Shown here piece by piece: positions 1-64,000 of a stretch of DNA of 64,000 nucleotides. The translations under genes and the position numbers were made by a program. Source of the stretch: an uncultured Kiritimatiellota bacterium (GTDB lineage: Bacteria; Verrucomicrobiota; Kiritimatiellia; RFP12; UBA1067); NCBI GenBank assembly GCA_934635045.1, contig CAKTZA010000009.1, positions 4,738 through 68,737 on the forward strand. The letters run 5' to 3'. Under the pieces are notes generated by a model, which worked only from the letters and a program-made list of their open reading frames with translations, was not told the origin of the DNA and did not search any database. Within the stretch, counting starts at the first letter, position 1; the number at the start of each line of letters is the position of its first letter.

Positions 1-1008
1 GCGCATCTCCTTCCCCTGAATGAACGCCACTTCGCACCGCCCGCCGCGCGCCAGCCGATCGGCGAACGAGTTCACAACGCCCGCGACCGTCTCCGGCTCC
101 ACGAGCGCCATCAGCGGGAAGAGCGTCTTCCACGTGTCCCAGACCGTGTAATGGTCGTCCCACATCTCGCCCCGTCGACGCGGCTGGACGAACGCGTGGA
201 AGAGGTGCGTGTAGAATCGAACCTGCGACGCCACGTCCGACTTCGGCAGGGCGACGGTCGACAGCCGCTTGTTCCAGACCGCGCGCGCCGACGCAGCGAT
301 TTCGTCGAGCGAACGCCCGCGCAGTTCCGCATCGTGGAACTGCCGCGCCTCGTCGATCGACGCGAACGACACGACGATGCGCAGCTCGCCGTTGCCCTTC
401 GTCGCGTAGAACCAGCAGTCGTACGGCGCGGGGTTCCAGTTGCCGAAATACGTGCCGCCGCCGAAGAGCGCCTCGCCCTCGACCTTCATCCAGGCGTTCG
501 AGCTCGCGACGGCACGGCCGATTTTGCAGAGGAAGTCAACCGTCGGGTCGCCTTTCGAGTAGGCGTAGATCGCGCCATTCGCCGTCGCCGCCACGGCGAC
601 GTCCGTCCCCAGTTCGGTGAGGCGCGCGCGGAAACGGTAGGGATGCGCCTCCAGAACCTCCATGTCCGAAGGGGTGCCGAAGACCACACGGAACAGCCCA
701 TACGACGGCACGCCACCCGTCCCCTGCGCGTGGAGCTGCGAGAAGCCGGCGACCCTGTCGCCGTGCCAGAAGCCGTTCGGTGGCGGGAAGGCCTGTCCGG
801 GCGACGGCCACACCGTGTCCGGGCTCGGATGGACACTGCCGTGCGGGACGCACGGCCCCAGCAGGCAGCTGCCGCGCCCGACGCGCGCGCCAATCCGCGT
901 GTCCACGAAATCCGCCGGGGTCGTCCCCGCGTCCGTCGCCATTGCCGCCGTGCCGCACAGCGCTACCACGGTGCCGACAAGAATTCCGCACAAGATTCTC
1001 AGTTTCAT
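1..1008 (-). CDS. GH92-like alpha-mannosidase, N-terminal 336 codons (3' end runs off the window)
   Basis: Absent from the ORF track because it has no stop in the window. My minus-strand translation from ATG 1008..1006 gives MKLRILCGILVGTVVALCGTAAMA (signal peptide)...GFSQLHAQGTGGVPSYG...FYTHLFHAFVQP...VWDTWKTLFPLMALVEP, open in frame to base 1. The motif pattern recalls GH92. ATGA overlap with the upstream stop at 1005. Confidence 0.6.
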   Translation of the reverse strand, partial: MKLRILCGILVGTVVALCGTAAMATDAGTTPADFVDTRIGARVGRGSCLLGPCVPHGSVHPSPDTVWPSPGQAFPPPNGFWHGDRVAGFSQLHAQGTGGVPSYGLFRVVFGTPSDMEVLEAHPYRFRARLTELGTDVAVAATANGAIYAYSKGDPTVDFLCKIGRAVASSNAWMKVEGEALFGGGTYFGNWNPAPYDCWFYATKGNGELRIVVSFASIDEARQFHDAELRGRSLDEIAASARAVWNKRLSTVALPKSDVASQVRFYTHLFHAFVQPRRRGEMWDDHYTVWDTWKTLFPLMALVEPETVAGVVNSFADRLARGGRCEVAFIQGKEMR

Positions 1009-4000
1009 TTCTTCTTGCTAAACCACAGAACCGCACAGCCATGCGGCGGCAATGTCACGTTCAGCCGCTTCCCGTCCGTGGGGACGGTGCGACCGTCATG
1101 CAACGAGACCGGTGCGGCAACGCCGCAGTCCAGCGCCCCAGACAGCGGAACGGAAACGTCCGTCGCCTTCGACTGGTAGTTGCCGAGATACAGGATCGGC
1201 CCCGCGTCGCGGGCGATGACCTGCGCCTCGACGAAGTGCTCGGCGCCGTCGCCCTCAACCAAAACATCCGGCGGAAGGCCGTTCTCGTCAAGGATGCCCT
1301 TCCACGCCTCCAGCATCCGCCGCGCCGTCGGCGTCGCGACGAACTGGTAGACGCGCCCCCGTCCAAACGTCCGAACCTTCACGTCAGCCTTGTCATCCGG
1401 TCGCCCGGACTCGAAGCGGTCGATTCGCGTGAAGTCGCGTACGCAGGGGAAGAAGCCGTCCGCATCCGCAATCGGCGCGCCATATTCGTCGCCAAGGAAG
1501 GTTTCCGGCGAGGCGAGGGCGATGCCGCCGCGCTTCACCCAGTCGCGCACCTTCGCGAAGGCCTTCGGATCGACCAGGTGCGCCGCCGACAGCATCAGCG
1601 CACGATAGCGGGAGAGCGTGCCGTCGAGAACCTGCGACGACGTGACGAGGTCGAGCGGACGGCGCGCGAACGTGCCGGCGTAGAACTCCTTCTCCGGCGA
1701 GAACGGACGGCGCAGGTCGCACAGCGTCTCGAACGAGACGAACAGCGCCGTCGTGCCGCGAATGCGCGGCACGGGCGCCAGCAGTGCCCCGTAGTCCTTG
1801 AGCGACCGCCCGATCTCGCAGAGCGCCGGGAGGACGTCAAACTCGTTGTTCGCCGGGTGGTTGACCGAATCCGCCGCCGGGAAGAAGCTCCAGTAGGTCG
1901 GCACGATTCCCTGATCGCCATGAACCACGTGGCCCCAGACGCCCAGCCGGTATTCGTCGGCCGTCTTCTTGCCGCCGTACTTGACCATCGCGCCCTCCGT
2001 GTTGACGAGGGGCTGTCCGCCCTTCTCGGCGAGCGAGCTCAACAGCGCGGTGAACATGTAGCCCGCGTTGCCGATGGCGAGCGGCATCGCCTCGGGCGAC
2101 GAGACGTCGACCCACGGCGTGAAGATGCGCTCGGTCGAGAGGACGTCCGCATACGCGGCGACGGCCTCAAGGTCGCAGCCCCGCGTCGCGTAGCTGTGCC
2201 GATGGTCGCCGCCGGACACCGTGGCGAACGGCTGGATCGAGAACAGCACGCGGTTCGTGCCGAGCAGACGCTCGATCATCTCGCGCTTGCGCGCAATCGC
2301 CGCCGTGTACTGGCTCTGCTGGAACTTGATCCAGTCGACCGAGGGTGCCAGCCCGTTCGCGAACGTGGCCTTGGCGGTCAGCGGAGGCGGCTCGATCTCG
2401 CCAAACGTCCGATAGGCCTTGCGCCAGCGGGCGTTCAGCGCGTCAATCGACCCGTATTTCGTCTTCAGCCAGCGCGGGAACGCGACCCGGTTCGTCGGCG
2501 AATACGAGATGTAGAGCGACTCGTTATCCAGCTCGATCAGCTGGAGGTTCGCCCCCACCCCCAGCGTGTCGTCGAGACATTCGCGGTAAAGCCGTTCCAT
2601 CGCCTCCCAGGTGGACGGCTCCTCCGGGCAGCCGAGGAGCGAGTAGTTCGAGCCATGCTTGACGTCGATGCCCTGAACGTCGCGCAGAAACGTGTTGTAG
2701 GTAAAGAACACGGCGTTCATCTCCAGCGCCCAGGACTGATTCTTGACTTCGCGCGCCGTCCGGCGCAGCTCCGACCGCTCGTCGCGCCACTTGCCGTCGA
2801 CTTTCTGCTGATGCGTGCGGCGCGGATTGACGACGCCCTTGAACGTGTCCAGGACGGGATAGAGCGTGAACGTGGCGTAGTCGAAATTGAAGAGATCGAG
2901 TGCCGGGCCGAGATAGAGCTTGGCCAGCGGCGACGTGATGCCGTTGCCGCCCTGCCCGATGATGCCGCCGATCTCGGTTCCCCACATGATCTTAGGATGG
3001 CCGTCGACCAGGAACATGCCGTCGCGCGCCGTGACCTTCGGCTGATGCGCGGCACCCTTGCGCGGCGGATAGCACGCCATCAGGCGGGCATAGGCGTTGG
3101 TCTCCCACGCATACTCCCGTTCGCAACACGCGAGCTCGCTTGCGAAGTCATTCTGCAGTTGCGCGAACTCGCCCGCCGTGTCAGCGTTCAGCTCCAGGAA
3201 GGCGACAAAATCGTGCCCCGCCGTCGACTTCTCCTGCTGGCGCGGATCCGGGTGGCCCGGCTTGCGCGTGAAGGAGTCCGACCAGACGCCGCGCAGCTGG
3301 CGGATCTGCTGTACATCGGCCCACAGCCGCGTCTCATCGCCCTTCCGAAGGATTGCCGCCGCGATGCCGACCTCGTTCGTCGCGCCATCCCGCGCCACGT
3401 GCAGCCACGCCGTCGGAAAGACGCGCCAGCCCTTCGCCGTGCAGGTCGCCGCGTCCAGGACGCGGTAGTAGGCGGACGGATAGGCCGGCAGGACGAACTT
3501 CGCCGGAACCCGCGCGCAGGCCGTCGTCCAAAAGATCTCGCCGTCCTTGATTTCCTGTCCGAAGGCCGAGCGCAGCGGAACGTCCATCTGCCTCACGGAA
3601 TCGAGGAACGCCTCGACGGCATCGACCGAGCCGACCTTGGAGTAGCGCGTCGCCTTGAGCGTGCGCCCCAGGCCGTAGGCGAGCAGCGTGTTCGCCATGC
3701 GATACTCGTCGCGCTGGCGGGCAACGGTATCGATGCGCTTGCACAGGGCCAGTTCCTTCTCGTCCACGACGTCTTTCGCCGCCGTGACGTCCGCCGGAAG
3801 CGTCACGTAGGTCTGCGCGTCCCGCGCGGCCTTCAGTTTCACGGTCTTGCCGTCGCGCGACGGCTCCTCCCGCCCGCGCTGGAGCGTGACCGCGATGATG
3901 CCGACAACCGCCGTGGTGTTGCGCGACACGATGTCGAGCGACTTGAGTTCCTTTTCGGGATGCGGATTCTCCACAACCTTGCGCCAGACGCCGACCAGTC

Positions 4001-4523
4001 GCCCGACGGGGTTGTAGCCGGCCCACGCGAGCGTCGCAGCGGACAGTTCCTCCGGCACCCACCAGTTGCCGACGTCCGCCTTGAACCGCATCGGCAGAAC
4101 CTCCCGCGTCCCGTCGCGATAGGTGAGCACATAGTCGAAGACCGGCTTGCCGAACAGCTTGTCGTCGCCCCACGCGGCGGACTGGAGAAAGTGCAGACGA
4201 TCCCACATGCCGGGCGGCAGCGCGATGCCCTTCACCTCCGGCGGGAAATACGGGCGGTTCGCGCTCTGCAGGGCGATGCAGGTGGCCCCGCCGTTCTTGT
4301 CGGGGTTGATGACGTCGAAGACGACGCCGGCGAACGAGCGCATTCCGACCGGGAACGTGCGCAGGTCGTTCAGGCCTTCGTCGAACCAGCCGCCCATGTA
4401 GTCGTTGGCGACCGAATCGGAGAAACCTGTCGTGACCTTCTTGCGCAAGTCCACGCAGCGAAACTCGGCGGCGGCGGAGAGCGTCAGCAGGACGCCCAGC
4501 CCCCAAAAACTCAAACGCTTCAT
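1005..4523 (-). CDS. Secreted GH42-like beta-galactosidase-family glycoside hydrolase with large N-terminal extension
   Basis: 1172-aa ORF with N-terminal signal peptide MKRLSFWGLGVLLTLSAAAE. The LQLIELDNESLYISYSP...FPRWLKTKYGSIDALNARWRKAY block resembles the GH42 acid/base region and following helix. Confidence 0.55.
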   Translation of the reverse strand: MKRLSFWGLGVLLTLSAAAEFRCVDLRKKVTTGFSDSVANDYMGGWFDEGLNDLRTFPVGMRSFAGVVFDVINPDKNGGATCIALQSANRPYFPPEVKGIALPPGMWDRLHFLQSAAWGDDKLFGKPVFDYVLTYRDGTREVLPMRFKADVGNWWVPEELSAATLAWAGYNPVGRLVGVWRKVVENPHPEKELKSLDIVSRNTTAVVGIIAVTLQRGREEPSRDGKTVKLKAARDAQTYVTLPADVTAAKDVVDEKELALCKRIDTVARQRDEYRMANTLLAYGLGRTLKATRYSKVGSVDAVEAFLDSVRQMDVPLRSAFGQEIKDGEIFWTTACARVPAKFVLPAYPSAYYRVLDAATCTAKGWRVFPTAWLHVARDGATNEVGIAAAILRKGDETRLWADVQQIRQLRGVWSDSFTRKPGHPDPRQQEKSTAGHDFVAFLELNADTAGEFAQLQNDFASELACCEREYAWETNAYARLMACYPPRKGAAHQPKVTARDGMFLVDGHPKIMWGTEIGGIIGQGGNGITSPLAKLYLGPALDLFNFDYATFTLYPVLDTFKGVVNPRRTHQQKVDGKWRDERSELRRTAREVKNQSWALEMNAVFFTYNTFLRDVQGIDVKHGSNYSLLGCPEEPSTWEAMERLYRECLDDTLGVGANLQLIELDNESLYISYSPTNRVAFPRWLKTKYGSIDALNARWRKAYRTFGEIEPPPLTAKATFANGLAPSVDWIKFQQSQYTAAIARKREMIERLLGTNRVLFSIQPFATVSGGDHRHSYATRGCDLEAVAAYADVLSTERIFTPWVDVSSPEAMPLAIGNAGYMFTALLSSLAEKGGQPLVNTEGAMVKYGGKKTADEYRLGVWGHVVHGDQGIVPTYWSFFPAADSVNHPANNEFDVLPALCEIGRSLKDYGALLAPVPRIRGTTALFVSFETLCDLRRPFSPEKEFYAGTFARRPLDLVTSSQVLDGTLSRYRALMLSAAHLVDPKAFAKVRDWVKRGGIALASPETFLGDEYGAPIADADGFFPCVRDFTRIDRFESGRPDDKADVKVRTFGRGRVYQFVATPTARRMLEAWKGILDENGLPPDVLVEGDGAEHFVEAQVIARDAGPILYLGNYQSKATDVSVPLSGALDCGVAAPVSLHDGRTVPTDGKRLNVTLPPHGCAVLWFSKKK

Positions 4524-4545
4524 CTGAAACAGATCCTTTCTCGTC

Positions 4546-6510
4546 TTAGCGAATGATCACCACCGTGCCGCGTTGCGAGCGCACGTAGACCTCGATCGTC
4601 TTCTCGGTGACGACCGCACGGATGCCCGGGCCGCAGTCGATGTCGTCGACCGTGATGTTGTTGCCCGCCTCGGCGTTGGTGAAGTTCCACTTGTCGTTCG
4701 TCACCTTCATCAGCGTCCAGTGTCCGCGTGTGCGCGGCCCCTCTTCGCCCATCACGCGAATCAGCGGCCGCCCCGTCTTCTTGGCGTTGTCGCGCCGCGT
4801 GACGGTGCCGCACGTGACGACGGACTGATCCGGATTCGTCAGCTCGTAGCCCTCGCGCGGGATGTGGAAGTTGTAGGTCGCATCACCGAAGAAATTGAGA
4901 TTGGTCGCCTCCAGACGAGGATTGTCGCCCAAGAAGCGAATCTGGCAGTTGCTGTCCGTCAGATCCTTGAAGTTCGGCTGGAAGTTCGCGACTCGAAGTG
5001 TCGCGTTCGAGATGTCCAGCCGCGTGTCGCGCGAATAGTCGCCGAGGATCAGCCGCGCACAGCCGAAGACGGCACCGTTCACGAGTTCGAGACGTCCGCC
5101 CGTTCCACGTGCGTCAGCCGAAGAGCCGCCGTCCACCACCACTTTCGCCGTCCCGTCATCGACAAGTTCGGCATTGTCAAACCGAATCAAGCCGTCGCAT
5201 CCGACCGTCGTCAGGCTCGCGTTCTTCGTCAGCATGACCTGTGCCCCGTCCGAGGCGCAAAAGACGTTGTTCGACGCCGACGCGGTCGCGCCGATGCGGA
5301 CGGTCGTGTTCTCGAAGGCGGCACGGGCCGCCGCGCCCGCGACGGAAAAGACGTTGCCCGTCGACGCATGGCCGATGTCCCAGTACGCTGTCGCGGCATT
5401 CGTGACGGTCAGCGTGCCGCCGACGGTGACGCGGTTGCCGACGTTGGCAGCGTCGCACCCCATCGACAGCGGGCCGCAGTAGGTGAGTCCGGCGTCCGCC
5501 GGAATCTCGAACGCATTCTCGCACGATTCGGCGCCGTAGCCCACGGCCACGCCGCTCTTGGTGTAGAGGTAGTTGCCAAGTCCGCGCACGAGCAGGCGGT
5601 TGCCGACAATCGGATTCGGATGCGTCGTGTCCGCCGCGTCGCGCGAACGCCCCAGCTGGATGTCGCCCTGCGCAAACACACGGCCGCCGTTGGCGATCTC
5701 GAACGTGTTGGACGAGCTGTTCTCGCCAATCCAGATGCCGTAGTCGGCCATCAGGGTCGCATCGTCCACCAGCACGCGATTTCGGTCGCCCGCACCTAAG
5801 TTGTAGTAGATTCCGACGCGCACGGACGCCCATTTGGCGCTGCCGACGAAAGAGGCAGTCGCCTTGTTCGAGACGGCGAAGACGTTATCCGAACCCTGTG
5901 CCAGGCGGAGTGTGTTGTCGTTCGTCACCCGGTAGGTCGTCCCCTCGCCTGTCACGACAATTTCGTTGCCGCCCGCCGTCGTCGTGTTAGCACTGACCTG
6001 AATCGACCCTTCGAATGTCGCGCCGTCCCTGATAACGAGGCGGTTCGGGCCCGCATTCGGACTGAGCGAGAAGTAGTTGGCGACCGAGCAAAGCGTCCCC
6101 CGACCGGCGACCGTCAACACGTTGCCCCTGTCGTTCGCGCCGTCACCCATGAACATTCGGTCGTTCAGCGTCCGCAGTGTGCCGCTCGACAAGAGGAACT
6201 CCCGACCGGCCCCATTAAAGAAGACGCGGTTGTCTGCCGTGAGGACATGCCCATCGCCGAGGGCCAGTTCCAGATTCGCGGACAGGCTCAAGTTGTAGAC
6301 GGTCAGCACCGAAGCCGATGCCAGCGTCAATGGCGACGACTGCTCAAGCACGACAAGGGCCGTGTCGGTTTCAGAAGGGATTACCCCCCCCCCCCCCCAG
6401 TTGTCCGAGAGGGCGAGATCGCCGCCATCCGCGCGATTCCACGTGTAATCGTCCGCAACGCCCGGCAGGGTGCCCGCCAAAACCGCCAACAGTGCTACTT
6501 GAATTTTCAT
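4546..6510 (-). CDS. Secreted repetitive beta-helix/adhesin-like protein with G15 tract near the 5' end and C-terminal ...VVIIR tail
   Basis: Start chosen at ATG 6510 (MKIQVALLAVLAGTLPGVADD signal peptide) behind the SD-like AAGGAAG. The track start at 6837 reads through intergenic repeats. The body is Gly/Asn/Thr/Val-rich and repetitive. Confidence 0.6.
   Translation of the reverse strand: MKIQVALLAVLAGTLPGVADDYTWNRADGGDLALSDNWGGGGVIPSETDTALVVLEQSSPLTLASASVLTVYNLSLSANLELALGDGHVLTADNRVFFNGAGREFLLSSGTLRTLNDRMFMGDGANDRGNVLTVAGRGTLCSVANYFSLSPNAGPNRLVIRDGATFEGSIQVSANTTTAGGNEIVVTGEGTTYRVTNDNTLRLAQGSDNVFAVSNKATASFVGSAKWASVRVGIYYNLGAGDRNRVLVDDATLMADYGIWIGENSSSNTFEIANGGRVFAQGDIQLGRSRDAADTTHPNPIVGNRLLVRGLGNYLYTKSGVAVGYGAESCENAFEIPADAGLTYCGPLSMGCDAANVGNRVTVGGTLTVTNAATAYWDIGHASTGNVFSVAGAAARAAFENTTVRIGATASASNNVFCASDGAQVMLTKNASLTTVGCDGLIRFDNAELVDDGTAKVVVDGGSSADARGTGGRLELVNGAVFGCARLILGDYSRDTRLDISNATLRVANFQPNFKDLTDSNCQIRFLGDNPRLEATNLNFFGDATYNFHIPREGYELTNPDQSVVTCGTVTRRDNAKKTGRPLIRVMGEEGPRTRGHWTLMKVTNDKWNFTNAEAGNNITVDDIDCGPGIRAVVTEKTIEVYVRSQRGTVVIIR
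6384..6398 (-). repeat. Homopolymer C15 (G15 on the coding strand) inside the beta-helix protein gene
   Basis: ttaCCCCCCCCCCCCCCCag; encodes W-G-G-G-G-V around codons 38-43. Confidence 0.95.
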
Positions 6511-6542
6511 TGTCTTCCTTCTTTTCATTTGAGATTGCGAAT

Positions 6543-6571
6543 AATATACCATTATTTTCCGTCTGAGTAAA
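6543..6571 (-). promoter_or_regulatory. Sigma-70-type promoter (TTTACT-N17-TGGTATATT) for the beta-helix protein gene
   Basis: Minus strand reads TTCCTTTACTCAGACGGAAAATAATGGTATATT. The block closely resembles the one at 9664-9691. Confidence 0.55.
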
Positions 6572-6726
6572 GGAAGCGTTTCGCAAAGCTTTCGGAAGCA
6601 ATTCGCACGGCTGGCGAGAAGCTGGCGAGAAGGAGGATAATACCTGTCGCAGTGCGGCATGCGACCACGAAACGCCACCGCCGCGAAGCGTCGTAGGAAT
6701 GCGTGCCTCACATGAAACGGGGAATG

Positions 6727-6841
6727 TCTCACACGGAGATACGGAGGCACGGAGGGAAAGCGGATGCAGTCGGTCGATGTTGCGCACCACGACTCCCCCA
6801 ACCCTACCACTTGAACCCTACCACTGGGGTCAGACACTCTT
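6727..6841. repeat. Intergenic repeat R, copy 1 (TCTCACACGGAGATACGGAGGCACGGAGGGAAAGCGGATGC...GGGGTCAGACACTCTT)
   Basis: Direct repeat of 7080-7193 with a handful of mismatches by eye. Confidence 0.85.
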
Positions 6842-6876
6842 TAGCAGACACTCTTTAGCACGGAATCAAGAATTTC

Positions 6877-7050
6877 AACGCAAAGATCGCAAAGACTCTC
6901 GACGCAAAGTCCACAAAGGCTTTGCGTTCTTTGCGTGACCCTCTGCGCTCTTGGCGTTAAAAAACGTCGCGACCTCATCGTTTCGTGTTCTCGCGCAGAG
7001 CCGCCGAGAACGCAGAGATTCGCCAGACGCCTCTGCGTCTCTGCGTGAAG
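6877..7050. repeat. GCAAAG/CTTTGC (and GCAGAG/CTCTGC) hairpin-rich intergenic element, same family as A1/A2
   Basis: Starts tttcaacgcaaag... and ends ...ttggcgttaa, like 24048-24125. Internal inverted GCAAAG...CTTTGC arms. Confidence 0.7.
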
Positions 7051-7079
7051 CCACGTCTCACACGACGAAACGGAATTGT

Positions 7080-7193
7080 TCTCACACGGAGATACGGAGG
7101 CACGGAGGGAAAGCGGATGCTGTCGGTCGACGTGCGCACCACACCGCACCAAACCCTACCACTCGAACCCTATCACTGGGGTCAGACACTCTT
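7080..7193. repeat. Intergenic repeat R, copy 2
   Basis: See 6727-6841. An R fragment also lies inverted inside nadE at ~53777-53822. Confidence 0.85.
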
Positions 7194-7200
7194 TTGCACG

Positions 7201-9654
7201 TCAATCCGTCTGGTCGGCGAGGTGCGTGACCGTCAGCGCGTCCCGCGACAGCTTGCCGGCGAACGTCAGCGTCCGCGGACGGCCCGGCAGCAGCGTGAGG
7301 CAGTTGTCGTCGAACTCGCCGCGCACGCCCTTCACGTTCGCCCAGACGTAGAACGCGGGCCTGTCCGTCGCGAGCTCGACCGCCCCCGACGGCGTGACGG
7401 TCGCCGTCACCTTCGCCCGCGCGAGCGGCATGTCCTTGTAGAACCCGAAGTGCCAGTCGTTCTGGAACGTGCCGCGCGCCGTCTTCAGCGTCAGCACGAG
7501 GAAGGTTGGGGCGTGGGCGTTGTCGGGGGTGGGCTGGGCGAAAGACGCGATCGCCGTCGAGCTGTCGGGCGGGAGCGCGACCGGCCGGGTCTCGGCGGAG
7601 ACGATGCGCCCGTCATACGTCCAGTACTCCAGCGTCAGCTCGCCCGTCACCGTCTCGGCGGTGTCGTTGAGCCCGAAGACCTGCCCGTGCGTCACGTCGG
7701 CCTGACCGTCCGCGACCGTCGGCTGGGCGACGACGGTGACCGGCGCGTAGAAGCGTTTCGCGAGATACTGCAGCGGCTTCCACTTGCCGCCGTACTCGAT
7801 CGAACTCCAGCTCGCGACAGGCCAGTTGTCGTTCAGTTGCCAGAAGAGCGTCCCCATGCAGCGCGGACGCTGCGCGCGCCAACCGTCCACGGCCATCTTG
7901 ATCGCCATGCCCTGCTGGAACTGCGACAGCAGCAGCTCGGCCTCGACGTCCTTCGCCGGACGGAAGTAGCGCCGCATCGTCTCGCGGATGCGCCGGTTGC
8001 CGCCGGGGTTCTTCTGGTGCCACTCGAATTCCGGTGCGCGCGACAGGATCTGCTCGCGCGTCGCGAACGTCTCGGCGACCTCCATCGACGGGAAGCTCTG
8101 GTAGCCGAACTCGCTGCAGAAGCGCGGCGAATAGGCGTAGTAGGCGTCAAACGGACGGTTCTCGTGCCAGACCTGCCAGTTGTGCATGTCGCCCTGCGCG
8201 TCGTTCGTCCAGTTGTCCGCGAAGTTGCCGGGGCCAGCGCACGGCGAACTCGGCCAAAACATCCGCGACGGGTCATAACGCGCGACCAGCTCGTCCTGCA
8301 CGGCGTGGCGCTTCATCAGCGCGTCCTTGTAGAATTCCGGCTCCGCCCGCGTCTCCTTGAACCACTTGAGCGCGCCGACGCACTCGTTGTCGCCGCACCA
8401 AAGCGCAATCGAGGCGTGGTCGCGGAGGCGGCGCAGCTGGTGGGCGAGTTCGGCGCGCACCTCGCCAAGAAATTCGTCCGTCGCCGGATAGACGGCACAC
8501 GCGAACATCTGATCGTGCCAGACGAGGAGGCCCAGTTCGTCGCAAAGATCGTAGAACGCGTCCTTCTCGAACTGCCCGCCGCCCCAAAGTCGGATCATGT
8601 TCATGTTCGCCGCCGCCGCGCTCGTCAGGAGATCGCGATATTTCTCCGGCGTCTGGCGCGACTCGAAGGCGTCACAGAGAATCCAGTTCGCGCCCTTCAT
8701 GAAGAGCTCGCGGTTGTTGACGCGCACGGCGAGCCGCGACCCCGGCTTACCCTTCGCGTCCACATCGGGCGTCGTCAGGATCTCGATCTTGCGCAGGCCA
8801 ATCCGGCGCGTCACCGTCTCGTCGCCGACCTTCACGGAATACGTGTAGAACCTCTGCTCCCCTGCACCATTCGGACACCAGAGCGGCGGGTTCGCAATCG
8901 AGAGGCGGTTCGTGACCGTCGACGCGCGTCCGTCCGCGTCCGTGACGTCCGCGAAGACCGTGAGGTCGCAGTGCGAGAGGTCGTCGTTGAACGTCTGCTC
9001 GGAGTAGACGTACTCGACCTTCAGCCCGTCGTGGGCGACGAGGCGCACGGGGCCGCAAAGGCCTGCCGTCATCTGCGCGAGGCCCCAGTCCCACCCAGCG
9101 TGGCAGGCGGGCTTGCGGATGAGTGCCTGGTTTTTCGCCCACGGCACGTTGCTCATCGGGAACGCGCGCCCGATTGCCGCGCGGCGGCGGTCGGCCTCTC
9201 GCCACGCGCTGCGGAAGACGGCGCGGATCTCGTTGCGCCCGGCCTTCAGCGCGCCCTTCGCGTCGAACGTCCAGCGCGCGAAGCGGTTCGACGTCGCACC
9301 GACCTTGACGCCGTTCAGGTAAATGTCCGCAAACGTGTCCGCGTCCTCGATCTCCAGCACGATGCGCCGCTTCGCGAGGAAGTCGGGCGCAACATCGAAC
9401 GCGCGCGCGAAAACCCAGTCCGTCTGGCCGACCCACTGGACGTTCGTCTCGTTGCAGCCCCAATACGGGTCGGGGATCCGCCCCGCGTCAAGCAGCGCGG
9501 TGTGGACGTCGCCCGGCACCCGCACGGCGCACGTCTGCGCGGCGTTCGTCACGGGGGACAAGCGCCAAATGCCCGACAAATCCACGACATCCGCCGACCA
9601 GGCGGAGGCCGCGACAACCATCAGAAACGAACAAACGAGTCTCTTGCTATTCAT
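7201..9654 (-). CDS. GH2 beta-mannosidase
   Basis: Motifs LFMKGANWILCDAF, NMIRLWGGGQFEKDAFYDLCDELGLLVWHDQMFACAVYPA and LWCGDNEC are typical of GH2 beta-mannosidases. Start set at MNSKRL (ATG 9654) because ATG 9663 abuts the -10 box. Confidence 0.8.
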   Translation of the reverse strand: MNSKRLVCSFLMVVAASAWSADVVDLSGIWRLSPVTNAAQTCAVRVPGDVHTALLDAGRIPDPYWGCNETNVQWVGQTDWVFARAFDVAPDFLAKRRIVLEIEDADTFADIYLNGVKVGATSNRFARWTFDAKGALKAGRNEIRAVFRSAWREADRRRAAIGRAFPMSNVPWAKNQALIRKPACHAGWDWGLAQMTAGLCGPVRLVAHDGLKVEYVYSEQTFNDDLSHCDLTVFADVTDADGRASTVTNRLSIANPPLWCPNGAGEQRFYTYSVKVGDETVTRRIGLRKIEILTTPDVDAKGKPGSRLAVRVNNRELFMKGANWILCDAFESRQTPEKYRDLLTSAAAANMNMIRLWGGGQFEKDAFYDLCDELGLLVWHDQMFACAVYPATDEFLGEVRAELAHQLRRLRDHASIALWCGDNECVGALKWFKETRAEPEFYKDALMKRHAVQDELVARYDPSRMFWPSSPCAGPGNFADNWTNDAQGDMHNWQVWHENRPFDAYYAYSPRFCSEFGYQSFPSMEVAETFATREQILSRAPEFEWHQKNPGGNRRIRETMRRYFRPAKDVEAELLLSQFQQGMAIKMAVDGWRAQRPRCMGTLFWQLNDNWPVASWSSIEYGGKWKPLQYLAKRFYAPVTVVAQPTVADGQADVTHGQVFGLNDTAETVTGELTLEYWTYDGRIVSAETRPVALPPDSSTAIASFAQPTPDNAHAPTFLVLTLKTARGTFQNDWHFGFYKDMPLARAKVTATVTPSGAVELATDRPAFYVWANVKGVRGEFDDNCLTLLPGRPRTLTFAGKLSRDALTVTHLADQTD

Positions 9655-9663
9655 TGGGGACAT

Positions 9664-9691
9664 AGTATACCATATTTTCCCAATGAGTAAA
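9664..9691 (-). promoter_or_regulatory. Sigma-70-type promoter (TTTACT-N16-TGGTATACT) for beta-mannosidase
   Basis: Minus strand reads TTCCTTTACTCATTGGGAAAATATGGTATACT. The -10 ends 10 nt before ATG 9654. Confidence 0.55.
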
Positions 9692-9711
9692 GGAACAGAC
9701 GCGAAATTACG

Positions 9712-10881
9712 TTAGGAACAGACGCGCAAGGCTTTCTGCTGCCACGCGCGCAGCGAGAGGCCCGTCGCCTTCGTGAAGGCGTAGCGCAGGGAACGCGGAT
9801 CGCGGTAGCCGCAGTGGGAGAAGACCGAATTGACGGCGACAGTCGGATCGGACAGGAGCTTCTGCGCCTGGGCGACGCGGACGGCCACGATCTCGTCCCG
9901 GATGGAACGCCCGGCCACGGCCCGGAAGCGGTTCTCCGCCGTGCGCGTCCGCATCCCCATCTCGCGCACGACATCCGTCGCCGAGAGGCCCTCGCAGGCA
10001 TGGACGCGCACGTACTCGACGGCGCGGACGGCCCGCAGGTCGACACGCTCGGTCGGACGCGTCGAGTGCCGCCGCTCGACCGGCAGGGAGCCGAACGACA
10101 GCTGAACCGGCTTCAGATTCGGACGCTTGAACCGACGGGCCAGCAGACCGGCGGCCAGCTTGCCCGACCGCTCGAACGCCGGCGCCACGCTGGAGAGCGT
10201 CGGCAGCGTGTTCTCGCAGACGAGCACGTCGTTGTCGATGCCTATGACGGCCATCTCCTCCGGCACGGCGACACCCGCGCGCTCCGCCGCCCGCAGGACG
10301 TGCACGGCCATCTCGTCGTTCGCCGCAAGGATGCCGCAGGGCTTCGGAAGGTTCGCGACGAACGCCTCCAGCCGCGCGGCAAAGTCCGCAAAGGCTTCCG
10401 TCCGCCGACCCTCCCATGCGCGGAAGACATGCCCCCGCTTGGCGCGCCGCTTCATCTCGCGCGTGAAAATGGCCTCGCGCTCCATCGACCAGTCGCGACG
10501 CGCCCAGTTGTAGTGGACATAGCCGTAGTCGGCGAAATCGCGCGCGAAGAGCTCTGCGAGGGCGCGCTTCACGACGTCCTCGGAGTTGTGGCGCACGCCG
10601 AATGTCCGCGTACCGACCTGCGCGGCGTCCGCATCGCAGTAGACGGCGGTCTGTCCGTCGAACGCCGACACCGGACACCCCCGATGGCGGAAGACGCCGC
10701 CCTCGACAATGACGCCGTCCGGCTTCCAGTAGGCGAGCACGGGCTTCACGCCGCGCGGCAGTTCCCCGACGTCGACGGCCTCGACGTGCCAGCGTTCCTG
10801 ACGGGCGACGGCGTAGATGCCCGCGAGGCGCAGCCGCCACATCATGAACGCGCTCTCGTAGAAATAGACGACCGTCTTCAT
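9712..10881 (-). CDS. XylR-like regulator (periplasmic-binding-type sensor domain plus C-terminal AraC HTH)
   Basis: Start at MKTVVYFYES (ATG 10881), directly after the upstream stop. The C-terminus carries an AraC-type HTH (VVREMGMRTRTAENRFRAVAGRSIRDEI...FSHCGYRDPRSLRYAFTKATG). Confidence 0.7.
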   Translation of the reverse strand: MKTVVYFYESAFMMWRLRLAGIYAVARQERWHVEAVDVGELPRGVKPVLAYWKPDGVIVEGGVFRHRGCPVSAFDGQTAVYCDADAAQVGTRTFGVRHNSEDVVKRALAELFARDFADYGYVHYNWARRDWSMEREAIFTREMKRRAKRGHVFRAWEGRRTEAFADFAARLEAFVANLPKPCGILAANDEMAVHVLRAAERAGVAVPEEMAVIGIDNDVLVCENTLPTLSSVAPAFERSGKLAAGLLARRFKRPNLKPVQLSFGSLPVERRHSTRPTERVDLRAVRAVEYVRVHACEGLSATDVVREMGMRTRTAENRFRAVAGRSIRDEIVAVRVAQAQKLLSDPTVAVNSVFSHCGYRDPRSLRYAFTKATGLSLRAWQQKALRVCS

Positions 10882-10882
10882 C

Positions 10883-11704
10883 TCAGCTGGCGGGCGGGGG
10901 CGGCGGCAGGCGCCCTTCGAGCGCGTCGGCGGCAATGGCCTTCACGTCCGTGTCGAAATCGCCCTTCACGATCCAGCGAAGGTAACTCGGCTCCTTGAGC
11001 ATGATGCGCTTCAGGGGCTCGCCCTTCTTCTTGCCGAAGTTGACGTAAAGGACGCCATCGCGCCAGCGGAAGAACCCGGCGCGGTCGGCGTTGAGGGGAT
11101 CGTGCGGCACGAGATAGCTGTCGATCGCCGCCACGTCCTTGCCCTTCAGCTCGGCATAGCGGTCGCCCGCCTCCGCCGTCTGGGCGCGCGCGAGCTGCGC
11201 GGCGAGGACGTCCCGCGTCGCCACGGCGTCCGCCATCGCCCCGTGCGCGCCCTCATGCGCGCGGCCACAGTAGAACTTCACGGCCGTCGAGAGGTCGCGC
11301 GGCTCCATCCTGTGGTAGATGCGCTGCACGTCGATGCGATTGACGATGGCGGCAGAAAGGTTGCGGCCGACCCGCAGGAACTCGGACTCGAGGCACGGGA
11401 TGTCGTAGCGGTCAGAATTGAAGCCCGCGATGTCGCAGCCCTCGAAGAACGCATAGATCTCGTCCGCCAGCTCGGCGAATGTCGGACAGTTCTTCACCGT
11501 CGCGTCGTCCACGCCGTGGATTGCCGTCGTCTCCGGGGGAATCGGCATCTCCGGGTTGACGAGATGTTCGAGCCGCTCCTCGGTTCCGTCGGGATTCATC
11601 TTGACGGCGGCGATTTCGAGAATGCGGTCCTTTCGAGGGAAGAGCCCCGTGGTTTCAAGGTCGAAGACGACAAGCGGACGTTTGAGTTCGATTGGAAATT
11701 TCAT
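10883..11704 (-). CDS. DnaQ/DEDDh-type 3'-5' exonuclease
   Basis: LVVFDLETTGL (ExoI), ...HGAMADAVATRDVL (ExoIII H-x4-D). TATAAT box 7 nt upstream of the ATG. Confidence 0.7.
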   Translation of the reverse strand: MKFPIELKRPLVVFDLETTGLFPRKDRILEIAAVKMNPDGTEERLEHLVNPEMPIPPETTAIHGVDDATVKNCPTFAELADEIYAFFEGCDIAGFNSDRYDIPCLESEFLRVGRNLSAAIVNRIDVQRIYHRMEPRDLSTAVKFYCGRAHEGAHGAMADAVATRDVLAAQLARAQTAEAGDRYAELKGKDVAAIDSYLVPHDPLNADRAGFFRWRDGVLYVNFGKKKGEPLKRIMLKEPSYLRWIVKGDFDTDVKAIAADALEGRLPPPPPAS

Positions 11705-11711
11705 GGGCGGA

Positions 11712-11720
11712 ATTATACCA
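11712..11720 (-). promoter_or_regulatory. Extended -10 box TGGTATAAT, 7 nt upstream of the exonuclease ATG
   Basis: Minus strand: TGTGGTATAATtccgcccATG. Confidence 0.55.
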
Positions 11721-11737
11721 CATTATCGGCACTTTGG

Positions 11738-11758
11738 GGCCTGTCCCCGCGACAGGCC
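11738..11758 (-). terminator. 8-bp GC-rich hairpin (GGCCTGTC/GACAGGCC) after the antiporter gene, no U-tract
   Basis: ggcctgtc-cccgc-gacaggcc lies 47 nt past the stop at 11805 and just upstream of the next -10 box. Confidence 0.35.
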
Positions 11759-11804
11759 GCCTCACGCAGACAACGCCACCGCGCCGAGGCGCGCGGCAGG
11801 GCGC

Positions 11805-13826
11805 TTAGGCCGTCACGCCCAGGAGATCCTTGAGTGCGCCGACCTGCTTCGCGTCGCCGAGCGCGATCAGCTCGTCGCCGATGCGGAACTCGATCTCCGG
11901 GCCGACGTTCCGGTAGGTGTGGCCGTCGCGGACGACCGAGACGATCGAGGCCCCCGTCTTCGCGCGGATGTTGAGCGAGACGACCGTCTCGCCGACGGCC
12001 GGCGAGTCCGCCGCCAGGACGAGCCGGTGGAACAGGCCCGCCGGCACGGGCACCGTCATCGTCCGCTCCAGCCCCTTGCGCCGCTCCTCCTCCGTCAGCG
12101 ACTCGTTGAACCGCCGGATCGCGCCCCGGCCAGAGCGCAGCAGGAACCGCCAGCCCAGCCCGGCGACGACGAGCGTGACGGCCGTCGAGACCCACTGCGC
12201 GAGGCGGTCGTGCGGCAGGATGGTCAGGTTGACCGCCGTCCACAGCATGACGAAGAGCGCCGCTGCGACGAGGATCGTGAAGAGGCGCGCCGTCTCGCGG
12301 AACGCGACGAGCACGCGCGAGCGCCCGCGCCCGGCCAGCAGCTCCGCCACGGCGTCGCCCATCGTCCGCGCCTCCAGGATCGCCAGCGGCAGCAGCGCGA
12401 CGGACAGCAGGTTCGCGAGCACGAAGAAGATGAGCTCGTCATGCGCCTCGAACCAGCGGGAGAACTTCGCGTAGTCGAAGGTCGAGAGGCGCGAGCAGAC
12501 GAAGGCCCCCGCGAACATCAGCACCGCGTAGACGCCCATGCGGATCGCGGACAGCCGGAGGCGCGCGAACGTCGGCGACCCCTTCCCGGCCATGATCTTC
12601 TCGCGCCACGCCCAGTACGAGTCGAGCGCGCGGCGGAGGCGCTGCGGCAGGCGGCGCTCGGCGAAGTCGCCCGCGCGGTCGGAGAGGCGAATCATGAACG
12701 GATTCAGGAGCGTCGTCAAGAGCGACGCGCCGACGGCAATCTGGAAGAGCGGCACCGTCGCGTCCTTCTGGAGCCCCGCGTAGAGGATCGCGACCATGAA
12801 CGCGAACTCGCCGATCTGCGCGAGCCCGAAGGCGTTCTGCACGGACGTCTTCACGTCAAGGCCGCAGAGGAGCGAGGCGACGAGGTTGTTCACGAACTTG
12901 CCGACGATGACGACGAGCGAGACGAGCAGCACCTGCGGCAGGCAGTGGAAGAGCGCGACCGGATCGACCAGGAGGCCGATCGACACGAAGAACACGGCCG
13001 AGAACATCGACTTCAGCGGATCCGCGAGCGTCGCGAGCCGTTCGCGCACGCAGCTCGTCGAGCCGAGGATGCCAACCAAGAACGCGCCAAGCGCCAGCGA
13101 GTAGTCGAGCCGGTACGCGAAGTACGACACGCAGAAGCAGCAGCCCAGAATCGCGAGGACGAGCGACTCGTCGTCCTGCCGCTTCGCGACGGACTTGAGG
13201 AGGCGCGGCACGAAGACGAAGCCCACGACCAGCACCGTGAGGAAGAAGACCGTGAGGCCGCCGAGCGACTTCACGAGCGCGAGCGCCGACATGCCCTCGC
13301 CGGACGCGAAGCCCGTCACGACGGCAATCGCGCCGACGCAGATGATGTCCTCGCAGACGGACGTGCCGAGCACGTATTTCGTGAACGGGCGGTTCGTCCA
13401 GCCCATCTCGCCGATCACCTTCGCGAGCAGCGTCGTCGCCGAGTCGCAGATCGCGACGCCGAGGAAGAGGGACGGCACGGACGCCCAGCCGAAGAACTTC
13501 GTGCCGACCTCATAGCCGAGCCAGATCATCACGAGCGTGTCCAGCACCGCCGCCGGCAGCGCGACGCCGCGAATCTTCTGCATGTCCTTCGCGGAGAACG
13601 AGAGCCCCATGCCGAACATGAGGAAGACGACGCCAAGCTGGCCGATCGTGTTCGTCGAGGAGAGGTCGAGCAGGAAGCTGCCGCCCCAGGTGTGCGGGCT
13701 CATGACGACGCCCGCGAGAATGTAGCCCAGCACCTTCGGCCACCCGAGGCGCGCGAAGACGACCGAGACGATGCCCGCCGCCGTCATCAGCACCGCCAGA
13801 TCCTGAAAGAAATAGCTCTCAATCAT
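11805..13826 (-). CDS. CPA2 cation:proton antiporter with C-terminal TrkA-C (RCK_C) domain
   Basis: Start at MIESYFFQDLAVLMTAAGIVSVVFARLGWPKVLGYILAGVVMSP (typical Kef/YbaL N-terminus). Multiple TM segments. C-terminal GETVVSLNIRAKTGASIVSVVRDG...IGDELIALGD. Confidence 0.75.
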   Translation of the reverse strand: MIESYFFQDLAVLMTAAGIVSVVFARLGWPKVLGYILAGVVMSPHTWGGSFLLDLSSTNTIGQLGVVFLMFGMGLSFSAKDMQKIRGVALPAAVLDTLVMIWLGYEVGTKFFGWASVPSLFLGVAICDSATTLLAKVIGEMGWTNRPFTKYVLGTSVCEDIICVGAIAVVTGFASGEGMSALALVKSLGGLTVFFLTVLVVGFVFVPRLLKSVAKRQDDESLVLAILGCCFCVSYFAYRLDYSLALGAFLVGILGSTSCVRERLATLADPLKSMFSAVFFVSIGLLVDPVALFHCLPQVLLVSLVVIVGKFVNNLVASLLCGLDVKTSVQNAFGLAQIGEFAFMVAILYAGLQKDATVPLFQIAVGASLLTTLLNPFMIRLSDRAGDFAERRLPQRLRRALDSYWAWREKIMAGKGSPTFARLRLSAIRMGVYAVLMFAGAFVCSRLSTFDYAKFSRWFEAHDELIFFVLANLLSVALLPLAILEARTMGDAVAELLAGRGRSRVLVAFRETARLFTILVAAALFVMLWTAVNLTILPHDRLAQWVSTAVTLVVAGLGWRFLLRSGRGAIRRFNESLTEEERRKGLERTMTVPVPAGLFHRLVLAADSPAVGETVVSLNIRAKTGASIVSVVRDGHTYRNVGPEIEFRIGDELIALGDAKQVGALKDLLGVTA

Positions 13827-13836
13827 TTTGGGCGAA

Positions 13837-13845
13837 ATTATACCA
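13837..13845 (-). promoter_or_regulatory. Extended -10 box TGGTATAAT, 10 nt upstream of the antiporter ATG
   Basis: Minus strand: TGTGGTATAATttcgcccaaaATG. Confidence 0.55.
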
Positions 13846-13846
13846 C

Positions 13847-13882
13847 AACGGCGGAGATCCTGCAGAAGGAAACTCCGCCGTT
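13847..13882 (-). terminator. 10-bp perfect hairpin (AACGGCGGAG/CTCCGCCGTT) after the TonB-dependent receptor gene
   Basis: Stem arms at 13847-13856 and 13873-13882, 16-nt loop, immediately upstream of the antiporter -10 box. No clear U-tract. Confidence 0.4.
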
Positions 13883-13908
13883 GGCCACAGGGGGCGTCCG
13901 CATAGTCG

Positions 13909-16104
13909 TCAGAACTTGCCGCGCAGGCCGATCTCGAACGTGCGCGGGTCGCCCGCGAAGCACTCGTAGAAGTGCCGCGACGTGTCGAAATAGCGCGCGT
14001 CGAAGAGGTTGCGCACGCCAAGCGTCAGGAACCAATCGTCGCACCACCCGAACTTCGAGAGCGGCACGGACATGTTGACGTCGAAGACATGGCTCGGATC
14101 GAACCGCAGGTTCTCGTTGACGTACTCGCCGCGCATCGTCGCGTAGCTCATCGAGCGGTAGCGGTAGCCGAGGCCGACGACGATGTCCTCGATCGCGTCA
14201 AACCCGTGCAGGCGATAGGACGTGTTCAGCGTGACGGCATGGCGCGGGAAGCGCTCGAACGAGCCGGCCTTGCCCGACTTCGTGCAGTTCTCGTAGAGCG
14301 TGTGCGTGTACATCGCCAGAACCGTCCAGTTCTCCGTGATGTCGCCCGTCAGCGACAGGTCGACGCCGCGCGAACGGCTGTGCCCCTCGTAGTAGACTTC
14401 CTGCGTCCGCCGGTCCTGGACGGGCGTGTTCTCCTGCTCGATGCTGAAGTAGGACGCCGAGACCCAGAACTTCTCCAGCGGGCGGATGCGCGCGCCCGTC
14501 TCCCACTGCGTCGCCGTCCACGGATCGGTCGGCCGCGTCCCGTCCGGCGTGCGGTAGCCCAAGGTCGGCGTCTGCGTCTGCGAGACGTTGCCGAAGAAGA
14601 CGAGCCAATCAAGGGGCTGAACCGTGAGGCCGCCGCGCGGCGAGAACGCGAAGGCATGCGCCTCGTCGTAATGCGCTGTCGTTGTCGTTCCGCCGCGCCC
14701 CGTCGTCGTCACGACCGAGGCGTTCTCGACGAAGTAGTCATAGCGCAGGCCCGCGAGAAGCGTGACCCATCCCCAGCCGATCGAGTCCTGCACGGTTGCG
14801 CCGTAGCGGGAGACCGCCGCACCGAACGCATCGCCGTCGCGGTAGTAGAAGTCGGGCTGGACAAGGAACGTGTTGCGGAAGCCGAGTGGCAATTCATTCT
14901 TCGTGTAGACCGAACGCGCGTAGAGGTTGAAGTTGCGCTGGATGGCGCTTGATTCAGAGAAAGACGAGGTCATGTACTTCTTCCCCGTCAGCCACTCCCC
15001 CGTCTCGTAGAAGTGGTTCATGACCTGATCATACTCGGCCTGGCTGGCCATGTCGCCAGTCGGGTTCGTCGCACTGCGCAGCGACGGCACATACGGCTCG
15101 CGCGTCTTCTGATCCCAGTCGGAATACATGAACGAGCCGCCGAACTTGAGGAGCCAGTCGTCCGTGACCTGCCAGTCGACGTAGGGGTTGACCATCATTC
15201 CCCGATACTTCGTCCGGTCGGTCGGACGGCACGAGGACTCGTTCCAGCCGTAGCCGCCGGCGGGTTTGCCGCGCCAGACGGGAATGCCGATGTAGCTTGG
15301 GCTGTCGGACGAGACGAACATCGTCTTCAGCCCGAACGTCACGTCATCCGTCGGCTTGAAGACGAAGGACGGCGCGAGCGTGTACTGCTCGCGTGGGCGC
15401 GCCCCCTTCTGCGAGCCGCTGGAGATGTAGGCGGGCGAGTAGATGTCGAAGGAGGCGGGGAGGCGAACCGCGAACTTGTCCTCGACGACGACCTCGTTCG
15501 CGTCAATCATGCCGCGCTGGCGCCAGACGTTGCGCCCGACGGACGTCTGCTCGGAGAAGTTGATCTCGCTGTCGCGGAGGTGCGCGCCCTTCAGGTACAT
15601 GTTGATCGAGCCGCCCGCGCCGTTGTTGTTCTGCTGCGCGCCCGCGCCGCCCGACAGCGAGGCGATCGGCCCCTTCACGATCTCGACGCGCGCCATCATC
15701 GCCGGGTCCATGAATAGCCCCGCGCCGCGCCCGACGGGGATCACGCCGTCGAACGCCGGCTCCGTGCCGCCCATGCCGCGAATGGAGAAGCGCCCCGGCT
15801 GGCGCACGAGCAGCGACGTGCCGCCCGTCTCGATGCCCGGCACCTGACGGAGCAGGTCGTTCATGTCCGTCGGGTTGCGCTCGCGGATGAAGTCCTCCGT
15901 CAGCGTGTCGACGACGCAGGGCAGCGTTTCGGGCGGCTCGCCCGTGAACGTGCCGCCCGTCACCGTCTCGGGCCGGTATTTCGAGAGCGCATTCGCCTCG
16001 ACCGTGACGGTTCCGAGATCCGCGACCGAATTCGTTTCAACGTTCTCCGCAGCCGCAAGACCGAGGACCGACAGCGCCGACGCGCAAAAAAGAAGTGATT
16101 TCAT
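13909..16104 (-). CDS. TonB-dependent outer-membrane receptor
   Basis: Signal peptide, plug-like region (LLRQVPGIETGG...GRFSIRGMGG), long beta-barrel body, terminal ...FEIGLRGKF. Start ATG 16104; an alternative GTG lies at 16122. Confidence 0.8.
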   Translation of the reverse strand: MKSLLFCASALSVLGLAAAENVETNSVADLGTVTVEANALSKYRPETVTGGTFTGEPPETLPCVVDTLTEDFIRERNPTDMNDLLRQVPGIETGGTSLLVRQPGRFSIRGMGGTEPAFDGVIPVGRGAGLFMDPAMMARVEIVKGPIASLSGGAGAQQNNNGAGGSINMYLKGAHLRDSEINFSEQTSVGRNVWRQRGMIDANEVVVEDKFAVRLPASFDIYSPAYISSGSQKGARPREQYTLAPSFVFKPTDDVTFGLKTMFVSSDSPSYIGIPVWRGKPAGGYGWNESSCRPTDRTKYRGMMVNPYVDWQVTDDWLLKFGGSFMYSDWDQKTREPYVPSLRSATNPTGDMASQAEYDQVMNHFYETGEWLTGKKYMTSSFSESSAIQRNFNLYARSVYTKNELPLGFRNTFLVQPDFYYRDGDAFGAAVSRYGATVQDSIGWGWVTLLAGLRYDYFVENASVVTTTGRGGTTTTAHYDEAHAFAFSPRGGLTVQPLDWLVFFGNVSQTQTPTLGYRTPDGTRPTDPWTATQWETGARIRPLEKFWVSASYFSIEQENTPVQDRRTQEVYYEGHSRSRGVDLSLTGDITENWTVLAMYTHTLYENCTKSGKAGSFERFPRHAVTLNTSYRLHGFDAIEDIVVGLGYRYRSMSYATMRGEYVNENLRFDPSHVFDVNMSVPLSKFGWCDDWFLTLGVRNLFDARYFDTSRHFYECFAGDPRTFEIGLRGKF

Positions 16105-16154
16105 TACCTTGTGAAACGCCACATCAATCGCAAAGGTTCATTCGACCGTGCGCC

Positions 16155-16859
16155 TCACTTCAGCTTGAACGTGAGCGTGATCTTCGCCGTCGACGAAACC
16201 GACTGACGGTCGCGCTTGGCCGGCGTGAAGTGCGCCGCTTTCACGGCCTTGACCGCCGCTTCGTCCAGTTCTTGGTAGCCGCTGGAGGAGACGACCTTCA
16301 CCTCGCCGACCGCGCCGGACGCGGTGACTTCGATCTCCAGTTGCACGTCGCCCTGCTCGCCGCGCAGACGCGCCCCTTTCGGATAGTCGGGCTTGATGCT
16401 CTTGCGCGGACGCGGCGGCGCATCGACCCGCGCCTGACGCGGCGCGACCGCTGGCGCAGGGGCCGACGCGGCGACGGGCGGACGCGGCGGTTCCTTTCGC
16501 GACTCTTCTTTCGGCGGCTCGACGACCGGCGTCTCCACCGGAGGACGCTCCGGTGCAGGCTCCGGCAGTTTCAGCGCGTCCAGCTCCGGCGGCAGTTCCT
16601 TCGGCGGCTCGCTTTCCGGCGGACGCTCCGGCTCGGGCGGCGGTGGCTCTTCGGGCACGGGCTCTTCCGGCGCGGATGCGAGCGTGGGCTGAACCGCCGC
16701 CGTCTCGTCCTCTGTCTCGGCGAACGACAGTTCGACGCTCGACAGGTCAAGCTGCGCAAGCGCATCCGGCGCCGGCGCATATTCGACGTAGACCGCCAGC
16801 GCCGCCGCAAGCGCCGCGTGGAACAGGATCGACAGGAAAATGGCGACGCCGAATCTCAC
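16155..16859 (-). CDS. tonB: Energy transducer TonB
   Basis: N-terminal TM anchor, Pro/Glu-rich spacer (PEEPPPPEPERPPESEPPKELPPE), C-terminal TonB_C-like YPKGARLRGEQGDVQLEIEV. GTGA overlap with exbD. Confidence 0.75.
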   Translation of the reverse strand: MRFGVAIFLSILFHAALAAALAVYVEYAPAPDALAQLDLSSVELSFAETEDETAAVQPTLASAPEEPVPEEPPPPEPERPPESEPPKELPPELDALKLPEPAPERPPVETPVVEPPKEESRKEPPRPPVAASAPAPAVAPRQARVDAPPRPRKSIKPDYPKGARLRGEQGDVQLEIEVTASGAVGEVKVVSSSGYQELDEAAVKAVKAAHFTPAKRDRQSVSSTAKITLTFKLK

Positions 16860-17254
16860 GGCTTGCCGCTCACCTGAAAGCTGACCTTCTCGACCCCCGC
16901 CGCCTTCAGCTCGGACAGCAGCTCGATGCCCGTGCCCAGCGACGACTTGCGGTCGCCTGAGATCAGCACGGGCAGTTTCATGTCCGCCGCATAGAGGTCT
17001 TTCACCTTCGCGAGTGCCGCCGCGCGCGTCGTCGCTTCGCCGTTGAACTGCAATGCGTCGTCCGGCCCGATCGTCAGGACAACCCGCTCGCCCTTCTCAT
17101 CCGCCCCCGCCGCGTTCGGCAGGTCGACCTTGAGGCCCTTGTGCACCGTCATGTCGAAGATGCAGTAGATGAAGAAGACGAGAACGAGGAACATGACATC
17201 CATGAGCGACGTCATCTCCAGCCGCGCGCCGCGTCGCCGCCTACTCTTCGGCAT
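16856..17254 (-). CDS. exbD: Biopolymer transport protein ExbD/TolR
   Basis: 132 aa with the typical N-terminus RRRRGARLEMTSLMDVMFLVLVFFI. Overlaps both exbB and tonB. Confidence 0.75.
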   Translation of the reverse strand: MPKSRRRRGARLEMTSLMDVMFLVLVFFIYCIFDMTVHKGLKVDLPNAAGADEKGERVVLTIGPDDALQFNGEATTRAAALAKVKDLYAADMKLPVLISGDRKSSLGTGIELLSELKAAGVEKVSFQVSGKP

Positions 17255-17606
17255 GGCGCTCCAGGATGTTGTAGGGGAAGAGGAGGACGAGCGAGGCGAT
17301 GAGGCCCGCCGCCGTCGTGATCAGCGCCTCGCCGATGCCCGCCGTCGCCGCCATCGGGTTCGCGACGCCGTCCGCGCCGTTCAGCGCGCCGAACGTCTGC
17401 ATGATGCCCGTCACCGTGCCGAGAATGCCGAGCATCGGCTCGGCCGTGATGATCGTCGAGACGATCGTAAGGCCCTTCCCGTCGCGGCGGCCCGCCCGGA
17501 ACGCGAGCGCCTTCCAGATCAGGATCGCGAGACCAAGAACCGACAGGCCGAGAATCGGCCACATGACCGGCCCGCCCGCCAAGAACGTCTGAATCAGTTT
17601 TTCCAT
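17241..17606 (-). CDS. exbB: MotA/TolQ/ExbB proton-channel family protein (short form)
   Basis: 121 aa, three TM segments, conserved GILGTVTGIMQTF and GEALITTAAGL motifs. Confidence 0.7.
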   Translation of the reverse strand: MEKLIQTFLAGGPVMWPILGLSVLGLAILIWKALAFRAGRRDGKGLTIVSTIITAEPMLGILGTVTGIMQTFGALNGADGVANPMAATAGIGEALITTAAGLIASLVLLFPYNILERHAEE

Positions 17607-17618
17607 TGAGTTTCCATC

Positions 17619-18509
17619 CTAAATTCGTTTAACGCCATCCGCCACAGGTGGGTTCAGCCGGTTGCTGGACGTTGCCCCCGCTCCCCAGACCTGCCGGAGA
17701 AACGCGAGGCCGCGTTTCAGGGCTTCGAGCGTGACGCCCGCATGGGGCTCAAGCACAAGATGCCGAGCGGCCCGCGCGACGGGCTCCAGCGCGGCAAAAT
17801 CAATCTTCCCCTCGCCCGGCGGCAGGTGGTCGTCTCCGCCGCGCGAGTCGTTGAGGTGAAGTCCCACGGGTTGCACAAACCCCGTCGCCTCGGCTGCTGA
17901 CGCCGCCACCCAGCCCTTCGTCTGCCGCACATAGGCATGGCCCGTGTCAAGCCAGGGCCGCACCCAGTCGCCGACCAGATCCCGGATTTCAGCCTCATTG
18001 GGGAAGCCCTCCAGATACGGCAGGTTCTCCAGTCCGAGCGTCACGCGATGCGCCTCCAGCACGGGCGCAAGCGCGTCAAGCTCCCGCCGAAAGACATCCA
18101 CGAGCTTGCGTCCGACACGCAGGCGTTTCTTCGGACGGTTGCGCGCGAAGATTGTCTGGCAGGGAACGCGCCCCGCGTGGAGAACGACGGCCTCGGCACC
18201 CATTTCCGCCGCAAACGCGATGTTCTTCTTCACGTGGACGCGGGCCAGTCCGCGCGCGGCCTCGTCGAAATCGGCGAGGAGGTAAAGTTCGGGATAGCCG
18301 CACGGCGCGGAGAGCGGCACCGGACAAAAGGCGTGAATGGAGCGGACGGGCATCTCGTCCAGCCGCGACTTGAAGCCCGCAACATGTTCCATCGTCGTGT
18401 GGAAGCCCAGTTCCAGCGCCTCGAACCCCAAGGCTTGGGCCTCTTCGACAATCGCTTCGCCGGACGTCAGCCGTCGATTGTTCCAATTGGTCGAAAGCGC
18501 GAACGTCAT
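17619..18509 (-). CDS. Xylose-isomerase-like TIM-barrel (sugar phosphate isomerase/epimerase family) protein
   Basis: Start at MTFALSTNWN (ATG 18509), 2 nt after the DUF58 stop. The track's 86-aa N-terminal extension overlaps the DUF58 gene. Sequence pattern ...GFEALELGF...AVVLHAG...GLENL... Confidence 0.55.
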   Translation of the reverse strand: MTFALSTNWNNRRLTSGEAIVEEAQALGFEALELGFHTTMEHVAGFKSRLDEMPVRSIHAFCPVPLSAPCGYPELYLLADFDEAARGLARVHVKKNIAFAAEMGAEAVVLHAGRVPCQTIFARNRPKKRLRVGRKLVDVFRRELDALAPVLEAHRVTLGLENLPYLEGFPNEAEIRDLVGDWVRPWLDTGHAYVRQTKGWVAASAAEATGFVQPVGLHLNDSRGGDDHLPPGEGKIDFAALEPVARAARHLVLEPHAGVTLEALKRGLAFLRQVWGAGATSSNRLNPPVADGVKRI

Positions 18510-18511
18510 GG

Positions 18512-19510
18512 CTACCGCTTGCGCGCGCGCCGCTTGAAGAGCGCACGCACGGCGTCGATGTACGGACGGTCGGTCGCGATCGGCAGCGTCTCGATGCCCG
18601 TCTTGAGGAAGAACCGCCGCAAGTCCTCGGTCTCGGACGCGGCGCGCGCGGTAAACGCACGGCGCACCTTCGCGCTGGACGTATCCACGAGGACGAGCGC
18701 CCCCGTCTCGGGGTCTTCGAGCTCCACAAGCCCCACGTCGGGCAGCGCGCTTTCCGCCGGATCGCACACGGGCACGCAGATGAGGTCGTGATGCCGCGCC
18801 GCCGCACGCAGGAGCCGCTCGGCAGAAGAACGGGCGTCCGCACTTTCCCCTTCCGCGCCCTTTCCTTCTTCCTTCTTCCCTCTTCCTTCTTCCTTCTTCC
18901 CTCTTCCTTCTCCCTTTTGCCCTCCCTTCTTCCTTTTCCCTTCTGGCATGAGGAAGTCGCTCACGAGAAAGACGACGGCGCGGCGCTTCTGGACGCCGTT
19001 CAGGAACTTGAGCGCGCCCTCGATGTCCGTGCCGCCCTGCGCGTCGTCCTCGGCGGCCAGCACCTCACGCACGAGGCGCATGACCGAGTCGCGGCCCTTG
19101 CGCGGCGGGATGTACTTGACGATCCGGTCGGAGAAGAGGACGAGGCCGATCTTGTCCTGGTTGCGGATCGCCGTCAGCGCGAGTAGCGCCGTCACCTCGG
19201 CGGCGAGCTCCATCTTCGAGCGGCGGACGCTACCGTAGCCCTGCGAGCCGGAGACGTCCACGAGAAAGAGGATCGTCAGCTCGCGCTCCTCGGCGAAGCG
19301 CTTGATGTACGGCACGCCCGTCTTCGCCGTCACGTTCCAGTCGATCGTGCGCACGTCGTCCCCGACCTGGTAGGGGCGCACCTCGTCGAATTCGACGCCC
19401 TGTCCCTTGAAGGTCGAGTGGTAGTCGCCCGCAAGCTGGTCGTCGATCAGCTTGTTGGTGAGGATCCGTATCTTCCCCACCTTCGCCATCAGTTCCTTTA
19501 CGTCAGTCAT
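18512..19510 (-). CDS. DUF58 (VWA-like) protein, usual MoxR partner, with in-frame KKEEG low-complexity insertion
   Basis: YHSTFKGQGVEFDEVRPYQVGDDVRTIDWNVTAKTG...LFLVDVSGS is the DUF58 signature. The insertion PEGKRKKGGQKGEGRGKKEEGRGKKEEGKGAEGE is encoded by the pyrimidine run 18845-18945. Confidence 0.8.
   Translation of the reverse strand: MTDVKELMAKVGKIRILTNKLIDDQLAGDYHSTFKGQGVEFDEVRPYQVGDDVRTIDWNVTAKTGVPYIKRFAEERELTILFLVDVSGSQGYGSVRRSKMELAAEVTALLALTAIRNQDKIGLVLFSDRIVKYIPPRKGRDSVMRLVREVLAAEDDAQGGTDIEGALKFLNGVQKRRAVVFLVSDFLMPEGKRKKGGQKGEGRGKKEEGRGKKEEGKGAEGESADARSSAERLLRAAARHHDLICVPVCDPAESALPDVGLVELEDPETGALVLVDTSSAKVRRAFTARAASETEDLRRFFLKTGIETLPIATDRPYIDAVRALFKRRARKR
18845..18945. repeat. 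Pyrimidine (CTTCCTTCTTCCCT) run in the DUF58 gene
   Basis: Encodes GKKEEGRGKKEEG on the minus strand. Confidence 0.85.
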
Positions 19511-19550
19511 TGGTCATCCACCTCCACAATCACCTCTTATCCAAAAGGCC

Positions 19551-19688
19551 GCAAAGGCTTTGACGCAAAGGCCTCCAAGGCGCTTGCGCTCTTTGCGCTT
19601 CCCTTCGCGTTCTTTGCGGTAAGGCACCAACCGTCTGCTTTCTCATGTGAGTTACGTCTCCTCGTCCGGCACGACCTCGCACGTCTTC
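19551..19688. repeat. Repeat A1: GCAAAG-type element plus a remnant of the 3' end of the small gene 24146..24358
   Basis: Aligns with 24054-24191 (mostly identical by eye), including cgtctcctcgtccggcacgacctcgcacgtcttc, which in A2 is coding sequence. Confidence 0.8.
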
Positions 19689-19753
19689 TTATTTACAATT
19701 ATCATGTCTGCCATCTCACACCACATTCTCTACATCCATCGTGGTTTTTCCCA

Positions 19754-21190
19754 TCAGATTCTCGCCTTCAATCCCGTGATCTCGCCCACATCGAGTTTCG
19801 TAAACGCGAAGCACTTCCTACCGAGGTCTTTCAACGACGCACCGATGAGATAGAGTTCCTTGTCGTCAAGGATGAGAAACCGGTCATGAAACGCCGCGCT
19901 TGTCTTCACGGAAAGGCCGCCATATTGAGCGTTGAACTTCGCGACATCGCTGTCCGCAACTTTGTTGCCGCGCACAGACGTCACAACTTCCACCTCGACC
20001 CCTTTGCGCTTTTTCGCAAGCATGTCAAGCGTTCCCGTTCCAACCCAGCTGTCAATCAACAGAATCGACCTCTTCGCCCGGGCTATCAATCTCTCCATCA
20101 GCGAACAGGCGTCCCACAACTGCCCGTCATAGAACACACCCTGCAAAGGCGGTTCCTTCGTCTGAATGAAGAAATCAACCTTACCCTCAAGCATCGACAA
20201 CCTCTCATCGTGTCCGGCCAACCGACGATCGATCCGATCCTCCAGCAGACACAACCTCTGGTTGACCGCATAGCCTTTCAGCAGATACTCGCGCAAAACA
20301 CCCGTGGCCCATTGCCGGAACTTCGTAGCCCGCAATGAATTGACGCGGTAGCCGACGGCGATGATCATGTCGAGATTGTAGAATGGGACAATTCGTGAAA
20401 TCATCCGCCCACCCTCGTTTTGAACCTGTGCAATTTTTGCACAGGTTGACGCCGCCTCAAGTTCGCCTGTCTTGTAAATGTTGTGTATGTGACGATTGAT
20501 GACCGTTCGATCCACGCCAAACAACTCGCCAAGCCGGGACTGATTGAGCCATACCGTCTCGTTTTCCACGCGAACGTCCAACCGCATTGTCTCGTTCGGC
20601 TGGTAGACAACGATCTGATTTTCCATGTTCTCCCTCATGACATCCATCTGCACAGGGTCGAATGCTGTCACCGTCAGGCCTTTCTCGACATACGATTTAA
20701 GGCTGTCGAAGACAAACGGCATCGAACGTCCGCCCGTCTTCGGATACGGCTTCGCGTAGAAGGCCGCGTCGATCCGAACGACGGGACAGCGCGACGAGCA
20801 GACGTAGACCTCCGCCGCCTTGCGGCCCAGCAGCTTCAGGGGCGTGGTCGCCTCCGCCAATTCGTAAAGCGCATACGTCTCGCCATGGGCCTTCGCCGGT
20901 TCGGCAAGGGAATAGCCCGTCGCCGCCAGTTCCTTGCATCCGACAACCGCCTTGAAGTGTGCCGTGAACGCGAGTGGACGCGCCCCTTCGGCAAAGAGAA
21001 CGATGCCGCCGACACGCTCGTGGAACGCAAGTTTTCCGCACTTCGGCAACGGCAGGTTGTAGAGCCTTTTCGCGGCAATCCACGCCGCGTTCTCCGGCCG
21101 ATACGTCCCGACCAGGACAATGTGCCCAGTGCCCCCTGCCCGCACCGCACGGCGCATCCGCTTGCAATTCTCTCTCCCGCTTTCCTTCAT
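19754..21190 (-). CDS. Fusion protein: about 158-aa unknown N-terminal domain (identical to that of the MTase at 25234..26748), RhuM-family core and PLD-like C-terminal region
   Basis: ETVWLNQSRLGELFGVDRTVINRHIHNIYKTGELEAASTCAKIAQVQNEGGR...FYNLDMIIAVGYRVNSLRATKFRQWAT matches the RhuM family pattern. C-terminal AFHDRFLILDD. Own TTTGGTATAAT box 7 nt upstream of ATG 21190. Confidence 0.7.
   Translation of the reverse strand: MKESGRENCKRMRRAVRAGGTGHIVLVGTYRPENAAWIAAKRLYNLPLPKCGKLAFHERVGGIVLFAEGARPLAFTAHFKAVVGCKELAATGYSLAEPAKAHGETYALYELAEATTPLKLLGRKAAEVYVCSSRCPVVRIDAAFYAKPYPKTGGRSMPFVFDSLKSYVEKGLTVTAFDPVQMDVMRENMENQIVVYQPNETMRLDVRVENETVWLNQSRLGELFGVDRTVINRHIHNIYKTGELEAASTCAKIAQVQNEGGRMISRIVPFYNLDMIIAVGYRVNSLRATKFRQWATGVLREYLLKGYAVNQRLCLLEDRIDRRLAGHDERLSMLEGKVDFFIQTKEPPLQGVFYDGQLWDACSLMERLIARAKRSILLIDSWVGTGTLDMLAKKRKGVEVEVVTSVRGNKVADSDVAKFNAQYGGLSVKTSAAFHDRFLILDDKELYLIGASLKDLGRKCFAFTKLDVGEITGLKARI
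20648..21122. repeat. 475-bp direct repeat N, copy 1 (N-terminal domain of the RhuM fusion)
   Basis: Line-by-line comparison with 26254-26728 showed no mismatch. Confidence 0.9.
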
Positions 21191-21197
21191 GCCGCGT

Positions 21198-21206
21198 ATT
21201 ATACCA
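21198..21206 (-). promoter_or_regulatory. Extended -10 box TGGTATAAT, 7 nt upstream of the RhuM-fusion ATG
   Basis: Minus strand: TTTGGTATAATacgcggcATG. Confidence 0.55.
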
Positions 21207-21262
21207 AAGTGCGCCGCCTCAGCGGCACAATGCCCCAAAAGACACGAACGACTCGCAGGCTT

Positions 21263-22975
21263 TCAGCCTCCGTAGCTCACGAAACCGAAGTTCCCATTCG
21301 CGTGGATGCGGCGGATCGTCTCGGCGGCGAAACACGCCTGGTCGGCCACGTTCAGCCGAATCGGCCGTTCGGTCGGCAGCCCCAAATGCGTCAGCACGAT
21401 CTTCAGGATCGTCGCCGGGTTCTCGAAGCGCGCGGGCGCGGACACGCCGACGGCGATGTAGACGTCCTCCATCGGCGCAATGCCGACGCAGATCGTGATG
21501 CCCTTCTCGCTGCAGCGGCTCAGACTCTTCTCCATAAGGAAAAGCTCCTCGCCCGTCAGGAGGTCGCGGCACTTGAGACCGACGCCTGCCTTCATCGCCA
21601 GAATCTCCAGCCACGTGTAGCGGTAGTTCGCGTAGTACGTCGCCGCGCGCGCGTCAATGTCATCGAATTCCTCCTTCCGCGCCAGCACACGCCGAATCGC
21701 CGGACCGTCGCCCTGGTCATCCATCATTGACGCGAAGTCTCCCACCACGCAGTCGAGCGTCGGGTCGAGGTCGGCCAACGAGTCGCGCTCTTCAAGGAAA
21801 CCGAGCCGAACCGCCGCCTGACGCCGTTCCTCCTGCGTCAGCTCCGTGACGACGTGGGCGCGGACAAAATCCATCGTGACTTGCCGGACATCCTCGTAAA
21901 CCGCGAGCTTGGCGTCACGCCTCGTGGCGTCCTTGACGAATGCGAAATCGATTGGGCCATTGTAGGCGGACAGCGGAATGTCTTCAGGCTGGATGTAGTC
22001 GCCGTCATCCGGCTCGTCTGAATCGGAATCGTCGTCCCAGTCGTCCACGCCCTCGTCGCGGCCCTCGCCGAAGTCGAACACGTCGTGGATGTCCTCGTCT
22101 GCCTGCTCGTCGACGAGCCCAAGGTCGGCAAGCTCGCGCGGCGTCCGGCCGCGCCCTTCCCACGTGCGCGTCGTGTCCAAAAGCGGGCTGAGGGCCTGCG
22201 CGAGACGCTGGACGGCCTCATCGTCGGACGGTTCCCAGTCGCAGTTCTCGCGGATGTACTTGAGCGCCGTGACAACCTTCGCGCCATTGACGCGCGCGTT
22301 GCACTGGACGCCCAGCGTGTCCAGTTCCTGTTCAGCCCTGTCAAGACGATACGCTTTCTTGACGAACCTCTCGAACGCGCGGCTCTCTTTCGTTTCCTCG
22401 GCCGCCATCGGCTCCTCGTAGAGGAGGAAGTCGTCTTCCGGCAGCACGGCGAGGTCGAGCTTGCGGAAACTGGCCATGGTGTCCGCGACCGTGCGCGTGA
22501 TCTCGGCGTTCGCGTCCTTCGACGGAGTCGGCTCCTCGTCCCAATCACTCGACGTCAGGTCGTGGTAGACGATGACGCGCGGCTCGTCCGCCTTCAGCTG
22601 CCAGGTCGAGAACCAGATCTCCGGCGCATCGCACGGCCCGTCCAGCAGATGCTCAAGGTCTTCCGGCTCGGGGCGGTTCGCGAAATAGTCGTGAAGCCGG
22701 TCGACGAGCGCGTCGAGTTCGGCGACCGTCATCGCGTCCGAAATCGGCGCGTCGTGATCTTTCGCGTAGCCGTTGTAAAGCGAGACGAACTCCTCCAGCG
22801 TAAGGACGCCATAGAGGTTCGCCGCCGCGTTGAGGCAGCGCAGCGCGAATTCCTCGCGCGCGTTCAGCTCGGCGGGCTCGTGCGCACCCTCGTCGCGCCC
22901 GCATTCTTCCTCCGCCGCGCTGTCGTCCTTCCAGACGCCATCCGGCCCAATGATCGTGTCAAATGGTCTTTTCAT
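21263..22975 (-). CDS. Hypothetical, strongly acidic 570-aa protein
   Basis: Start at MKRPFDTIIG (ATG 22975), in ATGA overlap with the upstream stop. Asp/Glu tracts (DDWDDDSDSDEPDDGDY). No motif I recognise. Confidence 0.5.
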   Translation of the reverse strand: MKRPFDTIIGPDGVWKDDSAAEEECGRDEGAHEPAELNAREEFALRCLNAAANLYGVLTLEEFVSLYNGYAKDHDAPISDAMTVAELDALVDRLHDYFANRPEPEDLEHLLDGPCDAPEIWFSTWQLKADEPRVIVYHDLTSSDWDEEPTPSKDANAEITRTVADTMASFRKLDLAVLPEDDFLLYEEPMAAEETKESRAFERFVKKAYRLDRAEQELDTLGVQCNARVNGAKVVTALKYIRENCDWEPSDDEAVQRLAQALSPLLDTTRTWEGRGRTPRELADLGLVDEQADEDIHDVFDFGEGRDEGVDDWDDDSDSDEPDDGDYIQPEDIPLSAYNGPIDFAFVKDATRRDAKLAVYEDVRQVTMDFVRAHVVTELTQEERRQAAVRLGFLEERDSLADLDPTLDCVVGDFASMMDDQGDGPAIRRVLARKEEFDDIDARAATYYANYRYTWLEILAMKAGVGLKCRDLLTGEELFLMEKSLSRCSEKGITICVGIAPMEDVYIAVGVSAPARFENPATILKIVLTHLGLPTERPIRLNVADQACFAAETIRRIHANGNFGFVSYGG

Positions 22976-23991
22976 GTTCTGATCGTCCTTTGCCGTAAGT
23001 TTTCCCTCGTACAAGCTCCCTGTTCGTCGATCTCATTCCAATTCCCCAGCACCTGCCAGGTTCCGCCGTTGTCCGCGCCGACCCGCCGCAGACGGCCCTC
23101 CGCCTTGAGCAGACGAAGATTCCTTTCAATCCCCGAACGCGAAAGCCCCGTTTCCCGCACCAGATCCGCCGTCGTCCATTCCGGGCGGCTCGCAAGCGCA
23201 GCCAGGATTTTCTCCTTACTTTTCTCCTTACTCTTGGCGTCGACCTTTTCGCTCGCCAACGCACGCCGCTCCCGATAAAACGTCACCTTCAGGGTCGCCG
23301 ACTCTTCGGAAACGACGGGCACCGGAAGCCCCATCTTGGCACAGGCCTCAAAATAGCGCGACACGCCACCACCCCAGCCCTCGACTTCGCCCATGTATTC
23401 CAGCGCCGCGCCAACGGCATGGTTCCGAAGCTTCGAGAATCCGTTTCGCGCGTCTTCGACCGTCATCTCGCGGACGAGGCCACCGGGCGAGACAACCTCC
23501 AGTCGATCATCATAAACGGCCACGTAAACGCACGACGGCGACAGGTAGTCACGATGGAAGACGGCATTGCAAATGGCCTCGCGAATCGCATCGATCGGCA
23601 ACTCGTAGACGTCCCGCCGCGCCGTGCCGACAAGTTCCGTGCCCACGCGAATGTTCCGCAGCACGAACTGATAGACCTTTTCGCCGCTCTTCACGTCCAC
23701 GGCAATCAGCGACTTGCCTTCGACGACAGCGGGCTTCACATCGATGGAGATGTGCGGCGAGCACATGTTCAAGACCGCATCGACGATGGCGTCCATTTCG
23801 GCGGCGACCTTTTCGCGCGGGATGCCGACAATCCGCCCCGTCTCGTTCTCGACGCCGAACAGCAGCCGTCCGCCGCGCCCGTTGGCGAACGCCACGACGG
23901 TCTTGACGAACTTCAGCGAGTCCTTCGGACGCGCCTCCTTGAACTCAAGCGAGGCATTCTCGCCCTGTGCAATCTGTTCAAGCAACGTCAT
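22972..23991 (-). CDS. AlbA_2/Schlafen-like divergent-AAA domain protein with HATPase_c_4-like and C-terminal wHTH regions (COG2865 type)
   Basis: GENASLEFKEARPKDSLKFVKTVVAFANGRGGRLLFGVENETGRIVGI (AlbA_2 pattern). IREAICNAVFHRDYLSPSCVYVAVYDDRLEVVSPGGL. Start at MTLLEQ (ATG 23991). Confidence 0.65.
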   Translation of the reverse strand: MTLLEQIAQGENASLEFKEARPKDSLKFVKTVVAFANGRGGRLLFGVENETGRIVGIPREKVAAEMDAIVDAVLNMCSPHISIDVKPAVVEGKSLIAVDVKSGEKVYQFVLRNIRVGTELVGTARRDVYELPIDAIREAICNAVFHRDYLSPSCVYVAVYDDRLEVVSPGGLVREMTVEDARNGFSKLRNHAVGAALEYMGEVEGWGGGVSRYFEACAKMGLPVPVVSEESATLKVTFYRERRALASEKVDAKSKEKSKEKILAALASRPEWTTADLVRETGLSRSGIERNLRLLKAEGRLRRVGADNGGTWQVLGNWNEIDEQGACTRENLRQRTIRT

Positions 23992-24053
23992 GCCGCCACG
24001 CCTCTTGTCTGAAGAAACCGCAAACAAACCATCTCGTCCTCGGCATTTTCAAC

Positions 24054-24191
24054 GCAAAGGCTTTGACGCAAAGGACGCAAAGGCGCTTGCGCTCTTTGCG
24101 GTTCCCTTCGCGTTCTTTGCGTTAAGGCACAAACCGACTGCTTTCTCATGTGGCTTCCATCTCCTCGTCCGGCACGACCTCGCACGTCTTC
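24054..24191. repeat. Repeat A2 (covers the last ~15 codons of the small gene plus the downstream spacer)
   Basis: See A1. Confidence 0.8.
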
Positions 24192-24358
24192 GAATAGTCC
24201 GTGTGTGGCCCGCAGGCCAACGACAACTTCACAATGTCAATCATGCCACCACCGACAAGGCCGTCGGCCACCCACTCGGCATCGTCAGGCGATTCCGCCA
24301 TCACCTCGATGCGGGCGGTGTAGGTTTCGGTGACATCAACAAGATAGCGACGCTTCAT
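24146..24358 (-). CDS. Small hypothetical protein (70 aa) downstream of the restriction gene
   Basis: ATG 24358 preceded by a strong SD (GAAGGAGAAGCC). Its last ~15 codons lie inside repeat A2. No recognisable domain. Confidence 0.4.
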   Translation of the reverse strand: MKRRYLVDVTETYTARIEVMAESPDDAEWVADGLVGGGMIDIVKLSLACGPHTDYSKTCEVVPDEEMEAT

Positions 24359-24368
24359 GGCTTCTCCT

Positions 24369-25244
24369 TCAACAGGCAAGATCCAGCGGCAAGTCGGAAA
24401 TATCCTTAAGGCGCTTACCGTCAATCATGTTGTTTAGCAAGACCATCGCCTCGTCACGGCTCTTCGACGAACATTTCTTCACCGCCGACAAAAGCTCATA
24501 CAACGCGAAATGATAAACACAGTCAATGTCGCCCGTGCCAAGGGCCAGCGAGGCGATACGCGAGGGCGAAGGTTCTGCCGTAACGACCATGATATGCGGC
24601 ACACGCCCCTTGCGGTCGCGCATCAGGTTCAAGGCTTCCGTCCGACTGTTCTGCGCACGGTCGCTCCGCATTGTCCACTTCGCCGAAATCGACGCATGGA
24701 GGATTGGCTTGCCTCCGTTCTTCTTGCGCAAGTCGGCTTTCAGGCAGATCGAATCATCGACAAAATCAGCAAGTCGATTGATTTCATCGTCCTCACACAA
24801 AGCACGGGCCACAACCACATCCGGCGACACGAGATAGTCGTTGCCCAACGCCGCCTGGAGTTTCGGATTCTCGCGAACAGCCTCCGCCAAGGCGAAGAGA
24901 TGTTCGTACTGGGCGAAATCCGCCGTCTTGACACGGCTCTTGTTTCCCAACCTCGCCACACTCCAAGTACCGGGGCGCAGATTCTGCAATTTCGGAAACG
25001 TCGACTCCACGAATTTTGCAACGGCATCCTCAAAACTGGCTCCGGCTGTCTGCCCTTTCTCCTTGGCACACGCATATCCCGCGCCAAGGAATCTCGCAAT
25101 CCCGTCGGCTATCGCACACGAAAACGCATTCTTTCGGTCGGCATTGGACGCCACCCCCTCCTTGTCAAAGCAGAGAATGCCGCCCTGGACAAGCCGATCA
25201 TGGAAAGCCTTTCTGGCTTCGGCAAACACAACCTCACGCCTCAT
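24369..25244 (-). CDS. Type II restriction endonuclease, NgoMIV/Cfr10I/Bse634I family (CCGG-core recognition likely)
   Basis: SPD...(47 aa)...SAK-WTM-RSDR-AQNSRT-E. The D-to-K spacing of 47, K-to-E spacing of 14 and RSDR four residues after K reproduce, as I recall them, NgoMIV D140/K187/R191-S-D-R194/E201. Start at MRREV (ATG 25244). Confidence 0.7.
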   Translation of the reverse strand: MRREVVFAEARKAFHDRLVQGGILCFDKEGVASNADRKNAFSCAIADGIARFLGAGYACAKEKGQTAGASFEDAVAKFVESTFPKLQNLRPGTWSVARLGNKSRVKTADFAQYEHLFALAEAVRENPKLQAALGNDYLVSPDVVVARALCEDDEINRLADFVDDSICLKADLRKKNGGKPILHASISAKWTMRSDRAQNSRTEALNLMRDRKGRVPHIMVVTAEPSPSRIASLALGTGDIDCVYHFALYELLSAVKKCSSKSRDEAMVLLNNMIDGKRLKDISDLPLDLAC

Positions 25245-26748
25245 GGTTGAGACACCTCCTAATCTGTATGCCCACAGCCTGTGCAACAGGCGGCGGAAAC
25301 GCATTCCCAATCATCCGGCAAGCCGCTGTCTTGCGCGCCCCGAAGTCCCAAGCTTCCGGGAAACCCTGAATGCGCGCAATCATCTCCTTCGTCAGTCGCG
25401 GCGAGCCGGTGAAATCACGTGACGGCGGCTCATTGGCTATGCCAAGCCCATCCACATCCAACTCTGCCCAAGCTCGTCGCGCACGCGTCGGGCCGAGATC
25501 CGGGCCACCATGTTTCTTGCTTCCCCCAACAATCGTCGGAGCGATGCGGTTCGCGTGTTCCACCCACATATCCAACCCGCGCCAGCCATTCGCCCCCATC
25601 AGTTCGCGCAGGGCTTCGCCCACGGTCGGCGCAGCCCTGCGGCTCGGTTCGGGATAGGCGAAGTCGAGCGGCTGGTCATTGCGGATGCCGACAATGATGA
25701 CGCGCGGACGAATCTGCGGAACGCCATAATCGTTCGCCTGCAGAAGCTTGATCTGCGTACGATAGCCAAGTCGGGAAATCGAGTCAAGGATGCGCGCGCG
25801 ATAGGCAGCAAACTTCGGATCCAGAAATCCCCGCACGTTTTCCAACATCACGGCGCGCGGACGGATTTCCGAAATCAGGCGGATGGCCTGCGGGAAGAGA
25901 TCTCGTTCGTCGTCTTCGCCCAACTGGCGCGAAGCAACGGAAAACGGCGGACACGGGACGCCGCCGGCAAGGAGATCGACGCCTTGATACGGCGTGCCGT
26001 CAAATTGATGCACGTCCCCGCAGATGACATTCCACTCCGGCTTGTTGCGCCGCAGAACGGCACAGTAGTCTTTCTCGTATTCGACAAGCGCAACATGCCG
26101 GAAGCCGGCGCGGTCAAGTCCGATGGCCTGTCCCCCGGCCCCCGCACAGATTTCGACACACGTCAGTTCGCCCGCCGCACGCGCCGCCGCCAGAAGGCCG
26201 TCGGCGACTTTCTGCCCGTAGTCGAAACCGAAACTGTCCTGGAAGAAGTCGTCCTGCACAGGGTCGAATGCTGTCACCGTCAGGCCTTTCTCGACATACG
26301 ATTTAAGGCTGTCGAAGACAAACGGCATCGAACGTCCGCCCGTCTTCGGATACGGCTTCGCGTAGAAGGCCGCGTCGATCCGAACGACGGGACAGCGCGA
26401 CGAGCAGACGTAGACCTCCGCCGCCTTGCGGCCCAGCAGCTTCAGGGGCGTGGTCGCCTCCGCCAATTCGTAAAGCGCATACGTCTCGCCATGGGCCTTC
26501 GCCGGTTCGGCAAGGGAATAGCCCGTCGCCGCCAGTTCCTTGCATCCGACAACCGCCTTGAAGTGTGCCGTGAACGCGAGTGGACGCGCCCCTTCGGCAA
26601 AGAGAACGATGCCGCCGACACGCTCGTGGAACGCAAGTTTTCCGCACTTCGGCAACGGCAGGTTGTAGAGCCTTTTCGCGGCAATCCACGCCGCGTTCTC
26701 CGGCCGATACGTCCCGACCAGGACAATGCTCGAATCCCGCCGCTTCAC
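25234..26748 (-). CDS. C5 cytosine DNA methyltransferase with the same ~158-aa unknown N-terminal domain as the RhuM fusion
   Basis: Motif I CVEICAGAGGQAIG, motif IV GGVPCPPFS, motif VI AVMLENVRGF. GTG start 26748 overlaps the moxR stop (GTGA). Confidence 0.85.
   Translation of the reverse strand: MKRRDSSIVLVGTYRPENAAWIAAKRLYNLPLPKCGKLAFHERVGGIVLFAEGARPLAFTAHFKAVVGCKELAATGYSLAEPAKAHGETYALYELAEATTPLKLLGRKAAEVYVCSSRCPVVRIDAAFYAKPYPKTGGRSMPFVFDSLKSYVEKGLTVTAFDPVQDDFFQDSFGFDYGQKVADGLLAAARAAGELTCVEICAGAGGQAIGLDRAGFRHVALVEYEKDYCAVLRRNKPEWNVICGDVHQFDGTPYQGVDLLAGGVPCPPFSVASRQLGEDDERDLFPQAIRLISEIRPRAVMLENVRGFLDPKFAAYRARILDSISRLGYRTQIKLLQANDYGVPQIRPRVIIVGIRNDQPLDFAYPEPSRRAAPTVGEALRELMGANGWRGLDMWVEHANRIAPTIVGGSKKHGGPDLGPTRARRAWAELDVDGLGIANEPPSRDFTGSPRLTKEMIARIQGFPEAWDFGARKTAACRMIGNAFPPPVAQAVGIQIRRCLNHEA
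26254..26728. repeat. 475-bp direct repeat N, copy 2 (N-terminal domain of the MTase)
   Basis: See copy 1; offset 5606 bp. Confidence 0.9.
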
Positions 26749-27707
26749 GGCACGGGGACTTCGGAGAGGATCTTGTCGATGACCTTGTCGGACGTCACGC
26801 CCTCGGCCTCCGCCTCGTAGGTGAGGATGATGCGGTGGCGGAGGACGTCATGCACGACCTCCTTCACGTCCTGCGGCGTCGCGTAGGCGCGGCCGTGCAG
26901 GAGCGCGTTGCCGCGCGCGGCGAGGTTCAGCGCGAGCGTCGCGCGCGGCGAGGCCCCGTTCTGGACCATCTCGCTCGCCTCGCGCGTCTTGAAGACGATG
27001 TCGAGGATGTAGTCGCCGACCTTCTCGTCGCAGTAGACCTCCTTCAGCGTCGCGCGCAGGGCCGCGACGTCGTCCGGCGTGCACACCGTCTTCGCTTCCG
27101 GTGCCTGCGCATTCTCGGCGAAGCGCTGCATGATGCGCCGCTCGTCCGCCTTCGACGGCGTCTCGACGAGGCACTTGAACATGAAGCGGTCGACCTGCGC
27201 CTCCGGGAGCGGATACGTGCCCTCCTGCTCGATCGGGTTCTGCGTCGCGAGGACGAGGAACGGCTGCGGCAGCTTGTACGTCTCCTCGCCGATCGTGACC
27301 TGCTTCTCCTGCATCGACTCCAACAGGGCGGACTGCACCTTCGCCGGCGCGCGGTTGATCTCGTCCGCCAGGAGCAGGTTCGTGAAGACGGGACCCTTCT
27401 TCGGCGTGAACTCGCCCGTCTTCGGAGAATAGACGAGCGTGCCGACGACATCGGCCGGCAGCAGGTCCGGCGTGAACGAGATGCGCTTGAATTCGAGGCC
27501 GAGCGCCTTGGCGAGCGTGTTGACGGACAGCGTCTTCGCAAGGCCGGGGACGCCCTCCAGCAAGATGTGCCCGCCGGTCGTCAGCGCGAGAATGAGCCGG
27601 TCGACGAGCTTCTCCTGCCCGACGATCACCTTCGCGACTTCTTCGCGGATCTTCGTGACGAGTTCGCCCTGCGCGGCGATGCGGTTTGTGGCTTCCTTGA
27701 GGTCCAT
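26745..27707 (-). CDS. moxR: MoxR-family AAA+ ATPase
   Basis: GHILLEGVPGLAKT (Walker A), LLADEINRAPAKVQSALLE (Walker B region), VLATQNP. Start at MDLKEA (ATG 27707) behind SD GAAGGAA; the track start overlaps the -10 box. Confidence 0.85.
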   Translation of the reverse strand: MDLKEATNRIAAQGELVTKIREEVAKVIVGQEKLVDRLILALTTGGHILLEGVPGLAKTLSVNTLAKALGLEFKRISFTPDLLPADVVGTLVYSPKTGEFTPKKGPVFTNLLLADEINRAPAKVQSALLESMQEKQVTIGEETYKLPQPFLVLATQNPIEQEGTYPLPEAQVDRFMFKCLVETPSKADERRIMQRFAENAQAPEAKTVCTPDDVAALRATLKEVYCDEKVGDYILDIVFKTREASEMVQNGASPRATLALNLAARGNALLHGRAYATPQDVKEVVHDVLRHRIILTYEAEAEGVTSDKVIDKILSEVPVP

Positions 27708-27777
27708 ATCTGTTCCTTCGTGCTGATTTCGGATGTTTGTACTGTTTTGGCTGTTGGTTCGTTTGAAATCAGGTGGC

Positions 27778-27786
27778 ATTATACCA
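27778..27786 (-). promoter_or_regulatory. Extended -10 box TGGTATAAT upstream of moxR (leader ~65 nt)
   Basis: Minus strand: TATGGTATAATgccacc...GAAGGAACAGATATG. Confidence 0.5.
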
Positions 27787-27851
27787 TAAATGCCGCACGG
27801 CGCGGCACGTCATTCGGGGCGGAAACGCCAAGTGCGGCATGGGCGTCAGGG

Positions 27852-28484
27852 TCAGGCCGTGAGCACGCCCCGGAACTTCAGGCCGCCGAAGATGCGGTCG
27901 CAGACGAACGCAACGAACTCATGCCGCCATTCGTCCTCGGTCGCGCCCGGCGGACGGTGACGCGCCCGCCAGATGGGATGGTAGAGCGCGTAGGCGCCGA
28001 GCTGAACCCAGATCGACGCCGACCACAGGTACGCCTCGTGGTCGTTGTCTGTCGCCATGCGCATGAGGCGGAAGAGCCGATTGCGCGCAGGGCTTGCGAA
28101 ATGCTCCTCCAAGTAGTCCTTCACCTTCGACGGATGCATGGTCTCCTGACGGAAGATGCCCGCCGCATAGGCGCCGACGCCGACTTTCGCGTGAAAGGCC
28201 TCCACGAACGTCTCGACCCAGATGTGGACGGCCGCCTTCCACGTGCGCGCATCACGGACGCCCGCCACGACGGCGGCCATCTCCGAACCGTGTGTCGCCT
28301 CGTAGACGCGCTCGACACATTCGCGGTAAAGGCCCTCCTTGCTGTGGAAATGGTAGTTCACGAGCGCACCGTTGACCTTGGCCGCGCGGCAGATCTCCCG
28401 CACGGTCACGCCCTCCAGGCCCTTCTCGGCAAAGAGCCGCGTCGCGGCCTCCATGATCTTCTCCTTGGTCTTGTTCTTCTCCAC
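27852..28484 (-). CDS. TetR/AcrR-family transcriptional regulator
   Basis: N-terminal HTH: IMEAATRLFAEKGLEGVTVREICRAAKVNGALVNYHFHSKEGLY. Confidence 0.8.
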   Translation of the reverse strand: MEKNKTKEKIMEAATRLFAEKGLEGVTVREICRAAKVNGALVNYHFHSKEGLYRECVERVYEATHGSEMAAVVAGVRDARTWKAAVHIWVETFVEAFHAKVGVGAYAAGIFRQETMHPSKVKDYLEEHFASPARNRLFRLMRMATDNDHEAYLWSASIWVQLGAYALYHPIWRARHRPPGATEDEWRHEFVAFVCDRIFGGLKFRGVLTA

Positions 28485-28509
28485 GTGTCTCTGTCTGAAC
28501 CTTTTGTTT

Positions 28510-28523
28510 TAAACGTGCGTTTA
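28510..28523. promoter_or_regulatory. Inverted repeat TAAACG-NN-CGTTTA, candidate TetR operator
   Basis: taaacgtgcgttta begins at the last base of the putative -10 and lies 26 nt upstream of the TetR start. Confidence 0.4.
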
Positions 28524-28552
28524 GAATATCATTTTTGAAACGAACCTGTCAA
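28523..28552 (-). promoter_or_regulatory. Sigma-70-type promoter TTGACA-N18-(TGA)TATTCT for the TetR gene
   Basis: Minus strand: TTGACAGGTTCGTTTCAAAAATGATATTCT. Confidence 0.45.
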
Positions 28553-28568
28553 CGGGATGAGAAGCCCT

Positions 28569-29159
28569 TCAGCGGGACGTCCCACAGAAGAAGATGAGTG
28601 CGGCCAGTTGGAGGGCGAGCAGCCCGTAGACGAGCCACGCGACCTTCCGGCCGTTTGTCGGATCGACCGCCTCGCGCTCGGAGTACTTCGTTACGCCCGC
28701 GATGTAGGCGAGCCAGACCGCCGCCGCGATCCAGACGGGACCGCCCACGGAACCGCCCAGCAGCACATTGCACCCACGCGCCGCGCCCATGAGCAACGGA
28801 TTCTTCGTGCGGTTGTAGAGCTGGATCGCGACCGTCAGCGCGACAAGTACAAGAAACGGGCCGTGACCGAGATAAAGCGCCAGCACGGCAAGGCACAGGC
28901 AGGCCGTGCGCGCCGTCCGCGCCGCGCGCAGGGAGATCTCGCCCGCCGCGAGCGGGCGCGTCTTCGGGTCGGTCGCCGCGCCGACGAGGTCGTTGTCGAC
29001 GAGCCCGTACAGGTACATGCAGACCGAGGCGAGGCAGACGAGGGCGATGTCACCCACGCGCGCGGCGACCAGTCCGCCGCACGCCGCCGCGCCGACCAGC
29101 ACGTCCCCCGGCACGGTGACGAGGTTCTGGACGCGAAAGAGCCGAAGCCACGCGCTCAT
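28569..29159 (-). CDS. Short UbiA-prenyltransferase-like membrane protein (196 aa)
   Basis: FRVQNLVTVPGDVL..., Asp-rich first motif region VDNDLVGAATDPKTRPLAAGEIS, several TM helices. Shorter than typical UbiA members. ATGA overlap with dapB. Confidence 0.5.
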   Translation of the reverse strand: MSAWLRLFRVQNLVTVPGDVLVGAAACGGLVAARVGDIALVCLASVCMYLYGLVDNDLVGAATDPKTRPLAAGEISLRAARTARTACLCLAVLALYLGHGPFLVLVALTVAIQLYNRTKNPLLMGAARGCNVLLGGSVGGPVWIAAAVWLAYIAGVTKYSEREAVDPTNGRKVAWLVYGLLALQLAALIFFCGTSR

Positions 29160-29899
29160 GCCACGACGCCCTTGACGGCATCCGCCAGCACGTCGCGCAT
29201 CGTGTAGATGCCGGGGGCCTGTCCCCGCGCCCAGACGAGCGCCTTCAGCGCGCCGGCGGCGAACGCCGCGCGATCCTGCGCCTTGTGCGTCAGCTCGACG
29301 CGCTCAAGGTCGCCCGCAAACATGACGGTGTGGTCGCCGACGACCGCGCCGCCGCGCAGCGCGTGAATCGCAATCTCGCCGACGGGACGTTCCCCGATGT
29401 CGCCGTGGCGGCCGAAGACGAAATCGTCTCCCAGTCCGCGCCCCTGCGCCGCCGCCTTGGCCAGCATGAGCGCCGTGCCCGACGGCGCGTCCTTCTTATG
29501 GCGGTGGTGCATCTCCGTCACCTCGATGTCGTATGCGGGGCCGAGGATCGTTGCGGCCCGCCGGACGAGATCCACCAGGAGGTTCACGCCGAGCGAGTAG
29601 TTGCCGCTCTGCACGACCGGGATCTTCTGCGCGGCGGCGTCCACGGCCTTCTGCTCGTCGGAGGTGAGGCCCGTCGTGCCGATGACGTAAGGAATACCCT
29701 GCTCGGCCGCCTGCGTGACGAAGCCGGGCACGCCCGCATGATACGAGAAGTCGATGACGCCCTCGGTCTCCTTCGGCCATGTTCGGTCGTAGCCCTCCGC
29801 CACGTCGATCTTGGCGACGACCTCCAGCCCGGCGTCCTTCGCCAGCTCAACCAGTTTCTTTCCCATGCGCCCGGCGGCGCCGACAAGTGCGATTTTCAT
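29156..29899 (-). CDS. dapB: 4-hydroxy-tetrahydrodipicolinate reductase
   Basis: MKIALVGAAGRMGK (NAD fold), TEMHHRHKKDAPSGTAL signature. Confidence 0.9.
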   Translation of the reverse strand: MKIALVGAAGRMGKKLVELAKDAGLEVVAKIDVAEGYDRTWPKETEGVIDFSYHAGVPGFVTQAAEQGIPYVIGTTGLTSDEQKAVDAAAQKIPVVQSGNYSLGVNLLVDLVRRAATILGPAYDIEVTEMHHRHKKDAPSGTALMLAKAAAQGRGLGDDFVFGRHGDIGERPVGEIAIHALRGGAVVGDHTVMFAGDLERVELTHKAQDRAAFAAGALKALVWARGQAPGIYTMRDVLADAVKGVVA

Positions 29900-29931
29900 G
29901 TGTCTTCTCCCATCTCCGCTGTTGAGGCCGT

Positions 29932-29940
29932 ATTATAGCA
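29932..29940 (-). promoter_or_regulatory. Extended -10 box TGCTATAAT upstream of dapB
   Basis: Minus strand: TTGCTATAATacggcc...GGAGATGGGAGAAGACACATG. Confidence 0.5.
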
Positions 29941-29994
29941 AATCCTTCCCCTGGCGTCTTGACGAGGAGTCCTGGCATCATAGTTTCCGTTCAA

Positions 29995-30624
29995 TCATTT
30001 TCCAAGAAATTCTTCAACTTCTCGCTTCAGGCGGACAGACAGAAACGGCATGGCATCCTCTGCTTCAGAGGGTTTTCCAACCTCATTCGAAGAAAGTATC
30101 TTGGCGACAGCAATGGCCTCCTTAATCGTGGCATCATCGCCAAAATTCTCAAAGCGAAGTAAAGCGCGAGACACGACATTCGTAGAATCCACAAAACCCA
30201 CACCTTGAATCTTCTGCCATGCCCTTGCTGATGCCATGTAGGCCTCTTGCCGATCATTGTTCGTATTCATGCAGGCGACATGCAACAGCTGTAGATGCCA
30301 GTACTGCCATTTGTCCGTTGTCAGCAAAGGATGCGCAAGCGCATTCGTCACTGTTTGACAAGCGGCCGCAAGCCAAGACTCGTTCATTGTCGCCCCGAAC
30401 ATTTCAAGTTGCGCACGGACAAGAACCACACGCGCAGACAATGACAACTCCACGTTTGTCGTCTGGTTCACGCATCGGCTCACATAATTTGTAAAGTCCG
30501 TTTCGATCAGGTTTGCCCTGTGGCTCAGCGCATTCGTCACCTCCGTCTCGAAATCTCTCGCGAGAATCGACACACCCGAATTCAGAGTCAACCAAAACAA
30601 GACAAAAACTATATTTCTTGACAT
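29995..30624 (-). CDS. Hypothetical secreted all-helical protein, low-GC gene
   Basis: Start at MSRNIVFVLFWLTLNSGVSILA (ATG 30624), 3 nt after the upstream stop. Composition is visibly AT-richer than the flanks. No recognised domain. Confidence 0.45.
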   Translation of the reverse strand: MSRNIVFVLFWLTLNSGVSILARDFETEVTNALSHRANLIETDFTNYVSRCVNQTTNVELSLSARVVLVRAQLEMFGATMNESWLAAACQTVTNALAHPLLTTDKWQYWHLQLLHVACMNTNNDRQEAYMASARAWQKIQGVGFVDSTNVVSRALLRFENFGDDATIKEAIAVAKILSSNEVGKPSEAEDAMPFLSVRLKREVEEFLGK

Positions 30625-30626
30625 GT

Positions 30627-33600
30627 TCACCAATCTCCTTTCATTACTTCCTTCTTTCGCCGAAGCCCTAACCATGACTTGAAGTATATATACTTTTCAC
30701 CTTTCTCAATTGCACAGGCATTCCAGGCCTTGTTGTCAGCATTGGCCTTCATCCACGCATCCGTGTCACCCAGCGCCGCGCGGTTCGCTATCCACGACCG
30801 GATGATTCTCGTCGGGGCCCCACCCTTGTCACCCGGAGCCTTGTAAGCGTAGCCCAGCAAGGTCTGCGGACCAACCTGTTCCCATACTTTTCCCGGCGAA
30901 ACAAAATGCGAAGCGTTCTTGAAATTGATGTCCAGCACCGAACACCCTGCAAGAATCGCGCAGTCAAGGTCCCTACCCCAGCATCCTTGCAACATGGACG
31001 GCTTGAGCCCTCCCTGAAGGGCGTTGGTGTCATGATTGCCATGCCCCGAGAAGTAGAACACGTCCGCTTGGTTCATAATCTGACGCATAGGACTTTGCAC
31101 ACCGCCATACGCGACCGACACGACCTCACATCCCGCCGCCTTGAAGAAAGACTTTGACCGGGCACTGACTGGCGGGGATGCCTCTAAATCCACGGTGGAG
31201 GCCTCGGTCGCTTTCCCTCGAAAAGCATAGCCCAGTTCCGAGAACGCCTCGCTGTCCGAAAGGTCCTGAACCTCCGTCGTCGGAACGTCGATCCACGCCA
31301 TCTCGTCCACGCCGTCCTCGTCCTGCGACGGCAGAAGCCCCAGCTCGACCAGCTGCGCGCGCGTCCGGGACATGCGGATCTCGGAATTCGTGCCGCCGCT
31401 GAAGAACTCGGACGCCGCAATGGGGATCGCGACGCCTGTCGGGCAGGTTCCCGACGTCGACACCACGACGTTGCTTCCCATCACGCGCCGGAAGAGGTCG
31501 AAGTCCGCGAGGACCGGCGTGACCGCCACCCGAATCCGAAGCGCCTCGTCGTCGAGCAGTACGCGCGACGCCGCGAGTTCGGACCATGCCTCGTCGTCCG
31601 GGGCGCAGACCGTGACTTCGCACCGGTAGACATGTAGCGTCGCCTCCAGCCCCTCGGCCACGTTGCCACCCCTGCCCTCGCGCATATGGATGTGCGACGT
31701 CAGGAGGCCGTCGGCGTTCTCCGCCATCCAGCCGAGTCCGCAGACGACCTCGTTTCCAGGAAGCCGCGCCGCCTTGTAGCTTTCGTAGGACGGCGCAGTC
31801 GGCAGGCCGTTCACCTTCGCCTGCCAGCAGTACCAGTCCGGGTCCGTGTGTCCGTCGGAGTTCAGCCACTGCATCGTGAGGCGGTAGGAGTTCCCCTTCT
31901 TCAGGATTCTCAGCCTCTCCGATCCCGCCCCCGGAGACGCCATCGAGAACGTGTCCGACAGGCGGTCGAGCGGGCCGAGTCCGGCAACCGTCATGCTCCA
32001 GGCGGCGTAGTCGCCGTTGATGTCAAACCGCATCCCTCGGTCCGGGAACTTCGCCGAAGGCTTCCCGCCATCGGCGGCGTCTGCCGGATCGGAGCCGTTA
32101 CAGATCTCCTGGATGTCCGAGACGCCGTCGCCGTCCGTGTCCGACGCACGGGGGTCTGTTCCCAGGGCCCGTTCGTCCGCATTGCAGAGGCCGTCGCCGT
32201 CTGCGTCGCCGGACGCGCCGTTCTCGCCGGATGCGTCCAGCGGGTCAAGCCCCTGCGCCACCTCCCAGCCGTCAGGCAGCCCGTCACCGTCCGAATCCGT
32301 CGACAGCGGATTCGTGCCACGGCCAACCTCCTCGCCATCCTTCAGGCCATCGCCATCCGTGTCGGGATTGGTCGGGCTTGTTCCGCGAGCATTCACCTCT
32401 TGCCCGTCCGAAAGCCCGTCCCCGTCCGTGTCGGGGTTTCTCGGATCAGTGCCCCGCTGCTGCTCCTGGAGGTTCGTCAGCCCGTCACCGTCCGGATCCG
32501 CGCCCGCCCCGTCGCCGCCGGCCGACACGAGCGGATCGAGGCCGTTGGCAACTTCCCAGCCGTCCTGCAGTCCGTCGCCGTCCGTGTCCCTCGACAGGGG
32601 ATTCGTGCCAAGGCCCATCTCCACATCGTCATCGAGGCCGTCGCCGTCCGTGTCGGCGCTGGTCGGCAAGGTGCCAAGGCCGACCTCGGCACCATCGTCC
32701 AGGCCATCGCCATCCGTGTCGGCGCGAAGCGGATCCGTCCCGTGCCCCAGATGGTACTCGACCGTCGTCCGCGGCAGGATCGGCCCGCGCGCGGCGAAGT
32801 CCCACGTCAGGTTGTAGAGCCCGTCCGGCGTGACGATGCGCCTGACCTGCACGCCGACGACGGCTTCCGACCCGTCAAGCCAGACGTCGGACGCAAGGTA
32901 GCTCACGCGCACGACGGATCCCGTCCCGCCGGGGACGATGACCTGGTAGGTCATCCGACGGTCGTCGGACGTCCCACGCAGCCTCACGTTGCGGTACTCG
33001 ACGACGAAACAGCCGTTGCTCTCGACGATCCCCGTCCGCATGTACGACGCGGCGTCGCCGTCGACCAGCGCCGTGCTGCACCAGTAAGGCGCAACCAGGA
33101 TGTCGCCCATGCTGTAGGTCCCCCTGTCCAGCGGCGTCGCGAGTTCGGGGAAGACAAGAGCAACGTTCGATCCGGGCGCATTCAGGTACATGACCCCGTT
33201 GTCGAAGCACACCGCCTTCGACATCAGGCTGCCAAGGACCGTCAGGCCGTCAGGCAGCGAAGCGATCGCTAACGCCCCCCAGTAGCTGTGCAGGCCACCT
33301 CCGTACGAGGTGCCGCCGACCGTCGCCCAGCCCGTCGTGTCGTACCACTCGAAAGCGTCCGCCCTGACGATGCACCCCGTCTCGGTGCCGTCCGCAAGCC
33401 CGTCCCCGTCCGTGTCGGCGACCAGGGGGTCTGTCCCCAGGGCGAGTTCGTCACCGTCTGGCAATCCGTCCCCGTCCGTGTCGGGGTTCGCGGGGCCTGT
33501 CCCCAGCGTCCACGCCTCATAGGCGTCCGAGAGGCCGTCGCCGTCCGAGTCGTCCTGCGTGGCGAGCCGGAAGAACGCCGCGCGTTCCATCGCGTTCGTC

Positions 33601-34202
33601 TGGAAGCTGTCAATGCCGATCTCGACAGCCGCGGGGGACTGCGCGCCGGACACGTCGACCTGCGCGAGGCGCGTCCAGCCGCCCGATGCCAGCTGCCAGT
33701 GCCCGAAGACGTCGAGACGGCCGTTGGGCAGGGAGAGGCCATCCGGCCACGCCACCCCCAGCGTCACCGTGTCAGTTCCCTTCTCGATTCCATAGAAGCA
33801 GAAGTTCGTCACCGAAGACAATGTGAGGTTGCTGTCGCTTAATGCGGAGTTGTTGGAGGCGGGGAGGCGCGGAGGGTCTTTGACAGGATCCACAGGATTT
33901 GAGGCGTTTGGCGTATCCGTCTCGGCAATCCTGTCAATCTTGTCAATCCCGTCTAAAAAACCACTCGCCGCTTCGGCGCACCGTTCCTTGTACGTCCGCG
34001 TCACCGAGCCCTCCATCGTCGCAAAGGCCATGAAGCCGCCGAGGACGAAGACCGTCGGCCCGCCCAGCCGCCGGACCGCCGCGCGCACACGGGCGGGACA
34101 GCGCGACAGGCCAAGCGCCAGCGCGGCAAGGGCGACCCCGCCCAAGCCAAGGCAACAGCCCCACAGCACGACCGAGTCAAAAGCCTCTCGATCCAATGTC
34201 AC
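30627..34202 (-). CDS. Giant membrane-anchored/secreted protein with many thrombospondin type-3 (DxDGDG) calcium-binding repeats and a C-terminal His/Cys (clan-CD-peptidase-like) domain
   Basis: N-terminal hydrophobic segments. More than 12 copies of DTDGDGL(x)DG(x)E...GT(D/N)P. C-terminus ...[12 protein letters not shown]...[12 protein letters not shown]... GTG start at 34202; the start is uncertain. Confidence 0.6.
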
Positions 34203-34237
34203 GGTTCAATCACGGGAACATTGAAACTCATGCCCGT

Positions 34238-34246
34238 ATTATACCA
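34238..34246 (-). promoter_or_regulatory. Extended -10 box TGGTATAAT upstream of the TSP3-repeat protein gene
   Basis: Minus strand: TATGGTATAATacgggc. Confidence 0.5.
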
Positions 34247-34287
34247 TACTCATGTCCGTCGATTCTCTAAGGCCCGATGGATGACAA

Positions 34288-37200
34288 TCACAAGTCCACA
34301 GCCTTGGACGGCCTGATCTCATCGGCGAAAAGGGAAACGAAGCCTGTCGCAAACGCATGGCAGCAACTTGCCTGCGGCGCGTCATGTTCCCACAGTGTTC
34401 CGGTTCGGCATGCCATGTCCGCATAGTAGGCAAGGGCTTCCTTTCGGGCGAGTTCGGGCATTCCCGCACGCGCAAGGCAGAGGAAGCGCAATTGCATACC
34501 GGGGAAGAGTCCGGCCTTCTTCAGAGAGCCGCGTTCGCCCCGCACCAGACGCCCCCAAAGTTCGGCGTCGCGGACAGAGTCTGCCGTACCCGTGAAGAAC
34601 GCATAGTACTGGCACGTCTCGGTCGCTTCAGGACGCACGGCAAGTGCGCCATCCTTCCCGCGCACCGCATGGTCGCGAAACTGTGCCCCGTCAAATGCCT
34701 GCGCACGGACAGCGGAACGGATCGCATCCGCACGACGGACGCAACGCTCCCATCCGTACAGTCGCCCGACCGCATCCAATGCGCCGGCATAGAGCATGTT
34801 CGCCGGATAGTTCACGTCCTGCACGTAGTCGTTGGACTCATCCCAGCCGACGAACACCCATGACGGAAGCTTTTCAAGAAGTCCATCTGCGTTGACATAT
34901 CCATCAAACCACTTCAACAGCTCCCTCACGCGTCCCTCCAGCAGCTTCGCCGTCTCGCGATCTCCGGTTCGGCGAACGTAGTCCTCAATCTCAAGGAGAA
35001 ACCAGAGCGCATACGTCGGAATGTAGAGGCCATCTGTATGATCCGACGGATAGCACATCGCCACCATGCCCTTCGGAAGATGCGGAAAACCCTGCGCAAG
35101 CGCATAGTCGCGCAAGAACGACCTCTCTACTGACGCATTGCCCGTCAGAAGCTGCAGACTTGGGCCCGAAAAATAGGAATCTCCCAGCCAGCCGGCGCGT
35201 TCGCGGCTCGGGCAGTCCATTGGCACGTCCGTCGCGCACTGCGCAAGCGTCCGGGCGGCCGCCGCCAAGACCTTGGCGGCCACGGGATCCGCCCCCACAT
35301 AGACGTTGTTGAAAGCCTCGGCATTCCGATAGCGGCGCACGACAGGCGCCTTCCACGTCGCCTTGCCGGAGCGCATCGCCAAGCGGGCAAACTTGAACGT
35401 CTGCGGCTCGAAGAACTCCAGCACATATCGCCCCGGGCGCCTGATGTCCCATATTGCGCCGGCCGCGATTTCGATGCGTAGCGGGTTCACGTCCCCATCG
35501 GGCGCGCGCATCTCATCCATGGCCACCATGAACCGCCCCGGCTCCGTACACGCCAGCTCGACCTGAAGGAATCCAGTGGTGTTATGATCTCCGGCATAGA
35601 GTTTCGCCTGAACCTTTCGCCCTGCCACGCCAGGCTTGGCCCTACGCCATTTTGCCAGTTCGTGCCAGACGTTCACCTCGCATTCCTCTGCCTTATACCC
35701 GCAGAAGACAGGTGGGGCTATATTTTCAAAGCAGCGCGTCTTGGGCAAAGGCGTCGATTCGTCGCAGACAATGTCGTAGGCATCGACCTCGACGAACGAC
35801 CTGTCGAGGCTGAAGTCGCAAGGCGGCACCTCCCGCGCGATGAAGCGCGGCGCGGCAACCGCCTCAAGTTCCCGCGACGGAGCCGGCGCACCGCCGATCA
35901 GGTACGCCTCCGAGAAGCCTCTCTGGAAACTGGCTCGCGGCGTCTTGACGATGCGTTCGGCCGCCCGCGCCGTCCAGTTCGTGCCGCCAGTCGCGGAAAG
36001 GACGCGTCCGTTTTGCACGATTTCCGCCGCGAGAAAAGGCGACTGGTTCATGTACACGAAGTTGTTGCACCGATACGCGTTCACTTCGATGCGCAGATGG
36101 TTTCGTCCGGCATTCAGCCGCACCGGAAGAGCATCGACACGCGCAAAGCCAGTCGGCGCGCGCGCAGGGCCGGCCGAGACAAACGTGCCGTTCAACTCGG
36201 CCTTGCAGCAGGACGCGGCCGCAATCCGCAACTCTGCCAGGCCATCCTCAGCCGTCAGTTCCGTCTCGAATGCGAACGTCTCGTTCATCGTGTCGCCCGC
36301 GCCCTTTGGCCACACCGCCTGTGCAGCAAGGAACAGGTCAGGCGCATTGAATTTCTTGTGGTTCAGGAACTCCCAGACGCGATCCAGCCACGTGTAGCTG
36401 CCCGTACCCGGTGCGGCGGCGTTCATGAAGCAGTGATCCCTCTTCGCCAGCGTATGCAGATCGCCCTGCACCCCCATGCGACGCAACTGTTCCCAGCACT
36501 TGACCGAATTCATCGCCGCCCATCCGTCCGCATCGCCGTGCAGGAACAGCATCGGACAGGTCGAAAGGTCGAAGGAGAACTCCGGCGCGAGACGCGCCGC
36601 ATCGTCATTGCCGCCCGTGCGATTCGGCTCGTCAAGACCGTCCGTCAGTGCATAGGCCGGATACAGCGCAATGCCCCACTGCACATTGCACGGAATAAGA
36701 TCTGTCTCATCGACCGGCCAATATGACTTGCGCCGAGAACTCGTCGCCCCCATGATCGTGAGATGTCCACCGGCGGACGCACCCATGATCCCAATGCGGT
36801 TCGGATCGAGGTGACGCGCCTCCGCTTCGCGGCGCACGACGCGGACTGCACGCTGAAGATCCTGCCAGGCGCTCGTATGCTTCGCGAGGCCTGTCGGACG
36901 CGGTGTGCGGTATTTGAGCGTCACGACCGTCATGCCCTTCTCGTTCAGGTAGCGTCGCGCCGACGTTACGCCATCCCAGGAATCCGGACGGTTATCGAAG
37001 TAGGCTCCGCCGGAATAGATGATCTGGATGCCCTTGGTGCGAGGCGTCTTCGGAAGATGCCATTCGAGATATGGAACGCACTGGTTCGTCTGTGCAGCCG
37101 GCATCTTGCCTTCTGGCCAAAGGGGCATCCGTTCGTAGCCACCCCGATCGGCATCATCCGGGAAACGCGCGGCAAGGCCGACCTCATCGCCGAGCCGTCC

Positions 37201-38190
37201 ATCGAAGTTCATCTGGCGGATGAACTCAAGCGCGCGGTCAAACCAGTGATCCCATGCCGTGCCGTCATCGCCACGGTTCATGTCGCCGTGAAACCCATGC
37301 CAGCGATCCGCGAAAAGATGCAGCTCGGCAGGTATCTTCATCCGGCGGAGCTGACGGTATATCTGCGTTGAACCCAAAGGGGAGAAATCGTCCGCCCCCC
37401 CGTGGAACAGGCACATCGGGCAGGTCTTGCCGTCAAACGCAAGCTCTTTCACGAGCGCGACGTCGGGCGCATCTCCCTCGCGGGCGTTCGGCACGCCCTC
37501 GCCGTCTGTCAGCACGTATGCCGCAGCCTGCGGCACGGCGAAGAGCAGGTTGCACGGCAAGGCATCGAGTTCGTCGACCGGGGCATACGCCGCCGTCTCC
37601 GACGATGTGGCCAGAAGGAGGACGAGCTTGGCGCCGGCCGATATTCCCGTGGCGCCGATCTTCTCCGGGCTGAAGCCCCACTTCGACGCATGCGCCCGCA
37701 TGAACCGTATGGCCCTCTGCGCATCTTCCCAGCCGGACTGGTGTATTGCAAGCCCCTTCGGACGAGGTGTACGGTACGTCAGGTTCGCGACCGTCACGCC
37801 CGCGCGGACGAATCTGTCAATGGCCGGCTGCAGGCGTTCCGCGTCACAGCAGGACGAGAAGCCGCCGCCCGAGACCATGAGCACGGCAAGGTCGGTTCGA
37901 TTGGACGGATTCGGCGCGTACCAGTCGATGTACGGTCGCCGAAAGTCCTCCGCGCGAAACATCTGGGCACGGGTCTCTTCCGCCTGCGCGGCGATCTGAT
38001 GCGGCTGCTCGTCCGGCATCTTGCCTTCGGGCCAGATGTATTCGCGCAGGACTGGCCTTGCCGAAGGCGTCAGCGGCCCGAACGACGCCCGGTCATCCGG
38101 CGAACCCCATGTCCCAAACGCCCAAGACGATGCCGCCGCCACAAGGCAGACGAGTGACACGGCACACTTTCGCACGCATTCAGCGTACAT
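34288..38190 (-). CDS. Tri-domain secreted enzyme: two alpha/beta-hydrolase (esterase) modules fused to a GH78-like alpha-L-rhamnosidase module
   Basis: Two GxSxG sites (GISAGAKL, GASAGGHL), each preceded by an LxxSGGG(F/A) block. C-terminal MDCPSRERAGWLGDSYF resembles the GH78 six-hairpin signature. Start at MYAEC (ATG 38190) behind GGAGAGGA. Confidence 0.55.
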   Translation of the reverse strand: MYAECVRKCAVSLVCLVAAASSWAFGTWGSPDDRASFGPLTPSARPVLREYIWPEGKMPDEQPHQIAAQAEETRAQMFRAEDFRRPYIDWYAPNPSNRTDLAVLMVSGGGFSSCCDAERLQPAIDRFVRAGVTVANLTYRTPRPKGLAIHQSGWEDAQRAIRFMRAHASKWGFSPEKIGATGISAGAKLVLLLATSSETAAYAPVDELDALPCNLLFAVPQAAAYVLTDGEGVPNAREGDAPDVALVKELAFDGKTCPMCLFHGGADDFSPLGSTQIYRQLRRMKIPAELHLFADRWHGFHGDMNRGDDGTAWDHWFDRALEFIRQMNFDGRLGDEVGLAARFPDDADRGGYERMPLWPEGKMPAAQTNQCVPYLEWHLPKTPRTKGIQIIYSGGAYFDNRPDSWDGVTSARRYLNEKGMTVVTLKYRTPRPTGLAKHTSAWQDLQRAVRVVRREAEARHLDPNRIGIMGASAGGHLTIMGATSSRRKSYWPVDETDLIPCNVQWGIALYPAYALTDGLDEPNRTGGNDDAARLAPEFSFDLSTCPMLFLHGDADGWAAMNSVKCWEQLRRMGVQGDLHTLAKRDHCFMNAAAPGTGSYTWLDRVWEFLNHKKFNAPDLFLAAQAVWPKGAGDTMNETFAFETELTAEDGLAELRIAAASCCKAELNGTFVSAGPARAPTGFARVDALPVRLNAGRNHLRIEVNAYRCNNFVYMNQSPFLAAEIVQNGRVLSATGGTNWTARAAERIVKTPRASFQRGFSEAYLIGGAPAPSRELEAVAAPRFIAREVPPCDFSLDRSFVEVDAYDIVCDESTPLPKTRCFENIAPPVFCGYKAEECEVNVWHELAKWRRAKPGVAGRKVQAKLYAGDHNTTGFLQVELACTEPGRFMVAMDEMRAPDGDVNPLRIEIAAGAIWDIRRPGRYVLEFFEPQTFKFARLAMRSGKATWKAPVVRRYRNAEAFNNVYVGADPVAAKVLAAAARTLAQCATDVPMDCPSRERAGWLGDSYFSGPSLQLLTGNASVERSFLRDYALAQGFPHLPKGMVAMCYPSDHTDGLYIPTYALWFLLEIEDYVRRTGDRETAKLLEGRVRELLKWFDGYVNADGLLEKLPSWVFVGWDESNDYVQDVNYPANMLYAGALDAVGRLYGWERCVRRADAIRSAVRAQAFDGAQFRDHAVRGKDGALAVRPEATETCQYYAFFTGTADSVRDAELWGRLVRGERGSLKKAGLFPGMQLRFLCLARAGMPELARKEALAYYADMACRTGTLWEHDAPQASCCHAFATGFVSLFADEIRPSKAVDL

Positions 38191-40216
38191 ACGTGATCCT
38201 CTCCCCATCTGCTTCAATGAATGGCACGCCCTCCTCCGGCATTCCGGCCTTCACGCCGAGCCCCTCAATCCACCAGCCATAGGGCGCCAGGCGATGCCCG
38301 TCAATCGTCCGAGGCACATCGCCAAGGTTCACGAGGAAGCGCACGCCACCGTATGTCGCCACAACGGTTCCGTCGTCGGACGGCGTGGCCGGATCAATGC
38401 CACGCGCGAACAGGGGTGATCTGTCGTGTACAAACTCCGTGACACGGCCACCAACAGTCCGTGAAAGCACACGGGACTGTAGGGCGTGCAACCAGGCATA
38501 CCAGCGCCGAATACGCTTATCCTTCGTCAGCTCATCTGCCTTGTACGCCACGACAATGTTGTAGCCGAGCGCAAGAACCCACGCGAGGACACGCTCGTTC
38601 CTGGTGAAACCCGCGAGATCATGATGGTAGAAAAGGAGCTTGTCTCGGAAGAGGCGCTGGGCCACAGGTTCGAGAACCCACGTGTCAGCGGGGAAACGCT
38701 TTTCCTTGTGCAGTTTCCGTCCGACCATGTCCTCAAGCGGAACAGTCCCCCAGGCGCAGCCGGTCAGTCCGAGTTCTGAATCCGCCACCATGTCAAAGCC
38801 GTCCTCCGTGAAGAGCGGCATGTGGCGGCTGTCCTCCTCTACAATGGAAATCATACCCTCCTCATGCGCCGTGACGGACGGGGAATGCGGGCTGAAGTCG
38901 CGAAACCACGGCAGGGAACCGCACTGATCCTGAAACAGGATGTCAGAGCCATAGGTCTCGCGCGCTTCACGCCGGGTGGCGCGGTTCGCCGCCTGCACGA
39001 CCGGATGCCAGTACGTGATGTTGTAGCCCTTGTGCGGCCCGTACCTGAGCGTAATCGGGCTGCCGTCGCGCTTTCTGGCGATCGGCTCCATGCCGGCCTT
39101 CTTGAACACCTCCGACTTAAAGGGTTCGGAACCCCACCAGCATGGATTCGTGTACGGCATGAACAGTCCGCCACGGGCATGGATGGCCGCCACCATGTTC
39201 TTGAAGTCGTCGGAGCTGCCAAACGTCTTCCGGGGCGGGAAGAAATCGGGATATGCGTTGTCGAAGCCATGCGGCATGTAGTCGTGGATATGGACGAGCG
39301 TCGGCATCGGCAAGTCCTCGGCAAGTGAGGTAATCCGCTTCGCGTCGGCAGCGAGGACGAGCAACAGCGGAGAGGCGGCAAGCTTGCGCAGAAACGCCGT
39401 CCCGTCACGCGGCGGCAGTTTCGACGACAGCGAACGGCCGAGGCCATTTTCCTTCAGGTACGCCGCGAGGGACGAATCGACGGTTCCGCCCTCGACGATC
39501 CGCACCACTGGCGTCTCGACCGATTCGCCGGGCTTCAGCCAGTACGCCGATGCATGCGAATAGTATCCGCCACGGCTATCGCCAGCCACAGTCGCCGATC
39601 CCGGAACGAACGGATGCGGATTCTTCCACGGCGCAAAATACCCGCGACGCTGGACGCCATAGACCTGGAGGGACGCGCCGGATTTCGTCTCCAGACGCGC
39701 CCAGTCCGCAAAGAGCGGCGGGTAGGGGACGGAGTAGTTGCACTTGGACGTGAAGAATTTCTCGTTGAGCGCCATGCCCGTCGTCTCGTTGCCGCGACCC
39801 GGGTAGACGAACCTCGCCACATCGGCTGGACGAAAGCGCAGGTTCGCAGGGAAGTGGAATTCCTCGACGATGCCCTTCTTCGCCGTCAAGCGGGCTTTCA
39901 TCGTCAAGGATCCGTCGCGCGGACGCACCGTCGTTACCGTGACATCCAAGACGGGAGACGACCATTTCGAGACAACCGTATCGCCGCGTCGCGTCTCTGT
40001 GAATCGTCCGCCGATGCGGTCCTCCCGTTCGACCTGCGCCGCAGAAAGCCTATTCGTCTCGGCGAACTTCACGCGCCACAGGCCGTGTTCGCCGGATTCA
40101 AGATAGGTCTTTCCATGGACATCACGGGCCACGATACGCCCCTTCTCGCACCGCACCTCGCCCATGGCGGGCAAAAGCGTGCAAGCAACCGCCGAAAACG
40201 CAAGCAAAGCTCTCAT
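38180..40216 (-). CDS. Hypothetical secreted protein, possibly a glycoside hydrolase
   Basis: Start MRALLAFSAVACTLLPAMG (signal peptide) behind GGGAGG. 678 aa, embedded in the glycan cluster. I cannot assign a family. Confidence 0.35.
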   Translation of the reverse strand: MRALLAFSAVACTLLPAMGEVRCEKGRIVARDVHGKTYLESGEHGLWRVKFAETNRLSAAQVEREDRIGGRFTETRRGDTVVSKWSSPVLDVTVTTVRPRDGSLTMKARLTAKKGIVEEFHFPANLRFRPADVARFVYPGRGNETTGMALNEKFFTSKCNYSVPYPPLFADWARLETKSGASLQVYGVQRRGYFAPWKNPHPFVPGSATVAGDSRGGYYSHASAYWLKPGESVETPVVRIVEGGTVDSSLAAYLKENGLGRSLSSKLPPRDGTAFLRKLAASPLLLVLAADAKRITSLAEDLPMPTLVHIHDYMPHGFDNAYPDFFPPRKTFGSSDDFKNMVAAIHARGGLFMPYTNPCWWGSEPFKSEVFKKAGMEPIARKRDGSPITLRYGPHKGYNITYWHPVVQAANRATRREARETYGSDILFQDQCGSLPWFRDFSPHSPSVTAHEEGMISIVEEDSRHMPLFTEDGFDMVADSELGLTGCAWGTVPLEDMVGRKLHKEKRFPADTWVLEPVAQRLFRDKLLFYHHDLAGFTRNERVLAWVLALGYNIVVAYKADELTKDKRIRRWYAWLHALQSRVLSRTVGGRVTEFVHDRSPLFARGIDPATPSDDGTVVATYGGVRFLVNLGDVPRTIDGHRLAPYGWWIEGLGVKAGMPEEGVPFIEADGERITYVR

Positions 40217-40248
40217 CCGCCCCTCCCAGCTTTCAGGTATCACGCCAT

Positions 40249-41784
40249 TCAGGCCAACTTCATCCAGTTAGACGCGACGGAACGCCCTTCATTCCCCCAG
40301 CAGTCTGCCGGCGTGACAACGAACCGCACGCTCCGGTTGCGAGGTATCACGTCACCGAAAAACGCACACGTGCACGGCCCCTTCTCACGAGACTCGGCCT
40401 GCATGCCATCCGGCGGGAAAACCCGGCTCTCGGCTGCCGTCCGCACCGTATCCGCATCGCGCACCTCGCAGCGAACGCCAAAATCGTAGGCCCGTATCGG
40501 CGAACCGGCAAGCGTCGTGACGGGCGGGAACGAAACCACGACCTGCTCGCGCGGCGTCTTGTCGTCACTGTAGCCGTCCTTCGCCCGGCGATGTCCATCC
40601 TTCACGCGCTTGGCCGTCACCTTCGCGCCCGGCGCGAACTGGGGAGGCGTGGCCTTCGCAGCCTCGGCGCGGCGGCGGAAGTCGAACGTCGCCACGCCCT
40701 GCGGCGGAACCGTGCGCCCGCCGTAGAGAGGAATAATCCAGTCCGGTCCAAGCGACTGGTCGTGCGTCCACTCGCGCCGCTCGAATACGATGCGGTCTCC
40801 GTAGACCGACATCAGCATACCCTGCCGGACGCTGTGCACGTCCACCTTCGGCATCTCCTGCGGCGGCGTGCGGTTGAAGTCGGCGCAGTTGAAGCCGTTT
40901 TCCCTGCCCGGAACGGTGAACTCGTGCCCACGTGCACAGGAACATCCGACCGAGGTGAACTCACCCTGCCAAACGCACTTCTCGTCCGTCAGCGACTGGT
41001 GCTCGTGCCCCGTGAGCGCAAGGCAGTTGGGATAGCCGTTCAGGGCCTTTCGCGTCAGGCCCCTGTCAAAGGACTTGATCCACTTTTCGCCGCGCAGGAG
41101 CCACGTTGCGTATGTCGTGTCCTCCACGTACTCGTGCTGGACGTAGAAGAACGGACGATCCTTGGGGAGATCGAGCGTGGGCAGGAACTCCGGCAGCGGC
41201 GTACGCTCGTTTTTGAAGCCCTTGGCGTACTTATGGCCCTGTTCGTCCCCCAAGATGCTCATCCAGTTGCGCAGGATGAACGTGTACCCCTTCACGGTCT
41301 TCGCGCGGATCGGCTTGTAGTCCTCCCCAAAGCAGCTCTGCCACACTTCCTGTTTGCGCCAATGGAACGCTTCGGCCTTCGACTCGTCGAATGTTTTGAA
41401 CCAGCTTCCGGCAAATGCGTCCTCATCGTGGTTCCCTGTCACGAAAAGCTTTTCGATGCGGACGCCATCCGAACGGCGATCGTCTGGGAAAACCTTCCGC
41501 CAGGTACGCGCCACGGACTCGAACTCGCACCTGCGGCTCGTGGTCGTGAGGTCACCGGCGATCAGCACGGCATCGACCTTGCGGCTGTCGTAGAAGCGCA
41601 GCGCCTTCTCGAAGAAATTGGCGTTGTCGTCCCGCGTGATGTGGATGTCCGAAAGAACCCCCACGATCAGGTTGGGCCTTGCGCCCTTCGGCAAGGAGGC
41701 CAACGCCGTGTGCGCCGTCTTCGACATGGCAGACGGCACCAGCGCCGCCCCTGTCGCACCCAAAAGAAACTCGCGTCGATTCAT
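40249..41784 (-). CDS. Tat-exported calcineurin-like metallophosphoesterase
   Basis: MNRREFLLGATGAAL (twin-arginine signal). GVLSDIHIT, AGDLTT, VTGNHD, LTGHEH metallophosphoesterase blocks. Confidence 0.7.
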   Translation of the reverse strand: MNRREFLLGATGAALVPSAMSKTAHTALASLPKGARPNLIVGVLSDIHITRDDNANFFEKALRFYDSRKVDAVLIAGDLTTTSRRCEFESVARTWRKVFPDDRRSDGVRIEKLFVTGNHDEDAFAGSWFKTFDESKAEAFHWRKQEVWQSCFGEDYKPIRAKTVKGYTFILRNWMSILGDEQGHKYAKGFKNERTPLPEFLPTLDLPKDRPFFYVQHEYVEDTTYATWLLRGEKWIKSFDRGLTRKALNGYPNCLALTGHEHQSLTDEKCVWQGEFTSVGCSCARGHEFTVPGRENGFNCADFNRTPPQEMPKVDVHSVRQGMLMSVYGDRIVFERREWTHDQSLGPDWIIPLYGGRTVPPQGVATFDFRRRAEAAKATPPQFAPGAKVTAKRVKDGHRRAKDGYSDDKTPREQVVVSFPPVTTLAGSPIRAYDFGVRCEVRDADTVRTAAESRVFPPDGMQAESREKGPCTCAFFGDVIPRNRSVRFVVTPADCWGNEGRSVASNWMKLA

Positions 41785-41812
41785 CTCTATTCCTCTTTTT
41801 CTTTGTTTTTGG

Positions 41813-44110
41813 TTAACGAATAATCAGGCAGAAGCCAGTACCCAAAATCACCGAACCAAGACCTTCCACCCAGTCGCAGTCCAAGGCCGTCCACGTGCCG
41901 CGCCGGAAGGTCTCCCCCGACACGGTCGCACTGCGGAAAAAGGCCGCTACCCCCGGTGCCACAGACAGTCTCGCGCCTCGTGAAAGTCTTGCGCGCGTTC
42001 CGCTCGTGACCTTGTCGTTGCGGTCGATGCCGAAATCCACGGCATCAAGCGACAGGATGGAATCTGTCGGCAACGACAGCACACCGTCCGTCACAATCCC
42101 GAACCGAAGGTCTGACGCATAGGCGACTTCAAGGCCATCGATCAAAACAGATGTCGTGCGACCGCCGGTGGCAGAGGTGAACGCAAGGTAGGCCTTTTCG
42201 CTACCGCAGATTTCCGTAAGATCCACCCCCGTCCACATGCGGGTAAACACGACAGGCTCAACCTTGTCGTCCTGCTCCTGCTTGAGCGTAAGCGTCACAG
42301 TCTTTGCGACCGTATCGCTTTCAAGCGCAAAGTCAAAGGTGCGCGTCAGCAGGATGTCCTTGCCGTTCGCATCCTTCTCCCCCGCATACGTGTTGAAGTA
42401 GATCATCGGGTCTGTGATGTAGCGGTTGTCCGGGTTCTTCTTGTCAAAGGCGTCCTCCCATCGGCCGTTTCTCCCGAAGCGGTATTGTCCCATGTGATCC
42501 CATGTTGTATAGTTGACGAAGCCGATGGCCAAGCTGTTCGTGATCGCGGCGGATGCGTTTGTCGCCGAATGGTAGCCCAAGTCACTGCTCACGTTCCATT
42601 CGCCGCAAGCCGAAAAGCCGCGCGGATCGTTATGAAGGACGAGCGCAAAGCCCCATGCGCCCGAACCGGTCATCGTCGCCCGACCGGAAACCCTCATCCG
42701 TCCGGCAATCGCGATTGGACGCTTTCGCGCTGTCAGGGACACGTTTTCTCTGGTCGCGCTCCCGACCCTTAGGCCAATCGTGCCATCCGCATTCTGCTGG
42801 TAAGGGGATTCAGATGCGGCGGCGACAGAATCGCCGTTGGCATTGAAGCGATCATAATGCCAAAGTCCGTTCGCGGCATCGGACGGCACCGACACCGCAT
42901 TCGGCAGGCTTGAAAACGAGATGTCACCATCCGATGAACAGACGCCAAGGTTCAACACCTGATCGTTGGAATCGAGGTTCACGAGAGACACGTCCGTCTG
43001 TGGCGCAGTGAAACGAACCGTGCCCGCCAGGCGATTGGTCGCAAATGGAGAGTTCGACGAGACAATGATTTCCGGCGATGCAGTCGTGACGACAAGCGAC
43101 TTCAGGAATGTGTCATCCTGTCCGTCATTGATTCTGAGATTGGAAATCGTTCCGTACGTCGTGCGTCCGCCCGAATCCGTCGTGAACGCAAGGTACGCCG
43201 TGTTGCCCTCGCAGATCTCCGTCAAGTCCGTGTTCTCCAGCGTACGCGTAAAGACGACATCCGCGCCGTCCTGTTCCTGTGTGAGCGTCAGCGTCACCGT
43301 CTTCGCGGACGTGTCGCTCGCAAGCACGAAATCAAACACCCGCGTAGAGGCGACCTCGGGCGTCACCGTGGTGTCAGCCGTGTTGAAGAAAATCATCGGG
43401 TCTGTCGTCGCCGTCTCCGTCCAATTGCCGTTTCGTCCAATCCTGTAGCGGCCAAAGTAGTCCTTCTTGTGGAAATTGACGAAGCCGACGGCAAAGCTCT
43501 TCAGGATTGGATCGGTCGTCTGGGCATAGCACAGCCCCTCGTTGCCGGCTTGCGTCCCCTTCGCCTCGTAGCCGCGCAGATCGTTGTGGAGAACAATCGC
43601 AAGCCCCCAAGCGCCGGTGCCGGACAGCGTTACGCGCCCGGAGATCGACATCTTGCCATCGAGCCGCACCGGCACCTTGCGAGACGTGACCGTCGAGCCC
43701 CAGCTTGTGTTTGTGCCGACGGCAAGCGCCCCTCCGCCAAGATCAAAAGGATCGCCCGTCTCGGTTCTGATTGACTGGGTCACGTTCCCGACCTTAATCG
43801 CAGTCTCGGCCCGATAATACCAGTCTTCAGGCACCTCCCTCGCACACATAAGCTCCAGAGAACCGGCCTCGTAGACAAGGTCAAGGTCACGCGCCGCAGT
43901 CCTCGTCAGCGCAAGCCGCCCCTCGCCTCTCTTGTGGACGGTCTCGCCCGCAAGCGCAGAAAAATCCGAGGCCGTCGGCCTTGCACACGCTCCGGCAGGG
44001 ACGTTCACGGCCCATGTGTCACCCTCCTTTTCCACAATTTGCGCAAACAGAAGCAGACACGGAAAAAGAGCCGTGACCAGGCTGACGACCGCCTTTTTAC
44101 TGTTGAACAT
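41813..44110 (-). CDS. Secreted protein with two tandem L-type-lectin/ConA-like domains and C-terminal ...CLIIR tail
   Basis: Internal duplication: SGTGAWGLAIVLHNDLRGY...FVNFHKK...RYRIGRNGNW...AYLAFTTDSGGRTT versus SGSGAWGFALVLHNDPRGF...FVNYTTW...QYRFGRNGRW...AYLAFTSATGGRTT. Start ATG 44110. Confidence 0.55.
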   Translation of the reverse strand: MFNSKKAVVSLVTALFPCLLLFAQIVEKEGDTWAVNVPAGACARPTASDFSALAGETVHKRGEGRLALTRTAARDLDLVYEAGSLELMCAREVPEDWYYRAETAIKVGNVTQSIRTETGDPFDLGGGALAVGTNTSWGSTVTSRKVPVRLDGKMSISGRVTLSGTGAWGLAIVLHNDLRGYEAKGTQAGNEGLCYAQTTDPILKSFAVGFVNFHKKDYFGRYRIGRNGNWTETATTDPMIFFNTADTTVTPEVASTRVFDFVLASDTSAKTVTLTLTQEQDGADVVFTRTLENTDLTEICEGNTAYLAFTTDSGGRTTYGTISNLRINDGQDDTFLKSLVVTTASPEIIVSSNSPFATNRLAGTVRFTAPQTDVSLVNLDSNDQVLNLGVCSSDGDISFSSLPNAVSVPSDAANGLWHYDRFNANGDSVAAASESPYQQNADGTIGLRVGSATRENVSLTARKRPIAIAGRMRVSGRATMTGSGAWGFALVLHNDPRGFSACGEWNVSSDLGYHSATNASAAITNSLAIGFVNYTTWDHMGQYRFGRNGRWEDAFDKKNPDNRYITDPMIYFNTYAGEKDANGKDILLTRTFDFALESDTVAKTVTLTLKQEQDDKVEPVVFTRMWTGVDLTEICGSEKAYLAFTSATGGRTTSVLIDGLEVAYASDLRFGIVTDGVLSLPTDSILSLDAVDFGIDRNDKVTSGTRARLSRGARLSVAPGVAAFFRSATVSGETFRRGTWTALDCDWVEGLGSVILGTGFCLIIR

Positions 44111-44166
44111 ACACACCTCTTATGGTTTGAACAATTATTGGACAGTGCCTCTTCAAAGGCATTTGA

Positions 44167-44175
44167 ATTATACCA
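44167..44175 (-). promoter_or_regulatory. Extended -10 box TGGTATAAT upstream of the lectin-like protein gene
   Basis: Minus strand: TTTGGTATAATtcaaatg...AAGAGGTGTGTATG. Confidence 0.5.
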
Positions 44176-44243
44176 AATTCGGTCACGCAAAAGAGAACAG
44201 TCTGTCCGACGAAAAGCAAACAAATTGTCCGGCAATCCGAAGC

Positions 44244-45431
44244 CTATGTCCGCCGCGACTTTTCGCGCCACTGCGCGAGCGTGTGTCCCGTTGCCGCCTT
44301 GAACACGCGGCGCAGGTCAACCAGAGACGAAAAGCCGCAGAAGTCGGGCAGGGACGCAAGGTCGTGGTCGCCGCCCCGGATCAGCTCCTTCACCCGCGCA
44401 ATGCGCCGGCTGCGGATCTCCTCCAGGATCGTATGGCCCAGGCACGCGCGAAAACGCTGATGGCCGTAAGAACGCCGACAGCCCATGACCGCGATGACGT
44501 CTGCCGACGTGATGCGGTCGGTCGCGTGCCGGCGGATGAACTCCAGCGCCCGCATGACACGCCCGTCACAGACGGGCAGAAGCTGCGTCGATGCGCGGCG
44601 CACGACCTGCGCGACGCCAAAGGTCGCGGCCTGTCCCCGAACGTCCTCGCCCGCCAGCAGACGATGCAGCGTCTGCGCGGACAGGTAGCCGCACGACTCG
44701 AAGTCCTGTTCGACGCTCGTCAGCGTCGGGTCGCCGCTCTCGCAGATGTCGCGCCGGTTGTCCACGCCCACGAGCGCGATCTCGTCCGGGATGCCGATGC
44801 CCTCCGCGAGGCAGATGCTGCGGACGCACTCGGCCACCACGTCGTTCGCGGCGAACACGCCGCAGGGTCTCGGCAGGGCCATCAGCCACGTCCGCAGGGC
44901 GCGCATCCGCCGCGCCGCCGTCGTTGCCGGGACGGCAAACCGGCTGAACGTCGCGCCGTGGGCTTGCGCCCGCCGCGCGAACACGTCGCCTCGCCCCACG
45001 CTCCACGCGCGACACGGGTCGGCGACGAACGGCACATAGGCGAAATGGACGAGCCCCTGCCGGACAAGCTCGTCGAACGCCGCACCCGCCACGGCTTCCG
45101 CATCGCTCGACACGCACGCGAACGGCGCACGATCCGCGCCAACCGCGTCCGGCGAACTGTCGCAGAACACGACCGGAACCCCGTTCAGTCCGGGCATTTC
45201 GGACAGCGTCTCGACCGAAAGCCCCGCGTCCGCCAGAAGCCCAACCGGACGCCACTGGTCAACAAGCCCGCCCAGGATGTCCCGGTAGTCGATGCGGAGC
45301 AGCGTCCAGCCCGCCACGTCGGCGTAGCGCCGAATGCCCTTCACAAGACGCACGGACGACTCGTCCACCGCAATCCGCAAAACCAGCACGCACGGACGCG
45401 CGGCAGTCGTTCCCCGGTGGCGTTTGACCAT
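44244..45431 (-). CDS. XylR-like regulator (sugar-binding-type domain plus AraC HTH), second copy
   Basis: Same architecture as 9712..10881. C-terminal FIRRHATDRITSADVIAVMGCRRSYGHQRFRACLGHTILEEI... Confidence 0.65.
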   Translation of the reverse strand: MVKRHRGTTAARPCVLVLRIAVDESSVRLVKGIRRYADVAGWTLLRIDYRDILGGLVDQWRPVGLLADAGLSVETLSEMPGLNGVPVVFCDSSPDAVGADRAPFACVSSDAEAVAGAAFDELVRQGLVHFAYVPFVADPCRAWSVGRGDVFARRAQAHGATFSRFAVPATTAARRMRALRTWLMALPRPCGVFAANDVVAECVRSICLAEGIGIPDEIALVGVDNRRDICESGDPTLTSVEQDFESCGYLSAQTLHRLLAGEDVRGQAATFGVAQVVRRASTQLLPVCDGRVMRALEFIRRHATDRITSADVIAVMGCRRSYGHQRFRACLGHTILEEIRSRRIARVKELIRGGDHDLASLPDFCGFSSLVDLRRVFKAATGHTLAQWREKSRRT

Positions 45432-45455
45432 GTGTCTGCTCCTTCCGCAGCCTCT

Positions 45456-46793
45456 TCAGGCGGGAACGCCGACCAGGATCTGCGGATGCGCTTCGGTGAT
45501 GCGGATGCGGACGAGCGAGCCGATGGCCGGCGCGCGCAAGGCGCAGGCGGCATCGGCCGGCGGCTCCCAGACGACGATGCGGTTGCCAGAGTCGCGCCCC
45601 GACAGGCGCGCCTTGTTGCGCTTCGACGGCCCTTCGACCATGACCTCGCGCACCGTGCCGACAAGCGCGTCGTTGCGGCGCTGGCCGCGAACCTCCTGGT
45701 CGGCGAGAAGCACCTGGTCGCGCCGTTCCTTCTCCGCCGTCGGCACGTCGTCCGGCCGCGCCGCGCTGCGCGTCCCCGGACGCGGCGAGTACTTGAAGAC
45801 GAAGGCGTTGTCGAAGCCGGCCTCCTCCATCAGCGACCGCGTCGCCTCGAAGTCCGCCTCCGTCTCGCCCGGATAGCCGACGATCACATCCGTCGTCACC
45901 GCGAATTCGGGATCGAACGCGCGGAGCTTCCGCACCGCGTCGAGGTACTCGGCGCGCGTGTAGCGCCGCCCCATCTCCTTCAGGATGCGGTCGGAGCCGG
46001 ACTGCACCGGCAGGTGCAGGTGACGGCAGACCTTCGGGCAGTCCCGGTAGACGGCGACCAGCTCGTCCGTGCAGCCCTTCGGGTGCGCCGAGGTGAAGCG
46101 GATGCGCGCAAGCCCGTCGATCTCCTGCAGGGCGCGCAGAAGGCGCGGGAACGCCTCGCCCTCGTCCGTCTCCCACGCCCGGTTGCGGATGCCGTAGCGG
46201 AGGACGCTCTGTCCGAGGAGGCAGACCTCCTTCACGCCGCGCGCGGCGAGGCTCTTCACCTCGGCGATGACTTCCTTCGCCGGGCGGGAGTACTCGTGCC
46301 CGCGCACGTCCGGGACGATGCAGTAGCTGCACCGGTTGTCGCAGCCGAGAAGCACCGTCACGTAGCTCTGCACGGCGGCGAACGTCCCGGCGCGGCGCGT
46401 GTCCGGGTGCGCGTCCAGCCCCTGCGGCACCTCGTCGTCGCCCAGCTCCAGCGTCGGGTACTTCGCGTCCGCCACGATCTTCGGGATGAGGCCGAAGCGA
46501 CGCGGCCCGACGGCGAAATGCAGCTTCGGCAGGCGCCTGAAGACGTCCGCCCCCATCCGCTTGACGGCACAGCCCATCAGGCCGACGACCTTGCCCGCCG
46601 CGAGCAGGTTCCCGGCCTTGCCGACGGACTTCTCCTCGGCCTTCTGGCGGACGGTGCAGCTGTTGATGAGGACGAGGTCGGCCGCGCCCTCCGTCGCGAC
46701 CTCCTCATGGCCCGCCGCGACGAGCAGCGCCGCGACCGCCTCCGAGTCGCGCACGTTCATCTGACAGCCGTAGGTATGGATAAGGAACTTCAC
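45456..46793 (-). CDS. miaB: tRNA-2-methylthio-N6-dimethylallyladenosine synthase
   Basis: KFLIHTYGCQMN, radical-SAM CDNRCSYCIVP, C-terminal TRAM. GTG 46793 in GTGA overlap with the upstream stop. Confidence 0.85.
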   Translation of the reverse strand: MKFLIHTYGCQMNVRDSEAVAALLVAAGHEEVATEGAADLVLINSCTVRQKAEEKSVGKAGNLLAAGKVVGLMGCAVKRMGADVFRRLPKLHFAVGPRRFGLIPKIVADAKYPTLELGDDEVPQGLDAHPDTRRAGTFAAVQSYVTVLLGCDNRCSYCIVPDVRGHEYSRPAKEVIAEVKSLAARGVKEVCLLGQSVLRYGIRNRAWETDEGEAFPRLLRALQEIDGLARIRFTSAHPKGCTDELVAVYRDCPKVCRHLHLPVQSGSDRILKEMGRRYTRAEYLDAVRKLRAFDPEFAVTTDVIVGYPGETEADFEATRSLMEEAGFDNAFVFKYSPRPGTRSAARPDDVPTAEKERRDQVLLADQEVRGQRRNDALVGTVREVMVEGPSKRNKARLSGRDSGNRIVVWEPPADAACALRAPAIGSLVRIRITEAHPQILVGVPA

Positions 46794-47986
46794 TTCTTCT
46801 TCAGCACGACCAGCGTCTCGAAGCGCGCCGTGCGCGGAAACATGTTGAACCACCGGACGGACGCGACGTCATACGACCGCGTAATCTCGCGCAAGTCGCG
46901 CACGAGCGTCGCCGGATCGCAGCTCACGTAGAGGATGCGCGGAGCCGCCGACGCCGCGAGCCCCTGCGCGCCGCCCGGCTCCAGCCCACCGCGCGGCGGA
47001 TCGACGATGACGGTCGTCTGCGGCCCAATGGGCAGACGCTTCAGGCAGCGCCCGACCTGCTCGGCGCGGAATGTCGCCTGCGCGGCTTTCTGCGCGGCGG
47101 CGTTCCGCGTCGCGAACGCGACCGCCTGACGGCCCGACTCGACGCCGAGCAGCTTCGGCGGACGGCACGCGAGCCCGAACACGCCCACGCCACAGTAGAG
47201 ATCGAGAACCTCCGGCGCGACCGCGCGACCCTTTTCGTATTCGGCGACGACCGCCTGGGCGAGCGCTTCACCGACTTCGGGATTGACCTGGTAGAAGCCA
47301 TCCGCCGGCACCTCGAAGTCAAGGCCACACGTCGTCTCCTTCAGGACAAGATCCTTCGGCGCGTCGCCGACCCACCACTTGACGCCCGTCTTCCTCGTCC
47401 AGCGGACGGTGACGTTCCCCTTCTGCGCCGTGTCGCGGCGGACGGCCTCCGGCCCCGTCGTGAGCAGCGTCGTCACCGCACGCCGGATCTCGGGCAGCTT
47501 CGCGTTGATCTCGGGCCGCGCCAATGGATCGCTCGTCACGTCGACAATGGCGTGGCTCGGCTCCATGCGGTAGCCGATCGCCCACGCGCCATCCTGCCGC
47601 GCGAAATGGTAGACGACCTTGTTGCGGTAGTGGAGGAAGGAGGGAACGGGGAACGGGGAACGGGGGAAGAAGGGGGCCTGGATGCGGGCGCGGTCGAAGA
47701 ACTCGCGGAGCTGCTGTTCCTTGGCGGCGCATTCGCCCGCCTCGGAAAGCCCCGCGTAGACCATGCCCGGCATAGCGCCCGCCACGGCGTCATCGCGCCG
47801 CTCCGGCGAGCGTTCGACGACCTCGACGAGACGCGCCTTGACGAAGTGCTTCTTCTCCTCGACAATCTCGGCCTTGACCTGCTCGCCGGCCCACGCGCCG
47901 GGCACGAACACGACACGCCCGTCGCCGAGGCGGCCGAGGCCGTCCCCGCCGTAGACGTTCTTCGCGATGTAGACGGTCGAGATCAC
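46790..47986 (-). CDS. TRAM-domain SAM-dependent RNA (uracil-5)-methyltransferase, RlmD/RumA family, with PFPVP insertion
   Basis: VLDLYCGVGVFGLA, IVDPPRGGL, ILYVSCDPATLVRDL. The inserted FFPRSPFPVPSF is encoded by G-run repeat 47642-47676. Confidence 0.75.
   Translation of the reverse strand: MISTVYIAKNVYGGDGLGRLGDGRVVFVPGAWAGEQVKAEIVEEKKHFVKARLVEVVERSPERRDDAVAGAMPGMVYAGLSEAGECAAKEQQLREFFDRARIQAPFFPRSPFPVPSFLHYRNKVVYHFARQDGAWAIGYRMEPSHAIVDVTSDPLARPEINAKLPEIRRAVTTLLTTGPEAVRRDTAQKGNVTVRWTRKTGVKWWVGDAPKDLVLKETTCGLDFEVPADGFYQVNPEVGEALAQAVVAEYEKGRAVAPEVLDLYCGVGVFGLACRPPKLLGVESGRQAVAFATRNAAAQKAAQATFRAEQVGRCLKRLPIGPQTTVIVDPPRGGLEPGGAQGLAASAAPRILYVSCDPATLVRDLREITRSYDVASVRWFNMFPRTARFETLVVLKKK
47642..47676 (+). 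repeat. G-run repeat GGGAACGGGGAACGGGGAACGGGGG (G-quadruplex-type motif) in the rlmD-like gene
   Basis: Five G3-5 runs separated by AAC/AAGAA on the plus (template) strand. Confidence 0.85.
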
Positions 47987-50013
47987 TTCGTGAACTTCAC
48001 GACGAATCCGCCGCCCTGTGCCAGGCGGAAGGGCATCCTCTCGCCGGCCTTGACCCGCTTCGTCTCGTGGACGTAGTGCGTCGGCTGCGCGTCGGCGTCC
48101 GCCGCGTCACGGAAGATCTCCGCCGTCCATTCGCCCGCGCCGAGGAACGACGTCTCAACCGTGAAGTCCTGCGCCGTCGCGGACGCGATGCCGGCCGCGT
48201 ACCAGCTGCCGTCCTTCGCCTGGCGCGCGCACGCCGCGACCGTGTCCGGCGTGCCGCCAAGGGCGACCGTGTCCTTCCAGACGACGGGCGTCGCCGCCAT
48301 GAACGCGAACGACTCCATGTTCCGCTCGTAGTTCGTCGGCGAGTCGCTCAGCATTTGGAGCGGCGCCTCGTAGAGGGCCATCATCGCCATCTGCCGGCAC
48401 CGCGTGCCGACCGAGCCGGGGAAGTTGCCGGTCTTGCCCTTCGCCGGGTACTTCCCGACCGGGTAGTTCAGCATCGCGCCCGGCGTGTAGTCCATCGGGC
48501 CCGCCGTCAGGCGCAGGTAGAACGCCCGTACGTCGTTCGCCATCATGTCGTAGTCGCCGCCGAACCACTTCATCTGCTCAAGCCCGTGGATGCCCTCGTA
48601 GTTGACGATGTTCGGGTACATCCGCTGCATCCCGACCGGGCGGTAGGCGCCGTGGTAGTCGACGAGCATCCGGTGCCGCGCGCAGGCCGCCGCGAACCTC
48701 TCGAGGAAGTTCGCGACCTCCGCGTCGCCCCGGTCCATGAAGTCGACCTTGAAGCCCTTCGCGCCGAGCTTCGCGAAGTGCGCGGCGACCTTCTCCTCCT
48801 CGCCGTAGGCCTGCGCCCACGCCATCCAGAGGATGATGCCGACGCCCTTCCTGTCAGCGTAGTCGATGATGTGCGGCACGTCCACGTTCGGGTGGTACTT
48901 CCAGATGTTGAGCGACTCGCTCCAGCCCTCGTCGAGGATCACGTACTCCACGCCCGTCTTCGCCGCGAAGTCGACGAACCGCTCGTAGGTTTTCGTGTTG
49001 CAGCCGTCGTTGCCCTGGTTGTCGAAGCAGTTCCACCAGTCCCACGCGACCTTGCCGGGCTTCACCCACGAGAAGTCCGCGCCCTTCGCCGCCGGCGTCG
49101 CGAGGGCGTTCACGATGTCCGCCTCGCAGAGCTTCGACGGCGCGTCCGCGAGGACGAACGTGCGCCACGGGAAGGTGCGCGCGCCGTCCGCGACGAGCAG
49201 GTAGTCCTCGAATTCCGTGATCTTCACCCAGCGGCCGCCCTTGTCGAGCTTCTGGTCTCCCCAGCCGCCGACACGCTGAGTCTTCTTCGGCCAGCGCGCG
49301 AATTCGGCCTTGAGCTCGACAGGGCCGGACTTCTCCGTGCGCGTCAGGTTCCAGACCGGGTAGCCGCGCACGTCCGACTCGGTGACGGCGACCGTCTTGC
49401 CGCCGGTCGTGTAGACGAGCGGAAGATAGACCAGGCGGTCGCCCTGCCAGCTCGCCGGGCCGCCGTCCTTTGACGTCAGCACGTCCGCCGCCGACAGGCG
49501 ACGGGGAACGCTCTCCTCCTGACCGAAGCCGCCGGTGTAGTTGGCCCAGCACGTCGCTGCCGCGTCCGGGATCGTCACGTCGGCCTTTTCCGCGTCGATC
49601 GTGCCGCCCTTCGCCGTGTAGAAGCGGTAGGCGACGCCGTCGTTGCGCGCGGCAAGCTCGATGCCCCAGTCGCCGAAATCGGCCTTCGCGAACGCGCCCG
49701 CGAGGTCGAGCCTGTCCTTCTTGTAGACCGGCGCGGTCTCGACGCCCGTCTGCGTCCACCGCGTGACCGTCGGCTTCTTCGTCGCCGCGTCCTTCCAAAG
49801 GCAGCGCCCGTCGACCTTCAGGCTGATCTCGCTCTTCGCGACGACCTCCACGCCGTCACGGGCGACCGCGTAGGCCAGCGGATTCGTCCAGAGCCGGATT
49901 TCGTTGCGCCCGTCCGGCGAAACCGCCGTCATTTCGGGCTTGCCCGTCTTGCAGAGGCAGCAGCAGCCCGCCGCAGCCGCGCAGAGTGTCAGCGCCATCA
50001 GGAGTTTCTTCAT
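47983..50013 (-). CDS. GH97 alpha-glucosidase/alpha-galactosidase family protein
   Basis: Lipoprotein-like signal MKKLLMALTLCAAAAGC. GVEYVILDEGW, GIILWMAW, GFKVDFMDRGD are GH97-type blocks. Confidence 0.8.
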   Translation of the reverse strand: MKKLLMALTLCAAAAGCCCLCKTGKPEMTAVSPDGRNEIRLWTNPLAYAVARDGVEVVAKSEISLKVDGRCLWKDAATKKPTVTRWTQTGVETAPVYKKDRLDLAGAFAKADFGDWGIELAARNDGVAYRFYTAKGGTIDAEKADVTIPDAAATCWANYTGGFGQEESVPRRLSAADVLTSKDGGPASWQGDRLVYLPLVYTTGGKTVAVTESDVRGYPVWNLTRTEKSGPVELKAEFARWPKKTQRVGGWGDQKLDKGGRWVKITEFEDYLLVADGARTFPWRTFVLADAPSKLCEADIVNALATPAAKGADFSWVKPGKVAWDWWNCFDNQGNDGCNTKTYERFVDFAAKTGVEYVILDEGWSESLNIWKYHPNVDVPHIIDYADRKGVGIILWMAWAQAYGEEEKVAAHFAKLGAKGFKVDFMDRGDAEVANFLERFAAACARHRMLVDYHGAYRPVGMQRMYPNIVNYEGIHGLEQMKWFGGDYDMMANDVRAFYLRLTAGPMDYTPGAMLNYPVGKYPAKGKTGNFPGSVGTRCRQMAMMALYEAPLQMLSDSPTNYERNMESFAFMAATPVVWKDTVALGGTPDTVAACARQAKDGSWYAAGIASATAQDFTVETSFLGAGEWTAEIFRDAADADAQPTHYVHETKRVKAGERMPFRLAQGGGFVVKFTK

Positions 50014-50076
50014 GCGTCGTTTTCCTTTTCGTCTTTTATGCGTTTTTCTTGTTATGTGTTTTCCTTGGTGGTCAAA

Positions 50077-50894
50077 TCAGAGGACGATGTTGTCGATAAG
50101 GCGCGTCTTGCCGCAGTACGCCGCGACGAGGACGCAGCAGCCCTTCGCGATCTTCTTGCGCGGCTCCAGTGTCTCGGCGTCGACGCATTCGACATAGTCG
50201 ACCTTGAGCCCGCCCTTCGCAATCGCCTTCGCGGCAGCCTCCGTCGTCTTGACCAGCCCGGCCTTGACGGCCTTCAGCGTCTGGGAGAGAACGAGGGCCT
50301 TCGCCTTCTCGTCGTCCGTCAGGTACGTGTTGCGGCTCGACCGCGCAAGCCCCGACGGCTCGCGCACGATCGGCGCGACGACGACCTGAAGGTCGAAGTT
50401 GAGGTCGCGCACCATCCGCTTGATGACCTGCGCCTGCTGGTAGTCCTTCTGACCGAAGACGGCGAAGTCGGGATGCGCGAGATTGAAGAGCTTGGCGACG
50501 ACCGTGCAGACGCCCCGGAAGTGGCCGGGACGCCGCGCGCCGCAGAGGCCCTTCGAGAGGTCTTCCTCGGTGACGTAGACGGAGTGGCGCGGGAGGTACA
50601 TGTTCGCCGGCGTCGGGAAGAAGACCGCCGTCGCGCCCGCCGCGCGGCACTTCGCGAGGTCGGCCTGCTCGTCGCGCGGATACTTCTCGTAGTCTTCGCC
50701 CGGACAGAACTGCACGGGGTTCACGAACACGGAGACGACAATCTCGTCCGCCCCCTTGGCCTTCGCCTTCGCGATCAGCGAGAGATGCCCCTCGTGCAGA
50801 TAGCCCATCGTCGGCACAAGCGCGATCTTCGCGCCGGCGAGCTTGCGGGCCTTGGCCCATTTCTGGAGTTTCAGCGGTTCACGGAAGATTTTCA
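50077..50894 (-). CDS. panC: Pantoate--beta-alanine ligase
   Basis: ALVPTMGYLHEGHLSL signature. Start at MKIFREP (ATG 50894), 7 nt after TATAAT. Confidence 0.9.
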
Positions 50895-50901
50895 TGGCGC
50901 G

Positions 50902-50910
50902 TATTATACC
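50902..50910 (-). promoter_or_regulatory. Extended -10 box TGGTATAAT, 7 nt upstream of the panC ATG
   Basis: Minus strand: TATGGTATAATacgcgccATG. Confidence 0.55.
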
Positions 50911-50943
50911 ATAACGCCGACGACGACCGCGCACGGCGCGCCG

Positions 50944-51804
50944 TCAGACGAGATTTCGAAGATACTGCCCATAGCTCGACTTCCCGTAGGCGTCGGCCAG
51001 CCGCTTCAGCTGGGCCTTGTCGATCCAGCCCTGCGACCACGCGATCTCCTCGATGCAGCTCATCTGGAGGCCCTGCCGCTCGACGATCGCCCGCACGTAG
51101 TTCGTCGCGTCCGCCAGCGACTGGTGCGTGCCCGTGTCGAGCCAGGCATAGCCGCGGCTCATGACCTTCACCTTCAGCTCGCCGCGCCGGAGGTATTCGC
51201 GGTTCACGTCCGTGATCTCGAATTCGCCGCGCGCGGACGGCTTCAGGTTCGCCGCGATCTCCACGACGGAGTTCGGATAGAAGTAGAGCCCGACGACCGC
51301 GTAGTTCGACTTCGGCTGTGCCGGCTTTTCCTCCAGCGAGACGGCCCGTCCGTCCCGGCCAAATTCCACGACGCCGTACCGTTCGGGATCCGCCACGCGG
51401 TAGCCGAAGACCGTCGGCGCCGGATCCGCGTTCGCCGCGCGCAGCATCGCCGGCAGCTCCGCGCCGTAGAAGATGTTGTCGCCGAGGACGAGGCAGACCT
51501 CATCGCCGCCGATGAAGTCGCGTCCGAGCACGAACGCCTGCGCAAGTCCGTTCGGCGTCTCCTGAACCTTGTAGGAGAAGCGCATGCCGAGGTCGGAGCC
51601 GTCCCCCAGAAGCCGCTCGAACAGCGGCAGGTCGGTCGGCGTCGAGATGACGAGGACGTCGCGGATCCCGGCGAGCATGAGCGTCGAGAGCGGATAGAAG
51701 ACCATCGGCTTGTCGTAGACCGGCAGCAGCTGCTTCGAGACGACGCGCGTGAGCGGATGAAGCCGCGTCCCCGCGCCTCCCGCGAGGATGATTCCCTTTC
51801 GCAT
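50944..51804 (-). CDS. rfbA: Glucose-1-phosphate thymidylyltransferase
   Basis: [49 protein letters not shown] is near-canonical RmlA. Confidence 0.9.
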
Positions 51805-51813
51805 GGCGTCCCT

Positions 51814-52533
51814 CTATTTCTTGCTGCCGTTGCCGAGGAAGCGCAGGATGTGCAGGAACAGGTTGATGAAGTCGAGGTAGAGCGTCAGCGCGCCGAGGAT
51901 GCCGACGCGATGGCGCGCCGCCGCGTCAAGCGAGCCTTCGACCGCCGCGAGCCGCCGGATCTTCTGCGCGTCGTACATCGTCAGGCCCGTGAAGATCAGG
52001 ATGCCCGCGAAGGAGATGATCAGGTCAAACCCGGACGACCGCGTGAACAGGTTCACGACGCCGGCGAGGATGAGCCCCCACAGCGCCATGCCGCAGACGG
52101 AACCGATGCTCGACAGGTCGCTCTTCGTCACGCTCCCCCAGATCGCGAGCCCGCCGAACATGCCGGCCGTGATGAAGAAGACCTTCTGGACGAGCGCGAG
52201 TTCGTAGGCGATGAAGACGACCGAGAGCGTCAGCCCGTTCACCGCCGCATAGGCGACGAACATGAGGTACGCGAGCGCAACCGGCATCTTCTGAATCGCG
52301 AAGCTTAGGATCAGCACGAGCGCGAGTTCGGCGACGATGCAGCCCATGAAGCCAGGGCCCTGAAGGACAACCTGCCACAGGCCCGTCGAGGCCGTCAACC
52401 ACGCGACAATGCCCGACAGCGCGAGCCCCGCGCACATCCACCCGTAGACGATCTTGAACGTCGCCGCAATCTGCGTCTGCTTCGCCGCAGTCGCATAGCC
52501 AGGGTGCCCAAACTGCTTCTCAAAGTCAATCAT
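51814..52533 (-). CDS. Bax-inhibitor-1/YccA-family membrane protein
   Basis: Seven predicted TM helices. C-terminal GALTLYLDFINLFLHILRFLG is typical of BI-1/YbhL proteins. Confidence 0.75.
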   Translation of the reverse strand: MIDFEKQFGHPGYATAAKQTQIAATFKIVYGWMCAGLALSGIVAWLTASTGLWQVVLQGPGFMGCIVAELALVLILSFAIQKMPVALAYLMFVAYAAVNGLTLSVVFIAYELALVQKVFFITAGMFGGLAIWGSVTKSDLSSIGSVCGMALWGLILAGVVNLFTRSSGFDLIISFAGILIFTGLTMYDAQKIRRLAAVEGSLDAAARHRVGILGALTLYLDFINLFLHILRFLGNGSKK

Positions 52534-52562
52534 GGTCTTTCTCCTTTGTTCGTTAGGACGCT

Positions 52563-52571
52563 ATTATACCA
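52563..52571 (-). promoter_or_regulatory. Extended -10 box TGGTATAAT upstream of the BI-1 family gene
   Basis: Minus strand: TATGGTATAATagcgtcctaacgaacAAAGGAGaaagaccATG. Flanked by the inverted repeat AGGACGC/GCGTCCT. Confidence 0.5.
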
Positions 52572-52575
52572 TATA

Positions 52576-54786
52576 TTAGGCGTCCTGAACCTCGCCCATG
52601 AGTTCTTTGAACGTGCCATCGCTCGGCATCCGCCAGTCGGCGCGCGGCGAAAGCGAAAGCGTGATCTTCGGGCCGTCGGGAACGCAGTTGCGCTTGTACT
52701 GCGCGGCGAAGAACCGCCGCAGGAACGTCGCGCACGTGCGCGCGATCGTCTCGCGGTCGTAGACGCCGCGAAAGGCGACTTCCGCCAACGTCCGCAACTT
52801 TTCGGACTCAGCCCCGTTCGCGAGAAAATGATAGAGGAAGAAGTCATGCAGCTCGTAGGGCCCCAGCCGCGCCTCCGAATCGTTCGCCGCCGCGTCCGGC
52901 ACGAGTTCCGGCGTGATGGGCGCGTCCGCAATCTCGCGCAGCAGCGGGCCCAGCGGCGCGGACGACTGCGCGGCCACGGCACGAAGTGCCGCGAGCACCA
53001 TTGTCTTCGGCACGGAGGCATTGACCTGATACATGCTCATGTGGTCGCCGTTGTAGGTGTTCCAGCCGAGGGCGATTTCCGAGAGGTCGCCCGTTCCGAC
53101 GACGAGCGCGCCCGCCATGTTCGCGATGTCCATCAGGACCTGCGTCCGCTCGCGCGCCTGCACGTTCTCGAACGCAAGGTCGTGCGTCTGCCCGTCGTGG
53201 CCGATGTCCGCCAAGTGCTGACGGCACACCGCGCAGATGTCCACGACGCGCACCACGGCGCCAACGGCCTGCGCAAGCGCAACGGCGCGCCGCTGCGTCC
53301 TCTCCGACGACGCAAACCCCGGCATGACGACGGCAATCAGCCCCTCTCTCGTGGGGACAGACCCCACTGACTTGGGGACAGACCCCGGCAAATTCGCAGA
53401 ATCCGTGGGGACAGACCCCGACAAACTGGCGAAATCCGTGGGGACAGACCCCGCCTTCAGCCGCGCGACGGCCCGCGCAGCGGCAAGGAGCGCGAGCGCC
53501 GAATCCGCACCGCCGGAAACGCCAATGACCAATTTCTGGGCATGCGCGGCCTCGAGGCGCCGCGCCAGCGCAACGGCCTGAATCGTCAGCAACTTCTCGA
53601 CCCACCCCGGCTCGCCAAATTCCGTCAGGAACGGATGTGGATCTATAAAATCATTCAAAATTTCATTTGAACCTTCACTTTTCGCACACTTCTCAGAATT
53701 TCCCTTGGGGTCTGTCCCCAAATCTACGGGGTCTGTCCCCTGACTCATTGTCCCCTGGCTCATGGGGTCTGTCCCCACCTTCAAATCCCCCTCCGTGTCT
53801 CCGTGCCTCCGTGTGAGACCTTCATTCCAAGTCGACTCAGTGCAATCACACACAATCAACCTCGTGGGGACAGACCCCAGCCCCACGCCGCCCATCTCGT
53901 TCAACGACGTCTCGGCGCGCCGCCGATAGGCCAACGCCGCGAAATCAACTGTCGCTGCGACGACTTCTGATTCTTTTGCGAACAAACTTCCCTTTTTCAG
54001 CAATTTACCGTCAACTGCGATGAGGGACTGTCCCCCGAAAACGGCATCGGACGACGATTCGCCCACGCCCGCCGAAGCCAGCGCATAGACGCACCGCAAC
54101 GCGGCGCTTTGGCTCAGGACGCGCAGCTCGCGATGTGCGGCCTTGCCCAGAAACTCAGTGCTCGCCGAAAGGTTGAAGACGCAGTCGAGCCCCGCAGACG
54201 CCAAGCGCGCACTCGGCGGAATCGGCACCCACAGGTCTTCGCAGATTTCAATCGAAAACTTGATGTTTTTGAACGAAAAGACGAGATTTGTCGCAAACGG
54301 CACGGGGCCTGTCCCCAGCCAGTCGGGGGCTGTCCCCACGTTTGAAGAACGTGAATCGGTGGGGTCTGTCCCCACGGGGGGCAGGGCGGTGGATGAGGTG
54401 AACTGGCGGTGCTCGTAATACTCGCCGTAGGTCGGCAGGTAGGTCTTGGGGACAGACCCCCGGATGCGTCCGCCGGAGAGAACGACCGCCGTGTTGAAGA
54501 GGCCCGCGCCGACCTTCAGCGGTACGCCGACGATCAGCGCGAGCGGCAGGTCGGCCGTCTGCGCCGCGAGATCCCGCAGCGCCTGCCGCGCCGCATCCAG
54601 CACGTCGTCGCGAAAGAACAGGTCGCCGCACGTGTAGCCCGTGAGCGACAGTTCGGGGAACGCCAAGACGGCGACGCCCTGCGCCGCCGCCGCGCGCGCC
54701 ACCTTCAGATGCTCAACCGCATTCGACGCCGGATCCCCAAGATGGAGTTCCGGCGTCGCCACGGCGATTCGGTCAATGCCTTTCAC
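52576..54786 (-). CDS. nadE: Glutamine-dependent NAD+ synthetase with three in-frame repeat-derived insertions
   Basis: CN-hydrolase part (AFPELSLTGY, EICEDLW) and synthetase part (IGVSGGADSALAL PP-loop). GTG start. Insertions rich in GSVPT/GTDP. Confidence 0.85.
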   Translation of the reverse strand: MKGIDRIAVATPELHLGDPASNAVEHLKVARAAAAQGVAVLAFPELSLTGYTCGDLFFRDDVLDAARQALRDLAAQTADLPLALIVGVPLKVGAGLFNTAVVLSGGRIRGSVPKTYLPTYGEYYEHRQFTSSTALPPVGTDPTDSRSSNVGTAPDWLGTGPVPFATNLVFSFKNIKFSIEICEDLWVPIPPSARLASAGLDCVFNLSASTEFLGKAAHRELRVLSQSAALRCVYALASAGVGESSSDAVFGGQSLIAVDGKLLKKGSLFAKESEVVAATVDFAALAYRRRAETSLNEMGGVGLGSVPTRLIVCDCTESTWNEGLTRRHGDTEGDLKVGTDPMSQGTMSQGTDPVDLGTDPKGNSEKCAKSEGSNEILNDFIDPHPFLTEFGEPGWVEKLLTIQAVALARRLEAAHAQKLVIGVSGGADSALALLAAARAVARLKAGSVPTDFASLSGSVPTDSANLPGSVPKSVGSVPTREGLIAVVMPGFASSERTQRRAVALAQAVGAVVRVVDICAVCRQHLADIGHDGQTHDLAFENVQARERTQVLMDIANMAGALVVGTGDLSEIALGWNTYNGDHMSMYQVNASVPKTMVLAALRAVAAQSSAPLGPLLREIADAPITPELVPDAAANDSEARLGPYELHDFFLYHFLANGAESEKLRTLAEVAFRGVYDRETIARTCATFLRRFFAAQYKRNCVPDGPKITLSLSPRADWRMPSDGTFKELMGEVQDA
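53353..53452. repeat. Four tandem GGGGACAGACCCC units (irregular 21-33-nt spacing) inside nadE
   Basis: Exact 13-mers at 53353, 53374, 53407 and 53440; encode GSVPT(D/R/K)... repeats. Confidence 0.9.
53645..53878. repeat. Composite insertion in the nadE inter-domain linker: AT-rich stretch, 3x GGGGTCTGTCCCC, inverted R fragment, 1x GGGGACAGACCCC
   Basis: 13-mers at 53707, 53728, 53764 and 53866. ccctccgtgtctccgtgcctccgtgtgagacc is the reverse complement of the R-repeat core. Confidence 0.85.
54304..54460. repeat. Third nadE cluster of the 13-mer (one exact copy plus two variants) and an exact copy in conserved coding sequence
   Basis: ggggcctgtcccc at 54304, ggggctgtcccc at ~54326, ggggtctgtcccc at 54361, ggggacagacccc at 54448 (encodes the conserved GSVPK). 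Confidence 0.8.
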
Positions 54787-54804
54787 CGTTTCCTGTCCTT
54801 TCGT

Positions 54805-55623
54805 TCAGAACGAGAACGCCACGTTCACGCCCCCCCAGACACGCTGGTTCTTGTCGCGCCCCATGTAGTCCGCCCGCCGCGCGTCGCGGTCGACGATCCA
54901 CGTGTAGTTGACCTGCGCGCCGACGCTCAGCCAGTCCGTCACGGCATAGGCCAGCGCCAGCCCCGTCGTCTGGTCGAGGAACGCCGTCTTGTTGACGTCA
55001 TCGACGTAAGCGCGCAGGTAGGCGTCCGTGCCCATGCCCAGCGAGACGGACGGGGTCAGCGTCAGGCTCTCGCAGAGCTCGAAGTCGTGCGCGAGCGCGA
55101 GGTTGCCATAGAAGAGCCCGTCGTCGTCGTTGTCCCGGTAGTCCCAGTAGACGGCGGCCGTCGGCGTGACGATCGGGTTGTTGTAGGCGACCGAGAGGTA
55201 GAGCTCCTCGTTGCTTTCGCCGTCATCGACGTTCGGGAACGTGTACCAGATGTGTCCGGCCTCGATGTCAAAGTCGCCGAAGCTCTTCGCATACGAGACC
55301 GTGTAGTCGATCTCCTGGTTGCCCATGTTGCGCACGGGCGAGCCCTCGCGGCGGTTCGTCAGCTTGAAGCTCGACCAGACGTTCGCGCTGAACGCGCCGA
55401 AATCGCCGAGGTCAAGGCCCAGCGTCGCCGCCGGCTGCCACACGGGGGCGTCGGAGCAGATTTGCCCGCGCCACATGTAGGAGCTGAAGAAGTCGACCGT
55501 GACCTCGACCGACAGCGGCGAGCTTTCGGCCTCCTCCAGTTCGTTCGTTTCCGCCGCGAGCGCGCCTGCGGCCATTGCCGCCGCCGCTGCGGAGATTCCC
55601 ATTCGGATTAAGGTGTTGTTCAT
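54805..55623 (-). CDS. Outer-membrane beta-barrel porin-like protein (TorF/Gcw_chp type) downstream of amtB
   Basis: Start MNNTLIRMGISAAAAAMAAGALA (signal). VDFFSSYMWRGQ and alternating beta-strand pattern. Ends ...GGVNVAFSF. Confidence 0.55.
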   Translation of the reverse strand: MNNTLIRMGISAAAAAMAAGALAAETNELEEAESSPLSVEVTVDFFSSYMWRGQICSDAPVWQPAATLGLDLGDFGAFSANVWSSFKLTNRREGSPVRNMGNQEIDYTVSYAKSFGDFDIEAGHIWYTFPNVDDGESNEELYLSVAYNNPIVTPTAAVYWDYRDNDDDGLFYGNLALAHDFELCESLTLTPSVSLGMGTDAYLRAYVDDVNKTAFLDQTTGLALAYAVTDWLSVGAQVNYTWIVDRDARRADYMGRDKNQRVWGGVNVAFSF

Positions 55624-55680
55624 TGTCTTTTTTCCTGTCTTGATTGGTGGTTTGGTGGTTACGATTGCTTGTCTCATCTG

Positions 55681-55722
55681 CCCGAAGCGCCGTCCGGCGA
55701 GCCGCACAGGCGGCGTTTCGGG
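55681..55722 (-). terminator. 12-bp hairpin (CCCGAAGCGCCG/CGGCGTTTCGGG, one G-U pair) between amtB and the porin-like gene
   Basis: Arms at 55681-55692 and 55711-55722. Could be a terminator, attenuator or processing site. Confidence 0.35.
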
Positions 55723-55732
55723 ATGGCCTCAC

Positions 55733-57091
55733 TTACATGTTCGAGAAGAACTGGAAGGAGGCGTAGGCGTCTTGTCCGTGTTCGGTCACGTCGAGGCCCT
55801 TGAGCTCGGTCTTCGCGTCGACCCGCAGCAGGCCCAGCCGCTTCAGGACGTAGAACAGCACGAGGCCGAGTCCGAACGCCCAGAGGCAGGTCATCGCGAC
55901 GCCGACGAGCTGGACGCCGAGGAACTTGAAGCCGCCGCCGTAGAAGAGGCCGACCATCGAGTTGCCGTAGCCGAGCGCCTCCGGCGCGGCGAAGAGGCCG
56001 ACCGCGAGGGTGCCCCACACGCCGTTCACGCAGTGGACCGAGACGGCGCCGACCGGGTCGTCCACGTGGATCTTGTCGAAGAAGAACACGCTGAGGACGA
56101 CGAGGACGCCGCCGATGGCGCCGATCAGGAGCGCCGCGTTCGGCGTCACGAGGTCGCAGGGCGCGGTGATCGCGACGAGGCCCGCGAGCGAGCCGTTCAG
56201 GGCCATCGTGAGGTCGGGCTTGCCCATGACGACCCAGGCGGTGACGAGCGCGGCGCAGGTTCCGGCGCAGGCCGCGAGGTTCGTGGTCATCGCGACGCGG
56301 CTGATCGAGCCGATGCCGGCGGTGTAGCTCGCGGGGTTGAAGCCGAACCAGCCGATCCAGAGGAGGAAGACGCCGAGCGTGCCGAGGACGAGGCTGTGGC
56401 CCGGGATTGGGTTCGCCTTGCCGTCATGACGGTACTTGCCGATACGCGGGCCGAGCACCATCGCGCCCGCGAGGGCCAACCAGCCGCCGACCGAATGGAC
56501 GACCGTCGAACCGGCGAAGTCGTGGAAACCCAGGGCCTCGATCCAGCCGACGGATTCCGCACCGTGCAGACCGCCCCACATCCAGTGGCCCGTCACTGGG
56601 TAGACGAACGCCGAGACGAGCGCCGTGTAGATCAAGTAGCTGCGGAACTGGATGCGCTCCGCCACCGCGCCCGAGACGATCGTCGCGGCCGTCGCAGCGA
56701 ACATGGTCTGGAAGAAGAAGAACGTCCAGTCCCAAGTCCCCTCGCCCGCGAAGACGCTCGGCATGCAGATACCGCCCCAGCCGAGCGCGCCGCCCAGCTT
56801 CGAGGCGCCGAACATGAGCGCCGCGCCGATGAAGTAGAACACGATCGAGCCGAACGCGAAGTCCATCAGGTTCTTCATCATGATGTTCGCCGCGTTCTTC
56901 GCCCGCGTGAAGCCCGTCTCGACGAGCGCAAAGCCCGCCTGCATGACGAACACGAGGATGCCGCCGAGGAGCGTCCACACGACGTTCAGGTTCGTCTGGA
57001 CGTCCGCCGCCGTCGGCGCGGCCTCCTCCGCCCAAACGCCGCCGGCGCCCAACGCCAGCAAGCCGCACAACAGTAGTTTCTTCATTTTCAT
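55733..57091 (-). CDS. amtB: Ammonium transporter
   Basis: VFVMQAGFALVETGFTRAKN, 11-12 TM helices, C-terminal cytoplasmic tail. Alternative ATG at 57085. Confidence 0.9.
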   Translation of the reverse strand: MKMKKLLLCGLLALGAGGVWAEEAAPTAADVQTNLNVVWTLLGGILVFVMQAGFALVETGFTRAKNAANIMMKNLMDFAFGSIVFYFIGAALMFGASKLGGALGWGGICMPSVFAGEGTWDWTFFFFQTMFAATAATIVSGAVAERIQFRSYLIYTALVSAFVYPVTGHWMWGGLHGAESVGWIEALGFHDFAGSTVVHSVGGWLALAGAMVLGPRIGKYRHDGKANPIPGHSLVLGTLGVFLLWIGWFGFNPASYTAGIGSISRVAMTTNLAACAGTCAALVTAWVVMGKPDLTMALNGSLAGLVAITAPCDLVTPNAALLIGAIGGVLVVLSVFFFDKIHVDDPVGAVSVHCVNGVWGTLAVGLFAAPEALGYGNSMVGLFYGGGFKFLGVQLVGVAMTCLWAFGLGLVLFYVLKRLGLLRVDAKTELKGLDVTEHGQDAYASFQFFSNM

Positions 57092-57149
57092 TGCCCCTTC
57101 CTTTTTGCTTCTTCCTTTTTACTTCTTCCTTTTTACTTTTTCCCTTGCC
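57092..57149. repeat. Three tandem ~14-nt units (GTAAAAAGGAAGAA on the mRNA strand) in the glnK-amtB spacer
   Basis: Minus strand: AGTAAAAAGGAAGAAGTAAAAAGGAAGAAGCAAAAAGGAAGGGGCAATG. Confidence 0.8.
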
Positions 57150-57152
57150 TCA

Positions 57153-57494
57153 TTACCCGATCGCCGCCGGCCCCTTCTCGCCGGTGCGGATGCGGATGCA
57201 CTCGTCCATCGGCAGCACGAAGATCTTGCCGTCGCCGATGTCGCCCGTGCGCGCGCCCTCGACGATGCCGTCGATCGTCTTCTGGACGAACTCGTCGTTC
57301 ACCGCGATGGCGAGACGGATCTTCTTCAGGAGCGTCACCTCTTCGATGGCGCCGCGATACTGGTGGACGTAGCCCTTCTGCTGTCCGCACCCAAGGGCAT
57401 TGGAGACGGACATCTTGTACACCTCGCGCGTGTACAGGGCCTGCTTGACGGCGTTGAGCCGTTCAGGCTGAATGTAGGCGATGATTAGTTTCAT
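57153..57494 (-). CDS. glnK: P-II nitrogen regulatory protein (GlnK/GlnB family), non-canonical T-loop
   Basis: 113 aa, aligns without gaps to E. coli GlnB as I recall it (GDGKIFV, RIRTGE boxes). Position 51 is Glu rather than Tyr. Confidence 0.85.
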   Translation of the reverse strand: MKLIIAYIQPERLNAVKQALYTREVYKMSVSNALGCGQQKGYVHQYRGAIEEVTLLKKIRLAIAVNDEFVQKTIDGIVEGARTGDIGDGKIFVLPMDECIRIRTGEKGPAAIG

Positions 57495-57546
57495 CTGTTG
57501 CTTTCCTTGTTTGCGTCACCACGACATGCGGCAACGCAAAGGGAAA

Positions 57547-57562
57547 TGCAAAGGCCGTGCCA
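57547..57562 (-). promoter_or_regulatory. Sigma-54 (-24/-12) promoter TGGCACGGCCTTTGCA upstream of glnK-amtB
   Basis: Exact match to TGGCACG-N4-TTGCW on the minus strand. The element ends ~52 nt upstream of the glnK ATG. Confidence 0.7.
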
Positions 57563-57677
57563 TCGCCTACGCAGGCGCGGACACGGCCGAATCATTACGC
57601 GCGCTGTACAGATGCGGCAAGAGACGCAACACGCACTGTCTCACCGCGTCAAGGCGTCTGCGCGCGTTTCGCAAACG

Positions 57678-59381
57678 TCACTTAAGCGAACGCGCCGCAG
57701 GGGCCGCTTGCTTCCGCATCTTCAGCGCCGCCGCGACGAGTCCGTCGAAGAGCGGATGCGGCGCGGTCGGACGCGACTTGAACTCGGGGTGGAACTGCCC
57801 CGCGATGAAATACGGATGATTCGGCAACTCGACGATCTCGACAAGCGCGCCGTCCGGCGACGTGCCGGAAACGACCAGCCCCGCCGCCTCCAGCGCCTTG
57901 CGCCCCTCCGTGTCGTAGCCGAGCTCGTAGCGGTGGCGATGGCGTTCGGAAATCGTGAAATCGGCCTTGCCCTTCTCGCCATAGGCGGGCGCGTAGAGCT
58001 TCGCCGCGAGCGTCCCCTTCTTCACGACGCACGGATACGCGCCGAGGCGCATCGTGCCGCCCTTCTGCGTGACGCCCTTCTGCGTCTCCATGAGGTCGAT
58101 CACCGGGTGCGTCGTCTTCGGATCGAACTCCGTCGAGTTCGCGTCCGACCAGCCGACGACATCGCGCGCGTACTCGATCGCCGTACACTGCATGCCGAGG
58201 CAGATGCCGAGGAACGGGATCTTGTGTTCGCGCGCATACTTGATCGCGAGGCACTTGCCCGGCACGCCGCGGCTGCCGAAGCCGCCCGGCACGAGGATGC
58301 CGTTCACGCCCGCGAGCAGTTTGCAGTCCGCACTTTTTCCCTCTTCCTTGTTCTTTTTTACTTCCGCTTCCAGCTCCTCCGCCTCAATGCACTTCACGTT
58401 CACCTTGCAGTCATGCGCCATGCCCGCGTGGTGCAGCGCCTCGTGGACGGACTTGTAGGCGTCGCGGATCGCGATGTACTTGCCGACGAGCGCAATCGTG
58501 CAGCTCTTCTTCGGCTGCGTCGCCTTCTTGACGAGCGTGTCCCACACCGTGTGCTTGATCGGCCAGATGTCGAGGTGCAGCTGCTTCAGCACCTCCTCGT
58601 CCAGTCCCTGCTTGCGCAGCTCGCGCGGAATCGCGTAGACGGAGTCCGTCACGTCCTTCTCCTCGATGACGCGCTCGGGGCGGACGTTGCAGAAGAGCGC
58701 GAGCTTTTCGAGGTGCTCCTTCGGAATCGTCATCTCCGTGCGGCAGACGAGGATGTCGGGGATGATGCCGATCGCGCGGAGCTGCCCGACGGAATGCTGC
58801 GAGGGCTTCGTCTTCAGCTCGCCCGCCGCCTTCAGGTAGGGGACGAGCGTCAGGTGCACGAAGCACGTGTTGTCCATGCCGTGCTCGAAGCGAAACTGCC
58901 GCGCCGCCTCCAGGAACGGCAGCGACTCGATGTCGCCCGACACGCCGCCGATCTCGCAGAGGACGATGTCGCAGTCATGCTCGCCGGCGGACCTGATCGC
59001 GTCCTTGATCTCGTTCGTGATGTGCGGCACGACCTGCACCGTGCCGCCGAGGTAGCCGCCCGCACGCTCGCGGGCGAGGACGGCCGAGTAGATGCGGCCC
59101 GACGTGTAGTTCGACGCCTTCGAGCAGGTCACGCCCGCAAAGCGCTCGTAGTGGCCGAGGTCGAGATCCGTCTCGGCGCCGTCGTCCGTCACGAACACCT
59201 CGCCGTGCTGGTAGGGGCTCATCGTGCCGGGGTCGACGTTCAGGTACGGGTCGAGCTTCTGCATGAACACCTTGTAGCCGCGGCTCTTCAGGAGAAGCGC
59301 GAGGGACGCGCTCGTGATGCCCTTGCCGAGGGAACTCACGACGCCGCCGGTGATGAAGACGTATTTGACAGGTTTTTTCAT
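57678..59381 (-). CDS. pyrG: CTP synthase
   Basis: KYVFITGGVVSSLGKGI, GATase GICLGMQ. Small KKNKEEGK insertion. ATGA overlap with carA. Confidence 0.9.
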   Translation of the reverse strand: MKKPVKYVFITGGVVSSLGKGITSASLALLLKSRGYKVFMQKLDPYLNVDPGTMSPYQHGEVFVTDDGAETDLDLGHYERFAGVTCSKASNYTSGRIYSAVLARERAGGYLGGTVQVVPHITNEIKDAIRSAGEHDCDIVLCEIGGVSGDIESLPFLEAARQFRFEHGMDNTCFVHLTLVPYLKAAGELKTKPSQHSVGQLRAIGIIPDILVCRTEMTIPKEHLEKLALFCNVRPERVIEEKDVTDSVYAIPRELRKQGLDEEVLKQLHLDIWPIKHTVWDTLVKKATQPKKSCTIALVGKYIAIRDAYKSVHEALHHAGMAHDCKVNVKCIEAEELEAEVKKNKEEGKSADCKLLAGVNGILVPGGFGSRGVPGKCLAIKYAREHKIPFLGICLGMQCTAIEYARDVVGWSDANSTEFDPKTTHPVIDLMETQKGVTQKGGTMRLGAYPCVVKKGTLAAKLYAPAYGEKGKADFTISERHRHRYELGYDTEGRKALEAAGLVVSGTSPDGALVEIVELPNHPYFIAGQFHPEFKSRPTAPHPLFDGLVAAALKMRKQAAPAARSLK

Positions 59382-60661
59382 TTTGAAATCATCTTTCTAA
59401 ATTGGTCAAAGAGATAGGCCGAGTCGTGCGGGCCAGGGCAGGATTCGGGGTGGTACTGCACCGAGAACGCCAGAAGCGTCTTGTGCCGCACACCCTCGAT
59501 GGAGCCGTCGTTGAGGTTCACGTGCGTCACGTCCAGGCAGTCAGGCACCGAGTCGGGCAGCACCGCGAAATTGTGGTTCTGGCTCGTGATCTCGACCTTG
59601 CCCGTCGCGAGGTTCTTGACCGGGTGATTGCAGCCGTGATGGCCGAACTTGAGCCGCCCCGTCTTCGCCCCGCAGGCGAGCGACAGGAGCTGATGGCCGA
59701 GGCAGATGCCGAAGACCGGCACACGTCCCAAAATCGCCTTGATGTTCGCGATCGCGTAGCCGACGGCCGCCGGATCGGCCGGGCCGTTCGAGAGAAAAAC
59801 GCCGTCCGGCTTCAGCGCCAGCACGTCCGCCGCCGGCGTCTGCGCCGGCACGACCGTGACGCGCGCGAACGCCGCGAGCGACCGCAGGATGTTCGTCTTC
59901 ACGCCGAAGTCGTAGCAAACGACATGGAGAGATGGAAGAGGTGAGAAGGAAGAAGGAAGAAGTGTGGAATCGTCAGTTTCTTCTCTGTCTTGACAACACG
60001 ACGAAGACGCCTCGGCAACCAAACTTTTTCCTTTTTCCTTTTTCCTTCTTCCTTCTACATCAACCTCATACGCCTCTTTGCAGCTTACGCGGCTGGCGTA
60101 GTCCTGCCCGTCCAGACCCTCCCACGCCCGCGCCTTCTCGACAAGGAAAGAGGCATTGTCCTCACTTTCTTCTTCCTTCTTCCTTTTTCCTTCTTCCTTC
60201 TTCCTGCCCCCTTCCTCCTCGACGTGCAGCCACGCCTTCTGGTTGCCGTGTTCCCGCAGGTGGATCGTCAGCGCGCGCGTGTCGACGCCATAGATGCCCG
60301 GCACGCCGTTCGCCTTGAGGTAGGCGTCCAGCGACTGCGTCGCGCGATAATTCGACGGCTCGGTGAGGTCGCCGATCACGAGCCCCGAAAGAAAAAGGCC
60401 CCGGGACTCGACGTCCTCGGGGTTGACACCGTAGTTGCCGACTTCGGCGGCGGTGAGGGTGACGAACTGCCCCGCGTAGGAGGGATCCGTCAGGATTTCC
60501 TGATACCCGCACATGCCGGTGTTGAAGACGACTTCCCCGCACCGATCCGCGCGCGCGCCAAACGCCACGCCGTGAAAGACCGTCCCGTCGGCCAACGCCA
60601 GAAACGCCTTCCGTTCCCGCTCGGTCCGCCATTTCGCTTCAAATTCGTTTTGCATAGTCAT
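59378..60661 (-). CDS. carA: Carbamoyl-phosphate synthase small (glutaminase) subunit with an in-frame low-complexity insertion spanning ~295 nt between the two domains
   Basis: VVFNTGMCGYQEILTDPSYAGQ and GICLGHQLL...HGCNHPV motifs. Start ATG 60661 or 60655 behind GGAGCGGAGA. Insertion 59926-60220. Confidence 0.85.
   Translation of the reverse strand: MTMQNEFEAKWRTERERKAFLALADGTVFHGVAFGARADRCGEVVFNTGMCGYQEILTDPSYAGQFVTLTAAEVGNYGVNPEDVESRGLFLSGLVIGDLTEPSNYRATQSLDAYLKANGVPGIYGVDTRALTIHLREHGNQKAWLHVEEEGGRKKEEGKRKKEEESEDNASFLVEKARAWEGLDGQDYASRVSCKEAYEVDVEGRRKKEKGKSLVAEASSSCCQDREETDDSTLLPSSFSPLPSLHVVCYDFGVKTNILRSLAAFARVTVVPAQTPAADVLALKPDGVFLSNGPADPAAVGYAIANIKAILGRVPVFGICLGHQLLSLACGAKTGRLKFGHHGCNHPVKNLATGKVEITSQNHNFAVLPDSVPDCLDVTHVNLNDGSIEGVRHKTLLAFSVQYHPESCPGPHDSAYLFDQFRKMISK
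59926..60220. repeat. carA insertion built from purine-run and pyrimidine-run arms (partly inverted)
   Basis: agaaggaagaagg (59944-59956) is the exact complement of ccttcttccttct (60044-60056). A further CTTCCTTCTTCC run lies at 60164-60220. Confidence 0.8.
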
Positions 60662-60680
60662 CTCCGCTCCAGAATTCGTT

Positions 60681-60696
60681 TGCAAGACAAATGCCA
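60681..60696 (-). promoter_or_regulatory. Sigma-54-like (-24/-12) element TGGCATTTGTCTTGCA upstream of carA-pyrG
   Basis: GG and GC dinucleotides sit at canonical spacing, with two mismatches to TGGCACG-N4-TTGCA. The element ends 19 nt upstream of ATG 60661. Confidence 0.45.
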
Positions 60697-60793
60697 ACGC
60701 CCTTCAAACCGCGCGTTTCGTGTCGTTTGCCCGCATTCATCGATGACCACAAGGCTCTCATGGTCAATCGAATGTAAAGTACGCCTTTTCTCA

Positions 60794-62173
60794 TTACAGG
60801 ACATGGAAACGCGCATCTGACGACACAGACAAAAGTTCGGACGGATCGCGCCGCGTCGCCAGCCAAGGGTAGGCGCCGAGCTCGACAAGCGCCTCACCCG
60901 CCAGAAAAAGAGAGCCGCAAATCAAAACCGTGGGGACAGACCCCAAAGTGGTGGGGTCTGTCCCCACATGCGCAGCGGCGGAAGCGGCGGCAATCGCCTC
61001 CGCCAAAGAGGCGCATGGCGTGGCCTCCAGCCCCACAGCCCGCATCCGTGCGGCCAGTTCCGTCGCCGCAAGCGAGCGTGGGTTGCTTGTCCACACGGCG
61101 TAGGCACGCGCCACAAACGGCGAAAGGATCCGCAGAACCTCATCGACATCCTTGTCGCCGCAGGCACCGAAAACCAGGTTGAGCGCGTGCGGCGCATCCG
61201 AACCGAGAAGCTGCGCCAATGACGCCGCAAGCGCCTGTGCCGCCGGCGGGTTGTGCGCACCGTCGACGAGAAACGAGCCAACGCGCTGAAACCGCCCCGG
61301 CCAGACGACGCGGGAGAAGGAAGAGGGTGCTGGGAACGGGGAACGGGGAACAGGGAACGGGGAACGGGGGGCGGTGGACGGGGAACGGGGGGCGAGGACT
61401 TTCAGCGCGGCGAGGGCCGTGACGGCATTCTCGCGGTTGAAGGCGCCCAGCAAAGGAAAATCGGACGGGATTTCCGACTCATCCGCCCATTCGGGCGCAT
61501 AATGGAACGGCGCGTTCCTCTCGACGGCGACGCGGCGCACGACCTCGACGACAGCTGGCGCGTTCCGACCCAAGACGACCGGCACGCCGGGCTTGATGAT
61601 GCCCGCCTTCTCCCATGCGATCTGCTCGACCGCATGCCCCAGCCAGTCGCAGTGGTCGAGGCCGATCTTCGTGATGACGCACAGTTCCGGCTCGCAGACG
61701 TTCGTCGCGTCCAGCCGTCCGCCGAGCCCACATTCGAGAACCGCATGCGAGACCCTTTTCTCGGCAAAGAGCAGAAAGGCGACGGCCGTCAGGGCCTCGA
61801 AGAACGTCAGGCCGTCCGCCGCCGGACACGCCTCGGCCGCTTCCTGGACTTTTCGCGCCAGCCGTTCCAGCGTCTCGTCGTCGACTGGCTCGCCATTCAG
61901 GAAGAACCGCTCGTTCAGCCGGACGAGGTGCGGCGAGGTATAGCGGCCCACGCCGCCTGTCGGCCCCCTTTCGCCGCCCGCGCCCAGCGCCGCGTCGATC
62001 AGCGCGCAGACCGCGCCCTTGCCATTCGTGCCGGCAACGTGAATCGACTTGAACTGCCGCTGCGGATGGCCCAACGTCCGGCAGAGATCCGAAATCGTCT
62101 CCAGACCCGGCTTCATGCCAAACCGTCGCCGCGCGGCCAATGCCGAAAGAAACGACTGTGCCATCTGCGTCAC
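60794..62173 (-). CDS. folC: Bifunctional folylpolyglutamate synthase/dihydrofolate synthase with two repeat-derived insertions
   Basis: IHVAGTNGKGAV P-loop, WPGRFQ box. Start GTG 62173 or ATG 62164. Insertions PRSPFPVPRSPFP and VGTDPTTLGSVPT. Confidence 0.8.
   Translation of the reverse strand: MTQMAQSFLSALAARRRFGMKPGLETISDLCRTLGHPQRQFKSIHVAGTNGKGAVCALIDAALGAGGERGPTGGVGRYTSPHLVRLNERFFLNGEPVDDETLERLARKVQEAAEACPAADGLTFFEALTAVAFLLFAEKRVSHAVLECGLGGRLDATNVCEPELCVITKIGLDHCDWLGHAVEQIAWEKAGIIKPGVPVVLGRNAPAVVEVVRRVAVERNAPFHYAPEWADESEIPSDFPLLGAFNRENAVTALAALKVLAPRSPSTAPRSPFPVPRSPFPAPSSFSRVVWPGRFQRVGSFLVDGAHNPPAAQALAASLAQLLGSDAPHALNLVFGACGDKDVDEVLRILSPFVARAYAVWTSNPRSLAATELAARMRAVGLEATPCASLAEAIAAASAAAHVGTDPTTLGSVPTVLICGSLFLAGEALVELGAYPWLATRRDPSELLSVSSDARFHVL
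60929..60967. repeat. Inverted pair of the 13-mer inside folC
   Basis: cgtggggacagaccccaaagtggtggggtctgtccccac. Confidence 0.9.
61332..61392 (+). repeat. Extended GGGAACGGGG repeat (more than 8 G-runs) in folC
   Basis: gggaacggggaacggggaacagggaacggggaacggggggcggtggacggggaacgggggg. Confidence 0.85.
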
Positions 62174-62186
62174 CCCTCAGCCTTGG

Positions 62187-63560
62187 TCAGAACCTGAACT
62201 CGACCTGCCAGCGGAGGAAGAACGCCGGCTTGCCCGTCTCGAAGTAGTCGCCGGGGTTGAAGAACTCGGCGTAGAGGTGTCCGACGACCTCGAAGCGCTC
62301 GCCCCTCCTGCGGTCGGCGAGCCAGAGCGGGAAGTCGTACCGCCCCTGCGTGAGGAAGCCCTTGAAGAACCCGTCGCCGCCGCCGAGGCCGTCCTGCGCG
62401 GCCGCGAAGAGCGGCCCCGCGCTCGCCTCCAGCCGATGCGCCCGCCCGAGGTCAAGCCCGGCGGACGCCTTCAGGTGGTGCAGGTTGCTCCACCACGCCG
62501 CGCCGTAATGCGTGCCGTAGAGGAAAAGCTCGGAGTCATTGACGCCGCGCGACCACATCGGGTCCCACGCGCCGTGCCCGCCGTCCTCGTCCGCCGCGTC
62601 GTCGTCGCCGCTCATGAAGCGGTAGCCGAGCGAGCCGTAGGGCCTCGCGGACGACGCCGTCGCCGACTTCCAGTCGAGGCCCGCGTAGGCGCTCCAGCCG
62701 GTCAGCGTCGCGTGGTCGCCGTTCTCGCCGACCTGCCCCATCGCCTCCAGCTGCAGCGACCATTCCTCGTCGACCTGCGGCAGGAGGCGCGCGCCGACGA
62801 GCTCGCGCTGCGTCTGCGGGTGCCGGACGCCCTTGCGGTCGAACGCGCGCGTGTTCTTCTGCATCGCGAACACCTGATAGGGCAGGGCGGGCGAGAGCCG
62901 CGAGCCCCAGATCGCGCCGAAGCCCCAGTCGTCCATGTCGGGGTCGGCCCCGCCGCCGAGCCCCGTCAGCGACGTGTGCTTCGAGCGGTCGGTCCCCCAG
63001 CGCACGTCGCTGTCGTCGAAGTCGTAGAGCGCGAACAGGTCGAACGTCGACTCGTCCGTCACGTGCAGCTTGAGCGCCGCCATGTCGGAGTAGACCGTCC
63101 GCGAGCCGTCGCCCGGCGTGCCGTCCACGAAGACGTGGCAGAGCCCGCAGTAGCCGTAGAGGTCCTGCCGCCCGACCTTCAGGTCGAGAAAGCCGTCGAA
63201 CAGCCCCGTCCCCTCGACGAAGAGGTTGTCGAGGATGACCTCGTCAGGGAACGTGTGCGTGTTCCTGTACGGCTCGGGACACCAGCGGAACTCGTCCGCG
63301 AGGCGCGCGTGGAGCCGCCATGCGCTCCCGCTCTCGGTCACGCCCTTCACCTCGCCCCAGATGCGCGGACGGAACCGCATGTGCTGGACGAAGCCGCTGC
63401 GCCGCACGGGGAACTGGACGCCGCCGCCCGGCAACCCCGGCACGTTCTGCATGAGCTCCTGACGGACGCGCAAATCCGCGCCCGCGTCGAAGTCGATGCC
63501 GCACTGCGCCCCCAAGGGCAACAGCGCGACAGTCATCAGCCCCCCGAAAAGTCCTTTCAT
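62187..63560 (-). CDS. Outer-membrane beta-barrel protein (alginate-export/porin-like)
   Basis: Start MKGLFGGLMTVALLPLGAQ (signal). Aromatic-rich alternating strands. Terminal ...FFLRWQVEFRF. Confidence 0.5.
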   Translation of the reverse strand: MKGLFGGLMTVALLPLGAQCGIDFDAGADLRVRQELMQNVPGLPGGGVQFPVRRSGFVQHMRFRPRIWGEVKGVTESGSAWRLHARLADEFRWCPEPYRNTHTFPDEVILDNLFVEGTGLFDGFLDLKVGRQDLYGYCGLCHVFVDGTPGDGSRTVYSDMAALKLHVTDESTFDLFALYDFDDSDVRWGTDRSKHTSLTGLGGGADPDMDDWGFGAIWGSRLSPALPYQVFAMQKNTRAFDRKGVRHPQTQRELVGARLLPQVDEEWSLQLEAMGQVGENGDHATLTGWSAYAGLDWKSATASSARPYGSLGYRFMSGDDDAADEDGGHGAWDPMWSRGVNDSELFLYGTHYGAAWWSNLHHLKASAGLDLGRAHRLEASAGPLFAAAQDGLGGGDGFFKGFLTQGRYDFPLWLADRRRGERFEVVGHLYAEFFNPGDYFETGKPAFFLRWQVEFRF

Positions 63561-63643
63561 GGACAGGTCTTGAACCACAGATGGTCACGGACTGTCTGCT
63601 TGACCCGCATCAATCCGTGAAAATCCGTGGCTCTCGTTCGCCT

Positions 63644-64000
63644 TTACTTGACCGGCAGCAGCTTCTCCTGCCCGTTCATGTACGGACGGAGAACCTCCGG
63701 GATCGTGACCGACCCGTCCTCGTTCAAGTGCTGCTCCAGGAGCGCGACCATGAGACGCGGCAGCGCGACGCCCGAGCCGTTGAGCGTGTGGACGAGCTTC
63801 GTCTTGCCGTCCGCATCCTTGAAGCGACAGTTGAGGCGGCGCGCCTGGTAGTCGGTGAAGCACGAGCAGGACGACACTTCCAGCCACTGCTGTTCGCCCG
63901 GCGCCCAGAGCTCAAGGTCGTAGCACTTGGCGGCCGAGAAGCCCATGTCGCCCGAGCAGAGCTGAAGGACGCGGAAGTGGAGGCCGAGGCCCGTGAGGAC
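63644..64000 (-). CDS. serS: Seryl-tRNA synthetase, C-terminal part (5' end beyond the window)
   Basis: ...[43 protein letters not shown]...[19 protein letters not shown] is the class II motif 2/3 region of SerRS. The frame stays open to base 64000. Confidence 0.85.

Follow-up and report, generated by a model that had tools for sequence, protein, structure and literature searches.

A length-variable poly-G tract in a predicted beta-helix gene is a candidate phase-variation locus in an uncultured gut Kiritimatiellia bacterium

The 64-kb stretch of DNA analysed here (64,000 nucleotides, hereafter the window; G+C 64%) carries on its minus strand a gene for a putatively secreted protein of 654 residues, and close to the 5' end of this gene lies an uninterrupted run of 15 guanines (Table 1). 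The next gene downstream encodes a GH42-like protein. It starts 22 nt past the stop of the beta-helix gene and is present in 12 of 12 contigs that carry the locus. Given this short gap, in which no terminator was predicted, the GH42-like gene is probably co-transcribed with the beta-helix gene. Upstream of the beta-helix gene lies a gene for a GH2 beta-mannosidase, and other glycosidases fill the window, in which no Rfam matches were found. As to the host, the MiaB protein encoded in the window is 98% identical to the MiaB of an uncultured Kiritimatiellaeota MAG from the human gut, and 70-96% identical to those of many gut and rumen Kiritimatiellia MAGs.

Table 1. Features of the locus, with positions in the window, and tract lengths in contigs carrying the same gene
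Feature	Position	Strand	Remark
CDS, 654-aa putatively secreted protein, predicted right-handed beta-helix	4546..6510	-	ATG 6510, stop 4546
Sigma-70-like promoter, TTTACT-17 nt-TATATT, extended TG	6543..6571	-	consensus match only
Shine-Dalgarno-like AAGGAAG	6514..6520	-	3 nt before ATG 6510; from sequence
Putative signal-peptide codons 1-19, MKIQVALLAVLAGTLPGVA, predicted cleavage before DD	6454..6510	-	read from sequence
G15 homopolymer	6384..6398	- (C15 on + strand)	codons 38-43 of CDS; from sequence
TAA for 3n+2 lengths	6381..6383	-	read directly behind tract
TGA for 3n+1 lengths	6371..6373	-	after G-N-P-F; realised in contig L003 (G13)
Gene for 1172-aa secreted GH42-like protein	1005..4523	-	downstream neighbour, own AAGGA
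Tract G6			contig L012
Tract G9			contig L013
Tract G12			contigs L010, L011
Tract G13			contig L003
Tract G15			contigs L001, L008, L009 and the window
Tract G16			contig L004
Tract G18			contigs L006, L007
Tract of at least 14			contig L005, beginning inside the tract

Several features support a translation start upstream of the tract. The ATG at 6510 is preceded by a promoter-like string (TTTACT-17-TGgTATATT, 6571..6543) and by AAGGAAG, and it opens a signal-peptide-like stretch, MKIQVALLAVLAGTLPGVA|DD, which we called by eye as a putative signal peptide of the Sec type; in the AlphaFold2 model described below, residues 1-17, in the signal-peptide region, have a pLDDT below 50. An N-terminal signal-peptide layout is common to all members of the protein's family. 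Moreover, the motif TW..GGD....NW, located upstream of the tract, is kept both in an ortholog of 67% identity and in relatives at 27-34% identity, and in the family NW is followed by two to three small residues and then by (L/V)P. A start downstream of the tract was rejected, as the conserved signal peptide and N-terminal motif speak against it. The first-pass annotation of this DNA, made from the sequence alone, had placed the tract just behind a signal peptide, and the signal-peptide-like N-terminus and the conserved upstream motif uphold this placement in the true frame. Gene decay was also considered and rejected, as most strains have an intact, in-frame copy and the dN/dS of the gene against the 67% ortholog is 0.455, a value that points to a gene under constraint.

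No family assignment came from Pfam, NCBIfam or a PDB sequence search, and when 1.84 billion representatives were searched exhaustively with phmmer, only 43 hits at E ≤1e-3 were obtained; judged by these searches, the protein is a member of a small family that lacks annotation. From a shallow alignment, AlphaFold2 produced an all-beta model with short strands (pLDDT 75, pTM 0.80). The top Foldseek matches of this model were all right-handed beta-helices (Ag43, EspC, SepA, pertactin, PL6 lyases and tailspikes), at values short of significance (best E = 7e-3, TM 0.25-0.29). The beta-helix named in the first-pass annotation is thus borne out as a predicted fold, by the AlphaFold2 model and the fold class of its Foldseek matches. 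Together with the signal-peptide-like N-terminus, the beta-helix model would be compatible with a secreted or surface location.

At its C-terminus, the family shares a tail of about 8 residues with the conserved pattern G-x-x-[ILMV]-[ILV]-[ILV]-R-COOH, the studied protein ending in ...RGTVVIIR. A Type V autotransporter was considered and rejected: the model has no C-terminal beta-barrel, there is no Pfam or NCBIfam match, and the protein ends in the tail just described. The same holds for a PATR (TIGR02601) or PEP-CTERM protein, for which an NCBIfam scan (E ≤1) gave a spurious hit only and no PEP motif is present, and for a beta-helix polysaccharide lyase or hydrolase (PL1, PL6, GH28 and similar), for which there was no Pfam match and the PDB sequence search came back empty. 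PL6 lyases appeared among the Foldseek matches only at E values of at least 0.8.

Across the tract, the coding (minus) strand reads AAC TGG GGG GGG GGG GGG GTA ATC CCT (N-W-G-G-G-G-V-I-P), with the onset of the run at nt 113, in codon 38, counted from the ATG at 6510. This agrees with the first-pass annotation, which had reported a coding-strand G15 at 6384-6398, about 38 codons after the ATG and translated as W-G-G-G-G-V, and which had also singled it out as the only long homopolymer. Indeed, no other homopolymer of at least 8 nt occurs in the window, the runners-up being two C7 runs, and the number of runs of 15 or more expected there from base composition is ~0.004. The tract is not a by-product of glycine coding, since GGG is a minority codon (21% of Gly codons) and in the eight other Gly3 runs of the window the Gly codons are mixed. 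At 15 nt, it exceeds both the composition expectation and the threshold of about 7 or more at which G/C tracts become hypermutable (PMC4965091, PMC3401435).

The length of the tract sets the reading frame of the gene. Lengths of 3n keep the frame and encode the full-length protein with 1-5 glycines; following indels not divisible by three, translation stops 0-4 codons past the tract. The early stop that the first-pass annotation foresaw for a change of +1 or -1 accordingly comes within 13 nt, and the alternative-frame ORF that it listed (6371..6790, ending ...GGGGGNPF) is present.

We compared the tract among 12 independent gut-metagenome contigs from several studies, which carry the same gene at ≥99.6% identity. 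The source samples of these contigs are ERZ4561911, ERZ28614456, ERZ28613859, ERZ28615229, ERZ28615772, ERZ27287454, ERZ27287277, ERZ27263854, ERZ27270415, ERZ964365, SRR12199320 and SRR10203118. The comparison, proposed in the first-pass annotation, revealed lengths of G6, G9, G12, G13, G15, G16 and G18 in near-identical strains (Table 1); the tract is therefore not fixed at G15, and two of the consensus sequences are out of frame. Over the 3,200 nt downstream, 0 differences separate the window (G15), L006 and L007 (both G18), L008 and L009 (both G15) and L011 (G12), and 0 differences likewise separate L001 (G15) from L004 (G16). The largest pairwise distance over this stretch is 12 differences (0.4%). 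The occurrence of G12, G15 and G18 on identical 3.2-kb backgrounds implies a mutation rate of the tract that is orders of magnitude above that of ordinary sites. By this comparison of sequences, the tract is locally hypermutable, a case of the localised hypermutation that Moxon conceived for simple-sequence contingency loci (PMC11868660, PMC5953494).

A similar picture emerged from the protein database, where a 90% cluster holds 11 distinct sequences that differ mainly at the tract (WGV, WGGV, WGGGV, WGGGE, WGGGGV and WGGGGGV, along with three calls shortened at the N-terminus). Two assemblies from a single BioSample (SAMEA4765626) carry G15 (S001) and G12 (S002), and are also one SNP apart. 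Of the 14 codons that are polymorphic within the species, 9 fall among the first 59, and three of these come directly after the tract. In the 67% ortholog the tract region is interrupted (TGGGGCGGG), and distant relatives have NW-GG-xLP at this position, so the long pure run is derived in this lineage. Orthologs were found neither among GTDB species representatives nor, using a DNA pattern and peptide patterns, in JGI metagenomes.

In principle, length differences of this kind could be artefacts that arise when a long G run of fixed true length is sequenced or assembled. Illumina chemistry is generally known to handle long G runs badly, and Illumina sequencing and PCR stutter can distort them; furthermore, two contigs (L004 and L005) break at or inside the tract, and each carries, 11 nt farther downstream, an odd G-to-T change. 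We nevertheless consider this explanation very improbable, as the artefacts would have to arise mostly in multiples of three, and as G18 was obtained twice, in assemblies of two separate series. In addition, two haplotypes share the length G12 and two protein variants the length G6, and both G6 and G9 are far beyond stutter range from G15. A poly-G read-end artefact was ruled out by the unique flanks present on both sides of the tract in 13 assemblies.

Long homopolymers are also scarce in related bacteria: 403.5 kb from 80 related genomes or loci contained only three runs of at least 9 nt. Two of these runs are orthologous C14 tracts; in both L018 and L029, the tract has miaB on one side and, on the other, tandem Flp pilin genes (PF04964) that are followed by a prepilin peptidase gene. 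Two further contigs of the L029 species, identical in the sequence that flanks the tract, have C14 in one case and C12 in the other. About 150 nt upstream of the Flp C14 tract there is a good promoter match, so that the tract may sit in a 5' leader. From the three runs in 403.5 kb and the C14/C12 difference beside Flp genes, we conclude that this clade has few long G/C runs, and that these vary in length and adjoin surface-structure genes.

Counting contigs per protein cluster, we found about 16 in frame versus 2 clearly out of frame (G13 and G16). Among the contigs with lengths other than G15, 6 of 8 are in frame, against an expected 1/3 (binomial p ~0.02). The ON state, in which the full-length protein is encoded, thus predominates among the sampled gut populations. 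In the G13 contig (L003), the flanks are intact and the gene was called in two pieces, an N-terminal product of 45 aa and a call of 626 aa that starts at an alternative-frame ATG; a search for truncated N-terminal OFF peptides gave a match from this contig only. The G16 contig (L004) is out of frame as well, but its tract lies 11 nt from the contig end, close to a G-to-T change that looks suspicious. We did not take P0009 and P0011, two proteins of 601 aa, as signs of a frameshift, since the contigs that encode them just begin at the tract or within it. The in-frame bias is the pattern expected if selection acts on the frame while the length drifts. That the lengths are mostly multiples of three suggests frame selection, and not a 3-nt mutational step, given that the intergenic poly-C tract of the relatives changes by 2 nt (a single case).

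A mutational hot spot under simple purifying selection would account just as well for the prevalence of in-frame lengths. According to this explanation, the locus would be hypermutable and non-adaptive: 1-5 glycines would be tolerated in the loop, in-frame variants would be neutral, and OFF mutants would be purged or transient. The 16 in-frame contigs versus 2 clearly out of frame are in line with it, as are the varying loop of distant relatives (two to three small residues after NW) and the constraint on the gene (dN/dS 0.455). It is harder to reconcile with the pure G run, which reaches 18 without interruption in several haplotypes, although a single synonymous GGG-to-GGC change would stabilise the run and GGG is the minority Gly codon. 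OFF consensus sequences also occur, and a second variable G/C tract lies by the Flp pilin genes in related species. Weighing both sides, we regard a non-adaptive hot spot as rather unlikely, if still a serious contender.

Alternatively, the tract could act at the level of nucleic acids, by forming a G-quadruplex in DNA or mRNA, or by inducing RNA-polymerase slippage that gives mixed transcripts, in which case genotype would be only loosely tied to expression. As a matter of general knowledge, a quadruplex of three tetrads joined by 1-nt loops needs at least G15, which could in principle fold as G3-G-G3-G-G3-G3, and bacterial transcription is known to slip on long homopolymers. However, the gene is intact in strains with G6, G9 and G12, such that a quadruplex is not required, and the strong in-frame length bias indicates that the DNA reading frame matters. 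We therefore deem such an effect improbable.

Taken together, these results make the tract a well-supported candidate for a slipped-strand phase-variation locus. The first-pass annotation had likened it to a contingency locus, and as a candidate this reading is supported by the tract polymorphism and the frame effects, while its adaptive part we infer. In the mechanism that we propose, slipped-strand mispairing during replication would lead to the gain or loss of G's, presumably in a reversible manner. Tracts of 6, 9, 12, 15 or 18 would yield the full-length protein, whose loop behind the conserved Trp38 would then contain 1 to 5 glycines, and other lengths would run into a stop 0-4 codons past the tract, leaving a product of 39-47 residues (the OFF state). 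The OFF state could possibly also lower expression of the GH42-like gene through polarity, in view of the 22-nt gap. The net outcome would be a contingency switch, by which an uncultured human-gut Kiritimatiellia bacterium phase-varies a secreted or surface protein at the level of translation. We estimate at roughly 60% the probability that slipped-strand length changes switch the secreted beta-helix protein, perhaps together with the GH42-like glycosidase, ON and OFF, with ON favoured in the sampled guts. The in-frame series (1-5 Gly) might additionally tune the protein.

In its anatomy, the locus matches the poly-G contingency genes of Campylobacter. The modal poly-G length in C. jejuni is 9, and a tract extended from G8 to G11 becomes 10-fold more mutable (PMC3401435); by this trend, G15 should be highly unstable. 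Like the C. jejuni poly-G/C genes cj1139 and cj0031 (PMC3401435, PMC6321876), the beta-helix gene has an intragenic 5' tract in a putatively surface-related gene, a frameshift truncates its product, and the length differs between close strains. In contrast to C. jejuni, the tract here is longer (G15-18 versus a mode of 9), only one is found in 64 kb, and the host is an uncultured, GC-rich (64%) PVC commensal.

In Neisseria and Haemophilus, the repeats often consist of tetra- or pentanucleotide units, the opa repeat being CTCTT. The contingency loci of these genera (PMC11868660, PMC5953494) resemble the present one in having a repeat behind the signal peptide or start of an outer-surface gene, and in a stochastic ON/OFF behaviour of the kind proposed here. 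They differ in that many loci and measured rates have been described, in cultured pathogens or commensals, whereas the evidence here is comparative. In Bordetella pertussis, a poly-C tract reportedly lies in the fim2/fim3 promoters, as Willems et al. are said to have described in 1990. This arrangement is similar to the C14/C12 tract upstream of the Flp major pilin genes in the relatives, although the Flp tract sits in species other than that of the window. Akkermansia muciniphila, likewise a gut PVC member with long mononucleotide repeats, has G8/C10 runs in surface-polysaccharide genes that were proposed to be phase-variable (PMC3048395); that proposal drew on one genome with no length-polymorphism data, whereas polymorphism across strains is documented here. 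Regarding the protein itself, autotransporter passengers (Ag43 7koh, pertactin 1dab, EspC and Hap) also place a long right-handed beta-helix behind a signal peptide, yet the structural matches to them are not significant (E ≥7e-3, TM ≤0.30), and the studied protein is without a barrel and without a Pfam match.

Slippage-driven phase variation has been documented almost entirely in cultured pathogens, and our literature search for papers linking Kiritimatiellae with phase variation found none. The interest of the present locus lies mainly in its host, an uncultured human-gut PVC commensal, and in a polymorphism that is documented directly from public metagenomes. It is conceivable, if speculative, that gut Kiritimatiellia run a small 'phasome' of long G/C tracts that stochastically switch surface equipment. 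Such a phasome would cover the beta-helix family and the downstream glycosidase, as well as the Flp/Tad pilus in sister species; as part of the same reading, the G-x-x-hydrophobic-R tail of the family may be a previously unrecognised sorting tail. If this proved true, multi-locus SSR contingency would reach glycan-degrading commensals, and not pathogens alone. The locus can be checked from metagenomes, and so offers a way to ask whether commensal glycan degraders bet-hedge against phage, IgA and changing substrates. On a practical note, the tract breaks assemblies and splits gene calls, with products of 601, 626 and 45 aa called from one gene.

In the comparison of window 2500-7300 with the twelve gut-metagenome contigs that carry the same poly-G gene (L001 and L003-L013), differences over 3.2 kb do not exceed 0.4%, and many of the sequences show none. 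Several gut-metagenome surveys unrelated to one another, the Hadza among them, supplied these contigs, and the diversity is unusually low for a species sampled across studies.

The within-species variation in the poly-G gene, which encodes the 654-aa secreted protein, is concentrated at its 5' end: 9 of the 14 polymorphic codons lie within the first 59, with codons 43, 44 and 45, directly 3' of the G tract, each being polymorphic. Ten of the 14 are non-synonymous. This clustering could be the product of slippage-associated mutation, of diversifying selection, or of sequencing error after the homopolymer. Two of the contigs, L004 (~33-45) and L005 (~19-31), carry TCTTAA in place of TCTGAA 11 nt downstream of the tract, creating an in-frame TAA. 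Both begin at or in the tract. Either this nonsense allele is genuine, or Illumina sequencing introduced the change downstream of the poly-G, where coverage at the contig ends is low. Upstream of the gene, the two copies of a ~135-nt dispersed repeat, which had no match in Rfam, are 88% identical to each other, and many metagenome contigs end or vary in structure there.

At its other end, the 654-aa protein terminates in G-x(0-2)-hydrophobic(4-6)-R-COOH, as does an unrelated signal-peptide protein of 767 aa (tails RGTVVIIR and GTGFCLIIR). The same ending was present in all 15 of the distant family members of the 654-aa protein inspected, and was absent from every other long ORF in ~470 kb of clade DNA. 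The tail may be a C-terminal sorting tag, so far unrecognised.

Features and their coordinates (window positions unless a contig is named)
Feature	Coordinates	Location or remark
Polymorphic 5' region	6334-6507	codons 2-59 of poly-G gene
Dispersed repeat, ~135 nt, 2 copies	6714-6846; 7067-7198	intergenic, upstream of poly-G gene
C-termini with tail motif	4546-4572; 41813-41840	654-aa ORF; 767-aa ORF
RhuM-family protein	19754-21238	within lower-GC stretch
Schlafen/AlbA_2 + HATPase_c_4 protein	22972-24027	within lower-GC stretch
C-5 cytosine methylase	25234-26748	within lower-GC stretch
TSP3-repeat protein, 1191 aa	30627-34202	assigned to lower-GC stretch
Heptanucleotide-unit repeats	61332-61390; 47642-47665; 18862-18944; 60165-60205
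Poly-C tract	L018:3305-3318; L029:3539-3552; L094:617-630; L095:619-630	between miaB and flp genes

Elsewhere, GC content is lower, at 58-62%, in the stretch ~18000-32000, which has the look of an island of mobile or defence genes. Repeats of heptanucleotide units also occur in the window: (GAAGGAA)n, and (GGGAACG)n, whose coding-strand reading is (CCCCGTT)n. Some of these are intragenic, contributing, for example, an insert of PRSPFPVPRSPFP to the folC-like ORF and a Lys/Gly/Arg-rich insert to a DUF58-like ORF.

Two related Kiritimatiellia species (locus L018; locus L029 with further contigs L094 and L095) carry a poly-C tract flanked by miaB on one side and by tandem Flp pilin genes and a prepilin peptidase on the other. 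Three contigs have a C14 tract, and a fourth, whose flanks are identical, has C12; a perfect hairpin lies 5' of the tract and the flp ATG ~72 nt downstream, and the tract falls within a possible uORF of 47-54 codons (..TPPPPY..).

Follow-up and report, generated by a model that had tools for sequence, protein, structure and literature searches.

A framed defence island with exchangeable cargo between moxR and its DUF58 partner gene in a gut Kiritimatiellae genome

Gene content of the island

We found that positions 19511-26744 (~7.2 kb) of a contig from a gut Kiritimatiellae genome are a genuine accessory defence island that splits the moxR-DUF58 gene pair, and that the island is one case of a Kiritimatiellae-specific family of framed islands, not a one-off graft. 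Recurring frame segments bracket exchangeable cargo, and exchange of this cargo via homologous recombination in the frame segments is the best and, in our judgement, a likely explanation of the locus. All positions refer to the window, the whole 64-kb stretch of DNA that was analysed. The island separates the moxR stop at 26745 from the DUF58 start at 19510, and Pfam-type profile matches place both partners at these ends, in agreement with the initial annotation. That annotation counted seven unrelated genes between them; we find six, as does a separate gene call on an identical contig, and two of the six are fusions that have a 475-bp repeat in common (100% identical). The moxR start, earlier placed at 27779, moves to the conserved start at ATG 27707 (MDLKEA), and a 320-aa moxR is called on the identical contig as well.

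26745..27707, minus strand: moxR (AAA_3 + AAA_lid_2), 320 aa; AAA_3 1.5e-64; conserved start MDLKEA
25234..26748, minus strand: slot 1 gene 1, 158-aa N-domain (Adom) fused to a C5 cytosine methyltransferase (Dcm)
24369..25244, minus strand: NgoMIV-type type II restriction endonuclease, 291 aa, low-GC cargo
24146..24358, minus strand: 70-aa acidic ORF ending the RM cassette; PF14207 E 0.016
22972..23991, minus strand: AlbA_2 (Schlafen-like) + HATPase_c_4 + winged-helix protein, 339 aa
21263..22975, minus strand: acidic protein, 570 aa, pI 4.35, anchor of the island family
19754..21190, minus strand: slot 2 gene, 478 aa, leader + second Adom copy + PDC-S05
18512..19510, minus strand: DUF58/VWA, the MoxR partner, 7.2 kb away from moxR; 1.3e-72

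The window has two cargo slots, each beginning with an identical 475-bp N-domain copy. Slot 1 holds the NgoMIV-type RM pair, the small ORF and AlbA2. In its first gene, the 158-aa N-domain, possibly PUA-like, precedes a methyltransferase domain that matches PF00145 (9.7e-67 over aa 196-496) and the MTase_II/DruM HMMs (~1e-137). The endonuclease matches PF09015 (1e-116 over 1-274/275) and PADLOC REase_II (1.2e-102). The 70-aa ORF bears a weak likeness to DpnD/PcfM (PF14207 E 0.016) and matches phrog_10718 (E 1.9e-4); its homologues come after RM pairs in L001, L002 and L087 (88-90% identical; L numbers denote the loci compared) and after a NOV_C gene in L084 (70% identical). The TGA of the AlbA_2 gene overlaps the acidic-gene ATG (ATGA), and the C-terminal two thirds of the AlbA_2 protein (aa 116-327) are 84% identical in L001 and L085, with a 95% identical fragment in L095. 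In slot 2, the fusion joint is in frame, with ...FDPVQ followed directly by MD... and the full PDC-S05 gene (PADLOC PDLC04879 1.7e-105 over 3-275/285 at aa 205-484; RhuM 8.9e-23). We infer that PDC-S05 consists of a RhuM N-terminal region and a C-terminal region that looks PLD-like on sequence inspection. In L095 and L096 this S05 gene follows moxR as a gene on its own, with a start that corresponds exactly to window position 20647.

The NgoMIV-type RM pair and the full-length PDC-S05 bear out the accessory, defence-type nature proposed earlier; judged by family, the island would restrict unmethylated DNA and supply further anti-phage effectors. The insert is also free of an integrase, transposase or tRNA target, as had been noted: none of the six insert proteins matched an integrase or transposase family in profile searches, and there is no tRNA gene in the 64-kb window. 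The reported GC dips are genuine in a GC profile, with two cargo stretches at 53-56% compared to ~65% in the flanks (PDC-S05 0.529, REase 0.557 and S05-DUF58 spacer 0.514; moxR 0.664, DUF58 0.655 and whole window 0.641), and they fall on cargo, not on the frame.

Predicted transcription

27778..27786, minus strand: TGGTATAAT extended -10 promoter motif upstream of moxR, from motif counting
21198..21206, minus strand: internal TGGTATAAT promoter motif in the conserved slot 2 leader
21210..21229, minus strand: terminator-like GC hairpin directly past the acidic gene, from hairpin analysis

The promoter suggested at 27778-27786 coincides with TGGTATAAT, a motif that the window contains 8 times, always on the coding strand, against an expectation of 0.03. 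The described GTGA coupling is there too: the GTG start of the first island gene, the MTase fusion, overlaps the moxR TGA, and this gene has no leader or promoter of its own. Unlike slot 1, slot 2 has its own TGGTATAAT promoter. The sequence around the 21210-21229 hairpin is kept in L001 and L002, with differences in the hairpin 5' arm in L002. From this layout, the moxR promoter would drive moxR and then the GTGA-coupled MTase, the REase and the small ORF; past the small ORF and the hairpin of palindrome B (see below), AlbA2 and the ATGA-coupled acidic gene would also be transcribed from the moxR promoter. After the acidic-gene hairpin, the internal promoter would serve N-domain::PDC-S05, DUF58 and downstream genes. 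With this internal hairpin and TGGTATAAT promoter lying ahead of both the last island gene and DUF58, transcription of DUF58 would not have to depend on read-through from the moxR promoter.

Internal repeats

Two internal direct repeats, D1 and D2, were absent from the initial annotation and are the key to island variation.

26254..26728: direct repeat D1 copy 1, 475 bp, encodes Adom; 100% identical to copy 2
20648..21122: direct repeat D1 copy 2, 475 bp; also covered end to end in L129, another strain
24051..24195: direct repeat D2 copy 1 (B), small-ORF tail + ~85-nt CGCAAAG-rich palindrome, cassette 3' end
19548..19692: direct repeat D2 copy 2 (B'), small-ORF tail remnant + palindrome, directly upstream of DUF58

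The D1 copies are spaced 5,606 bp apart. N-domain copies are 100% identical to each other in the window and 96.4% in L085, and at most 93% identical to orthologues; because the copies are closer to each other than to orthologues, intragenomic homogenisation is indicated. The D2 copies are ~140 bp long and 92% identical to each other, and copy 1 includes the last ~10 codons of the 70-aa ORF. Every cassette is closed by B, whose core is near-invariant across 8 copies from 6 sequences and whose conservation exceeds that of neighbouring coding DNA; as RNA, B is predicted to form a hairpin (-43.9 kcal/mol, z -4.15). B-like copies are also found elsewhere, some inside coding sequence.

As in integron arrays and CALINs, the cassettes are co-oriented (several of them without a promoter) and each is closed by an imperfect palindrome of ~85 nt at its 3' end that is conserved within the array, and by eye B opens with (G/C)CTTAAC (cf. 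R'' RYYYAAC) and closes with GTTGAAA (cf. R' GTTRRRY). The B-like copies outside the island, including those in coding sequence, would likewise suit a cassette array in which B is an attC-type site and an IntI-type integrase is encoded elsewhere. We nevertheless find this reading quite improbable. The attC core motifs are only approximated, with imperfect R'/R'' matches and R''/R' complementarity of 4/7 beyond AAC/GTT; 7.2 kb contain two sites only, and one "cassette" would have to span 4.5 kb and five elements; the insert has no integrase and no evident attI; and the left cassette boundary is not an attC but a coding junction between protein domains, directly after PVQ. B gave no match in Rfam, and in-frame B-like insertions in the N-domain resemble a MITE/REP-type dispersed repeat more.

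The moxR-DUF58 site in relatives

The expectation that moxR and DUF58 are normally adjacent proved correct: in 17 of the 24 close loci holding both genes the gap is at most 100 nt (<=30 nt in 13, 31-100 nt in 4), and at empty sites stop and start commonly overlap as TAATG, GTGA or ATGA; most relatives have the two genes translationally coupled. The island is not conserved core synteny, since its gene order and content differ in every related genome carrying these genes. In L001, moxR is followed by the acidic gene, leader+Adom-MTase, REase, small ORF, AlbA2 and DUF58; in L002 and L087, it is followed by leader+Adom-MTase, REase, small ORF, B, acidic gene and DUF58. There are two slots at the site in L085, as in the window. 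In L096, S05, B and the N-terminal half of the acidic gene lie between moxR and DUF58, and in L095 the island at this site is decayed. A locus of the same species, L131, is 99.8% identical up to ~22124, where it departs inside the acidic gene into other sequence and an SMC-like ATPase. Nucleotide identity of the island to at least 6 related genomes or contigs is 80-96%, which resembles the identities of flanking genes. The graft proposed earlier holds as an accessory insert but not as a recent, one-off event; by these comparisons the island is an old, evolving hotspot.

All comparison genomes are metagenome assemblies, some of them binned under obviously wrong names, and strain-level statements therefore hinge on contig integrity. 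The tandem arrangement could be false if assembly had gone wrong at the exact 475-bp repeat; the true state would then be moxR, N-domain, S05, B' and DUF58, with N-domain, MTase, REase, small ORF, B, AlbA2, acidic gene and leader lying on their own 5,606-bp circle or in another strain. The 5,606-bp repeat spacing does define a self-closable unit, of which the L001 module order looks like a circular permutation, and the short-read contigs L128 (141 nt) and L130 (77 nt) end exactly one k-mer into the repeat. However, the full path is present on L127, a 103-kb contig with the same arrangement and 100% identity across the compared 19.5 kb, and, by tool listing alone, 5 further contigs of 50-200 kb have mostly the same neighbouring genes. 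The path from the acidic gene through leader, second N-domain copy, S05 and B' to DUF58 is spanned at 99.77% identity in L129, a different strain (23 mismatches in 10 kb). Two slots and two N-domain copies occur independently in L085, where the copies cannot collapse in assembly because they are 3.6% different, and the window's junction of moxR with the N-domain is a derived form of the L085 junction. An artefact is thus very improbable. The exact DUF58 protein is present on 10 public contigs.

Frame, cargo and other insertion sites

The frame consists of the N-domain as the 5' end of the MTase gene, the small-ORF tail, the ~85-nt palindrome B, the 570-aa acidic protein and a leader with the TGGTATAAT promoter. 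Its pieces bracket one or two slots of exchangeable cargo, comprising at least 5 REase types (NgoMIV, NgoFVII, HNH and two more PADLOC types), PDC-S05, AlbA2, NOV_C and an SMC-like ATPase. Past the invariant ...F(D/N)PVQ junction come several different MTases, NOV_C or PDC-S05. We found the same frame between nrdD and nrdG in L089, L090, L143, L144 and L150, a pair whose gap is <=~140 nt in ~47 of the 53 loci holding both genes, and between gltX and a metallophosphoesterase gene in related bacteria, where stop and start of the empty alleles (L112, L115, L118) are 3 nt apart. Empty alleles exist at each of the three sites.

It is hardly credible that the insert belongs functionally with its neighbours, as part of a MoxR-VWA conflict system. 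The bpMoxR profile, which describes MoxR-vWA ternary conflict systems (PMC7159879), does hit MoxR at 8e-14, and translation of the first island gene is coupled to that of moxR; however, AAA_3 is a far better match for MoxR (1.5e-64), moxR-DUF58 stands alone in most relatives, the same frame is found inside nrdDG and beside gltX, and island content varies within the species.

No other component is as constant as the acidic protein, which has 197 homologues reaching down to 42% full-length identity. It is built of helical domains and an acidic linker and has a C-terminal OB-like barrel (Foldseek probability 0.9-0.97) and an invariant TRTW..RG motif, which matches the H-NS C-terminal profile (E 0.003); distant relatives bear Rho_N and SEC-C. 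It is probably a nucleic-acid binder, and its conservation, well past the needs of a passive homology arm, suggests that it may play an active part. Its gene is usually the rightmost of the island and touches or overlaps the start of the next host gene: it shares GTGA with nrdG, and it ends 1-20 nt short of DUF58 in L087 and L002 and ~45 nt short of the phosphoesterase gene. In L095, L096 and L099 it has decayed, as accessory genes do.

The constancy, edge position and decay of the acidic gene, the nucleic-acid-binding hints in its protein and the presence of one unit at three unrelated stop/start junctions with empty alleles at each would fit a mobile element that is autonomous yet lacks an integrase. 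In it, the acidic protein, possibly aided by the N-domain and small ORF, would direct insertion into junctions of tightly coupled, co-directional genes, with defence genes as cargo. We regard such an element as unlikely. The acidic protein has no nuclease or recombinase fold or motif, with no Foldseek match to PDB or BFVD at E<0.001 and none in Pfam, PADLOC, NCBIfam or PHROGs; the outer borders of the islands have no terminal repeats or target-site duplications; and no frame copies were found on plasmids, phages or viral contigs. Frame identity between sites is only ~51%, and relocations must therefore have been ancient and rare. Presence and absence at a site can also be obtained by allelic replacement via flanking homology.

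In the framed island with cargo exchanged by homologous recombination, which we favour, frame segments would act as portable homology arms through which cargo is swapped, duplicated, shifted between slots or deleted, both between strains and within one genome. The two identical 475-bp N-domain copies would then be the trace of cargo exchange, or of gene conversion. Cells that lost the 5.6-kb unit through recombination between both repeats would be punished by RM addiction. Homologous recombination cannot account for how the frame first came to three unrelated sites. We could not trace one unique series of recombination events that leads from any of the relatives observed to the window; such a series would have to pass through a hypothetical intermediate in which S05 occupies slot 1 and B-AlbA2 lies upstream of the acidic gene, a state that L095 backs in part only.

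Comparison with known systems

In Pseudomonas aeruginosa, core defence hotspots (cDHS) lie between conserved core genes without mobile-element hallmarks (PMC10250203). The island resembles them in its fixed chromosomal site, variable defence-rich content, lack of an integrase and variation that is best explained by recombination through conserved flanks. In contrast to a cDHS, which occupies an intergenic gap between operons, the site here is inside a translationally coupled gene pair, and the island has its own internal frame (N-domain, B, acidic protein) that recurs at three sites; its homology arms are thus part of what travels, not host core genes. Mobile RM units without mobility genes and allelic RM substitution have also been described (Furuta, Abe & Kobayashi 2010; PMC2853133). 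Here too, RM genes are inserted or substituted without a transposase or integrase, direct repeats accompany the RM unit and RM addiction is a plausible stabiliser; unlike those units, the insert has no long flanking target duplication, its repeats are internal and coding, and a large conserved non-RM protein co-travels.

The model of DpnI/DpnII cassettes reportedly originates with Lacks et al. 1986. In Streptococcus pneumoniae, these alternative restriction cassettes occupy one locus (PMC3573125). The likeness lies in non-homologous RM cassettes that share a position between common sequences and are exchanged by homologous recombination, and in a small DpnD-like ORF alongside the cassette, for which the match here is weak (E 0.016). 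In contrast, the left arm of our island encodes an N-terminal domain and remains fused to whatever comes next, two slots can be filled simultaneously and cargo extends beyond RM systems. A further difference is that we know of no natural transformation in these uncultured bacteria.

Polymorphic toxins (Rhs, CdiA-CT) with their C-terminal displacement arrays offer a mechanistic analogy only. There is no secretion context here, and what is swapped is an MTase domain or an entire unrelated gene, in place of a toxin tip and its immunity gene. What the systems would share is a constant 5' coding segment that recombines with downstream copies and gains a new 3' part, and orphan copies of the constant segment are located downstream.

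A defence-gene insert separates moxR from its DUF58 partner

In the window, moxR and the DUF58 gene are 7,234 bp apart, and the initial annotation was right to place an island between them. It had counted seven genes there; we found six, and separate gene prediction on a public contig of identical sequence agrees.

Genes of the moxR-DUF58 locus
26745-27707, minus strand: moxR; AAA_3 (PF07726, 1.5e-64) and AAA_lid_2 (PF17863, 3.2e-21)
25234-26748, minus strand: methyltransferase (MTase) fusion, 504 aa; the C5 MTase part spans aa 196-496 (PF00145, 9.7e-67, over 2-322/324)
24369-25244, minus strand: NgoMIV-type restriction endonuclease (REase; PF09015, 1e-116, over 1-274/275)
24146-24358, minus strand: small ORF, 70 aa, without significant family
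22972-23991, minus strand: AlbA_2/HATPase_c_4/wHTH protein (Pfam domains)
21263-22975, minus strand: acidic protein, 570 aa, pI 4.35, without family
19754-21190, minus strand: RhuM fusion, 478 aa (RhuM, 8.9e-23)
18512-19510, minus strand: DUF58/VWA gene (PF01882, 1.3e-72)

The GTG of the first island gene, the MTase fusion, does overlap the TGA of moxR (GTGA). The MTase and REase genes are co-oriented and overlap by 11 nt, and the catalytic domain of the MTase is complete. In the RhuM fusion, aa 205-484 match the profile of the candidate defence protein PDC-S05 (hereafter S05) over its full length (PADLOC PDLC04879, 1.7e-105, 3-275/285). Both in the window and in contig L129, S05 follows a duplicated N-domain as an in-frame fusion; it stands alone in L095 and L096. 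The small ORF weakly matches DpnD/PcfM (E 0.016) and also a PHROG of unknown function. The reported GC dips are present (S05, 0.529; REase, 0.557; spacer between S05 and DUF58, 0.514; frame and flanks, 0.61-0.66). Low GC tracks the cargo (S05 and REase, 0.53-0.56), and the frame that brackets this cargo, made up of the 5' end of the N-domain MTase, the small ORF, a palindrome (B), the acidic gene and a leader, is near the host (0.61-0.64 and 0.64-0.66, respectively).

As the initial annotation had it, none of the six insert proteins matched an integrase or transposase family, and the whole 64 kb holds no tRNA. Relaxases were likewise unmatched among these six proteins, and the two flanking genes matched none of the three families. 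At the outer borders of the island we found no terminal repeats or target duplication; the repeats D1 and D2, described below, are internal. By these features of the insert and its flanking genes, the locus does not qualify as an integrase-borne island. In kind it is a defence hotspot, and the defence-island interpretation is supported.

moxR and DUF58 are adjacent in most close relatives

Scanning one genome per species gave 80 moxR loci. The best matches of the window were human and ruminant gut MAGs, and the window belongs to gut Kiritimatiellae. Among the 24 loci with a MoxR identity of at least 80% that hold both genes, the gap between moxR and DUF58 is at most 30 nt in 13, 31-100 nt in 4, 101-1000 nt in 4 and more than 1 kb in 3; the adjacency that had been assumed is therefore found, at 100 nt or less, in 17 of 24 close relatives. 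In the short gaps the stop and start codons overlap or abut (TAATG, GTGA, ATGA), so that moxR and DUF58 are normally translationally coupled. By this comparison, adjacency is the ancestral state, and the GTGA of the window is the ancestral coupling signal, taken over by the first island gene. Apart from moxR and DUF58, tblastn and blastn found no genes common to the window flanks and the closest moxR loci, and the downstream AP_endonuc_2/ExbBD/TonB genes are common only to L095 and same-species contigs; wider synteny was therefore unusable.

Other DNA also lies at this site. In one relative (L004:4609-4887), a 273-nt spacer between moxR and DUF58 holds a small ORF that resembles the GxxExxY family and is bordered by CACGGAGG / CTCTGTG repeats, and thus is a different small element at the same site. 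In another (L027:11500-12393), a lone 297-aa HNH_2 endonuclease without the frame lies between the two genes and is further unrelated nuclease cargo at this hotspot.

The inserts share a frame with two cargo slots

Inserts between moxR and DUF58 are also present in the closest species representatives, L001 (MoxR 95%) and L002 (MoxR 94%), in metagenome contigs L081, L085 and L087/L088, and in L095 and L096, which are closest to the window by their flanks. Their content is rich in defence genes and differs among the window, L001, L002, L027, L085, L087, L095, L096 and L131.

Gene orders at the moxR-DUF58 site. M, moxR; D, DUF58; A and A', copies of the N-domain; ldr, leader; sm, small ORF; B and B', palindrome; Alb, AlbA2; ac, acidic gene.
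Window: M / A-MTase, REase, sm, B, Alb / ac / ldr-A', S05, B' / D
L001: M / ac / ldr-A-MTase, REase, sm, Alb / D
L002, L087: M / ldr-A-MTase, REase (NgoMIV or NgoFVII), sm, B / ac / D
L085: M / A-MTase', HNH, sm, S05 remnant, B / ac / ldr-A-MTase'', REase'', sm, B, Alb / D
L096: M / S05, B / ac (N-terminal half) / D
L095: M / S05 (5' 249 nt), B, Alb (3' fragment)-ac (N-terminal half) / D, then the AP_endonuc_2 gene of the window

A model with one cargo slot on each side of the acidic gene (slot 1 upstream, slot 2 downstream) accommodates every tabulated arrangement. Circular permutation of a 5.6-kb element had been considered for all orders and was replaced by this model, which is anchored on the acidic gene and fits the window, L001, L002, L085, L087 and L089 without permutation. 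In L095 and L096 the S05 cassette starts at the equivalent of window position 20647, exactly the end of D1. The short N-terminus VKRRDSS found in the window is homologous to MKRAGNQ of L085 slot 1, which there lies 44 nt from moxR. Nucleotide identities of the islands (80-96%) are within the range of the flanking genes; therefore, the insert is older than these species.

Internal repeats, a promoter motif and a dispersed palindrome

The insert genes had been called unrelated, and the two internal repeats had been missed. Both fusions have the same N-terminal 158 aa, the N-domain, because of D1, a 475-bp direct repeat that is 100% identical at 20648-21122 and 26254-26728 (spacing 5,606 bp). The second repeat, D2 (about 140 bp, 92% identical, 19548-19692 and 24051-24195), holds the final codons of the small ORF and the CGCAAAG-rich palindrome B.

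The motif TGGTATAAT occurs 8 times in the window (0.03 expected), on the coding strand every time, and is probably this organism's standard extended -10 promoter.

Copies of TGGTATAAT in the window
11712-11720, minus strand
13837-13845, minus strand
21198-21206, minus strand (leader)
27778-27786, minus strand (proposed moxR promoter)
34238-34246, minus strand
44167-44175, minus strand
50903-50911, minus strand
52563-52571, minus strand

The moxR promoter placed at 27778-27786 by the initial annotation carries the motif. The conserved start of moxR is the ATG at 27707, not 27779. In the leader before A', a terminator-like hairpin (21229-21210) is followed by TGGTATAAT at 21206-21198. This leader is kept in L001 and L002, and in L002 the hairpin has a divergent 5' arm.

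B forms the 3' end of every cassette. Its core of about 85 nt is nearly invariant (8 copies, 6 sequences) and more conserved than the adjacent coding DNA, and it folds as a hairpin of -43.9 kcal/mol (z -4.15) without a U-tract; an Rfam search of 17000-29000 at E up to 0.1 found no structured RNA.

B-like palindromes in the window
24051-24130
19548-19630

B-like copies also occur in frame within the N-domain of other lineages (L102, L106, L109 and L110; insert 'SRKERKGRKDGRA'), in the moxR-DUF58 spacers of L016 (10950-11020) and L039, and at other places in the loci compared (L021:2916-2932 and L178:4380-4396). B is therefore a member of a dispersed palindromic repeat family, which resembles MITE/REP-type elements and might act as a hotspot of recombination. 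We also considered an attC-like role for B, with a distant integrase acting on it, which we regard as very improbable: B starts with (G/C)CTTAAC, ends with GTTGAAA and folds as a hairpin, but its match to the core R''(RYYYAAC)...R'(GTTRRRY) is imperfect, and no intI or attI of an integron or CALIN is adjacent, the neighbours being TetR and moxR upstream and DUF58 downstream.

Cargo varies within conserved arms

The frame reads to an invariant junction, ...F(D/N)PVQ, and then runs into variable cargo, which may be the NgoMIV-associated MTase, a different MTase, of which there are at least three types (MDFF..., MEFM...), NOV_C behind a short stub, or S05. Five REase families are represented (NgoMIV, NgoFVII, HNH, PDLC03404 and PDLC03563), and one variant from the same species has an SMC/LmuB-like ATPase in place of an REase. 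In L131 (1-3882), a contig of the same species, the N-terminal half of the acidic gene is 99.8% identical to the window, and everything beyond about window 22124 is replaced by a different C-terminal half and a 780-aa AAA_23/SMC-like ATPase with LmuB/AriA-like N-terminal similarity. All three breakpoints in the acidic gene (about 22124 in L131 and 22109 in L095 and L096; L099 begins at about 22004) lie in or beside an acidic low-complexity linker. These breakpoints and the internal repeats speak for ongoing recombination.

Between its two N-domain copies the window shows 100% identity and L085 96.4%, whereas identity to any orthologue is at most 93%; being closer to each other than to orthologues, the copies bear the signature of recent exchange or of conversion within the genome. 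B matches B' at only 92%, and S05-B' and sm-B thus have separate histories. A unique recombination path from any observed relative to the window was not derivable.

Many metagenomic N-domain proteins are in-frame deletions that join MTase motif I to the C-terminus of the REase, and such alleles are natural, inactivated remnants of decayed restriction-modification (RM) systems. In P0006, P0013 and P0036, the N-domain or MTase motif I is joined to the last ~30-60 residues of an NgoMIV-type REase, and one of these junctions is at a shared 'ALYEL' microhomology.

The tandem arrangement is probably not an assembly artefact. Ten public contigs encode the window DUF58 protein. L127 (103 kb) does not differ from the window over the 19.5 kb compared, and five further contigs have mostly the same neighbouring genes, as judged from the neighbour listing. 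L129, from a different strain (23 mismatches in 10 kb), spans ac-leader-A'-S05-B'-DUF58, and L128 and L130 end one k-mer into the repeat, as a true repeat would give. L085 has the same two-copy architecture as the window, with diverged copies.

The same frame splits two other gene pairs

L089 and L090 carry the frame unit in the gap from nrdD to nrdG: its MTase starts, with GTG, 12 nt past the nrdD stop, and the TGA of the acidic gene overlaps the GTG of nrdG. Both nrdD and nrdG are present at 53 of the nrdG loci, and the gap between them is about 140 nt or less in approximately 47 of these. At the other six, 1.2-2.4 kb is inserted, and remnants of the frame or of an MTase are present in five (L143, L144, L150, L171 and L177). 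In another lineage, the frame unit is flanked by gltX and the gene for a membrane metallophosphoesterase (L097, L102, L106-L110, L114 and L116), and in the empty alleles L112, L115 and L118 these two genes are parted by 'TGA CGT ATG'. Thus, the acidic gene belongs to the insert. That it is a core gene was ruled out by its absence from the empty gltX-phosphoesterase and nrdD-nrdG alleles, and is also countered by its truncation, to the N-terminal half in L095 and L096 and to the C-terminal half in L099.

At the gltX site, islands L109 (2320-2390), L110, L114 and L116 have three tandem CGTGTAGA(A/T) 9-mers just 5' of the N-domain MTase start, which could be operator sites for autoregulation.

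The acidic protein has 197 homologues, with full-length identity from 86% down to 42%, and an exhaustive search gave 633 clusters at 50% identity. In every context inspected, the homologues adjoin N-domain MTase/REase/small-ORF sets, their remnants or other accessory genes. We found no significant match in Pfam, PADLOC, NCBIfam, PHROGs or a PDB sequence profile, and nothing significant by tblastn against plasmids and phages or in an IMG/VR scan; a PF25948 tag precomputed for some homologues was not reproduced with local Pfam. The AF2 model is confident (pLDDT 81.5), and Foldseek against PDB and BFVD gave nothing at E<0.001. The C-terminal barrel alone resembles OB/cold-shock/LEF-3 folds (probability 0.9-0.97), and the invariant TRTW..RG..T..E motif weakly matches the H-NS C-terminal profile (E 0.003). 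Among ten distant relatives tested, seven have a SEC-C motif and three have Rho_N. We infer that the acidic protein binds nucleic acid. The N-domain is also modelled confidently (pLDDT 87, pTM 0.84); its best Foldseek matches, YTH, ASCH and EVE/THYN1, are sub-threshold (E 0.1-1.5, probability up to 0.54, TM up to 0.36), and a role as a PUA-like modified-base reader is a lead only.

A model for cargo turnover and operon rewiring

In the model that we propose, homologous recombination would act in A, B and the acidic gene and so turn the cargo over. The moxR promoter would drive slot 1, and the internal promoter would drive slot 2, DUF58 and the downstream genes. The island would restrict unmethylated DNA and supply further anti-phage activities, and RM addiction would counter loss of the 5.6-kb unit through A x A' recombination.

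This recombination model leaves the first entry of the frame at three unrelated stop/start junctions unaccounted for, which gives scope for a role of the acidic protein in mobility or targeting, and also for the attC-like reading of B. The frame might then be a previously undescribed integrase-less mobile element of coupled stop/start junctions (moxR-DUF58, nrdD-nrdG and gltX-phosphoesterase), with the acidic protein as its targeting or recombination factor; such an element would borrow upstream transcription, restore downstream expression and carry exchangeable defence cargo. We consider this unlikely. If the acidic protein does mediate insertion, this would be a new mobility mechanism; if it does not, the locus is still useful for strain typing and for mining new Kiritimatiellae defence genes.

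The island is of the same kind as cDHS-type hotspots (PMC10250203). Its cassette logic has parallels in the Dpn locus of pneumococcus (PMC3573125) and in the RM units without integrase described by Furuta et al. (PMC2853133). In contrast to all of these, it sits within translationally coupled pairs, it has its own portable frame with a coding N-domain as the left arm, and a large conserved protein of novel fold co-travels with it. Defence hotspots are usually described as gaps between core genes. Here the hotspot lies within gene pairs that normally have overlapping stop and start codons, and three unrelated pairs have been split by this framed island. The locus offers a concrete case for studying the tolerance and rewiring of operons by selfish or defence DNA, with GTGA/ATGA coupling on entry and an internal promoter on exit, and for portable homology arms, including a coding N-terminal domain, that swap unrelated defence genes in an uncultured gut phylum. 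It likewise lends itself to the study of what the widespread, structurally novel 570-aa protein does.

Restriction-site content and other features of the window

In the window, GCCGGC, the site that an NgoMIV-type system would be expected to recognise, is only mildly depleted (59 observed, 81.9 expected), which is uninformative on NgoMIV specificity. There is no GCCGGC over 9.2 kb (16771-25963, DUF58 and most of the island; window average about 0.9/kb), and the only island sites, 25963 and 26104, are within the MTase gene. CCGCGG (SacII-type) is under-represented about 9-fold (6 observed, 55.9 expected under a 4th-order Markov model), which may reflect long exposure to a restriction system specific for CCGCGG.

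A second low-GC patch (29750-31000, 0.48-0.53) covers a 226-aa ORF (29995-30675) and the 3' end of the gene for a 1191-aa thrombospondin-type-3-repeat protein, and may be another foreign insertion. Among the contigs compared, clear Kiritimatiellae contigs (L008, L010, L011, L030, L099 and others) are binned as Barnesiella, Muribaculaceae, Gemmiger, Azospirillum and other names, and point to contaminated MAG bins in the public collection.

Follow-up and report, generated by a model that had tools for sequence, protein, structure and literature searches.

Insertion of a restriction-modification (R-M) system with a long target duplication is a known class of genome rearrangement (Furuta et al. 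2010; PMC2853133). The survey by Nobusato, Furuta and Kobayashi described R-M units of less than 20 kb with long direct repeats of up to 417/423 bp and without transposase or integrase, as well as allelic substitution, in which one chromosomal site holds different R-M systems from one related genome to the next (PMC2853133). Modification-dependent restriction enzymes combine sensor domains of the PUA superfamily (ASCH/EVE/YTH/SRA) with nucleases in one protein (PMC6765204, PMC7641849, PMC7897488), and the PDC-S05 or RhuM-family proteins are single-gene defence candidates (PADLOC), one member being anti-phage (PMC12881386).

We analysed a stretch of 64,000 nucleotides (the window) from an uncultured Kiritimatiellota bacterium, in which two genes, A and B, carry the same N-terminal domain (N-dom). 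The locus shares with the R-M insertion class the long direct repeats around an R-M unit, the lack of transposase or integrase and the site-sharing R-M systems. Unlike in that class, the duplicated target is a protein-coding domain translated in both flanking genes, and substitution has its left boundary within the methyltransferase ORF, always at one in-frame position; no empty-site haplotype for this particular insertion was found. As in the PUA-sensor enzymes, a small N-terminal domain, predicted to be a beta-barrel of reader type, precedes a DNA-acting catalytic domain, and their PLD-, PD-(D/E)XK- and HNH-type partners are matched by gene A, by the protein P0046 and by a NOV_C neighbour in locus L087. 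In contrast with those enzymes, N-dom matches no ASCH, EVE or YTH sequence profile, and it is coupled mainly to methyltransferases from ordinary Type II R-M pairs rather than to nucleases. A PDC-S05 model is matched from end to end by gene A residues 189-468, whereas known PDC-S05 members are standalone proteins of approximately 285 aa; gene A has an additional 180-aa N-terminal extension in common with the neighbouring methyltransferase.

A constant N-terminal part and a conserved junction motif also recall the polymorphic toxin loci (CdiA-CT/CdiI, Rhs) and the movement of Type I/IIG/III specificity domains. As in these systems, the variable C-terminal enzyme is exchanged with a cognate gene just downstream, and displaced or extra modules stand in tandem. 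The analogy is one of architecture only. The N-dom locus has no secretion or delivery function, and it exchanges a whole catalytic domain plus a restriction gene rather than a toxin tip or target-recognition domain. The methyltransferases M.SsoII, M.EcoRII and M.MspI have short helix-turn-helix DNA-binding extensions. They resemble the N-dom proteins in being Type II C5-methyltransferases, some of them of the same R-M families, with an extra N-terminal region ahead of motif I; N-dom differs in being, according to its model, a 158-aa alpha/beta, barrel-like domain with no helix-turn-helix.

Results

When the segments 20648-21122 (copy A) and 26254-26728 (copy B) of the window were compared base by base at an offset of 5606, they were identical at 475/475 positions, and identity dropped to background directly beyond both ends, as the original prediction had stated. 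Like all features named below, the two copies are on the minus strand, where they lie in long ORFs. Translation confirmed that both encode in frame the 158-aa N-dom, IVLVGTYRPENAAW...TAFDPVQ, which comprises residues 24-181 of the RhuM/PLD gene (gene A) and residues 8-165 of the methyltransferase gene (gene B). The reading frame is supported by the divergence of 33 orthologues, which amounted to 0.31, 0.27 and 0.54 differences per site at codon positions 1, 2 and 3, respectively.

The repeat is real and did not arise in a single assembly only. Seven contigs carry the exact gene A protein and six the exact gene B protein; most are 50-200 kb long, and their gene order is the same. Other assemblies end precisely at the repeat, entering it by k = 55, 77 or 141 nt, as is expected of a true repeat. 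In two strains (L046 and L098), a SNP at N-dom nt 103 (window 21020) sets copy A apart from copy B.

The suggestion of a very recent duplication or ongoing gene conversion held in its first part. The closest N-dom orthologue differs at 57/474 nt (12%), and the N-dom repeat has 0/475 differences, against 11/139 in a second direct repeat, D2 (Fisher p = 6e-8); judged from these sequence comparisons, the identity of the two copies is recent. Ongoing gene conversion was not supported, as the copies are one SNP apart in two strains, matching the background divergence of 0.2%.

Gene B (25234..26748) encodes a protein of 504 aa; its start codon is GTG and overlaps the stop codon of the MoxR AAA+ ATPase gene (26745..27707; PF07726) that forms the left chromosomal flank of the island. 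The claim that a complete Dcm-type methyltransferase follows N-dom was correct: residues 196-496 make up a complete PF00145 C5-methyltransferase (E 1e-66), and gene B also matches the PADLOC MTase_II/DruM models. Next to it lies an NgoMIV-family restriction endonuclease (24369..25244; 291 aa as called in L045, the longest ORF reaching 25310), which matches PF09015 over profile positions 1-274/275 (E 1e-116) as well as PADLOC REase_II. The R-M pair is followed by a small conserved ORF of 70 aa (24146..24358; called in L045, L090 and L092), a homologue of which is present in L040. Copy D2b of the second repeat (24053..24191) consists of the final codons of this ORF and a CGCAAAG-rich hairpin element. 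Copy D2a (19550..19688), 92% identical to D2b, lies between gene A and the DUF58/VWA gene; it is a remnant of an R-M cassette tail, namely the last approximately 10 codons of a homologue of the 70-aa ORF (KTCEVVPDEET*) plus the hairpin.

Between the R-M cassette and gene A are two further genes. The 339-aa Schlafen/AlbA_2 + HATPase_c_4 + wHTH protein (22972..23991; PF04326, PF13749; exact protein on 12 contigs) is a typical defence-island passenger. The conserved acidic 570-aa protein (21263..22975) has homologues downstream of N-dom cassettes of any type; in two syntenic clades it recurs as the flank to the right of the variable cassette. AF2 models the protein as helical, with an OB-like barrel; Foldseek gave no match passing E 1e-3. 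The right chromosomal flank is the DUF58/VWA protein (18512..19510; PF01882 and synteny); in L091, the R-M pair alone separates MoxR from DUF58.

Gene A (19754..21190, 478 aa) consists of N-dom, a RhuM/ORF6N-like N-terminal region, a coiled coil and a PLD-like tail; its ATG is at 21190 and the longest ORF extends to 21238. The earlier description of a "RhuM core" was overstated, since PF13310 matches only at profile positions 1-65 of 252. The PLD-like likeness of the tail was upheld but is weak (nuclease Nuc, 1byr, E 0.06), with HDR aligned to HDK; in contrast to known PDC-S05 members, the PLD-like motif of gene A is HDR and not HxK. The PDC-S05 match covers all 285 model positions (E 1.6e-105). 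Gene A is a candidate nuclease of putative function, and the fusion is restricted to one strain lineage: its 90% cluster has 2 members, compared with 214 for gene B. Upstream lies leader 2 (21191..21262), a terminator-like hairpin (21229-21210) followed by TGGTATAAT, which ends 7 nt before the ATG. This leader is conserved in L004, L007 and L008, and from its sequence is likely to be gene A's own promoter; a leaderless mRNA is possible.

No Pfam or NCBIfam family matched N-dom even at E<=10 in searches with ten members, in line with the claim that the domain could not be assigned. Its AF2 model (pLDDT 88.7, pTM 0.85) retrieved nearly exclusively ASCH, YTH, EVE or PUA-like structures among the Foldseek PDB top 50, and ASCH, DUF3850 and related proteins from BFVD (E 5e-3 to 0.1). 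The fold matches were weak (TM 0.33-0.40, none with E < 1e-3). The model suggests that N-dom probably has an ASCH/PUA-like, nucleic-acid-binding fold.

An N-dom profile found only 87 matches in 1.84 billion representative proteins. We collected 80 related loci (41 genome and 39 metagenome) from gut or rumen Kiritimatiellia, the labels being all Kiritimatiellia or plausibly mis-binned. Elsewhere, C5 and N6/N4 methyltransferases carry remote homologues of the first approximately 90 residues at their C-termini. The concern that N-dom might be a routine annotated N-terminal extension of methyltransferases proved half right: the domain is lineage-wide in Kiritimatiellia and is joined to a DNA methyltransferase in essentially every intact homologue, but it is annotated in no library searched.

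The fusion of a single unassigned domain to two different enzymes was supported, and the survey of C-terminal modules in other genomes extended the observation. In the 80 loci, the in-frame partners of N-dom included at least 13 unrelated types of C5-methyltransferase (< 50% identity between types), adjoined, depending on the locus, by NgoMIV, HpaII, MspI, EcoRII, NotI-like or HNH (HNH_2) enzymes. An N6_N4 methyltransferase is the partner in L053-55; the RhuM/PLD fusion is a rare case, with P0046 as a second PLD-type protein. The proposed arrangement of a head domain with exchangeable effectors was strongly borne out. N-dom is 96% and the methyltransferase 27% identical between L006 and L007, whereas the corresponding values for the window and L036 are 41% and 71%. 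With blastn, homology between loci with different cassettes was continuous across the upstream gene and N-dom, ended 11-17 nt past F(D/N)PVQ and restarted in the 570-aa gene or DUF58. Two syntenic frames were seen, MoxR|...|DUF58 and gltX|N-dom-X|REase|570-like|phosphoesterase|MTS. N-dom and host are not strictly linked: where MoxR is 91% identical between species, the N-doms can share only 50% identity (L022), so that entire N-dom-methyltransferase units move as well.

Discussion

The MoxR-DUF58 gap of this gut Kiritimatiellia genome is probably a polymorphic defence locus with a constant N-dom front end, whose cassettes are exchanged by recombination and not by a regulated switch. From the observed repeat, domain architectures, discordance between N-dom and catalytic domain, homology breakpoints and synteny, we infer the following recombination pathway. 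The N-dom coding DNA and the upstream gene would be the left homology arm and the 570-aa gene or DUF58 the right one, and cassettes would be traded between them by homologous recombination, always in frame just after F(D/N)PVQ. A cassette would consist of the catalytic domain of a methyltransferase together with the cognate restriction enzyme, of an N6/N4 methyltransferase, or of a PDC-S05-type RhuM/ORF6N-PLD-like protein. The window strain would have two cassettes in series with one N-dom copy each, the RhuM/PLD cassette residing within the shell of a former R-M cassette (N-dom 5', 70-aa ORF tail and hairpin 3'), a reading favoured by D2a and by the standalone RhuM-PLD gene of relatives. The recent duplication may have come about when conspecific haplotypes recombined or when a cassette circle underwent Campbell-type integration, a route that corresponds to R-M insertion with long target duplication; the recency of the duplication would explain why the copies are identical or one SNP apart. 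The presumed preceding haplotype, MoxR-N-dom-RhuM/PLD-DUF58, was not found. Recombination between the copies would delete 5606 bp or amplify the unit, as an evolutionary process.

The loose tie between N-dom and host speaks against the locus model, and so does the number of in-frame fusions: at least 16 independent ones share one boundary, which chance illegitimate recombination does not easily account for. No capture mechanism for in-frame fusions at the PVQ boundary was found.

It is most improbable that the two-copy layout is a chimera of two strain haplotypes joined by the assembler via the shared segment. All data are short-read metagenome assemblies, and an alternative path, leader2-N-dom-methyltransferase, was also assembled, showing that assemblers treat this node ambiguously. 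However, the gene order is identical on 6 contigs of 50-200 kb, one of which (L047) is 99.991% identical to the window across 21.5 kb, and the independent assemblies L099 and L100 give the 5131-bp unique segment with exactly k nt of repeat at each end. L098 reaches 103+141 nt into copy A owing to the copy-specific SNP, which requires two distinct copies in one sample, and the AlbA2-570-leader2 and MoxR-leader1 adjacencies are continuous unique sequence. The same recombinant junction, seen with 100% identity on three contigs from three samples, is what would be expected of a circle or tandem copy and also counts in favour of the locus model; the contigs are short and of low coverage (~2.4x) and may reflect the assembler changing paths within the collapsed repeat. 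Together with a perfect repeat bounded exactly by the domain, this junction is the evidence for the reading of the original prediction, in which a 5.6-kb circle loops out and re-integrates, toggling the enzyme on the head domain. We consider such programmed switching very unlikely, as nothing indicates a programmed or reversible swap. Direct repeats only delete or amplify, unlike a reversible inversion, and sequence comparison found no inverted repeats. Pfam gave no recombinase or integrase match for five of the six island gene products, those other than the 70-aa ORF, the deletion product was absent from 15 billion proteins, and the copies drift apart in some strains. Post-segregational killing is an established behaviour of R-M systems and should punish the loss of the R-M genes with the circle.

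A possible, though doubtful, explanation of gene A is that it is an accidental by-product, formed when a deletion or replacement in an old R-M cassette fused N-dom in frame to the RhuM/PLD start codon; the RhuM/PLD gene would then be self-sufficient and N-dom would add nothing to the protein. Relatives have a standalone RhuM-PLD gene, 91% identical, that begins at the same ATG, where the repeat ends; the PDC-S05 profile starts only at residue 189, the cluster sizes for genes A and B are 2 and 214, and decayed R-M derivatives are numerous in the locus family. On the other hand, P0046 (N-dom + ORF6N + the same PLD tail, 490 aa, 38% identical overall to gene A) is an independent intact fusion with a different junction, the same pairing occurs in L057, a NOV_C nuclease-like gene adjoins N-dom in L087, and the 478-aa ORF is intact on 7 contigs with its own promoter-like leader. 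The standalone gene is preceded by 42 nt that look like the 3' end of N-dom (20/42, p ~0.0025; in frame FAPV* vs FDPVQ), which hints that the standalone gene may have descended from the fusion; BLAST found no significant match. We also find it unlikely that N-dom serves autoregulation or expression instead of acting as a reader, in which case it would bind the region upstream of its own gene and pass safe, host-tuned expression on to any attached cassette. N-terminal autoregulatory regions are known on SsoII-, EcoRII- and MspI-type methyltransferases, and N-dom would act like these extensions; N-dom takes the place of the N-terminal region on MspI-, EcoRII- and HpaII-type systems, and N-dom and its upstream leader stay constant while enzymes vary. 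Against this, the N-dom model has no helix-turn-helix and looks ASCH/PUA-like, at least three unrelated leaders stand ahead of N-dom, and in distant relatives the domain is C-terminal on methyltransferases, far removed from promoter logic.

In the polymorphic defence locus that we favour, N-dom would bind nucleic acid and serve each enzyme attached to it. As judged from sequence, N-dom is a lineage-wide constant front end for unrelated DNA methylases and restriction enzymes and for a candidate nuclease.

Structure of the repeat and gene layout

Comparison at an offset of 5606 showed that all 475 positions of 20648–21122 (copy A) and 26254–26728 (copy B) were equal, with background identity right past either end, which confirmed the identical repeat described in the original prediction. 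Every gene of the region lies on the minus strand, and translation of both copies gave the same 158 residues (N-dom). In reading order, the genes encode: MoxR (27707–26745); gene B (26748–25234), the N-dom-methyltransferase fusion whose GTG start overlaps the MoxR stop; an NgoMIV-family endonuclease directly 3′ of it (25244–24369); a 70-aa ORF (24358–24146); an AlbA_2/HATPase_c_4/wHTH protein (23991–22972); an acidic 570-aa protein (22975–21263); gene A (21190–19754), the N-dom-RhuM/PLD-like fusion; and DUF58 (19510–18512). The 5131-bp insert between the repeats comprises the catalytic part of the methyltransferase, the restriction enzyme, the 70-aa ORF, and the AlbA2 and 570-aa genes. A second direct repeat (D2), 92% identical, is found at 19550–19688 (D2a, after gene A) and 24053–24191 (D2b, after the 70-aa ORF).

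Long plus-strand ORFs over the repeat (20483–21730 and 25510–26820) were rejected as high-GC shadows, as divergence was highest at third codon positions when read in the minus-strand frame. No Rfam family was detected in 18000–28500, and neither terminator nor promoter scans rose above background except in leader2, the sequence 5′ of gene A. There (21191–21229, minus strand), a hairpin is followed by an extended −10 box, TGGTATAAT, finishing 7 nt before the ATG, which implies that gene A would have its own promoter-like leader and a leaderless or near-leaderless transcript. The same segment is also kept 5′ of N-dom genes in three related loci (L004, L007, and L008).

Elsewhere in the window, the AT skew of 12001–14000 was +0.28 to +0.30 over 2 kb, far above the remainder; this segment adjoins or overlaps a 737-aa ORF (13909–16122). 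At 30001–31000, GC fell to 51% at the 3′ end of the gene for a 1191-aa TSP3_bac repeat protein (30627–34202, minus strand).

The two copies coexist within genomes

The exact gene A and gene B proteins were found on seven and six contigs, respectively, most of them 50–200 kb and with unchanged gene order. One of them, L047, had 2 mismatches to the window in 21,515 bases and contained each copy in exact form. On two further contigs (L100 and L099, respectively), the unique 5131-bp segment ended with 55+55 or 77+77 nt of repeat, and these assembly breaks match the prediction for a true repeat. A MEGAHIT contig (L098) reached 141 nt into one copy; in copy A it extended for 244 nt (103+141), owing to a C-to-T change at N-dom nt 103. 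Copy A of the Hadza contig L046 shares this change; two distinct N-dom copies therefore coexist in those genomes, where they diverge at the background rate of ~0.2%. We thus rank an assembly artefact below a genuine two-copy arrangement: contigs do break at the repeat, as a true repeat predicts, and the copy-specific SNP in two strains argues against an artefact. It also argues against rapid homogenisation. Concerted evolution between the copies could be tested only indirectly, through this SNP, and the suggestion of ongoing gene conversion is not supported.

N-dom is a translated domain with an ASCH/PUA-like predicted fold

The domain could have proved to be an annotated methyltransferase extension. 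It matched no family in Pfam, NCBIfam, or PADLOC, phmmer and hmmsearch against PDB sequences gave nothing relevant, and ten N-dom sequences had no Pfam match at E<=10, with ASCH, EVE, YTH, and PUA included. Across 33 orthologues, the first, second, and third codon positions showed 0.31, 0.27, and 0.54 differences per site, with zero stop codons, a pattern of substitution that identifies N-dom as a translated domain. The AlphaFold2 model, built from 20 homologues, had a pLDDT of 88.7 and a pTM of 0.85. The Foldseek list of PDB matches consisted almost entirely of ASCH, YTH, EVE, and PH0355/PUA-like structures, all weak (E 0.06–0.5, TM ~0.33), and the list from BFVD, a viral set, was led by ASCH, DUF3850, and "activating signal cointegrator" (best E 5e-3, TMt <=0.57). 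By its model, N-dom is probably ASCH/PUA-like, a likeness of fold rather than a demonstrated membership. W14, Y21, H79, Y83, and Y86 are invariant in the alignment.

A profile search of 1.84 billion representative proteins gave only 87 matches. In the distant ones (E ~1e-5), a segment matching the first ~90 residues and containing the motif GTYR..W.....YN.P forms the C-terminal end of C5 or N6/N4 DNA methyltransferases; the association with such enzymes therefore predates the lineage. There were no relatives in IMG/VR viral contigs, and a phage origin of N-dom was not supported.

A CGCAAAG-rich element with an inverted CTTTGCG arm was seen at cassette 3′ ends in the window (19550–19612, 24053–24115, and 6879–6929), a cassette being the enzyme or enzymes joined behind N-dom. 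In many rumen homologues, it lies in-frame inside N-dom after YNLPLP, adding 13–28 residues, for example SRKERKGRKDGRA (L012, L016, L019, L020, and L021, around 8060–8200). It resembles a REP/MITE-type element that is accommodated in a surface loop.

N-dom is joined to different enzymes at a fixed boundary

A scan of GTDB genomes gave 41 N-dom loci and metagenome contigs another 39, all in gut or rumen Kiritimatiellia or in plausibly mislabelled bins. In every intact locus, the ORF continues from N-dom into a DNA methyltransferase, with at least 13 C5 types of <50% mutual identity; an N6_N4 methyltransferase takes this place in L053–55. The endonucleases directly 3′ of the N-dom methyltransferases (NgoMIV, HpaII, MspI, EcoRII, NotI-like, and HNH_2) are cognate. 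In a 490-aa protein (P0046; truncated in L057), N-dom is followed by ORF6N and the same PLD-like tail as in gene A, and in L087 it abuts a NOV_C nuclease-like gene.

In the window, gene B contains a complete C5-methyltransferase domain (PF00145, profile positions 2–322 of 324, E 1e-66), and the adjoining endonuclease, which overlaps the methyltransferase stop codon, matches PF09015 over positions 1–274 of 275 (E 1e-116). Judged by sequence, the pair qualifies as a putative NgoMIV-type Type II restriction-modification (R-M) system. Long-term R-M activity was also sought through avoidance of GCCGGC, of which there was none: the window has 59 sites against 63 ± 8 expected, a count that is not depleted and is uninformative on methylation or cleavage of GCCGGC.

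The histories of N-dom and the catalytic domains are discordant. Between L006 and L007, N-dom is 96% and the methyltransferase 27% identical, whereas between the window and L036 the values are 41% and 71%. F(D/N)PVQ, the motif at the junction, hardly varies. DNA homology between loci with different cassettes spans the upstream gene and N-dom, ends 11–17 nt past the PVQ codons, and restarts in the 570-aa gene or DUF58. Two syntenic frames were found: MoxR and DUF58 flank the cassettes in the window's clade, and in a rumen clade the order is gltX, N-dom-X, REase, 570-like, phosphoesterase, MTS. Three different downstream haplotypes were seen even among strains whose methyltransferase proteins are identical. 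In L022, MoxR is 91% identical to that of the window and N-dom 50%, from which it follows that whole N-dom-methyltransferase units also move and that N-dom is not purely host-bound. These comparisons establish the architecture and exchange pattern of N-dom loci.

The 570-aa protein (21263–22975, minus strand) belongs to a sizeable family with 199 matches at E<=1e-5, some tagged PF25948, and is a recurrent right flank of N-dom cassettes in the two syntenic clades. We considered whether it might be a hidden recombinase. The AF2 model (helical domains and a C-terminal OB/cold-shock-like barrel) was not recombinase-like, and Foldseek gave no match below E 1e-3; the idea was rejected. The conspecific Hadza contig L089 is 99.8% identical to window 23034–22124, departs from it midway through the 570-aa gene, and then encodes a 780-aa AAA_23/SMC_N-type ATPase; further island alleles therefore occur within the species.

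Internal-deletion remnants of the R-M pair were observed in six proteins (P0006, P0013, P0021, P0033, P0036, and P0042) and in L040 (8001–8200). In these, N-dom or its first 40–170 residues are joined to the last 10–60 of the NgoMIV enzyme or the methyltransferase, with breakpoints that differ in each metagenomic relative, and the whole R-M system seems to have been lost repeatedly and independently. The 3436-bp contig L039 begins in one N-dom (residues 54–158, methyltransferase-fused) and finishes in another (residues 2–25), which points to tandem N-dom genes in a second genome, at which assembly broke.

Gene A is an N-dom fusion of a standalone defence candidate

Gene A is a full-length match to the PADLOC model PDC-S05 (PDLC04879; positions 3–275 of 285, E 1.6e-105) and matches only the first 65 of 252 positions of Pfam RhuM. 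Its tail weakly resembles the PLD nuclease Nuc (1byr, E 0.06), with HDRFLILD aligned to HDKVIIVD; the motif thus has R where HxK(x)4D has K, and it is kept in P0046. The 180-aa N-terminal N-dom extension sets gene A apart from the single-gene standalone architecture of the PDC-S05/RhuM family. A standalone RhuM-PLD protein, 91% identical, follows MoxR in five relatives (L040, L041, L049, L083, and L084) and begins at the same ATG where the repeat ends. In L040, the 42 nt 5′ of this gene agree with the N-dom 3′ end at 20 of 42 positions (p ~0.0025; BLAST not significant), which is only suggestive of a decayed N-dom 3′ end.

The possibility exists that gene A is an accidental fusion. It is confined to one strain lineage (a cluster of 2 members against 214 for gene B), and the standalone form exists; both are arguments against a function of N-dom. 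Arguments for one are that N-dom is under purifying selection, that in-frame fusions at one boundary arose independently at least 16 times, that PLD fusions arose twice, and that distant relatives are methyltransferase-linked. The degenerate junction pattern FDPVQ followed by MD.MRENME had no match in JGI metagenome contigs, so that collection contains no further gene A fusions. We rank the accidental fusion below the main explanation, a constant N-dom head with exchangeable cassettes, in which N-dom would bind nucleic acid and serve each attached enzyme. An autoregulatory module of the SsoII type is likewise ranked below it.

Probable origin of the arrangement and possible recombination at the repeat

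The N-dom copies showed 0/475 differences and D2 11/139 (Fisher p = 6e-8), and the closest N-dom orthologue differed at 57/474 nt; the N-dom duplication is therefore much younger than the rest of the island. D2a, in the gene A 3′ flank, contains the last ~10 codons of a 70-aa-ORF homologue (KTCEVVPDEET-stop) and the CGCAAAG-rich hairpin that ends R-M cassettes. [quoted passage not shown] The simplest route would be homologous recombination between haplotypes of the species or the Campbell-type integration of a circular cassette via N-dom, and would belong to the class of R-M insertion with long target duplication (PMC2853133). As in that class, the insert is <20 kb with R and M, the direct repeats are >30 bp, and Pfam scans of five products detected no mobility gene; unlike it, no related genome with an uninterrupted single-copy target was found. 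The single-copy product MoxR-N-dom-RhuM/PLD was absent from JGI metagenome contigs and ~15 billion proteins, and single-N-dom relatives carry other cassettes.

We constructed both proteins that a crossover between the copies would yield and sought them among ~15 billion proteins. The deletion product, in which the leader of gene B (leader1) precedes N-dom-RhuM/PLD, was absent, whereas the reciprocal product, leader2-N-dom-methyltransferase (520 aa), had an exact match. It was located on three short contigs from three samples (L094–L096), 100% identical to the window and in the order AlbA2 end-570-leader2-N-dom-methyltransferase-REase-70-aa ORF, at a low coverage of about 2.4x. Such a junction would be left by a tandem duplication or an excised circle, or would belong to another haplotype, and we lean slightly towards a real junction; the contigs could alternatively be assembler path switches through the collapsed repeat. 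The asymmetry between the absent deletion and the present reciprocal product would fit counter-selection of R-M loss, as the established addiction behaviour of R-M systems would lead one to expect. L095 and L096, from different studies, both stop within the restriction gene at an identical base (window 24922), which hints at a common strain-level branch point.

An unlikely reading is that the repeat is a programmed switch, as the exchange of effectors in the original prediction implied, and the recombinant junction is what crossing-over at the repeat would produce. Unlike phase-variable or shufflon-type R-M systems, however, the region 18000–30000 has no inverted repeats of >=30 nt, and the five island products scanned against Pfam, NCBIfam, and PADLOC (the gene A, gene B, NgoMIV-family, AlbA2, and 570-aa proteins) matched no integrase, transposase, or recombinase family. 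We rank a switch below homologous recombination or integration at N-dom. The exchangeable effector stands as an evolutionary pattern, seen in the discordant N-dom and methyltransferase identities and the breaks after PVQ; the implied switching mechanism is not supported.

Relation to known systems and significance

N-dom loci resemble polymorphic toxin loci in their constant N-terminal region, conserved junction motif, and variable C-terminal domain with a cognate downstream gene. The likeness is an analogy of architecture: the partners are restriction enzymes, not immunity genes, and these proteins had no match to secretion-associated families in Pfam, NCBIfam, and PADLOC. The nearest known systems are PUA-like sensor-nuclease fusions (PMC6765204, PMC7641849), the PDC-S05/RhuM defence candidates, of which one member has been validated (PMC12881386), and R-M insertion or substitution with long repeats. 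New here are an undescribed, lineage-restricted domain family and a fixed position of exchange within the methyltransferase ORF.

The usual view is that R-M systems travel as whole genes. Here, by contrast, exchange takes place within the methyltransferase ORF, and one small undescribed domain is common to at least 13 unrelated C5-methyltransferases, an N6/N4 methyltransferase, and two PLD-type defence proteins. A broader, tentative reading, which we regard as rather doubtful, is that N-dom is a lineage-specific universal adaptor behind which any DNA-modifying or DNA-cleaving enzyme is plugged in-frame at FDPVQ. Methyltransferases, the restriction enzymes paired with them, and PLD-type nucleases would then share a single feature of nucleic acid or host, read by this ASCH-like domain. 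Such a locus would be a plug-and-play defence cassette system, the R-M equivalent of polymorphic toxin loci, with recombination at the head, including the circle or tandem junction of three samples, as the working mechanism of cassette gain and loss.

If N-dom is merely a recombination scaffold, the loci still show that a coding segment can act as a portable homology arm. If it is functional, it would be a new accessory module of DNA methyltransferases, possibly a reader or targeting domain, with distant relatives at the C-termini of methyltransferases from other organisms, and the loci would exemplify how defence genes swap domains in-frame in nature. The N-dom coding sequence is a simple genomic marker by which defence cassettes could be sought in Kiritimatiellia, a gut and rumen lineage that has received little study.
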